Shown: piece after piece, positions 1 to 31,285 of the stretch
Position numbering within the stretch: position 1 is the stretch's first letter
Layout: each line of letters begins with the position of its first letter
Assembly (NCBI GenBank): GCA_044869275.1
Contig: JBIOXB010000059.1
Location: 1 to 31,285, forward strand
Length of the DNA stretch: 31,285 nucleotides
Direction: 5' to 3'
Source: a bacterium
Lineage (GTDB): Bacteria; Zhuqueibacterota; Zhuqueibacteria; Zhuqueibacterales; Zhuqueibacteraceae
Position numbers and translations under genes: made by a program
Notes under the pieces: generated by a model
Told to the model about the DNA's origin: nothing
What the model saw: only the letters and a program-made list of their open reading frames with translations
Databases searched by the model: none

Positions 1-122
1 TTAATGGCATGAACAAATTTACGCAAACCACAAGGGCCTTTTCAATTGCTATCAGCAAAAACCGCAAGAAAATTCAATAAAATCGCGGTCAAAACGCCAA
101 GTCAGAAAGTTGAGGTGCTGAT

Positions 123-341
123 ATGCACAATGCGAAACGAATCATCCCGGAGTTACAGCATCTGGAAGTTGGGTACTACTTCATGGACATGGGGATGCTC
201 TTCGGAATCAAGCAACGCTCCGACGCCACGCCGATCAAAAACCTATATCTCGCCGGCGCTTGGACACAGCCCGGGCATGGCTATGGCGGCGTGATGGGCA
301 GCGGTTTGCAGTGTTTTGGGGAGATCATGAAGTGCTGGTGA
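123..341 (+). pseudogene. C-terminal remnant of a phytoene desaturase-like FAD-dependent oxidoreductase, joined to unrelated sequence
   Basis: TPIKNLYLAGAWTQPGHGYGGVMGSG (from 228) is the typical C-terminal motif of CrtI-like oxidoreductases. The ORF is only 72 aa and has no N-terminal FAD-binding region. Confidence 0.6.
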
Positions 342-434
342 AGAAGGACGGCGAAGAGCAAGAGTAATGCTCGTTTCGCGTGGGAATTACACTTCGCACG
401 GCCATTCCCGCGCAAGTCGTAACTAAACACAGGC

Positions 435-503
435 AACCGTGAATGGGCGCGAATGCAGGCGAATCAAAAAAATATTAGCGTTTATTCGCGTTGCTTCGCG
501 GTT
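435..503. repeat. Imperfect palindromic element built of ~10-mer GCGAAT units
   Basis: aaccgtgaatgggcgcgaatgcaggcgaat ... attagcgtttattcgcgttgcttcgcggtt; a related half element lies at 1340-1379. Confidence 0.7.
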
Positions 504-539
504 GAACATGTTTGCTGAAAAAGCAAAGATTCCAATTTA

Positions 540-602
540 ACCACCAAGGCACAAAGACACGAAGTTCATCAGTTTTTCTTGGTGCCTTCGTGCCTTGGTG
601 GT
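540..602. repeat. Imperfect palindromic element built of 9-mer units
   Basis: accaccaaggcacaaagacacgaag ... cttggtgccttcgtgccttggtggt; the arms are near reverse complements. Confidence 0.75.
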
Positions 603-676
603 CTAAGAAATCTTTGCAGGTAGGATCGTTTTTCAGGATGAATACAAATAAGAGTAACAAAATCGGAGGAAGGTCC

Positions 677-1306
677 ATGAGAAGAGTCACAAAAATCATC
701 ATTGGCGTTGTTGCCGCCCTTGTCGTTCTTGTCATTGGGTGCGTGGTCCTGTGCATGTATTACATGATGTCGGGTCCGGATTTGTCGAAATACGAGTCTC
801 TCAAGGAACCGAGGATTTCGAGCGTACAGAATCAGAAGATGCTGGTGGTCGAGGCCAAGGGTGATCCAAACGTTGTCGGCCCGAAGGCGTTTGGCTTGCT
901 GTTCAGAATGTATTTCAAAACGAAGGGTACACCCAAAAGCCTAAAGCAGCCCGCGCCGCGAGCACGCTGGCCGGTCGCTTGGGACGCGCCCAAAACGGAG
1001 TGGGTGGGTTTATATGCCATGCCCGTCCCTGAAACCGCAACTGAGCTTCCGCAGTATGAAGCAGCGCCGGAGTTCAAGGTCTCGTTGACCACTTGGGAAT
1101 ATGGCGAGGTGGCGGAGATTCTCCACCTCGGGCCTTATGACAAGGAGCAACCCACCGTCGAGCGGCTGATGGAATACCTCAAAGCGCAAGGCTATGAGAT
1201 TGCCGGCGCACATGAAGAGGAATACCTGAAAGGCCCGACGATGTTTTCCAAAGGCGATCCGGGGAAGTACGTTACGATCATTCGCTATCGTGTGAAAAAA
1301 AACTGA
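677..1306 (+). CDS. GyrI-like small-molecule-binding protein with N-terminal membrane anchor
   Basis: GGAGG RBS before ATG 677; hydrophobic N-terminus; GyrI-like motifs VAEILHLGPYDKEQPT and HEEEYLKGP. Confidence 0.85.
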   Translation: MRRVTKIIIGVVAALVVLVIGCVVLCMYYMMSGPDLSKYESLKEPRISSVQNQKMLVVEAKGDPNVVGPKAFGLLFRMYFKTKGTPKSLKQPAPRARWPVAWDAPKTEWVGLYAMPVPETATELPQYEAAPEFKVSLTTWEYGEVAEILHLGPYDKEQPTVERLMEYLKAQGYEIAGAHEEEYLKGPTMFSKGDPGKYVTIIRYRVKKN

Positions 1307-1339
1307 ACAATCGCAAACGTGAAGGATCGGAGGCATCAG

Positions 1340-1379
1340 CGCGAATAGAATTAGCGTACATTCGCGTGAATTAGCGGTT
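1340..1379. repeat. Partial copy of the 435-503 palindromic element
   Basis: attagcgtacattcgcgtgaattagcggtt resembles the right arm at 474-503. Confidence 0.6.
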
Positions 1380-1435
1380 CATTAATCAACTCCACGGTCG
1401 TGATAGTTTTTCCGGAGTACTACAGAGGCCAACCC

Positions 1436-1713
1436 ATGCAAATCATCGATCTCACGAATGAACACAAGCCGCTCTATTTTGTCTGCCTCGAAGACTGGTC
1501 GGAAGAAGTGAAAGAGGCTGGCAACCACAAAGAAGCCTGGTACAACCACATGCGAGGCAAGGGCCTCCGTGTGAAGCTCGCGCTGGATGATGAGGGCAAT
1601 GTTGGTGGCATGATTCAATATGTTCCCATCGAGCATGCTTGCGCACCACCTCGGAGTTTGGCGAAAAGGTGGTATTTCGCGCGATCGATACCTTGCCGCG
1701 CGAGACCTTGGTC
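1436..1713 (+). pseudogene. Internally deleted GNAT (YoaP-like) acetyltransferase
   Basis: N-terminus MQIIDLT..YFVCLEDWSEE..GLRVKLA..GMIQYVPIEH stops resembling the family after about 68 aa. A C-terminal-like segment EFGEKVVFRAIDT follows immediately in another frame. Confidence 0.65.
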
Positions 1714-1939
1714 ATGCGTCGTTTAACCTTTCTAATAATAGCGATGCTTTCAGCTCTTATCACCTCTCGCACCTTCACTCAATCAAGATGGAGTTTTCTA
1801 AATCCGAAGCCAAACCGATCTGCGGATAATGTGATATAGTCAAGTTAAGAGTCTATTGAAAAAGATGAGCGCGGACTCTCTTGTCCGCGACGCGCTCGTG
1901 GACTTGAAAGTCCGAACTCCCTCGAAGGGAGGAGAACAC

Positions 1940-2311
1940 ATGGCCGAGATAATCGCCTACTGCGGCTTAGCCTGCCACACGTGCCCGATCTATCTGGCAA
2001 CGAGGCAGGAGAACAAAGCAGAGCAAAGGAGAATGCGAGCTGAAATTGCGCTACTGTTAAAAGATGAATATGGGATGAAGTATGAGCCGGAAGACATTAC
2101 CGATTGTGATGGTTGTCGGACAGACGGTGACAGATTATTTTCAGGATGCAAGGGCTGCCTTATGCGGAAGTGTGCAAGAGAAAAGAGACTCGAGAGTTGT
2201 GCCTATTGCACCGACTATGCCTGCGAGCGGCTTGTGGCGTTCTTCAGTTCGGAGTCAACTGCTAAGATACGCCTGGACGAGATAAGTCGCAGCATTCTCT
2301 TTCAAAAGTGA
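1940..2311 (+). CDS. DUF3795 Cys-rich (metal/Fe-S binding) protein
   Basis: GGAGG RBS; IAYCGLACHTCP, CDGC, CxxRxCA, SCAYCTDYAC pattern. Confidence 0.85.
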   Translation: MAEIIAYCGLACHTCPIYLATRQENKAEQRRMRAEIALLLKDEYGMKYEPEDITDCDGCRTDGDRLFSGCKGCLMRKCAREKRLESCAYCTDYACERLVAFFSSESTAKIRLDEISRSILFQK

Positions 2312-2330
2312 GACAAAAAAGAGTAGCTCA

Positions 2331-3911
2331 ATGATATCGCACACGAAAAACCTCACAAGAATTTTCATTTTCCTTGCTCAGGCAACGATGCTGTTGAATT
2401 GCACCGGAAATGAGATTAAATATCCTTCTGCGCCATCAAATGCAAAAGCCGGCGGCTTAATTTTGAAAAGCGGCACATTCAAAACGAAATCCGCAAGTTA
2501 CCAAGCTGATTTCGGCGCGCTTGTCGTTCCTGAGAACCGTGAAAAAGCAGATTCTCGTTTGATTGAGCTTCCGGTAATTAGAATACATGCTGTCAACAAA
2601 AACCCGACTGAGCCAATTTTTCGGCTTGAAGGAGGACCGGGAATTTCCAATGTGAAGATTAATCCACTCGCTTACTTGCTCGACAATCATGATTTCGTCG
2701 GTATCGGATATCGAGGTGTCGATGGCTCGTCTGTGTTGGATTGTCCCGAGATCGAAAAAGCATTCCAGGGAAAAGGCCATGATATTTTAGGTAAGGAATC
2801 TTTAATGAAGATAGGTGAAGCATGGACAGACTGTGCTTCCAGATTAAAGCACAGCGGCGTTGATATTGATGGCTACAATATAATGGAAGTGATTGAAGAC
2901 ATGGAAGCAACGCGTCTTGCTTTGGGATATGAGCGAATCAATCTGTTGAGCATGAGTTACGGCACACGTGTGGCCTATTTGTACGGTTTGAAACATCCCA
3001 ATAGCATTCACCGGTCGATTATGATTGGAGTCAATCCACCTGGCCATACGGTTTGGGAGCCAAAAACAATCGAGGCGCAACTGAAGTACTATGCTGGTTT
3101 ATGGGCAATTGATTCCAAAGTGTCCAGCCGTAGCTCTGATCTCGTGGCCACGATGCGTCATGTTCTTCATAGCATGCCGTGCAAGTGGCTTTTCTTTAAG
3201 ATCGATCCCGGCAAGGTCAGGATTGTCACTTTCACGCTTCTCTTCCATCGCCAGACGGCTCCTCTGGTTTCTGACGCATACATTGCCGCTGAACATGGCG
3301 ACCCTAGCGGTCTTGCGCTCATGTCACTGGCATACAATCATATTTTGCCTTCTTTAATGACTTGGGGTGAAATGGCCTCAAAAGCAGTGAGCGCAGATTT
3401 TGATTCATCTCGTGATTATTTTACTGAAATGGATCCGCCTGCTTCAATAATAGGCTCACCCATGGGAAAATTACTATGGGGGCCGTTCCGTTTTGGAGAT
3501 TGGCCGATAAAGCCTATTCCTGAAGAATATCGAAAACTACAGCGCTCTGATATTGAAACTTTGCTCATCAGCGGCAGCGTCGATTTTTCTACTCCGGTAG
3601 AATTCGCTACAAATGAGCTGTTGCCTTATCTTAGCAAGGGAAGACAAATAATTTTGTCTGAAATGGGACACGTTGATGATGTCTTTGCCATTCGACCGGA
3701 AGCAACCAAGCGGCTGTTGACAAGTTTCTACGAGACAGGCGTTGCCGAAGACTCACTCTGCGAGTATGTTCCCATGGACTTCAATGTGAAATGGGGATTC
3801 CCCAAAATCGCGAAAATGGGGCTGGGTGTTGTGGTTGGTGTAACAGTGATTATCGTTGGCAGTTTGGTGTGGCTTATTAAGTCCATAGAGGGCTCAAACA
3901 AAGTGATCTAG
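2331..3911 (+). CDS. Exported alpha/beta hydrolase (TAP-like peptidase) with C-terminal membrane helix
   Basis: VPENR, LEGGPG, YRGVDGS, nucleophile elbow SMSYG, GSVD and MGH triad residues; hydrophobic C-terminus. Confidence 0.85.
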   Translation: MISHTKNLTRIFIFLAQATMLLNCTGNEIKYPSAPSNAKAGGLILKSGTFKTKSASYQADFGALVVPENREKADSRLIELPVIRIHAVNKNPTEPIFRLEGGPGISNVKINPLAYLLDNHDFVGIGYRGVDGSSVLDCPEIEKAFQGKGHDILGKESLMKIGEAWTDCASRLKHSGVDIDGYNIMEVIEDMEATRLALGYERINLLSMSYGTRVAYLYGLKHPNSIHRSIMIGVNPPGHTVWEPKTIEAQLKYYAGLWAIDSKVSSRSSDLVATMRHVLHSMPCKWLFFKIDPGKVRIVTFTLLFHRQTAPLVSDAYIAAEHGDPSGLALMSLAYNHILPSLMTWGEMASKAVSADFDSSRDYFTEMDPPASIIGSPMGKLLWGPFRFGDWPIKPIPEEYRKLQRSDIETLLISGSVDFSTPVEFATNELLPYLSKGRQIILSEMGHVDDVFAIRPEATKRLLTSFYETGVAEDSLCEYVPMDFNVKWGFPKIAKMGLGVVVGVTVIIVGSLVWLIKSIEGSNKVI

Positions 3912-3981
3912 AGAATGAAAAATCCCAATGCCGAAGGCAAGTATGCAAGGGTTTCTGGGTGGGTTGAAAGGAGACTGAAAA

Positions 3982-4587
3982 ATGCAGGTGAACAAATGCG
4001 TGGGCTGCACCAAGTTTCCATGTGCTGATGTCAAGCACGAGTGTTATGTCATCCCAAACATAGAGGTGAAACCGCGCGAGGTTTCCATCATCATGATCTC
4101 GGAGGCTGCGCCGGCGAATCCTGGGGATTACTACTATGCCAAAGGTGATGCCCTCTTTCAGCAAACCACGGTGCAAGCATTCAACGATGCCGGCGCCGAG
4201 GTCAGAAACATGCGGGATATCCTTGCTCTGGGTGTGTATCTCACCACCGCCGTAAAATGCGGCAAATCAGGCTATGGCCTCAAAGCCAGCACCATTGAAG
4301 AATGCTCACTCATTTTGGAGAAAGAACTGGCGCTGTTTCCAAATGTGGAAGTGCTCATGCTCATGGGCGACGTGGCGATAAAGGCCATTAACTACATCGC
4401 CAAGCGGGGCGGTGAAGGCAGAGTGATTCCGGCCGGTTCCACGTACAAGATTCGCGGTCAGAAATACTACTTTCGAGGAAAGAGAGCTTTCCCGTCCTAT
4501 CTGCAAGCCGGTCCGAGCTTCTTTATCGAGAAGAGCAAGCGCAGAATGATCGCGGAAGACATTGCTGCCGCGCTTAGTCTCGTGTAA
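3982..4587 (+). CDS. Uracil-DNA glycosylase superfamily protein
   Basis: IIMISEAAP (motif A-like), YLTTAVKC, IEEC..LEKEL, LMGDVA; N-terminal Cys cluster. Confidence 0.75.
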   Translation: MQVNKCVGCTKFPCADVKHECYVIPNIEVKPREVSIIMISEAAPANPGDYYYAKGDALFQQTTVQAFNDAGAEVRNMRDILALGVYLTTAVKCGKSGYGLKASTIEECSLILEKELALFPNVEVLMLMGDVAIKAINYIAKRGGEGRVIPAGSTYKIRGQKYYFRGKRAFPSYLQAGPSFFIEKSKRRMIAEDIAAALSLV

Positions 4588-4628
4588 AGGAGAGCGGTTG
4601 TTTACAAATTTATTTAAGGAGAATCACC

Positions 4629-4919
4629 ATGGATCTACTCGTTCGTGTCAAAGAGATCAAAGGGCACTGCCCCGTCCACAAAATTGGGGACAGTTTTAAA
4701 CTTGAGTCCGGGTATCGGCTCCTGACCGACGTTCCTATTTGTATGCATGCCCTGGCTTCGTTGCTGCCGCATTACAATGCGCTGCGCGTTGCTGAACCCT
4801 CGCAATGGGGCGCCGCCGGCAAAGATGATGCGTCAAAAGCATATTTCCAATGTTTGGACCCATTCGAATACACCGGCAATGGCACGGTGGTCTTTGAGGT
4901 GGAGAGAGTGGGCAAGTAA
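4629..4919 (+). CDS. TIGR04076 family protein
   Basis: AAGGAG RBS; VKEIKGHCPVHKIGDSF, ICMHAL, QCLDP..GTVVFEV pattern. Confidence 0.8.
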   Translation: MDLLVRVKEIKGHCPVHKIGDSFKLESGYRLLTDVPICMHALASLLPHYNALRVAEPSQWGAAGKDDASKAYFQCLDPFEYTGNGTVVFEVERVGK

Positions 4920-5104
4920 GCTGGGAGCGTACATGGGAAGCCATCATGCGCGGCAGGGGCATGGGCGCTGATGGCGTGTTTGCAAAAGAGCTCAAAAAAG
5001 GCGTGCGACCAGCACGGGCATGAAAAGGATCAGCTTGGTATTTGGATAGCGAATTCAGATGGAAGCGATCCCATACCTCGCTCCTATTGAAAAAGGAAGC
5101 TATC

Positions 5105-5827
5105 ATGGATTTCGTCAACGTATATGAAGATGCCCAACGTGCCGAAGCTTATGCCAAACTGGAATTTCCGGGCACATATTATCTAGCCTATCGGGATCTG
5201 CCAGAAATAATATTTGCACATGTCAATGGGAGAAAAGCGATAGATTTCGGGTGTGGCGCCGGACGTTCTACGAGATTTTTGAAGAAAATCGGATTTGAGG
5301 CGATTGGGGTTGATATATCCGAAGACATGCTCAAGCAAGCGCGCGCAAGAGATCCGCAAGGGGATTATCGTCTGATTGAAGAGAGTGGCATTCATCAGCT
5401 TCGGGCTCGCGTTTACGATTTGGTATTGTCGGTCTTTACATTCGATAATATACCCACCATGGAAAAGAAGGTAACGCTATTTGGAAACTTGGGGCGACTA
5501 TTGAAGGACGGAGGAAAGCTGGTGAGCGTGGTTTCATCGCCTGAAATATATCTTTATGAATGGGCCTCATTTACCACCAAAAATTTTCCGGAAAACAAAT
5601 ATGCCGAAAGCGGCGACAAGGTCAGAATCATCATGACGGACGTGGAGGATCAACGGCCAGTCGAGGATGTTCTTTGGTCCGACGAGGCATATCAAGAAGT
5701 CTATACGCGCGCCGGATTGGAGTTAGTTCAGACGTACAAACCATTGGGCACAGAGCGTGAGCCGTATAAGTGGGTGAACGAAGCACGGATTGCGCCTTGG
5801 GTGATCTATGTGCTCAAGAAGCCATGA
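5105..5827 (+). CDS. Class I SAM-dependent methyltransferase
   Basis: AIDFGCGAGRS motif I, GVDISEDML, LLKDGGKL; AAGGA RBS before ATG 5105. Confidence 0.9.
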   Translation: MDFVNVYEDAQRAEAYAKLEFPGTYYLAYRDLPEIIFAHVNGRKAIDFGCGAGRSTRFLKKIGFEAIGVDISEDMLKQARARDPQGDYRLIEESGIHQLRARVYDLVLSVFTFDNIPTMEKKVTLFGNLGRLLKDGGKLVSVVSSPEIYLYEWASFTTKNFPENKYAESGDKVRIIMTDVEDQRPVEDVLWSDEAYQEVYTRAGLELVQTYKPLGTEREPYKWVNEARIAPWVIYVLKKP

Positions 5828-5849
5828 AAATACACCTCTTGAAAATTCC

Positions 5850-7250
5850 ATGCACAACGATCTCAACCAACGCCCGGCTCTCGTTGTTGCCTCCGTGGCG
5901 TCATTTCTAACGCCCTTTATGGGATCCTCGGTGAATATCGCGCTCCCTGCCATTGGACGTGAGTTTGCCATGGATGCCGTGCTTTTGAGTTGGGTCCCCA
6001 CTTCGTTTTTGTTGGCTGCCGCCATGTTTCTCGTACCATTTGGCCGCCTCGCGGACATTTACGGGAGAAAAAGAATATTTAGTTATGGTATTGTGATTTA
6101 CACTGCCGCCTCGCTGCTGGCAGCCCTTGCGGCGTCAAGCGTGGAGTTGATTGGCGCGCGAATTTTACAGGGGGCCGGAGGCGCCATGATCTTCGGCACC
6201 GGCGTCGCCATTCTCACCTCCGTCTACCCTCAGGGAGAAAGAGGCAAGGCGCTCGGCATCAATGTCGCGGCGGTTTATTTGGGATTGTCCCTCGGCCCTT
6301 TCTTCGGCGGCTTCCTGACGCAGCATTGGGGTTGGAGGAGCATCTTTCTCGCCAACTTGCCGGTGGGTGTGCTTCTGATTGCTCTCACGCTCTGGAAACT
6401 CAGGGGCGAATGGACCGAGGCCAAAGGAGAAAAATTTGATCTCATCGGTGCGATCATTTACGCCTTTGCTCTCATCGCCGTCATGCTGGGCTTTTCGCTA
6501 TTGCCCTCCCTGTTGGGGCTCTGCGCGCTTGGCAGCGGTGTTTTGGGGATTCTGGCTTTCATCAAGTGGGAGACGAAAACACCAAGCCCCGTGCTGAGCA
6601 TGCATCTATTCAACAACCCCGTTTTCACATTTTCCAATCTCGCGGCGTTGATCCACTACAGTGCGACATTTGCACTGACTTTTCTCTTGAGCCTCTACCT
6701 GCAATACCTCAAAGGGCTGTCCCCGCAAACGGCCGGCTTCATTCTGGTGTCACAGCCAGTGGTGATGACGATTTTCTCCCCGTTCGCCGGAAAACTTTCC
6801 GACAGAACTGAGCCGCGCATCGTCGCCTCTGTTGGGATGGCGCTCTCCGCCGCTGGTCTCTTTCTTTTTACTTTTTTGGACGAACACATGGCATGGTCGT
6901 CGATTGTTGCCGGGTTGATGCTGCTCGGCTTGGGCTTTGCCCTTTTTTCTTCTCCCAATACCAACGCGGTGATGAGCGCGGTGGAAAAGAGATTTTATGG
7001 CGTCGCCTCCGGCACCCTGGGCACCATGCGGCTCACCGGACAAATGCTCAGTATGGGCATTGCCACCTTGATCTTTGCCCTTTATCTGGGGAGAGTTCAG
7101 ATCGCGGAGGCAAATTATCCGCTCTTCATGAAGAGTATCAGGTCCGCATTCACCGTATTCGCCTTGCTTTGTCTCGGCGGTACGTTCGCCTCGTTAGCGC
7201 GAGGGCGGGTGAGGCGAGACGAAATAAAAACAGCCACGAACACAGCTTGA
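5850..7250 (+). CDS. MFS transporter, DHA2/EmrB-like
   Basis: VNIALPAI, GRLADIYGRKR motif A, ERGKALG, WRSIF; about 14 hydrophobic segments. Confidence 0.92.
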   Translation: MHNDLNQRPALVVASVASFLTPFMGSSVNIALPAIGREFAMDAVLLSWVPTSFLLAAAMFLVPFGRLADIYGRKRIFSYGIVIYTAASLLAALAASSVELIGARILQGAGGAMIFGTGVAILTSVYPQGERGKALGINVAAVYLGLSLGPFFGGFLTQHWGWRSIFLANLPVGVLLIALTLWKLRGEWTEAKGEKFDLIGAIIYAFALIAVMLGFSLLPSLLGLCALGSGVLGILAFIKWETKTPSPVLSMHLFNNPVFTFSNLAALIHYSATFALTFLLSLYLQYLKGLSPQTAGFILVSQPVVMTIFSPFAGKLSDRTEPRIVASVGMALSAAGLFLFTFLDEHMAWSSIVAGLMLLGLGFALFSSPNTNAVMSAVEKRFYGVASGTLGTMRLTGQMLSMGIATLIFALYLGRVQIAEANYPLFMKSIRSAFTVFALLCLGGTFASLARGRVRRDEIKTATNTA

Positions 7251-7294
7251 TTAAAACAGAAGCACCAATTATGAGGCGGAGCACAAAGAGTCAC

Positions 7295-7419
7295 ATGACC
7301 TCAAGAGAATTAGTCAAAGCCACATTGGAATTTGCCTTGCCGCAGAGAATCCCGCGGCAACTCTGGTTTTCGCCCTGGAGAATATTCTTTTGGTGTTTGA
7401 AGCCTGGAGCAAAATTTGA
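7295..7419 (+). pseudogene. Collapsed remnant of a uroporphyrinogen decarboxylase/MtaA-CmuA-family gene
   Basis: N-terminus MTSRELVKATLEFALPQRIPRQLW joined out of frame to a C-terminus-like LENILLVFEAWSKI*. Confidence 0.55.
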
Positions 7420-7521
7420 ATGCTGCAATTCTTCACCTGTTATTGGGAAAAAATCTCCCGAAAATCGTCATGGTAAGCCGTGCGCACAAAGATTCGTGAA
7501 TGCAAGATGAAAGGAAAAATC

Positions 7522-8655
7522 ATGAATGTCGGAATACCCAAAGAAACAGCCCTGGAAGAGCGCCGCGTGGCGCTAACGCCGGTCGGCGTCTATGCCCTGG
7601 TCAACGAAGGACATGCGGTGCACGTCGAACAAGGTGCCGGAAAGGCCAGCGGCTTTTCCGACCAGGAATTTCAAAAAGTGGGCGCGCAGATCGTTTTCTC
7701 CGGCGACGAGGTTTTTCACCGCTCCCATCTCGTGGTCAAGGTGCAACCACCCACGGAGGAGGAATGCAAATATTTTGAGCCTGGGAAAATCGTATTCTCA
7801 TTGCTGGGGCTGGGCATTGCGCGCAAGACCATCATCAGAAAGCTGCTGGAAACGGGCGTCATCGCGGTCGGATATGAATTCATCGAGCAACCCGACGGCA
7901 ACCTGCCGATCTTGACGGCCATGAGCGAGATTGCCGGAAATCTGCTGCCACAAATTGCCGGCCGACTATTGGAAAGTGAATGTGGTGGTCGCGGCATCAC
8001 GCTGGCCGGTGTTTCCGGAGTTACTCCAGCAAGCGTGGTCATTCTTGGCGCGGGCGTAGTTGGCTTCAGTGCTGCCCGTGCTTTTTCCGCTCTCGGAGCT
8101 CAGGTACTTGTCCTGGACAAAAACCTCAATAGTTTGCGAAATCTGGATCGGTTTCTCGATAAGCGTGTGTCGACTTCGGTTATTACGCCGCTGCTGGTAG
8201 AAAGATGGTCGCGCCTTGCTGATGTCTTGATCGGGGCAGTGCTCATCCATGGCCAAAAGCCGCCCAACTTGGTAACGGAAGATATGGTGAGAAAAATGAA
8301 GGAGGGCGCCGTGATTATCGACGTTTCCATCGACCAGGGAGGTTGCGTTGCCACGAGCCATCCCACGACCTTGTCATCGCCGACTTTCGTGCAGCATGGC
8401 GTCACGCACTATTGTGTGCCCAATATTCCGGCAGCGGTGGCGAGAACGGCTTCTCACGCGCTGAATAATTCCGTCTCGCCGTGGGTGCTTGAAGTCGCCA
8501 ACGAAGGACTGGAAAAGACCTTGCATAGTATTTCCGCCCTGCGCAAAGGGGTTTATGCCTTCAATGGAAAGTGCACGCAGCAGGCCGTATCAAAATTGAT
8601 TGATTCTGCGTATCTGGATATCGAACCGCTGCTTGCTCTCAAAGATCGCCGGTAA
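7522..8655 (+). CDS. ald: Alanine dehydrogenase-family protein (AlaDH/PNT fold) with divergent active site
   Basis: VGIPKE..ERRVALTP, MSEIAG, ILGAGVVG Rossmann motif, IDVSIDQGGC, HYCVPNIP; AAGGA RBS. Confidence 0.8.
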   Translation: MNVGIPKETALEERRVALTPVGVYALVNEGHAVHVEQGAGKASGFSDQEFQKVGAQIVFSGDEVFHRSHLVVKVQPPTEEECKYFEPGKIVFSLLGLGIARKTIIRKLLETGVIAVGYEFIEQPDGNLPILTAMSEIAGNLLPQIAGRLLESECGGRGITLAGVSGVTPASVVILGAGVVGFSAARAFSALGAQVLVLDKNLNSLRNLDRFLDKRVSTSVITPLLVERWSRLADVLIGAVLIHGQKPPNLVTEDMVRKMKEGAVIIDVSIDQGGCVATSHPTTLSSPTFVQHGVTHYCVPNIPAAVARTASHALNNSVSPWVLEVANEGLEKTLHSISALRKGVYAFNGKCTQQAVSKLIDSAYLDIEPLLALKDRR

Positions 8656-8682
8656 CCCGAGCCGAAAGGAGATGAGTTCAAG

Positions 8683-9975
8683 ATGAAGTGGATGGAAGAT
8701 TATAAGAGCAAACTTGTGACGGCCGGACAGGCCGTTGCTCTCATAAAAAGCGGCGACAAAATTTACACTTCCGGCAACGCCGCGGCGCCGTATGTTCTCG
8801 TCCAGGCGCTGGCCCAACGCAAAAATGAGCTGAAGGACGTCGGCGTGTTTAACTTGCTGCTGCTGGGCGAAGATCCGTTGAGCAAGCCGGAAATGCGCGG
8901 CCACTTTCGGCGCAAATCGCTTTTTGTCGGCCCGGCGGATCGCGAGGCGGTCAACGCAGGGCGCGCCGATTATTACCCCATCTTTTTGTACGAGATTCCC
9001 GGACTCTTTCGTGCACACGTGCAATTGGACGTGGCGGTCATTCATACTTCGCTGCCTGATGAGCACGGCTTCGTTTCACTCGGCGTCGAATCCATTGCCA
9101 CCAAAGCGGCCGCGGAAACCGCCAAAGTGGTCATTGCCCAGGTGAATGAAAAAATGCCCCGCGTGTTGGGAGATTGTTTTGTGCACGTATCCCACCTCAG
9201 CAAGATTGTCGAGGTCTCAGAACCTCTGCCGACGCTGACTCCCAAACCGTTCACGGAGGTGGAGAAACAGATTGCGCAACATATCACCACCCTCATCGAT
9301 GATCGGGCCACCCTGCAGCTGGGCATCGGCGGCATTCCGGACGCCGTGCTGGCTCTGCTGAAAGGCAAGAGAGATCTGGGCATTCACACGGAAATGGTGT
9401 CCGATGGCGTCATGCGGGCCATCGAAGACGGCATCGTGACCAACGCCTACAAGAGCCTGCATCCGGGAAAGGTGATTGCCACGTTTATTTTGGGAAGCGA
9501 ACGGCTTTATGCGTACAGCCATAACAATCCCATGTTCGAGCTGCACCAGGTTGATTACACCAACGACCCGTTTGTCGTGGCGCGGAATGATAACCTCGTG
9601 GCGATCAACTCGGCGCTGGAAGTGGATCTGACCGGCCAGGTTTGTTCGGACAGTATTGGCTATACCATCTATTCGGGATTCGGCGGCCAGGTTGATTTTA
9701 CCCGGGGCGCGGCGCGCGCCAAAGGCGGCAAGCCCATCATCGCGTTGTCGTCGACGGCCAAGAATGGCCAACTCTCCCGCATCGTGCCGCATTTGAAAGA
9801 AGGCGCTGGCGTCGTGACCAGCCGCGGTGATGTTCATTACGTCGTGACGGAATACGGCATCGCTTATTTACATGCCAGAAGCCTGCAAGAAAGAGCAAAG
9901 GCTCTGATCAACATCGCGCATCCGAATTTTCGCGAGGAATTGGAGAGATTCGCGCAAGCCAAAAAGTATATGTGA
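8683..9975 (+). CDS. Acetyl-CoA hydrolase/CoA-transferase (4-hydroxybutyrate CoA-transferase-like)
   Basis: TLQLGIGGIPDAV, LGIHTEM (catalytic Glu), SGFGGQVDF, VVTEYG, IAHPNFREEL. Confidence 0.92.
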   Translation: MKWMEDYKSKLVTAGQAVALIKSGDKIYTSGNAAAPYVLVQALAQRKNELKDVGVFNLLLLGEDPLSKPEMRGHFRRKSLFVGPADREAVNAGRADYYPIFLYEIPGLFRAHVQLDVAVIHTSLPDEHGFVSLGVESIATKAAAETAKVVIAQVNEKMPRVLGDCFVHVSHLSKIVEVSEPLPTLTPKPFTEVEKQIAQHITTLIDDRATLQLGIGGIPDAVLALLKGKRDLGIHTEMVSDGVMRAIEDGIVTNAYKSLHPGKVIATFILGSERLYAYSHNNPMFELHQVDYTNDPFVVARNDNLVAINSALEVDLTGQVCSDSIGYTIYSGFGGQVDFTRGAARAKGGKPIIALSSTAKNGQLSRIVPHLKEGAGVVTSRGDVHYVVTEYGIAYLHARSLQERAKALINIAHPNFREELERFAQAKKYM

Positions 9976-9979
9976 AAGA

Positions 9980-10001
9980 CCGCAAAGCAGGCTCTTTGCG
10001 G
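9980..10001 (+). terminator. Stem-loop after the CoA-transferase gene
   Basis: ccgcaaag-N6-ctttgcgg; there is no U-tract, so terminator function is uncertain. Confidence 0.3.
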
Positions 10002-10028
10002 CTGAAGTGCAATCGGTAGGAGTATCAA

Positions 10029-10994
10029 ATGGCAACAGCACGTGTGGGTCGAATCACTTTCGTTGTTGTGATTCTGCTTATAGCTGGATCAATCGGAATG
10101 GTTTACAGAAATTATCAAGATGATATGCGGCAGGCGCACGAGCGCGTTTCGACCGGCAATCAGATCGTCCAGACGTCCTGCGGAACGATCGAGTATGCGA
10201 TGGCTGGTGATGGCCCGGCGGTGTTGGTCGTACACGGGGCTGGCGGAGGCTTCGACCAAGGCTTGGAGTTTGCCCAGACGCTAGCCGGCAGCGGTTTTCG
10301 CGTCATCGCCATGTCGCGCTTCGGTTATCTGCGCACGCCGCTGCCGCCCGACGCTTCCGCGGCCGCGCAGGCCAATGCCCATGCCTGTTTACTCGACGCG
10401 TTGAACCTCCCGGCCGCAGCGATCATTGGCGCCTCTGCTGGCGCTCCCTCTGCCATGCAGTTCGCCCTGCGGCATCCGGAGCGCTGTACCGCTCTGGTCT
10501 TGCTGGTTCCAGCCGCCTACGTGCCGAGACTTGGTGAGGCACCTCCGATGAAAACTCCGGCCGGCACCGCGTTCTTGTTCGATACCGCGCTGAAGTCAGA
10601 CTTTCTCTTCTGGGCCGCGATAAGGCTCGCACGCACGACCTTGATCCGTGCGATTCTCGCCACCCCGCCAGCGGTGGTGGAGAGCGCGGAGGCAGACGAG
10701 CAGGCGCGCGCGGCGCAAATGCTGAACCACATCTTGCCCATTAGCCCGCGCCGGCTGGGGCTACTCAACGATGCCGCAGTAACCTCTTCTCTTCAGCGAT
10801 ACGAGCTGGAACGGATCGCGGCGCCAACGCTCGTGATCAGCTTGGCCGACGACTTGTTTGGCACCTTTGACGGCGCACGATACAGCGCCGAACATATCCC
10901 CAATGCCCGCTTCATCGGCTACCCGAGCGGTGGCCATGTGTGGATTGGGCACCAGAAAAACGTTAACGCCGAGATAGCGGCCTTTCTGAAATAG
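10029..10994 (+). CDS. Membrane-anchored alpha/beta hydrolase
   Basis: N-terminal TM helix; VHGAGGG, GASAG nucleophile, SGGH. Confidence 0.88.
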   Translation: MATARVGRITFVVVILLIAGSIGMVYRNYQDDMRQAHERVSTGNQIVQTSCGTIEYAMAGDGPAVLVVHGAGGGFDQGLEFAQTLAGSGFRVIAMSRFGYLRTPLPPDASAAAQANAHACLLDALNLPAAAIIGASAGAPSAMQFALRHPERCTALVLLVPAAYVPRLGEAPPMKTPAGTAFLFDTALKSDFLFWAAIRLARTTLIRAILATPPAVVESAEADEQARAAQMLNHILPISPRRLGLLNDAAVTSSLQRYELERIAAPTLVISLADDLFGTFDGARYSAEHIPNARFIGYPSGGHVWIGHQKNVNAEIAAFLK

Positions 10995-11000
10995 GAGAAA

Positions 11001-11327
11001 ATGATGAACGACCCAAAACCCAAAATGAGCAATGCCTTCCATGTCTTCTTAAAAGAAGCACCAGCGCATGCACAAGCTTGGATGGCAACCGCGCAAGGGC
11101 TCGAAAAGGCCAGTGCGTTGGATAAGAAAACCGCCGAGCTGGCCTATCTCGCCGTGCTCGCCGCCATGCGCCTGGAGAGTGGGCTGCCGTTTCACGTGCA
11201 CACGGCGAAGGCAGCCGGAGCTTCGCGCGAAGAAGTTATCAGCGCCATCCTGGTGGGATTGCCTGCGGCGGGAAACATCGTTGTACAAGCGCTGCCCGCG
11301 GCGATTGCAGCCTATGAAGAAGGGTAG
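11001..11327 (+). CDS. Carboxymuconolactone decarboxylase (AhpD-like) family protein
   Basis: LDKKTAEL, PFHVHTAKAAGASREEV; no CxxC motif. Confidence 0.85.
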   Translation: MMNDPKPKMSNAFHVFLKEAPAHAQAWMATAQGLEKASALDKKTAELAYLAVLAAMRLESGLPFHVHTAKAAGASREEVISAILVGLPAAGNIVVQALPAAIAAYEEG

Positions 11328-11357
11328 AAATGAAAGTCTAGAAAAGGGAGCACCATC

Positions 11358-11744
11358 ATGATCACAACAAATCTTGTTGATCAAAGCCCAGATGCGGCCA
11401 GCAGAATCCAGTCGGACGAAACCATGTGGGCAATGTTGTGTCATTTGGGCGGCCTGTTCGGCGCCGTTCTCCCGCCGGGAAATATCATCGCCCCGCTGGT
11501 GATTTGGCTGATCTTTCGCGACAAATATCCCCTGGTGGACGATCAAGGCAAGGAGGCGGTGAATTTTCAAATCAGCCTCAGCATCTATTTGATCTCGGCT
11601 GCAATTCTCCTATTGATTGCCGTCGGCTTCTTTCTGATCATCGCGTTGCTCATATTCGCGCTGATCGTGATCATCACCGCCGCGCTTCGAGCTCGCGACG
11701 GTGAGAAGTATCGCTATCCGCTGGCGATTCGATTCATTCGATGA
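11358..11744 (+). CDS. DUF4870 membrane protein
   Basis: WAMLCHL, APLVIWL, DDQGKEAVNFQIS, GEKYRYP. Confidence 0.9.
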   Translation: MITTNLVDQSPDAASRIQSDETMWAMLCHLGGLFGAVLPPGNIIAPLVIWLIFRDKYPLVDDQGKEAVNFQISLSIYLISAAILLLIAVGFFLIIALLIFALIVIITAALRARDGEKYRYPLAIRFIR

Positions 11745-11778
11745 ACCAATTTCTGGCAAAAAAGCAACGAGGTCATCC

Positions 11779-11979
11779 GTGCTAAAATTTCTCCTCTGGT
11801 GTATTCTGTTCGTCTTGTGCTGGCCGCTGGCGCTGCTGGCACTGATCCTGTATCCCATTGTGTGGCTGATCTTACTGCCATTTCGCCTCGTCGGCATTGT
11901 CGTGGACGGCGTGCTGGAATTGCTTTGGGCCGTTGTGACTCTGCCCGCTCGTCTCCTGCGCGGCCGGCCGCGTTCGTAA
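11779..11979 (+). CDS. Small hydrophobic hypothetical membrane protein
   Basis: GAGG RBS then GTG; 66 aa, LCWPLALLALILYPIVWLILLPFRLVGI. Confidence 0.7.
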   Translation: MLKFLLWCILFVLCWPLALLALILYPIVWLILLPFRLVGIVVDGVLELLWAVVTLPARLLRGRPRS

Positions 11980-11990
11980 TCCGAGGATTT

Positions 11991-12046
11991 CAAGTTCACG
12001 ATCCCCGATCGGCGATCGTAAATCGTAATTCGCAAATCGGAAATCA
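11991..12046. repeat. Degenerate heptamer array (NNNATCG)
   Basis: acgatcc ccgatcg gcgatcg taaatcg taattcg caaatcg gaaatca. Confidence 0.7.
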
Positions 12047-12069
12047 TCGAGTTTCTAAGGAAGCCTGTG

Positions 12070-12696
12070 ATGAGAGTGAACTATCTTGTGCTCGCCGCCC
12101 TGTGGGTCATGTGGTGTGCGCTTCACAGTGGCATGATTTGGGTAACCGTCACGAACTACCTGAAGCGCCGGTTGGGAAGCCACTTTCGTTTCTATCGTTT
12201 GTTCTTCAACTTGGTGGCGATCCTCACATTGATACCCATCATCCTGTACGGAGGGTCCCTGCAAGCGCCTGTGATCTTTCGCTGGCAAGGAGCCATGATC
12301 GTCCTTCAGGTGTTCCTGCTGACCGTTGGGATGCTGTTGTTCATCGTAGGAGCCAGGCACTATGACATGCTCCAATTCCTGGGTTTTCGCCAAATCAAAA
12401 CTGGGACCTCGCATGGCGCTCTCACCGCCACCGGTCAGCCCAAAACCACGGGCATACTTAGGATCGTGCGACATCCCTGGTATCTGGGGGCCATGATGTT
12501 GATATGGGCAGGCGATCTCAACGCCGCCACGTTGATTGGGAATATTGTTCTCACCCTCTATCTCATCGTGGGAACAGTGTTGGAAGAACGCAAGCTTGTG
12601 CTCGAGTTTGGTGAAGACTATCGACGCTATCAGAGGCAGGTTTCCATGCTGGTTCCGGTTAAGTTTCTGACCTCAAGATTTCGGCGAAGCATATGA
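12070..12696 (+). CDS. ICMT/NnrU/MddA-like membrane methyltransferase family protein
   Basis: ALHS, YRLFFN, QFLG, IVRHPWYLG, EERKLVLEFGEDYRRYQRQV. Confidence 0.8.
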   Translation: MRVNYLVLAALWVMWCALHSGMIWVTVTNYLKRRLGSHFRFYRLFFNLVAILTLIPIILYGGSLQAPVIFRWQGAMIVLQVFLLTVGMLLFIVGARHYDMLQFLGFRQIKTGTSHGALTATGQPKTTGILRIVRHPWYLGAMMLIWAGDLNAATLIGNIVLTLYLIVGTVLEERKLVLEFGEDYRRYQRQVSMLVPVKFLTSRFRRSI

Positions 12697-12879
12697 TGCA
12701 CTTTCATCCACTTGTTTTTCCTGCAGAGTTGACTTCGTCGATTATGATCATTTATATAAGAGATAGAATTGAGGCGGGCCGGCCCGGTGCCCCAGCATGT
12801 TTGATTTTTCAGCAACCACGCAACTCTGAAGCAAATAACGATCGAGTTGACCGAGAATCCGTCCGATTTGGAGAATAAG

Positions 12880-13644
12880 ATGACTCGAGTGCTGAAGGTT
12901 CTCGTGACAGTCTCACTTTTGGGAATAGCCATGCCATGGTCGTCGTGGGCACAGGATCACTCCACCGCGGCCACCGCCATCGTCAAGAGGATCGATGAGC
13001 TGTATCGCAGCGAAACCAGCGCGGGCGAGATGGAAATGGAGATCGTAACCCCGCATTGGCAGCGCACGCTGCGTATGAAGGTGTGGACGCAAGGAATGGA
13101 TAAGACGTTCATCCGCATTCTCGAGCCGCAAAAGGAAAAAGGCGTGGCGACGCTGCGTCTTGGCAATGAAATGTGGAACTATTTGCCCAACACCAACAAA
13201 GTCATCAAGATTCCACCCTCCATGATGATGAGCTCGTGGATGGGCTCGGATTTCACCAATGACGATCTCGTGGGCGAATTTACCCTGCTGGAAGATTTTC
13301 GATACCAGTTGATGACTCCGGAAAATGCGGAAGCGGGCCTGTTCTATCTCGAAGCCGTGCCGCGCGAAGATTTGCCGATTGTGTGGAGCAAAATCGTCAC
13401 CGCCGTGCGCCAGGATGATTATCTGCCGGTCCAGGAAAAATACTACGATGAAAAAGGCAATCTGATGCGTGTCATTCATTTCAAGGATCTAAAGTTCTTC
13501 GGCCAGCGCCGAATTCCGGCAACGATGGAGTTGATCCCACAAAACAAAGAAGGCTACAAAACCGTGATCCGGTATTTGGCAATCGAATTCGATCAGAAGC
13601 TGGATGAAAGCATTTTCAGTTTGAGAAATCTTCAAACAAGGTGA
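12880..13644 (+). CDS. Outer-membrane lipoprotein-sorting (LolA-like) periplasmic protein
   Basis: GGAG RBS; signal peptide; EKGVATL, MWNYLP, SWMGSDFTNDDL, FSLRNL. Confidence 0.85.
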   Translation: MTRVLKVLVTVSLLGIAMPWSSWAQDHSTAATAIVKRIDELYRSETSAGEMEMEIVTPHWQRTLRMKVWTQGMDKTFIRILEPQKEKGVATLRLGNEMWNYLPNTNKVIKIPPSMMMSSWMGSDFTNDDLVGEFTLLEDFRYQLMTPENAEAGLFYLEAVPREDLPIVWSKIVTAVRQDDYLPVQEKYYDEKGNLMRVIHFKDLKFFGQRRIPATMELIPQNKEGYKTVIRYLAIEFDQKLDESIFSLRNLQTR

Positions 13645-13648
13645 GGGG

Positions 13649-13784
13649 AAGAGCAAAAAGCAAAAGGCAAAGAGCAAGAAACAAAAAGCAAAGAGCAAAA
13701 AGCAAAGAGACTAGTAGAACGTAGAGCCCGTCCTTGCCCTCCGCCCTTTGCTTTTTTCTCTTTTCTTTTTGCTTTTTGCTCTGC
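13649..13784. repeat. Heptamer array AARAGCA (about 9 units) followed by an inverted TTTTTGC array
   Basis: aagagca aaaagca aaaggca... at 13649-13711; tttttgc-type units at 13745-13784. Confidence 0.85.
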
Positions 13785-13806
13785 ACCACGAAGTGGATGG
13801 GTCATT

Positions 13807-15021
13807 ATGCTCCTCAAGATCGCCTTCCGCAACGTCTTTCGCCAGAAACGGCGCACGATTTTGACCGCACTCACCATCTGCGGCGGTTTTACTTTGGCGG
13901 CACTATCGATCGGCTTGTCCGACGGAACGTACGCCGAGGTCATCGACCTGTTCACGCGCAATCGCTTGGGCCATATTCAAATCCATGCTGCCGGTTATCT
14001 CGACAAGCCCTCGCTGTACAAGAACATTGAGAACTTCAAGGCCGTGGGCGAGAAAATTCAAAACCTCCCCGCGGTAGAAGCCTGGTCGCCGCGCTTATAT
14101 TCAGCCGGGCTGGCTTCCGTGGGGGACAAAAGCGCGGGCGTGCAAATCATCGGCATTGACCCCGAGCAGGAGGTGAGGGCCACGCGTTTCGATAAAAAGG
14201 TTTTTCAAGGAAGGATTTTTTCCCAGAATGCTTCGCCTGAAGCAATAATCGGCAAAGGCCTGGCGAAGGTTCTTCATGCTAAGGTTGGGGATGAGATCGT
14301 GATCGTTTCGCAAGCCGCCGATGGCTCCATTGCCAATGCGCTTTATCACCTCGCGGGCATTGTCGACAGCGGTGATGAGTTCAGTGATCGCGTGGCTTTT
14401 TATCTCCCTTTGGCGGAGGCGCAACTCCTTTTGGTGCTGTCCGAACGCGTGCACGAAATCGTGGTCATTGCCGATGATCTCGATCATGTGGAGGAGCTCA
14501 CCCTGGCGATAGAAGCTGCGCTTGGCGCTTCGTCCCTGGCGGTCGAGCCCTGGCAGGTCTTTGCCAGATCCTTCTATGAGGCCATGAAACTCGATCAACA
14601 GGGCAACTGGATCAGCCTCTTCATCATCTTGCTGATCGTGGCGATCGGCGTGCTGAACACCGTGCTGATGTCGGTGTTGGAACGCACGCGCGAGTACGGT
14701 GTTTTGAAGGCCGTGGGGACCCGGCCGGCACAAATTTTCAAGTTGGTGGTTTATGAGGTCAATTTCATCACCTTGGCGAGCGTCGCGGCCGGTGCGGCGC
14801 TGAGCCTGTTGTTGAACTATGCACTTTCGCTGCACGGCATTCCCTTGCCGGAGACTTTCACCTATGCCGGCGTCGAGTTTAAAGAAATGTACAGCGAGGT
14901 GAACCTGCGCAGCTTGTTGATTCCGGCGCTGACCGTCACCGTGGCGGCCAACATCATCAGCCTGTTTCCCTCACTCAAAGCCGCCCATACCGAACCCGCA
15001 CGAGCCATGCGGATGCATTGA
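13807..15021 (+). CDS. ABC permease, FtsX/LolE/MacB family
   Basis: IAFRNVFRQKRRT, large periplasmic domain, MSVLERTREYGVLKAVG, PARAMR. Confidence 0.92.
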   Translation: MLLKIAFRNVFRQKRRTILTALTICGGFTLAALSIGLSDGTYAEVIDLFTRNRLGHIQIHAAGYLDKPSLYKNIENFKAVGEKIQNLPAVEAWSPRLYSAGLASVGDKSAGVQIIGIDPEQEVRATRFDKKVFQGRIFSQNASPEAIIGKGLAKVLHAKVGDEIVIVSQAADGSIANALYHLAGIVDSGDEFSDRVAFYLPLAEAQLLLVLSERVHEIVVIADDLDHVEELTLAIEAALGASSLAVEPWQVFARSFYEAMKLDQQGNWISLFIILLIVAIGVLNTVLMSVLERTREYGVLKAVGTRPAQIFKLVVYEVNFITLASVAAGAALSLLLNYALSLHGIPLPETFTYAGVEFKEMYSEVNLRSLLIPALTVTVAANIISLFPSLKAAHTEPARAMRMH

Positions 15022-15035
15022 GCCGCCGTCGAATC

Positions 15036-15077
15036 TGTGCTTTGGGCTTTGGATTTTGTGCTTTGTGCTTTGGACTT
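15036..15077. repeat. Heptamer array TGTGCTT (6 units)
   Basis: tgtgctt tgggctt tggattt tgtgctt tgtgctt tggactt. Confidence 0.85.
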
Positions 15078-15081
15078 TCAT

Positions 15082-16329
15082 ATGTTCTTCTACCTCAAGC
15101 TCGCCTGGCGCAATCTGTTTCGCAACAAAAGGCGCTCGTTCATCACCGGGACGGCGATCGGCATGGGCCTGGCCGCGCTGATCTTTGTCGATGCATTGGT
15201 CATCGGCATGGAGCGCAACATGATCGGGTCCGCCACGGCTTCCTTTCTAGGCGAAGGACAAATCCATCGTGCCGGTTTTCGTGAAACCCAGGAAATCGCG
15301 CTCACCCTCGATCATTTTGATGAAATGATGGATAGCCTGGCACACGAGCCCATTGTTGCCCACGCCGCGCCGCGCGTCATGGCCTTCGCCATGATCACCT
15401 CGCCGGCGAACGTTAGCGCCATCAGCCTCGTCGGTGTCGATCCCGTTGTCGAGCGGCATTTATCACAAATAGACGACGCCCTCACGGCGGGTGAGTATTT
15501 TAGTGGCAACAGCGACCGCGATCTCGTTCTCGGCAGCAAACTGGCCGAGTTGCTGGAAGTGAGCCTCGGCGATCGCCTGGTCGTGACCTCCACGCAACTC
15601 GCCGATTCCGGACGCGGCGCGCTGGGCGGCGATCTGGCGCAGGAAATGTTCCGCCTTTCCGGCATTTATCACTTCAACGTGCGCGAGCTGGATGCCAGCA
15701 TGGCCTTCATCCGTCTGGAAAAGGCACAGCAGATGCTGGCGCTGCACGGCGGCGTTCATGAACTCGCGCTGAAATTTCGAGACCCGCAGGTGGGAGGTGA
15801 TGAATCCCATCCCTTCTGGAAAAAGTATTCTCAGCACGGCAACGTTGCGGTGGGCTGGACCGTACTGCTGCCGCAACTGAAAGCCGTTTTCGAGATTGCC
15901 GGCTTCGGTATTTATATCACCGGTTTGATTCTGTTCGGCGTGGTCGCGCTGGGAATTGTGAATACGCTCTTCATGTCGCTCTATGAGCGCTTGTTCGAGT
16001 TCGGGGTGTTGCGCGCGGTTGGCACCCGGCCCTTTCGCATGGGCGCTCTGATTGTCTGGGAGGCCGGCGCGCTGGCGATTCTCAGCATTTGCCAGGGTAT
16101 CATTTTGGGAGCACTGGTCACGCTGATGACGATGAAAATCGGCATCGACTACACGGGCGTGGAATATGCCGGGGTAACTTTTCGCGAGCTGCTGTATCCG
16201 GTGATGACCATCAAACAATACACCTTTTATCCGTTTTGGGTTTTTGTGTTCACCGCGATCGTCGGCATTTATCCGGCCGTACACGCCGCAAGAATGCTGC
16301 CCGCGGAAGCCATGCGCAGGAGCTTGTGA
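15082..16329 (+). CDS. ABC permease, FtsX/LolE/MacB family (second paralogue)
   Basis: LAWRNLFRNKRRS, MSLYERLFEFGVLRAVG, PAEAMR; start placed at the ATG after the repeat array. Confidence 0.92.
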   Translation: MFFYLKLAWRNLFRNKRRSFITGTAIGMGLAALIFVDALVIGMERNMIGSATASFLGEGQIHRAGFRETQEIALTLDHFDEMMDSLAHEPIVAHAAPRVMAFAMITSPANVSAISLVGVDPVVERHLSQIDDALTAGEYFSGNSDRDLVLGSKLAELLEVSLGDRLVVTSTQLADSGRGALGGDLAQEMFRLSGIYHFNVRELDASMAFIRLEKAQQMLALHGGVHELALKFRDPQVGGDESHPFWKKYSQHGNVAVGWTVLLPQLKAVFEIAGFGIYITGLILFGVVALGIVNTLFMSLYERLFEFGVLRAVGTRPFRMGALIVWEAGALAILSICQGIILGALVTLMTMKIGIDYTGVEYAGVTFRELLYPVMTIKQYTFYPFWVFVFTAIVGIYPAVHAARMLPAEAMRRSL

Positions 16330-16393
16330 AAGGCTATTCCAAGTATTACCACGGAAATACAGTTTGCAAATTCATAAAACACTTCAGCATGCC

Positions 16394-16461
16394 GTCATTC
16401 CCGCGCAAGCGGGAATCCAGCGAGCACAAGGAACTTGGATTTCCGCTTTCGCGGGAATGAC
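16394..16461. repeat. REP doublet (GTCATTCCCGCG...GCGGGAATCCA type) in inverted orientation
   Basis: gtcattcccgcgcaagcgggaatccag ... tggatttccgctttcgcgggaatgac. Confidence 0.85.
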
Positions 16462-16526
16462 AGGTTTCCATCATGATCGGGTGTCCACCTGGACATGGCC
16501 ATTCTTATCATAATGCACAAGCTCTT

Positions 16527-16655
16527 CAACACAGAGACACGGAACGCACGGAGAGCCACAGCGCGACAGAGCCACAACCAAAATGGTTACACGCGGATCA
16601 AAAAACCACACACGGAAATTTTGCAGCTTTCTGCGTGATTTTTTAATCCGCGTGA
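16527..16655. repeat. 9-mer array (cacagaga/cacggaga) and an adjacent imperfect palindrome
   Basis: aacacagagacacggaacgcacggagagccacag...; cacgcggatcaaaaa ... tttttaatccgcgtg. Confidence 0.6.
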
Positions 16656-16694
16656 AATTAATCCTTGTATCTTTAACCGCTTAATGGAGAAACA

Positions 16695-17402
16695 TTGGCA
16701 ACACGCGACAATCAACAGGTGATCGTGGCCGAGCATGTGGAGAAAACCTATGCCGACAATGGCGTGCCGGTGCACGCGGTGCGTGGGATTGATTTGACGA
16801 TTCACACCAGCGAGTTCACCGCGATCGTCGGGCCCTCCGGCTCGGGTAAGACGACGTTTCTTCATCTGATCTCCGGCTTGGATACGCCGACCGCGGGTCA
16901 GGTTTGGCTGAGCGGCAAGCTGCTTGCGAGCATGAGCGGACGCGAATTGTCAGATTTTCGCCGCGACCATATCGGCTTCATTTTTCAAGCCTACAATCTC
17001 ATTCCCGTGCTTACGGTGGAAGAGAACGTGGAATACATCATGCTGCTGCAAAAGGTGCCCAAGCTCGAGCGGCACGCACGCGTACTAAAAATGCTGCAAG
17101 AAGTGGGGTTGGAGGGTCTCGAGCAGCGTTTCCCGCCGCAACTGTCGGGCGGCCAGCAGCAGCGGGTGGCGATTGCGCGGGCGATGGTCTCGAAGCCCTC
17201 TTTAATTCTCGCCGACGAGCCGACCGCCAATCTCGACTCGGCCACCGGTGCGGCGCTGCTGGATATGATGCGCGAGCTCAACGAGAAAACCGGCATGGCC
17301 TTCGTGTTCTCCACCCATGATGAAATGATCATGGAGCGAGCGCGTAGGGTGATTACGATCAAGGACGGAAGAATTGCCGGGGATGAGAAACGAGCTGCAT
17401 AG
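16695..17402 (+). CDS. ABC ATP-binding protein, LolD/MacB-like
   Basis: [51 protein letters not shown] start with GGAG RBS. Confidence 0.93.
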
Positions 17403-17424
17403 AGCCGATCGCAGAACCTCATAC

Positions 17425-17449
17425 TGTCATCCTGCAGGGATGGCATTTT
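17425..17449 (+). terminator. Possible stem-loop with short T-run
   Basis: tgtcatcc-tgcag-ggatggca-tttt. Confidence 0.25.
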
Positions 17450-17508
17450 AGGGATTCCAGATAAGCTCTTCATACCGCGTGATGCTCACCACGGCCGCCG
17501 GGAATGTC

Positions 17509-18771
17509 ATGAGAAAACTCTTTCTGACAGTTGTGCTGCACTGCTTCTGGTCCATGAGCGCATTCGCGCATCAACCCTTTTCTCTCGATGGGTATTACAA
17601 GAGTTTTTTCGCCGTTTTTCGCCTACCCGATTATATCAAGCCGGCGCTCATTCCCGACCAGCCGGAGCTGGGAGCAGTAAATAACCGGCTGCGGCTCAAG
17701 CTTTTTTGTCGCAACCAGGATTGGCTTACCGGCCAGCTCGCTTACGATTTCGCTCCCCGTGTGCAAGATCCCTTGTTGTTCAACCTTCAGCCGCTGCCCG
17801 CCAGTATAGATGCTTCGGGCTATCGCGCCTTCGATTTTGAGCCGCGTCTCTATCCGGCTAACCAGGCAAGCGTCGGCAGCTTCGCGATCTTTCACAATTT
17901 GGATCGCGCGGTGCTCGAGGTTAAGACAACTCCCGCCGACCTTGCTCTAGGCCGGCAGGCGATTGCCTGGGGCAGCGCGCGGGTGGTCAATCCCACCGAC
18001 GTGATTGCACCCTATGCTTTCCAAGAATTGGATCGAGAGGAACGCCTCGGCGTCGATGCCGTGCGTGTGCGAGTGCCATTGAACGTGTTGTCAGAGCTGG
18101 ACGCCGGCTATATCTTTGGCAGGGATTTCAAGTTTGACCAAAGCGCGTTTTTTGCGCGCAGCAAGTTGTATGTCGCCAGAACCGACGTATCCGTGTTATT
18201 GCTCGGATTTCGCGAAAATCTTTTGGCGGGATTCGACTTGGCGCGCAGCCTGGGCGGCGCTGGTCTCTGGCTCGAAGGCGCTTATGTCTTCGCCGATTTC
18301 TTCAATGACTATGCCAGTAGCAATGCAAACGACTACCTGCGCACCTCTCTCGGTCTAGATTACAGTTTCAACAGCAAAACCTATGGCTTCATCGAATATC
18401 ATTTCAGTGGCGCCGGAACCGGCCGGGCGGAGGATTATCTGAATCGGCTCGCCACCACAGCTTTCACTGAGGGCGCGGTATATCTCCTAGGGCGGCATTA
18501 CCTTGCGCCCGGGCTGATGTATCAGTTCACGCCTTTGCTCATCTCGAATACCCAAGCACTGTTCAACATGGGCGATCGTTCCGCGTTTCTATCGACCCAA
18601 GTGGAATACAACCTGGCGCAAAACATTTATCTCGCGGTCGGCGTGTTCCTCGGATTCGGTGAGCGCCCCGAGATCACCGTGGCCGGCGCGGCTGCTGCAG
18701 AGATGCGCTGGCATTCCGAATTTGGCAGTTATCCGGACTTTTTCTTTTCGTCGTTTCGCGTGTATTTCTGA
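17509..18771 (+). CDS. Putative outer-membrane beta-barrel protein
   Basis: Signal peptide (SAFA); LGRQAIAWG..NPTD, GVDAVR; alternating aromatic strands; C-terminal FRVYF beta-signal. Confidence 0.75.
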   Translation: MRKLFLTVVLHCFWSMSAFAHQPFSLDGYYKSFFAVFRLPDYIKPALIPDQPELGAVNNRLRLKLFCRNQDWLTGQLAYDFAPRVQDPLLFNLQPLPASIDASGYRAFDFEPRLYPANQASVGSFAIFHNLDRAVLEVKTTPADLALGRQAIAWGSARVVNPTDVIAPYAFQELDREERLGVDAVRVRVPLNVLSELDAGYIFGRDFKFDQSAFFARSKLYVARTDVSVLLLGFRENLLAGFDLARSLGGAGLWLEGAYVFADFFNDYASSNANDYLRTSLGLDYSFNSKTYGFIEYHFSGAGTGRAEDYLNRLATTAFTEGAVYLLGRHYLAPGLMYQFTPLLISNTQALFNMGDRSAFLSTQVEYNLAQNIYLAVGVFLGFGERPEITVAGAAAAEMRWHSEFGSYPDFFFSSFRVYF

Positions 18772-18811
18772 GAAGGGAAGAGCTTTCGCTTAGGGCATTA
18801 ACGCTGTAGTC

Positions 18812-19249
18812 CTAAAGCATCCCGCGATATTTGGAACGTTTCATATCCTTCGCCATCTCCGCAATATTTCTGCTCTTCAGCATATCGTTAATTCCCTCGC
18901 GCAACTCCGACCATTTTTGATGAAGCGCGCACGCGTTTTTGTCCGAACATGACGGAAAACCCAGTACGCACGCCTGCACGAATTCGTTGCCGTCAATGGC
19001 TTCAACAATATGGAATAATGTAATCTCGCCTGCCGGCTTCGCCAGTTTAAAGCCCCCGGCCCTCCCCTTGGATGAAGCGAGCAGTTTTTGATGCGTGAGA
19101 TGCTGAAGGATTTTTGCCAAAAAAGGCGATGGCACCTCCACTTTACTGGCGAGCTCGGTAATCGAGGTCACGGCCTCGGCCGGTTTCGAAGCGAGATAGA
19201 GGACGGCCTGCAAAGCGTATTCACACTGCCGGCTGAAGATGATGCTCAT
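18812..19249 (-). CDS. Rrf2-family transcriptional regulator with three Fe-S-ligand-type cysteines
   Basis: CEYALQA, SPFLAKILQ, SKGRAGGFKLAKP, IVEAIDG, CVLGFPSCSDKNAC. Confidence 0.92.
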   Translation of the reverse strand: MSIIFSRQCEYALQAVLYLASKPAEAVTSITELASKVEVPSPFLAKILQHLTHQKLLASSKGRAGGFKLAKPAGEITLFHIVEAIDGNEFVQACVLGFPSCSDKNACALHQKWSELREGINDMLKSRNIAEMAKDMKRSKYRGML

Positions 19250-19439
19250 GTATTCTTGTCCCTGTGTGATTATGACGTACGAGCTTAACCTTCCGAGGCC
19301 CCAATGAAATTCCAAAGCACAAGGCTCAAATTATTCTCAAGGATGGAAATCCGTTCCCAAATCTGAGAAAGGCATCTCCCGATTCTTTGCAATCTTGAGA
19401 AACTGCGGTCGCTTAAAACAACGAATTTTTGGCTAAGTC

Positions 19440-19463
19440 AAATAAGATAAAAAAGTCCGATTT
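19440..19463. promoter_or_regulatory. Candidate Rrf2 operator (imperfect inverted repeat)
   Basis: AAATAAGAT-AAAAAA-GTCCGATTT (6/9 symmetric) in the AT-rich divergent intergenic region. Confidence 0.35.
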
Positions 19464-19518
19464 AGGCATGGTAATTGTATCTCCACAAATCGTACCAAAA
19501 CAGACAAATCGGAGTCTT

Positions 19519-21420
19519 ATGTCTGAAAAATATCATATCCAGATTCCTGATCTTGAGTTTTGGCAAAATCTCGTCCCCTGCCAAATGGGCTGCCCGATTC
19601 GCACGGATGCGGGCAGGTATGTGCAGCTCATCGCGGAAGGACGATATGAAGAAGCCTACCTGACGGCGCGGTCTCCCAATCCCTTTGCCAGCGTGTGCGG
19701 ACGCGTGTGTGCGGCGCCCTGTGAAGATCGCTGCCGCCGCGGCAAGATCGATGCGCCGGTGAGCATTCGTGCGCTCAAACGCTTCGTGACCGAAAAGTAC
19801 GGCGTGGAATCGCTCGCGCCGGACCAACAAGACGAATTGTTCGCCGGCAGAAATGAACCGGGGAATAAATGGCGCGGCCATCTGCCCGTGCAGATTCAGT
19901 CGCGCAAAAGTAGCGTCAAGAACAAAAAAGTCGCCGTCATCGGCTCGGGGCCAGCCGGACTTTCATGTGCGCACGATCTCGCCTTGATGGGTTATCAAGT
20001 GACAGTGTTCGAAGCGACGAATGTGGCGGGCGGCATGTTGCGCCATGGCATTCCGGAATATCGGCTTACGCGCAGTTTGATTGATAAAGAAATTGACAAA
20101 ATAAAGTCGCTCGGCGTCGAGGTGCACTACCTCACGCCGCTCGGTGAGAGTTTCGGCCTCGCCGAGCTGCGGCAGCAAGGCTTTGAGTCTATCTTCGTTT
20201 CCGTGGGAACCCAGAAAGGCCGCGATCTCAACCTCGAAGGTGTGCAGCTCGACGGCGTCATTAAAGCCATCGATTACTTGATCAACATCAACAACGGCTA
20301 CCGCGTCAATCTTGGCAAAAAAGTGCTGGTCATTGGCGGCGGCTTCGTCGCGTTTGATGCCGCGCGCATGGCGTTGCGCGGCGGGCCCGAGCCTGAAACG
20401 GCCTCGCTGCATGAAGCCGTCGATGCTGCGCGCGCCGCGGTGCGCGGTGGCGCCTCGGAAGTGCACATCGCCAGCCTGGAGTCGTTTGAAGAAATGCCGG
20501 TGTTGCGCAGCGCACAAGGGCATGAGGAGTTTGAGGAAGCGAGGCATGAAGGCATCGTCTTCCATCCGCAGCGCGGACCGAAGCGCTTCATTGGCGAAAA
20601 CGGCAAAGTCAAAGCGGTCGAGTTCCTCGGCGTCAAGCGCACCTATGATGAGAATGGCCGCTTCAATCCCGTTTACGACGCAAGCTATTCCGAGATTTTT
20701 GAAACCGATTCCGTCGTGCTCGCGATTGGCCAGCAAGCGGACTTATCCTTCATCAAACCCTCCGACGGTGTCGAGCTCACGCCGGGCAAGTTCATCAAAG
20801 TGGAGGCCGAAACGTTGGCGACCACCGCGCCGGGAATTTTTGCCGGCGGCGACGTTGCCTTCGGCCCGCGCAATATTATCGACGCCGTGGCCAACGGCAA
20901 GCGCGCGGCGCTATCGATGGATGAATATCTTCGGGGCGTGAAGTCTCGCACCTTTTTTGAGCTCGCCGTGGAGAAAATCCCCACGCGGCGTTTCACGCGA
21001 CCGGAGGATTTCGAGCAACACCAGCGCCAAGCACCGCCCACGATCGATCTGCAACGCCGCACCGGGATTTCAGAAGTCGAGCAAGGCTACAACGAGGAGC
21101 AGGCGCGGCGCCAGGCGGAGCGCTGCTTGTCGTGCCACATTCAAACCATCTACGACGCAGAAAAATGTGTGCTGTGTAACCGCTGCGTGGACATCTGTCC
21201 GGAGTATTGCTTGAAGCTCGTGCCCCTGGCGCATTTGGAGGTCGAAGAAGCAACCAAAAGCAAACTGCTGCAGCAATACCATCTCGACCCATTCCAGCCG
21301 GTCTCGGCGATGCTGAAGGATGACGACACCTGCATTCGCTGCGGCTTGTGCGCCATGCGCTGCCCGACGGACGCGATGACGATGGAGGTGTTTTATTATG
21401 AGCAGAAAGAAGTGGCCTAG
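19519..21420 (+). CDS. GltD/DsrL/NfnB-like FAD-dependent NAD(P)H oxidoreductase with C-terminal 2[4Fe-4S] ferredoxin domain
   Basis: GGAG RBS; PCQMGCP, CGRVCAAPCEDRC, IGSGPAG, GIPEYRL, IGGGFVAFD, FAGGD, RCLSC, CVLCNRCVDICP, CIRCGLCAMRCP. Confidence 0.9.
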   Translation: MSEKYHIQIPDLEFWQNLVPCQMGCPIRTDAGRYVQLIAEGRYEEAYLTARSPNPFASVCGRVCAAPCEDRCRRGKIDAPVSIRALKRFVTEKYGVESLAPDQQDELFAGRNEPGNKWRGHLPVQIQSRKSSVKNKKVAVIGSGPAGLSCAHDLALMGYQVTVFEATNVAGGMLRHGIPEYRLTRSLIDKEIDKIKSLGVEVHYLTPLGESFGLAELRQQGFESIFVSVGTQKGRDLNLEGVQLDGVIKAIDYLININNGYRVNLGKKVLVIGGGFVAFDAARMALRGGPEPETASLHEAVDAARAAVRGGASEVHIASLESFEEMPVLRSAQGHEEFEEARHEGIVFHPQRGPKRFIGENGKVKAVEFLGVKRTYDENGRFNPVYDASYSEIFETDSVVLAIGQQADLSFIKPSDGVELTPGKFIKVEAETLATTAPGIFAGGDVAFGPRNIIDAVANGKRAALSMDEYLRGVKSRTFFELAVEKIPTRRFTRPEDFEQHQRQAPPTIDLQRRTGISEVEQGYNEEQARRQAERCLSCHIQTIYDAEKCVLCNRCVDICPEYCLKLVPLAHLEVEEATKSKLLQQYHLDPFQPVSAMLKDDDTCIRCGLCAMRCPTDAMTMEVFYYEQKEVA

Positions 21421-21425
21421 GGGGA

Positions 21426-21501
21426 AAGGCATAGCGCATAGCGCATAGCGCTTAGCGCAGAGGGCGAGCGAAAGGGTGAAGGGCAAGGAGCGAAGGACGA
21501 A
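21426..21501. repeat. Heptamer array AGCGCAT, degenerating 3'
   Basis: aaggcat agcgcat agcgcat agcgctt agcgcag. Confidence 0.8.
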
Positions 21502-21511
21502 TTAACCAAGT

Positions 21512-22072
21512 ATGCGTGAAATGAAAATTTTCAAAAAGAGTGATTCGAAAATTCCGGCGAAATCGAATGGTGTACAATCGGAGACACGCCGTTCGTTTTT
21601 GCAGAATCTCGGGCTCGGCAGTATGCTGGCGGGACTGGCCGGCTTCGGCTTTCAGTCGTTGCGCGCGCTGATCCCGAATGTCCTGTATGAGCCCTCGCAG
21701 AGGTTCAAAGTCGGCTTGCCCTCCCAGGTTGCCGAAGGCATGACGTTTCTGGAAGACCAGCGCATTTATGTTTTTAAGGAAGGAAAGTCCTTTTATGCGA
21801 TCTCGGGGGCGTGCACGCATTTGGGTTGCACGGTGAAATACACCAAGCTCAATCAGCCCAAGCAAGTCGAAATTGGCGGCGAGAAAAAGAACATTCCGTT
21901 TGAATTTCATTGTCCGTGTCACGGCTCGAAATTCTATGCCGACGGCACGCATTACGCCGGCCCCGCTCCGCGTCCATTACACTGGTACAAACTGGAAGTC
22001 GCGCCGGATGACGGGCAGTTGATCGTGGACATGGACACCGAGGTCGAACAGAATTTTCGATTGACGGTGTAG
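21512..22072 (+). CDS. Rieske [2Fe-2S] subunit of a Rieske/cytochrome b complex
   Basis: Tat motif TRRSFL plus TM helix; CTHLGC, CPCHGSKF, GPAPRPL. Confidence 0.95.
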   Translation: MREMKIFKKSDSKIPAKSNGVQSETRRSFLQNLGLGSMLAGLAGFGFQSLRALIPNVLYEPSQRFKVGLPSQVAEGMTFLEDQRIYVFKEGKSFYAISGACTHLGCTVKYTKLNQPKQVEIGGEKKNIPFEFHCPCHGSKFYADGTHYAGPAPRPLHWYKLEVAPDDGQLIVDMDTEVEQNFRLTV

Positions 22073-22083
22073 AAGGGAAGGAC

Positions 22084-22210
22084 GGATGGATTGGTGGATT
22101 ATTGGATTATTGGAGTGGTGGAGTGATGCAGCCAAGCAACCCAACATTCCAGCGCCGCATCATTTCAACACTCCAATACTCCACCAATTCAGTAATCCAC
22201 CAATCCAATC
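22084..22210. repeat. Octamer array TGGA(G/T)TRN with inverted counterpart
   Basis: tggattgg tggattat tggattat tggagtgg tggagtga ... cactccaatactcca..taatccaccaatcca. Confidence 0.8.
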
Positions 22211-22216
22211 TTACGG

Positions 22217-23554
22217 ATGGAGCTGCGCATGCCTGTCATAGAATCATCAAAAAAGCTCTTCGATAAACTCACCTGGACGTGGAGGCCCGGCAGTGATAAA
22301 GAGGCCGGCGATGCCATCGTCAAAAACTTACTGCTGCACTGGTTTCCGAACAAGATCAGCAAGGCCAGTCTGTCGTGGAATTATTCGATGTGGCTCGGGA
22401 CAATCGCGTTTGTCCTGTTCATGATTCTTGTCTTCACCGGCGTGATCTTGATGTTTCTCTACGTACCCTCTGTGGAACGGGCCTATGCCTCGGTGAAGGA
22501 CATCGAGTTTGTGATCTCGTTCGGCTGGTTGATGCGCGCTGTGCACCGCATCGCCGCGCACCTGATGGTGGCGGTGGTGTTTCTGCACATGGTGCGTGTT
22601 TTTCTGACCGGCGCTTATAGAAACGGAAGCGCAGCCGGCGCCAATCGCCCGCTCAATTGGATTATAGGTCTCGTCCTACTGATCACGACGCTTTTGCTTT
22701 CTTTCACCGGTTACCTGTTGCCCTGGGATCAACTGGCTTACTGGGCCATCACCGTGGGCACGAACATTGCCAGCTCTGCGCCGCTCATAGGTGCAGCCAC
22801 GCGCTTTTTCTTGCTCGGGGGAAACACCATCGATCAGAACGCATTAATTCGGTTTTACGTGCTACACGTTTTCTTTCTGCCGATGATCGTGCTGTTCCTA
22901 TTTTCCTATCACCTGTGGCGTGTGCGCAAAGACGGCGGGCTCGCGGTGACGGATCGCGAAGCATTGGAACAAAAACCGGAACAGGTCGCACCGGTCAAAT
23001 CCAAGACTTATTCTTTGCTCGGCCTCACCAATGGCACGAGCGTGCACGTGCAGAACACGATGGTGGATGAAGAGAAAAACACAGTGCCTGCTTCGCCCCA
23101 CCTGTTGCGACGCATTTGGGTGGTGACATTGCTCACGTTTGTAGCAACGGTGGTGCTGTCGTTTGTCTTTCGCGCGCCATTGGAAGCGCCGGCCAATCCC
23201 GCGGTCACGCCCAACCCTGCAAAAGCGCCCTGGTATTTTCTGTGGCTGCAGGAAATTGTGACGATCTCGACGATCAAAATCGGCCCATTCACCATCAACG
23301 GCGCGCTGATCGGCGGGATTCTGTTGCCAGGCTTGCTGTTGGGATTAGCGGTGTGGTGGCCTTATCGCGACAAGTCGAGTCTCAAGGCAGTGGGTGTCTG
23401 GTTCGCTGCGGAGCGCAAGAAGCAAAACATGATTTTTATCGCCATCTGTCTATTGATTGTTCTGTTCACGGTGATCGGCACATTCCTGCGCGGGCCGTAC
23501 TGGAATCTCTACTGGCCCTGGGAAGCGTGGCCGGAGATGCCGGTGAAGTTCTAA
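22217..23554 (+). CDS. Cytochrome b (b6-like domain fused to subunit IV-like domain)
   Basis: TGVILMFLYVPS, HRIAAHLMVAVVFLH, FTGYLLPWDQLAYWA, RFYVLH...YH, NPAKAPWYF. Confidence 0.95.
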   Translation: MELRMPVIESSKKLFDKLTWTWRPGSDKEAGDAIVKNLLLHWFPNKISKASLSWNYSMWLGTIAFVLFMILVFTGVILMFLYVPSVERAYASVKDIEFVISFGWLMRAVHRIAAHLMVAVVFLHMVRVFLTGAYRNGSAAGANRPLNWIIGLVLLITTLLLSFTGYLLPWDQLAYWAITVGTNIASSAPLIGAATRFFLLGGNTIDQNALIRFYVLHVFFLPMIVLFLFSYHLWRVRKDGGLAVTDREALEQKPEQVAPVKSKTYSLLGLTNGTSVHVQNTMVDEEKNTVPASPHLLRRIWVVTLLTFVATVVLSFVFRAPLEAPANPAVTPNPAKAPWYFLWLQEIVTISTIKIGPFTINGALIGGILLPGLLLGLAVWWPYRDKSSLKAVGVWFAAERKKQNMIFIAICLLIVLFTVIGTFLRGPYWNLYWPWEAWPEMPVKF

Positions 23555-23562
23555 CAACGGAA

Positions 23563-23692
23563 GGTTGGCGGGTGGATTGACAAGGTATTCGATCGATGGA
23601 GTATTGGAGAATTGGAGTGATGGATTGATGGAAGGGTGGATTGTTGAAGAATTCAAGCATCGATAGTTCCAATAATCCACCACTCCAACATC
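23563..23692. repeat. Octamer array with inverted counterpart (same family as 22084-22210)
   Basis: tggagtat tggagaat tggagtga tggattga ... ccaataatccaccactccaa. Confidence 0.75.
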
Positions 23693-23707
23693 CCCGAGGG
23701 CAAATAC

Positions 23708-24922
23708 ATGGACCACAAAACCACAAAAGACAAGCTGACCTTCGTGAAAAAAGACCAAGTCCTCCTGAGCGTAATGGGAATCGGCCTGCTCCTGCTGAGC
23801 GGATTCATCTTCTATGCGTCCCTCACGCCGGAGTGGTCGGCGTATCAATCTGAGTTTCGCGACTTCGCCAAAGAAAAGTTCGGCCCGGAACGTGCGGCCG
23901 CGGTTCCGCAAGGCTTGCAGCAGGTTTTTGTCAAGGAATTGGACAAGACCGATCGCTGCGTGACCTGTCATCAAGGCGTTGAGTGGAAAGGCTTGGAGAG
24001 CGCTCCGCAGCCGTTCCGTACTCATCCTCAAGAGATTTTGCAAAAGCATCCCATTGCGAAATTCGGCTGCACCAGTTGCCACGCGGGACAAGGATATGCC
24101 ACGAATATCGAGCAGGCACACGGCCTGGTCGAACATTGGGAGGAGCCGCTGCTCGGTAAAGAGCTGGCCGACTTTTATGTGTTGAGCGACAAGAAGGCGC
24201 TGATGCAAATGAATTGCAATACGTGCCATCGTTACGACAAGGAGACCAAGGGAGCAGGCTACATCAATCGCGCCAAACAATTGGTGACCGAAAAGGGCTG
24301 TCGCGCGTGCCACGTGATCAACGCGCGCGGCGGCACCGTGGGGCCGGACCTGACCAAGGCGGGGGGCAAATCGCCGGAGCAATTCAATTACGAACGCATC
24401 AAAGGCTTTCATTCCGAATTCTCCTGGCAAGTGGCGCATCTGAAAAACCCCAAAGAGCTGGTGCCGGAAACCGTGATGCCGAATTTCAATTTCTCCAGCA
24501 TGGACGCGCAGGCGCTCGCGATGCTGGTGATGAGCTGGAAGAAGATCGACGTTCCCATCGCGTACATTCCCAATCATAACTTCCGCGATCTCCCGTCACC
24601 GGAAGAGATCCAGAAAGAGCAAAAGATGACGCAGGGCCCCGGCGCATTCTTCGTGAAAAAGAATTGTTTCGTCTGCCATTCGGTGTCCACACTCGGCATC
24701 GACGCCGCCGCGCAAATCGGCCCAGACCTGGCTTTGGCGGTGCAGGATGTGCAATCACGCTTCGGCAGAACACTGGATGATTTCCTTGCTCGCCCAACTG
24801 GTACGATGGAGGTGGTGCTATCCACCATGATTACATTGACCGAGGAAGAACGAAAAGAGGCGATTGCGAAATTACGCTATGCTTTTGAATTGAAGCAGCA
24901 GCAAGCTCAGGGTGAGAAGTGA
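23708..24922 (+). CDS. Membrane-anchored pentahaem cytochrome c
   Basis: N-terminal TM helix; five CxxCH motifs: CVTCH, CTSCH, CNTCH, CRACH, CFVCH; GPDL motifs and MPNF distal Met. Confidence 0.93.
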   Translation: MDHKTTKDKLTFVKKDQVLLSVMGIGLLLLSGFIFYASLTPEWSAYQSEFRDFAKEKFGPERAAAVPQGLQQVFVKELDKTDRCVTCHQGVEWKGLESAPQPFRTHPQEILQKHPIAKFGCTSCHAGQGYATNIEQAHGLVEHWEEPLLGKELADFYVLSDKKALMQMNCNTCHRYDKETKGAGYINRAKQLVTEKGCRACHVINARGGTVGPDLTKAGGKSPEQFNYERIKGFHSEFSWQVAHLKNPKELVPETVMPNFNFSSMDAQALAMLVMSWKKIDVPIAYIPNHNFRDLPSPEEIQKEQKMTQGPGAFFVKKNCFVCHSVSTLGIDAAAQIGPDLALAVQDVQSRFGRTLDDFLARPTGTMEVVLSTMITLTEEERKEAIAKLRYAFELKQQQAQGEK

Positions 24923-24960
24923 AACGTGAGACGTGGGATGTGAGACGTAAAGCGTAAGGT
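24912..24960. repeat. Heptamer array GTGAGAC (7 units) overlapping the cytochrome c stop codon
   Basis: gtgagaa gtgaaac gtgagac gtgggat gtgagac gtaaagc gtaaggt. Confidence 0.85.
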
Positions 24961-25005
24961 CCGAAGGTAGGGAAGGCGTCAAAGTTTGAGTCGAGGGCTT
25001 GAATA

Positions 25006-25467
25006 ATGAGACGTGATCGCCGATTCAACGATGCACGAGATCGAAGCGCCAGGAGGCAGGGAGTGGCATGGCTGGCGCTTTGCCTGGCTTTGGGTGTCCA
25101 CGTAGCCGATGAAGCGCTCACGGACTTTTTATCGGTTTATAATACTGCGGTGCAAGCCATACGAGCGAAGATCCCTTACTTGCCTTTGCCAAGCTTTACC
25201 CTTGACGTTTGGCTGGCCGGTTTGATTTTCGGGATCATGCTCTTGTTCTCACTCACTCCGTTTGTCTTCCGGGGATCGAGGTGGATGGCGCCCTTATCGT
25301 ATGTGTTTGGCGCCCTCATGCTAGGGAACGGCCTGCTACATATTGCTGGCTCTATCTACAGCGCACGGCTCATGCCGGGAGTCTATTCTGCACCGTTGTT
25401 AGTGGGATGTTCCGTCTCTCTTTTGGTATGTACCCGCAAACACAGGAAACCGGTTTTGGCAACTTGA
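25006..25467 (+). CDS. HXXEE-like four-TM membrane protein
   Basis: LGVHVADEA, GNGLLH, MPGVYSAPLL. Confidence 0.7.
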   Translation: MRRDRRFNDARDRSARRQGVAWLALCLALGVHVADEALTDFLSVYNTAVQAIRAKIPYLPLPSFTLDVWLAGLIFGIMLLFSLTPFVFRGSRWMAPLSYVFGALMLGNGLLHIAGSIYSARLMPGVYSAPLLVGCSVSLLVCTRKHRKPVLAT

Positions 25468-25578
25468 ACCAAATCAAAATCGATTAATTCGTTTAACACT
25501 TCCCGCGAGGCCCTGCTTGATTGAATGAGAGAAGCTAGGCGGCCGGGGAGCCATAACTCAAAAGAGGAGTGAAGCACC

Positions 25579-27414
25579 ATGCGAGTGAAGCTTTTTCTTC
25601 TGGTAGGTCTGGTCGCGGCGCTCGGCGCCGGCTGTGGCGGGGGCGAGAAAAGAGCGCGGCAGGGCGTGCGCTCGGACGTGCAAGAGGCGGCGCTCAAAAG
25701 CTACGTTGCCCCCGGTGATCTGGATGAATACTATATTTTCAAATCCGGCGGCCACTCTGGCCAGGTTTACATTTATGGCATTCCCTCCATGCGGCACCTC
25801 GCCACCATTCCGGTGTTCACGCCGTATCCGGCTACCGGTTATGGCTTCGATAAGGAAAGCAAGGAGATGCTCGGTGGCTTTGCCTGGGGCGACGCGCACC
25901 ATCCTTCCATCAGCGAGACCAACGGTGATTACGATGGCCGCTGGCTGTTCATCTCCGACAATGCCAACAATCGCATGGCACGCATTGATCTGCGCGACTT
26001 CAAGACCAAGGAAATTCTGGGGCCGATCGCGAATGTCTCCGGTAATCATTGCTCGTCATTCGTGACAGAAAACACCGAATACGTGCTCGCCGGCTCGCGT
26101 TTTTCGATTCCGCTGCCCAAGGGCACCTATGAAAAAATCGAGGACTATGCGACGAAATTCAAGGGCATCGTGGCCGGCATCGCGGTGGATTCACAGTCCG
26201 GCAAGATGTCGCTCGGCTGGCAGGTACTGATGCCGCCGTTCAATTATGATCTCGGCGACGCGGGCAAAGGTCCGAGCGCGGAATGGGGCTTCTGGACATG
26301 CTACAATAGCGAGCGCGCCACCGGCAAGCTCGAAGTTACTTCCGCGCAGAACGACCGTGATTACGTCGCGGCGGTAAATTGGAAGGCCGCTGAGAAAGCC
26401 ATTGCCGAGGGTAAATTCAAAATGCTCGGCGGCGTGAAAGTGATCGATCCCAAAGATGCCGAAGGTGTGGTTTATCTCCTGCCCGCCGCGAAGTCGCCGC
26501 ACGGCGTGGACGTGAGCCCGGATGGCAAGTACATCATTGCCAGCGGCAAGCTGCAGAGCATTACGACGGTGTTCAACATCGAAAAAGTCTTGACCGCGAT
26601 TCAGAACAAGGATTTTACTGGCAATGAAGACGGCATTCCCGTGCTCAACTATGACAGCGTCAAAGATGCGGAAGTGAACGTCGGGCTCGGCCCGTTGCAC
26701 ACGCAGTTCGACGATAAAGGCTTTGCCTATACTTCGCTCTTCGTCGAAAGCGCCGTGGCCAAGTGGAAGCTGGGCACGTGGGAGTTGGTGGACAAGATTC
26801 CGATCTCCTACAACATCGGCCATCTTACTGCTGCCGAAGGCGATACCAAGAGCCCAGACGGCAAATACTTGGTGGCGTTGAACAAGCTCTCGCATGGCCG
26901 GCACCTGAGTGTTGGCCCTTCGCAGCCGGAAGCGTCGCAGCTCATCGACATCAGCGGCGAGAAGATGGCGCTGCTGTACGATGCCTTTACCGAGCCGGAG
27001 CCGCATTATGCGCAAATCATCAAAGCGGATAAACTGCATCCTATCGAAGTTTATCCCAAAGAAGAGAACAAGCATCCCCACGCCATTTGGGACCTCAAGG
27101 ACGCCAAGATCGTGCGCAACGGCAAAAACGTCGAGGTTTATATGATGGCGGTGCGCTCCAGCTTCGAGCCCTGGAACATCGAAGTGAATAAAGGCGACAA
27201 GGTCACCATCTATCTCACCAACATCGAGCAAACCACGGACGAGCTGCACGGCTTCGGCTTGAACGAATACAACATCAATATCGTCGCCGACCCGGGCGAA
27301 ACCAAAGTGATTGAATTCATTGCCGACAAGCCCGGCGTGTTCCCGTTCTATTGCACGAACTTCTGCTCAGCGTTGCATCAGGAGATGCAGGGGTATTTGC
27401 TGGTGAAGTCGTGA
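25579..27414 (+). CDS. nosZ: Clade II (Sec-dependent) nitrous oxide reductase, predicted lipoprotein
   Basis: GAGGAG RBS; lipobox-like LGAGC and no twin arginine; YVAPGDLDEYY, SGGHSG; CuZ His in DAHH, GNH, SPHG, GPLH, IGH, EPH; CuA ELHG and CTNFCSALHQEM. Confidence 0.97.
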   Translation: MRVKLFLLVGLVAALGAGCGGGEKRARQGVRSDVQEAALKSYVAPGDLDEYYIFKSGGHSGQVYIYGIPSMRHLATIPVFTPYPATGYGFDKESKEMLGGFAWGDAHHPSISETNGDYDGRWLFISDNANNRMARIDLRDFKTKEILGPIANVSGNHCSSFVTENTEYVLAGSRFSIPLPKGTYEKIEDYATKFKGIVAGIAVDSQSGKMSLGWQVLMPPFNYDLGDAGKGPSAEWGFWTCYNSERATGKLEVTSAQNDRDYVAAVNWKAAEKAIAEGKFKMLGGVKVIDPKDAEGVVYLLPAAKSPHGVDVSPDGKYIIASGKLQSITTVFNIEKVLTAIQNKDFTGNEDGIPVLNYDSVKDAEVNVGLGPLHTQFDDKGFAYTSLFVESAVAKWKLGTWELVDKIPISYNIGHLTAAEGDTKSPDGKYLVALNKLSHGRHLSVGPSQPEASQLIDISGEKMALLYDAFTEPEPHYAQIIKADKLHPIEVYPKEENKHPHAIWDLKDAKIVRNGKNVEVYMMAVRSSFEPWNIEVNKGDKVTIYLTNIEQTTDELHGFGLNEYNINIVADPGETKVIEFIADKPGVFPFYCTNFCSALHQEMQGYLLVKS

Positions 27415-27440
27415 GGCAAATGGGCATATAGTGTAGATAT

Positions 27441-27501
27441 TACACGTTACACCTTACACGTTACACGTGTGAAGTGTAACGTGTAAAGTGTAAGGTGTGT
27501 A
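27441..27501. repeat. Heptamer array TACACGT x4 abutting its inverted array
   Basis: tacacgt tacacct tacacgt tacacgt gtgaagt gtaacgt gtaaagt gtaaggt. Confidence 0.85.
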
Positions 27502-27505
27502 CCAT

Positions 27506-28144
27506 ATGCAAAAGTACATCGAAAAAGCCAACTCCTTCTTTGAGACGCCAATTGATCTGCGCAGTCGCGCCTTGATTCTCGTCGCAGCGGTCATGTTGCT
27601 GCCGAGTTACTTCTCTCCGCTCTGGAATTTGAAGTTGTACTCGAATCAATTTCCGGAAGGATTGGTGTTGAAGATTTATTCGTACAAGCTCGCCGGCGGG
27701 CGGAGCGAGTACCGCGACGACTTGAAAGAGATCAACGCGCTCAATCATTACATTGGCATGCGCGAACTGAAGGAAGATGATTTTACGGAATTCAAGTGGA
27801 TCCCGTTCGTCATTGGTGGCGTCATTTTGCTGTCGTTGCGCGTTGTGGTGCTCGGCAAAATGTCGAAGCTCGTTGATTTGTTCGTCTTGTTCACTTACTT
27901 CGGATTGTTCTCGCTGTGGAGTTTTTACCATAAGCTGCATCTCTATGGCCACGAGCTCGACCCGACTGCCGCCGTCAAGGTGGCACCGTTTACACCGCCG
28001 ATCATCGGCCATCATACGCTGGCCAACTTCGAAGTCTACAGCTATCCACACGTCGGATCCTATTTCATGGCCGCCGCGCCGCTCTTTTGGCTCGCGGCCA
28101 TGTGGCTGTCAAGAAAGGCGTGGCAAAACGCCAAGAGCGTTTAG
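27506..28144 (+). CDS. nosB: Clade II nos accessory membrane protein NosB
   Basis: PLW..L...QFPEGL, INALNHYIGM, LYGHELDPTA, FTPPIIG...LANF...SYP; position directly after nosZ. Confidence 0.88.
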   Translation: MQKYIEKANSFFETPIDLRSRALILVAAVMLLPSYFSPLWNLKLYSNQFPEGLVLKIYSYKLAGGRSEYRDDLKEINALNHYIGMRELKEDDFTEFKWIPFVIGGVILLSLRVVVLGKMSKLVDLFVLFTYFGLFSLWSFYHKLHLYGHELDPTAAVKVAPFTPPIIGHHTLANFEVYSYPHVGSYFMAAAPLFWLAAMWLSRKAWQNAKSV

Positions 28145-28153
28145 TTGAAAACC

Positions 28154-28249
28154 GGAGTTCTGGCGATTGGATTGGTGGAGTGATGGAGTTCTGGAGTAAT
28201 AGAGTAATGGAGAACTCATCACTCTATTACTCCGCCACTCCAGTACTCC
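28154..28249. repeat. Octamer array with inverted counterpart
   Basis: tggattgg tggagtga tggagttc tggagtaa tagagtaa tggag ... cactctattactccgccactccagtactcc. Confidence 0.8.
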
Positions 28250-28302
28250 TCGTACCAAACCGTAGTTTTCGAACCGGACGTTATTCACCAGCGTTGCATG
28301 CT

Positions 28303-30369
28303 ATGCGAATTCCATCTCCCATCATTCCGAAAGAGCACGGCGCATGGGCCGTGTTGTTTGTGCCGATGATTATCGGCGCAAGCGTGGCCGGCCGGTTCGA
28401 CACCAACGCCTGGTATCTCGCGTTCTCGGTGCTGGGCGGTTTTTTGAGTTATATGCCCGTGCAAACGATTCTGCGCCAATTGTTCGTCGCACCACAGGGA
28501 AAGGAAAAACTGCGAGCGGCAATGTTTTGGGCGGCGGTCTACTTCGGCCTCAGCGCACTTTTTGCCGTTCCGCTCTTCCTCCAGAATTTTTGGCTGCTTG
28601 GGAGCATGGGGTTGGCAGCAGCAGTCGCATTTTTCGGAAATTTTATTTTAGTGCGCCAGTATGCCAAAAGCATTTGGAGTGATCTCGTTTCAGTACTGGG
28701 GTTGACATTGGGGGCGCCGGGCGCGTATTACGTTACCACTGGAAAACTCGATCAGACCGCGGCGCTGCTGTGGCTGCTGAATTTTCTTTTCTTTGGCAGC
28801 GGCATTGTTTACGTGCATATGAAGCTGCGCGCCTCGGCAATGAAAAAATCCGAGCTGTCCCTCGCCGAAAAACTCGGCTTGGGAAAAATGAACCTGATTT
28901 ATCACTTTTTCGTGTTTATAATCGTTGGTATTCTCGTTATCAAAAACTTCACACCATGGCTGGCGATGGCGGCGTTTGTACCGATGACGCTTCATGCGAT
29001 TTATGGCACGTTCAAGCTCTCGCACGCCGTACGCTTCAGGAATTTGGGATTGATTTTGCTGGCGCAAGCGCTCGCCTTTGCGCTTTTTTGTGTGATCGGC
29101 GCTGCGCTCATTTTTGCACCAGCCGGCGAAGCGCAATCATCGACGCCGGCGATACCCCATCACAATGGGCGCAAGAGTTTCAATGACATCGATTTGCAGA
29201 GGCTCATCAATACGGCGCAATGCGGCGACACAATTTTCGTCCCTGCCGGCCTTTATGAGGGTAATCTCGTCGTCGACAAAAAGCTCGTGCTCATCGGAAG
29301 AGATTGGCCGGTGATTCGCGGCAATGGCAGCGGCAGCGCGGTTGTCATTGCCGCTGATTCCTGCACGTTCAAAGGCTTTGTGGTCGAGCATTGCGGGAGA
29401 ATGCTGGTTCAAGAGGATTCCGGCGTACTGCTCAAATCGCATGGCAACGTGGTGGAGGGGAATCATCTGCGCGATGTTCTGTTCGGGATCTACCTGCTGC
29501 AAGCCAATGGCAACGTGGTGAGAGACAACCGTATCGCTGGCCGCAAAGAGCTGGAGTTAGGGGAGAGGGGCAGTGGCGTTCACCTCTGGAATGCGCAGCG
29601 CAATCGTTTCATCGGCAACGTAATCACCGATAGCCGAGATGGGTTTTATATTCAGAACGCGAATCACACCTATCTTGAACGCAACGAAGCGTTTGGCTTG
29701 CGTTACGGCGTGCACTACATGTATGCCGACTCCAATGTTTTTCTGCAAAACAGATTTTACGACAACGTTGCCGGTGCGGCGATTATGTACTCGCGCGGCA
29801 TCGTGATGCGGCACAATAGTTTCGTGCGCAATCGTGGCTTCGCCTCGTTCGGCATTCTCTTTCAAGATTGCCACAATTCCGTTGCCGACTCCAATATCAT
29901 TGCCGACAACGTCGTCGGCATGTTCTTTGAAGCCTCCACCGACAATCACTTTCGGCATAATATCATCGCACGGAATGACATCGCCTTGCAGATGTTTCAG
30001 AACTCCGAGCGCAACACCTTCGCTGAGAACAATTTCATCGACAACTTGAACCCGCTCTCTTTGGTTGGCAAACGGACACGGACGCATTGGCACCAGAGCG
30101 GCAGGGGCAACTACTGGAGCGCATACGACGGCTACGATCTCGATCATGACGGCGTCGGCGATATTCCAATGAAGATTCAAAACGCATTCGATTATCTCGA
30201 GGGCCAGCATCCGAATCTGCGCTTGTATCTTTACAGCCCAGCGGCGCAAGCGCTGGCGGTGGCCGCGAAGGCTTTTCCGATTATTGAGATCAATCAGGAA
30301 GTGGATGATTATCCCTTGATGAGGCCTATTCATCTTCAAAGAATTATACTAACGGATAAGAAGCTCTAA
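28303..30369 (+). CDS. nosD: Fusion of a YwiC-like membrane domain and NosD copper-maturation protein
   Basis: N-terminal PKEHGAW and about 8-9 TM segments. From about 29190 a beta-helix domain: GDTIFVPAGLYEGNLVVDK, RDGFY, LRYGVHYMY, GAAIMYS, GNYWSAYDGYDLDHDGVGDIP, D.YPLMRP. Confidence 0.88.
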   Translation: MRIPSPIIPKEHGAWAVLFVPMIIGASVAGRFDTNAWYLAFSVLGGFLSYMPVQTILRQLFVAPQGKEKLRAAMFWAAVYFGLSALFAVPLFLQNFWLLGSMGLAAAVAFFGNFILVRQYAKSIWSDLVSVLGLTLGAPGAYYVTTGKLDQTAALLWLLNFLFFGSGIVYVHMKLRASAMKKSELSLAEKLGLGKMNLIYHFFVFIIVGILVIKNFTPWLAMAAFVPMTLHAIYGTFKLSHAVRFRNLGLILLAQALAFALFCVIGAALIFAPAGEAQSSTPAIPHHNGRKSFNDIDLQRLINTAQCGDTIFVPAGLYEGNLVVDKKLVLIGRDWPVIRGNGSGSAVVIAADSCTFKGFVVEHCGRMLVQEDSGVLLKSHGNVVEGNHLRDVLFGIYLLQANGNVVRDNRIAGRKELELGERGSGVHLWNAQRNRFIGNVITDSRDGFYIQNANHTYLERNEAFGLRYGVHYMYADSNVFLQNRFYDNVAGAAIMYSRGIVMRHNSFVRNRGFASFGILFQDCHNSVADSNIIADNVVGMFFEASTDNHFRHNIIARNDIALQMFQNSERNTFAENNFIDNLNPLSLVGKRTRTHWHQSGRGNYWSAYDGYDLDHDGVGDIPMKIQNAFDYLEGQHPNLRLYLYSPAAQALAVAAKAFPIIEINQEVDDYPLMRPIHLQRIILTDKKL

Positions 30370-30432
30370 ATCCAAAATCCAAAACTCAAAATTTCAATCT
30401 AATTTTGGATTTTTTGCTTAGAGTTTTGTGCT
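30368..30432. repeat. Degenerate heptamer array AAATCCA with inverted counterpart
   Basis: aaatcca aaatcca aaactca aaatttc ... ttttggatt. Confidence 0.6.
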
Positions 30433-30467
30433 TCCTACTTGTCCGGAATATGCCAGATCGAATCATC

Positions 30468-31190
30468 ATGATCCATGTCGAACATTTCACCAAGCGCTAT
30501 GGCAAATTCACCGCCGTCAATGATGTCTCGTTCGAGGTAGAACGCGGTGAGGTCTTTGCCTTTCTCGGCCCTAACGGCAGCGGCAAGACCACGACGATGA
30601 AAGCCATGGTGGGATTGAATGTGCCGACCACGGGCCGCATCCTCATTAACGGCATTGATGTACGCCGGCAGCCGAAGGAAGCGAAACGCTTTGTGAGCTA
30701 TTTACCGCAGCGGGTGGTGTTTCCCGAGAATCTGACGGCGCGGGAAGTGCTGCGCTTTTACGACCGCGTGCGTAAAGTGCCGAAAGCGCTGGCAGACGAA
30801 GCGCTGGCGCGCGCCAATTTCAACGGTTTTTCCGACAAAGCGGTGAGCGAATTCTCCGGCGGCATGGTGCAGCGCTTGGGGCTCGCGGTTGCTGCCATGC
30901 CAGATGCTCCAGTTTTGTTGCTTGACGAACCGACAGCGAATCTCGATCCGCAGGGCGTGAAGCGATTTCGTGAATTTATTTTGGAGCAAAAGCAAAGGGG
31001 CAAGACCATCATCTTCTCAACCCATTTGCTCACCGAAGCCGAGCAACTGGCCGATCGCGTGGGTATTTTTGTGGGCGGCAAGTTGGTGGCGCAGGAAGCG
31101 GTCGAAAATCTGCGCCAAACGTTCTTGGCGAACGGCACGATTGAGGATATGTATCTGCATTATGTCGGCAACGATCAACATGCTGAGTGA
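30468..31190 (+). CDS. nosF: ABC ATP-binding protein NosF
   Basis: GPNGSGKTT, YLPQ, FPENLT, FSGGMVQR, LLLDEPT, STH; follows nosD. Alternative start at 30450. Confidence 0.85.
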   Translation: MIHVEHFTKRYGKFTAVNDVSFEVERGEVFAFLGPNGSGKTTTMKAMVGLNVPTTGRILINGIDVRRQPKEAKRFVSYLPQRVVFPENLTAREVLRFYDRVRKVPKALADEALARANFNGFSDKAVSEFSGGMVQRLGLAVAAMPDAPVLLLDEPTANLDPQGVKRFREFILEQKQRGKTIIFSTHLLTEAEQLADRVGIFVGGKLVAQEAVENLRQTFLANGTIEDMYLHYVGNDQHAE

Positions 31191-31223
31191 TGAGGAATGT
31201 CAGGCTTTTCAAAAAAGAGATTC

Positions 31224-31285
31224 CAGCGGATAGAAACAACCCAACGGATAAAATATTTTATCCGTTGGGTTGTTTCTATCCGCTG
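31224..31285. repeat. Perfect 62-bp palindrome ending at the last base of the window
   Basis: cagcggatagaaacaacccaacggataaaat|attttatccgttgggttgtttctatccgctg. Confidence 0.95.

Follow-up and report, generated by a model that had tools for sequence, protein, structure and literature searches.

How does a clade II nitrous oxide reductase (NosZ) obtain its electrons when no gene for NosGH or NosR lies beside it? The electron source of clade II NosZ without NosGH has been stated to be an open question, as has the cause of the seemingly greater charge separation of clade II compared with clade I (PMC11168931, PMC13685413). Both are raised by a nos cluster of a member of the Zhuqueibacteraceae, located in the window analyzed here (31,285 nucleotides of contig JBIOXB010000059.1, assembly GCA_044869275.1). 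Family matches and positions confirmed the order and orientation of the ten-gene run first noted in this DNA (Table 1). The data are consistent with the block of four genes preceding nosZ, i.e., those for a flavoprotein, a Rieske protein, cytochrome b, and a pentaheme cytochrome c, probably being a little-noticed electron route to NosZ in many unrelated bacteria, one that may bring an extra energy gain.

Table 1. Features of the nos cluster (positions in the window). Starts are the likely ones after refinement for the flavoprotein (19519; 633 aa, as in database entry P0001), nosB (27506), ywiC::nosD (28303), nosF (30468), and rrf2 (19249).
Feature	Coordinates	Strand	Evidence and remarks
rrf2 regulator	18812..19249	-	PF02082, E 4.5e-32; three Cys; divergent
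Flavo-Fe-S oxidoreductase, GltD-like	19519..21420	+	PF07992, PF14691, Fer4
Rieske protein, Tat-exported	21512..22072	+	PF00355; RRSFL twin-arginine motif; CTHLGC, CPCHGSKF; S-F signature
Imperfect palindrome, 8-bp units	22079..22208	.	In Rieske-cytochrome b spacer
Cytochrome b, long (b6 part fused to subunit IV)	22217..23554	+	PF00033; 445 aa; matches clade G'
Pentaheme cytochrome c, membrane-anchored	23708..24922	+	Five CxxCH
HXXEE membrane protein	25006..25467	+	PF13787, 25.3 bits, barely above cutoff
NosZ, clade II (Sec)	25579..27414	+	TIGR04246, 908.5 bits (cutoff 625); lipoprotein-type signal
nosB	27506..28144	+	Assigned from its position and its similarity to the gene that follows nosZ in relatives
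YwiC::NosD fusion	28303..30369	+	PF14256 and TIGR04247
nosF, ABC ATPase	30468..31190	+	Named by position
Perfect 31-nt inverted repeat	31224..31285	.	Contig end; likely assembly artifact

Comparison with 80 related GTDB loci delimited the block. The rrf2 gene is loosely linked to it (nearby in 16/80 loci), and HXXEE was rejected as a part of the module since it occurs in 0/80 loci and had no match in any locus examined, pointing to a local insertion. No family model matches nosB, a membrane protein gene kept behind nosZ across loci, while ywiC::nosD is fused in nine relatives from the family and split into two genes in several Ignavibacteria/Bacteroidota loci. The palindrome in the Rieske-cytochrome b spacer, like similar ones at 23565-23690 and 28152-28262, is a genome-wide repeat (128 such arrays in the genome) and not module specific. 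Scans of the sequence for promoters (8 versus 7.8 in shuffled sequence) and terminators (22 versus 17.1) remained at shuffle level. In relatives, nosL and nosY come after nosF, with nosL present, for example, in G002. Here the contig-end inverted repeat, of a kind found at 1/510 contig ends, and the 3' end of nosY that opens contig C212 (79% to a relative's nosY) place nosL and most of nosY in the assembly gap. A NosL match on contig C223 was discarded as weak (E 1e-3) and located in a metal-efflux region.

The NosZ is of the Sec type, scoring well above its cutoff with TIGR04246 and only 493 bits with TIGR04244. Together with nosD and nosF in the window and the nosY end on C212, this gives the cluster clade II features, and those of clade I (NosR, a Tat-type NosZ) were not found. 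Membrane tethering of NosZ, as proposed in the earlier note, is supported by its lipoprotein-type signal (LGAGC); a lipobox count across relatives (14/44) was set aside since it depends on uncertain start picks. The same note had remarked that nosR and nosG/nosH were missing from the window. This holds, and the search of the whole genome, which is 94% complete, retrieved neither a napG match nor a NosR FMN domain, with napH-like matches reaching only 43 of 213 bits. A CxxCxxCxxxC motif was present in no open reading frame of C212:8000-45305, the operon's probable continuation. We therefore discarded the possibility of nosGH lying just beyond the window as the electron supplier, with NosGH and NosR being, at 94% completeness, "not found" rather than "absent." In six Ignavibacteria/Bacteroidota loci a NapH-like Fer4_5 protein is encoded a few genes upstream.

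The link between block and nosZ extends far beyond this locus. The full block lies directly 5' of nosZ in 43/80 loci, with about ten phylum-level labels and including Anaeromyxobacter. Among the 54 loci with at least 4.5 kb of downstream sequence, nosZ followed in 41/41 with a flavoprotein identity of at least 53% and in 0/13 below that value, a threshold picked after the data were seen. All 51 nos-linked rows fell within a single clade (70 rows, SH-aLRT 100). The converse count used independent nosZ samples, with 50 readable loci in three sampled groups, which yielded 17 whole blocks and one partial: for nosZ of one subclade (at least 64% identity) the block was found at 17/17 (16 whole, 1 partial), versus 1/33 of the other readable nosZ. 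Synteny in both directions thus upholds, far beyond chance, the block-nosZ link that had been noted from this single locus.

In addition, a second, distant NosZ lineage (L201, L204, L215) adjoins the same cytochrome b clade, indicating that the link outlived a change of nosZ. The AU test rejected a single NosZ clade (p 8e-65, for a group chosen with the tree already in view); the tree itself contains a wrong-frame row, L116_z, which was ignored and is absent from the AU test. There were four exceptions: L086 has the flavoprotein gene without a Rieske gene behind it; L129 carries the block inside the nos-linked clade with no nosZ; in G016, about 19 kb is inserted between the cytochrome b and pentaheme genes; and in G001 (unpublished, 99% complete) the block runs up to the end of its contig and the query used retrieved no nosZ. 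Outside the nos-linked group, the flavoprotein gene precedes Rieske-cytochrome b in 12/13 loci (L128 has a different order), and sister modules adjoin other enzymes, such as arsenite-oxidase-like proteins and octaheme cytochromes.

The block is present in a cultured genus, as Anaeromyxobacter sp. PSR-1 (L123) carries it. RNA runs found for this strain contain only 5 to 8% of its words. Four RNA libraries gave short contigs, mostly of <95% likeness and possibly including DNA, a few of which span gene junctions and none the block.

The block has the features of a Rieske/cytochrome b complex, with the Rieske boxes, the four heme b histidines (invariant in 62/62 rows), and the Qo motif all present. 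The latter reads KAPWYF in 51/51 rows (APWY in the query). Of the 49 Rieske rows, 29 have the S-Y and 19 the S-F signature, one having neither; these signatures denote mid-plus to high potential (PMC4122944). The heme cn motif CxGG is missing from cytochrome b and W/YLG[TS] takes its place in 50/51 rows (one truncated; WLGT in the query). All 51 rows have HxWRxxKDG after helix D, at what we take to be the site of the bc1 Qi histidine. By its sequence, the protein would have neither a heme cn nor a bc1-type Qi histidine, and a noncanonical n-side quinone site is possible. The modeled fold matches bc1 cytochrome b (pLDDT 75, <50 in the Qo loop), at a quality at which the Qi pocket is not resolvable. 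In the pentaheme cytochrome, which has no close solved relative, three hemes have conserved His partners and two class-I-like domains a conserved Met, a pairing that we infer. The genome carries three further cytochrome b genes.

The flavoprotein is a cytoplasmic FAD/4x[4Fe-4S] oxidoreductase with a DsrL/StnC-like layout and no transmembrane segment, in which 2[4Fe-4S] domains at the N and C termini flank the FAD/NAD(P) domains as in DsrL. Its model (pLDDT 86.7) best matches Nfn-ABC/StnC, and it shares fold and cluster layout with StnC, the NfnA GltD domain (Nfn-ABC), and NfnB. A ligand of the proximal cluster is Lys87 (Lys, not Glu, in 50/50 rows), matching K170 of StnC, which is nonbifurcating yet keeps the Arg equivalent to NfnB R201, an Arg also retained here (PEYRL/PEFRL/PGYRL in 50/50 rows). 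SLE replaces the YRR triplet, with LE in place of RR in 62/62 rows. NADP(H) use was rejected on these grounds, and the nucleotide site fits NAD(H) instead, as far as its residues indicate. With DsrL-1 the flavoprotein has in common an NAD-type triplet and the C-terminal ferredoxin domain; DsrL-1A is biased toward NAD+ reduction (PMC7596348). It differs from these relatives in standing alone and in having a membrane cytochrome b as its partner, versus HydBC, NfnA, or DsrAB; no dsr genes were detected among the 28 window proteins scanned. Its single CxxCH, considered as a heme site, belongs to a cluster-binding Cys pair. The names it bears in databases are only glutamate synthase beta-like or formate dehydrogenase beta.

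A complex prediction for the flavoprotein and cytochrome b scored 0.59 versus 0.00 for the best control, with runs agreeing in at least 91% of contacts and a partner pLDDT of at least 77. The prediction mark was reached by 116/157 solved pairs and 2/215 mismatched pairs, though at 0.60 or below by only 18 solved pairs plus both mismatches. The prediction gives weak support for docking of the flavoprotein on cytochrome b. The charge match between the basic cytoplasmic loops of cytochrome b and the acidic ferredoxin domain was too weak to count.

Conjointly, these data make it likely that the four genes encode a complex dedicated to NosZ, with heme bH carrying an NAD(H) arm; we infer that there is a single complex, that electrons reach NosZ through the hemes, that the Qi site is missing, and which way the electrons flow. 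The membrane complex would feed this NosZ subclade, replacing NosGH or NosR. Menaquinol would be oxidized at the Qo site of cytochrome b on the periplasmic side, one electron passing from the Rieske cluster via the pentaheme cytochrome to the CuA of membrane-tethered NosZ. The other would cross the membrane from heme bL to bH and, with no return to quinone at Qi, enter the docked flavoprotein at its C-terminal 2[4Fe-4S] domain and move on to FAD and NAD+. Complex I would reoxidize the NADH made by the complex, resulting in extra proton pumping for which the very high N2O/N2 potential would pay. That the complex oxidizes menaquinol and its low-potential arm runs to NAD+ reduction strikes us as close to an even call, on its lower side. 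Complex I is present (two nuoC above cutoff), no Rnf was detected above cutoff in the genome, and radical SAM genes of the futalosine type point to menaquinone. The hosts look heterotrophic, with NADH to spend, an observation that runs against NAD+ reduction. The exceptional loci, the NapH-like Fer4_5 protein upstream in six loci, and the three further cytochrome b genes of the genome likewise count against the proposed reading.

With background values for the redox potentials, the Qo split to NAD+ would be worth only -8 to -12 kJ for each quinol when counted at the Rieske step, becoming about +2 to +6 kJ once one charge crosses 150 mV; the overall value with the N2O sink is -114 kJ. NAD+ reduction accordingly needs an N2O sink that keeps the Rieske chain highly oxidized. 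A wider proposition, tentative and less probable in our estimate, is that this Qi-less bc complex is a third, widespread NosZ supply in which quinol electrons are lifted to NAD+ in a "super Q-cycle" with complex I, the cassette having been replugged onto other periplasmic enzymes.

The arm could also run in reverse, from NADH via the flavoprotein and heme bH to menaquinone at a noncanonical n-side site, with the quinol then going to Qo in an NADH:NosZ loop. We rate this as rather unlikely, although the linkage and contact evidence fits it equally and NADH to N2O would yield -323 kJ per 2 e by the same background potentials. The closest solved folds, StnC and NfnA-type subunits, are indeed NAD(P)H-oxidizing inputs, and such proteins have been read as membrane-anchored dehydrogenases (PMC5600118). 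However, the n-side quinone site that reversal requires is difficult to reconcile with the missing heme cn motif and post-helix-D histidine, and without it the outward electrons from NADH would dissipate membrane potential; complex I is, moreover, already there. A plain quinol:NosZ oxidoreductase appears improbable to us. Its flavoprotein would be an accessory reductant (CuZ activation, copper/Fe-S handling) for NosR-like upkeep and not a respiratory subunit, which accords with the lack of NosR/NosGH matches in the genome, a proposed role of NosR in keeping NosZ active (PMC13685413), the weakness of the predicted contact, and the retention of the flavoprotein without a Rieske gene in L086. Yet the gene travels with cytochrome b and not with nosZ, as the non-nos loci (12/13, L128 being ordered otherwise) illustrate, and it stayed with Rieske-cytochrome b when the G016 locus was split.

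Nfn-like FAD bifurcation, reducing ferredoxin or NADP+ at the cost of the N2O chain, would suit the NfnB-like fold and the conserved Arg. We consider it very improbable given the Lys-for-Glu exchange, seen also in StnC, which keeps that same Arg, and the lack of YRR; nor does the operon encode a partner resembling NfnA or HydBC. With the Lys ligand and the NAD-type site, neither bifurcation at the flavin nor a role for NADP or ferredoxin is likely; any bifurcation would be of the ordinary quinol (Qo) kind. The least credible explanation is hitchhiking, in which the block would work with a different acceptor or donor and move with nosZ as one transferred island. The loci are nonindependent through kinship and horizontal transfer, sister modules sit beside other enzymes, and L129 and G001 are exceptions, but the genes retain their order and spacing at 53 to 87% identity in about ten phylum labels, a second NosZ lineage occupies the same place, and the pentaheme gene stayed by nosZ in G016. 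Of the dedicated energy-conserving complex first envisaged, then, the tie to nosZ and, weakly, the flavoprotein contact are supported; NADP(H) as the nucleotide partner, ferredoxin reduction by flavin bifurcation (Lys as in StnC, versus Glu in NfnB), and an anammox-type cytochrome b are not.

With clade II nos clusters of the Wolinella NosGH/NosC type the locus shares a Sec-type NosZ, a putative nosB, and nosDFLY, NosG/H being found only in the former. Texts of 2024 and 2026 name only bc1/cytochrome c and NosGH as clade II electron routes (among them PMC13685413). Rieske, b-/c-type cytochrome, and Fe-S genes of nos clusters have symbols in the Fig. 5 legend of PMC11096178, a paper that includes A. 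dehalogenans; the "Fe-S" gene of such maps is here an NAD-type flavoenzyme. The parts are all known, and genes of this kind are already drawn on nos maps; for their assignment to NosZ supply we found no precedent in the literature covered, a set that left out key reviews. In the paper describing the A. dehalogenans genome (PMC2330069), neither nosZ nor nitrous nor Rieske occurs. If the Qi-less reading is true, it would mean more charge separation per N2O in a NosZ subclade that includes Anaeromyxobacter, many Acidobacteriota, Ignavibacteria, and KSB1. NosZ removes a greenhouse gas, and the block is a marker for one type of N2O sink.

The cytochrome b itself matches published clade G' of subfamily G in its long form, WLGT, four His, and P-WY (PMC5600118). 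This clade lists Kryptonia and Acidobacteria OLB17, and its operons are labeled "of unknown function," nitrous, nosZ, and N2O being unmentioned in the text and searchable supplements of that paper. The G' accessions are absent from our tree, where the bridge is L090, a Kryptonia row in the nos-linked clade that matches the printed G' alignment stretch almost letter for letter. For the APWY clade, whose table lists Anaeromyxobacter sp. K, no complex has been characterized, and nitrous does not occur in the searched portions of text and supplement (PMC4122944). Electron supply to NosZ can now be proposed as the function of clade G', left unassigned on publication. The anammox complexes of subfamily G (bc-2/bc-3), compared by motif and layout as the trees were built without anammox sequences, likewise have a flavo-Fe-S oxidoreductase gene in the operon, a multiheme cytochrome, and P-WY, and quinol-driven NAD(P)+ reduction by the same scheme has been proposed for them (bioRxiv 855817). 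Their cytochrome b, in contrast, is short with a separate subunit IV and CMGG/CLGG, whereas here it is fused, has no heme cn motif, and its chain would end on NosZ. The block provides a culturable handle on flavoprotein-bearing bc complexes, until now discussed mainly for anammox bacteria.

As judged from sequence comparisons, the flavoprotein-Rieske-cytochrome b-pentahaem cytochrome block is conserved, real, and functionally tied to nosZ. A GTDB scan with an alignment of nine flavoproteins as the query returned at least 600 matches (577 confirmed). The synteny search proposed in the earlier note bore out the linkage: among the best 80 of at least 577 confirmed loci, 43 carried the flavoprotein, Rieske, cytochrome b, cytochrome c, and nosZ genes in that order, under labels spanning Bacteroidota, Chlorobi, Ignavibacteriota, Acidobacteriota, Myxococcota (Anaeromyxobacter), Planctomycetota, Kryptoniota, Zixiibacteriota, KSB1, and Acidimicrobiia. 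Less than 4.5 kb was available downstream in 26 of these 80; in the other 54, nosZ was present in all 41 loci with ≥53% flavoprotein identity and in none of the 13 below 53%, a threshold read off the data themselves. Within the family, 14 of 18 genomes yielded a cytochrome b of 84 to 87% identity, and nosZ was likewise detected in 14 of 18 (both counts including the unpublished G001 and G014). The block was contiguous with nosZ in G002, G003, G006, G009, G011, G012, and G036 and twice in G050, and several other family contigs break within it; in G001, where the block stops at the contig end, nosZ was not found with the query used. In the flavoprotein tree (87 rows, 85 different), all 51 nos-linked rows fell into one 70-row clade (SH-aLRT 100), which also takes in three rows labelled non-nos: G016, where an insertion of ca. 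19 kb (a DMSO-reductase type II enzyme plus benzoyl-CoA genes) separates the cytochrome b gene from the pentahaem gene, the latter remaining with nosZ; L086, a locus with the flavoprotein but no Rieske gene; and L129, a block without nosZ.

The linkage was also searched from nosZ, in even genome samples of the phyla of loci L082 (120 genomes) and L123 (100) and of the class of L070 (60), which gave 17, 20, and 23 nosZ-bearing genomes, respectively, besides the centres. Of 61 nosZ loci taken, 11 had <5.3 kb upstream; the 50 readable ones comprised 17 with the whole block and one with a partial block, and two truncated contigs showed parts of it. The block accompanied nosZ in 17/17 loci with ≥64% nosZ identity (16 whole; L196 partial) and in 1/33 readable loci outside that group, counts that are non-independent through kinship and transfer and for which no P value is claimed. 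In the sister family, four nosZ loci lacked the block. Mapped on the NosZ tree, the block falls on a 67-row clade and, apart from it, on a lineage of three rows; an AU test (32 rows; group named afterwards) rejects uniting the two. The cytochromes b of the three-row lineage nest within the nos-linked cytochrome b clade, so the block held its place when nosZ changed. Three genomes each carry two tandem, divergent nosZ-like genes, with 38 to 42% and 30 to 32% identity to the window's NosZ.

The window is an entire 31,285-base contig of a 6.67-Mb, 94% complete genome, and the closest named relatives of its flavoprotein, at 85%, bear the label candidate division KSB1. All ten genes named in the earlier note were found in the order given there. 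NosZ belongs to clade II (TIGR04246, 908 bits) and carries a signal of the lipoprotein type. The fusion of ywiC to nosD is genuine: nine family relatives have it as one ORF of 684 to 705 aa; several Ignavibacteria/Bacteroidota loci have two genes. The HXXEE gene, listed in the earlier note as part of the co-directional run, is a local insertion seen in 0/80 loci (best 80 of at least 577 confirmed matches). A perfect hairpin closes the contig, and another contig, C212, opens with the nosY 3′ end, behind which lie a cytochrome stub and genes resembling those of the benzoyl-CoA pathway. The 37 kb of C212 read contain no ferredoxin-motif ORF, which speaks against nosGH lying just beyond the window. 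Searches of the 94% complete genome likewise recovered neither napG nor the NosR FMN domain, and its napH-like matches were all far below the cut-off. The same genome holds 128 TGGA-N4-type arrays, three further cytochrome b loci, of which two include large multihaem cytochromes with as many as 19 CxxCH and one lies beside a QrcB-like gene, and a locus resembling a Stn/Nfn-ABC-type transhydrogenase (see the table).

Cytochrome b consists of a b6 part fused to subunit IV, with four His invariant in 62/62 rows. The Qo motif APWY is present in 51/51 rows, and W/YLG[TS] stands in place of CxGG in 50/51, the other being truncated; none of the 51 has a His at what we take to be the position of the bc1 Qi histidine. 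Of 49 Rieske rows, 29 have the signature S-Y and 19 have S-F (one unreadable). Cytochrome c has five CxxCH in 48/49 rows, the odd one being an octahaem paralogue encoded at that same locus, and shows conserved extra His and Met.

The block is probably one complex dedicated to NosZ, with electrons split between NosZ and the flavoprotein. Quinol would be oxidized at the cytochrome b Qo site, the first electron passing via the Rieske protein and pentahaem cytochrome to CuA of NosZ and the second via haems bL and bH to the flavoprotein. The multimer prediction suggested in the earlier note weakly supported the flavoprotein-cytochrome b contact and gave no interface: cytochrome b (14-388) with the flavoprotein (3-626) scored 0.59 versus 0.00 for the best control, where the mark is met by 116/157 solved and 2/215 mismatched pairs and scores of ≤0.60 among these belong to only 18 solved pairs and both mismatches. 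Contact agreement between runs was at least 91% and partner pLDDT at least 77. Sequence searches found no solved structure of such a complex.

The flavoprotein fold resembles Nfn-ABC/StnC. Its Lys87, Lys in 50/50 rows, aligns with K170 of StnC, described as non-bifurcating in excerpts of PMC10482914, where NfnB has Glu; ferredoxin reduction, raised in the earlier note, is thus very improbable by way of flavin bifurcation. NADP(H), also allowed for there, is disfavored by LE replacing the RR of the NADP motif in 62/62 rows, a pattern shared with the NAD(H)-using DsrL-1 (PMC7596348, in part). We tentatively lean toward NAD+ reduction as the direction of the flavoprotein arm, since a quinone-reducing site is not recognizable, the Rieske protein would be of mid-plus to high potential, the flavoprotein site is NAD-type, complex I is at hand in the genome, and anammox offers a precedent (bioRxiv 855817, in part). 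NADH input via a non-canonical quinone site is somewhat less likely but a close rival: the hosts have NADH to spend, and with the potentials assumed here the quinol-to-NAD+ step would sit close to equilibrium at the level of the Rieske centre, pulled only by N2O.

Related blocks and neighboring genes were also observed. At two loci, an arsenite-oxidase-like operon (TIGR02693 and TIGR02694 above cut-off) is immediately followed by a sister block and preceded by a dihaem peroxidase-like gene; the enzyme could be Aio or iodate-reductase-like. Beside or inside the nos cluster, loci of the family repeatedly carry benzoyl-CoA pathway genes and a DMSO-reductase type II operon that includes a dihaem EbdC-like subunit. 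Several Ignavibacteria/Bacteroidota loci have an rrf2-NapH-like Fer4_5 protein-methyltransferase trio before the flavoprotein gene, with no NosG partner seen at the trio loci. G050 carries two facing flavoprotein-Rieske-cytochrome b operons on a single contig: the nos-linked one has a long cytochrome b, the other a split cytochrome b and an octahaem cytochrome. A second nos-linked copy lies at L056. In most family loci, nosY is followed by a gene with an FGE-sulfatase domain; four of the loci have a DUF4920 gene between nosZ and nosB.

Locations of additional features (G, genome, G000 being the window's; C, contig; L, locus)
Feature	Locus	Genome:contig	Position
Imperfect spacer palindromes of 7-8-bp units	Window		22079-22208, 23565-23690, 27440-27498, 28152-28262
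Further cytochrome b loci	L009, L010, L011	G000:C117, C191, C100	
NuoEF fusion adjoining GltD/NuoG-like gene	L013	G000:C160	11100-15100
Cytochrome reduced to 151-aa stub behind nosY		G000:C212	44556-45011
Tandem nosZ-like genes	L188, L189, L190	G216, G250, G208	
Sister block behind arsenite-oxidase-like operon	L059, L060	G036:C52, G046:C42	
DMSO-reductase type II operon	L045 and L143	G016:C61	
DMSO-reductase type II operon	L046, L047, L048, L049		
rrf2/NapH-like/methyltransferase trio	L070		4080-6093
rrf2/NapH-like/methyltransferase trio	L066, L067, L075, L086, L192		
Facing operons	L057	G050:C73	
FGE-sulfatase-domain and DUF4920 genes	L044 (and equivalents)		3231-4421, 10133-10660
Verrucomicrobiota-labelled sister clade, block with hexahaem cytochrome, without nosZ	L126, L130, L135, L138, L139		

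In the available parts of PMC5600118, subfamily G cytochromes b are accompanied by large NAD(P)-binding oxidoreductases. Clade G′ (including Kryptonia and Acidobacteria OLB17; motifs WLGT and P-WY) comprises long cytochromes b whose "large conserved operons" have no assigned function; a Kryptonia member of the nos-linked clade matches the alignment printed there. The anammox rows show a short cytochrome b with CMGG/CLGG, whereas the window's is fused and has WLGT, so that in its cytochrome b the complex is not of the anammox type. The paper's text and searchable supplements (operon drawings apart) contain no "nitrous," "nosZ," or "N2O," and the legend of those drawings lists no Nos domain, although it includes PF00116, which the window's NosZ also matches. 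The APWY clade is defined, as uncharacterized, in the accessible text of PMC4122944, which proposes a reverse Q cycle in Geobacter. Clade II nos maps in PMC11096178, as far as available, draw Rieske, cytochrome b, cytochrome c, and Fe-S genes, so the neighborhood itself is already in print. Supply routes in the portions seen of PMC13685413 and PMC11539149 are NosGH and bc1 only, and PMC11168931, in excerpt, cites mounting evidence that clade II achieves more charge separation. For the Ignavibacterium album type strain only ACIII is listed (PMC3362086, in part), whereas a MAG labelled I. album (L070) carries the block. The A. dehalogenans genome paper (PMC2330069) has no match for nosZ, "nitrous," or "Rieske." Full-text searches of the accessible literature turned up no paper linking NosZ with this flavoprotein-bc block. 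Rieske and cytochrome b genes reportedly appear in the maps of the Anaeromyxobacter cluster in Sanford 2012 and in Hein and Simon 2019, and part of the link may therefore already be stated there. The parts of the block and the gene map are known; the inferred role of clade G′ in supplying one NosZ subclade and the residue-level limits on the block's mechanism are new.
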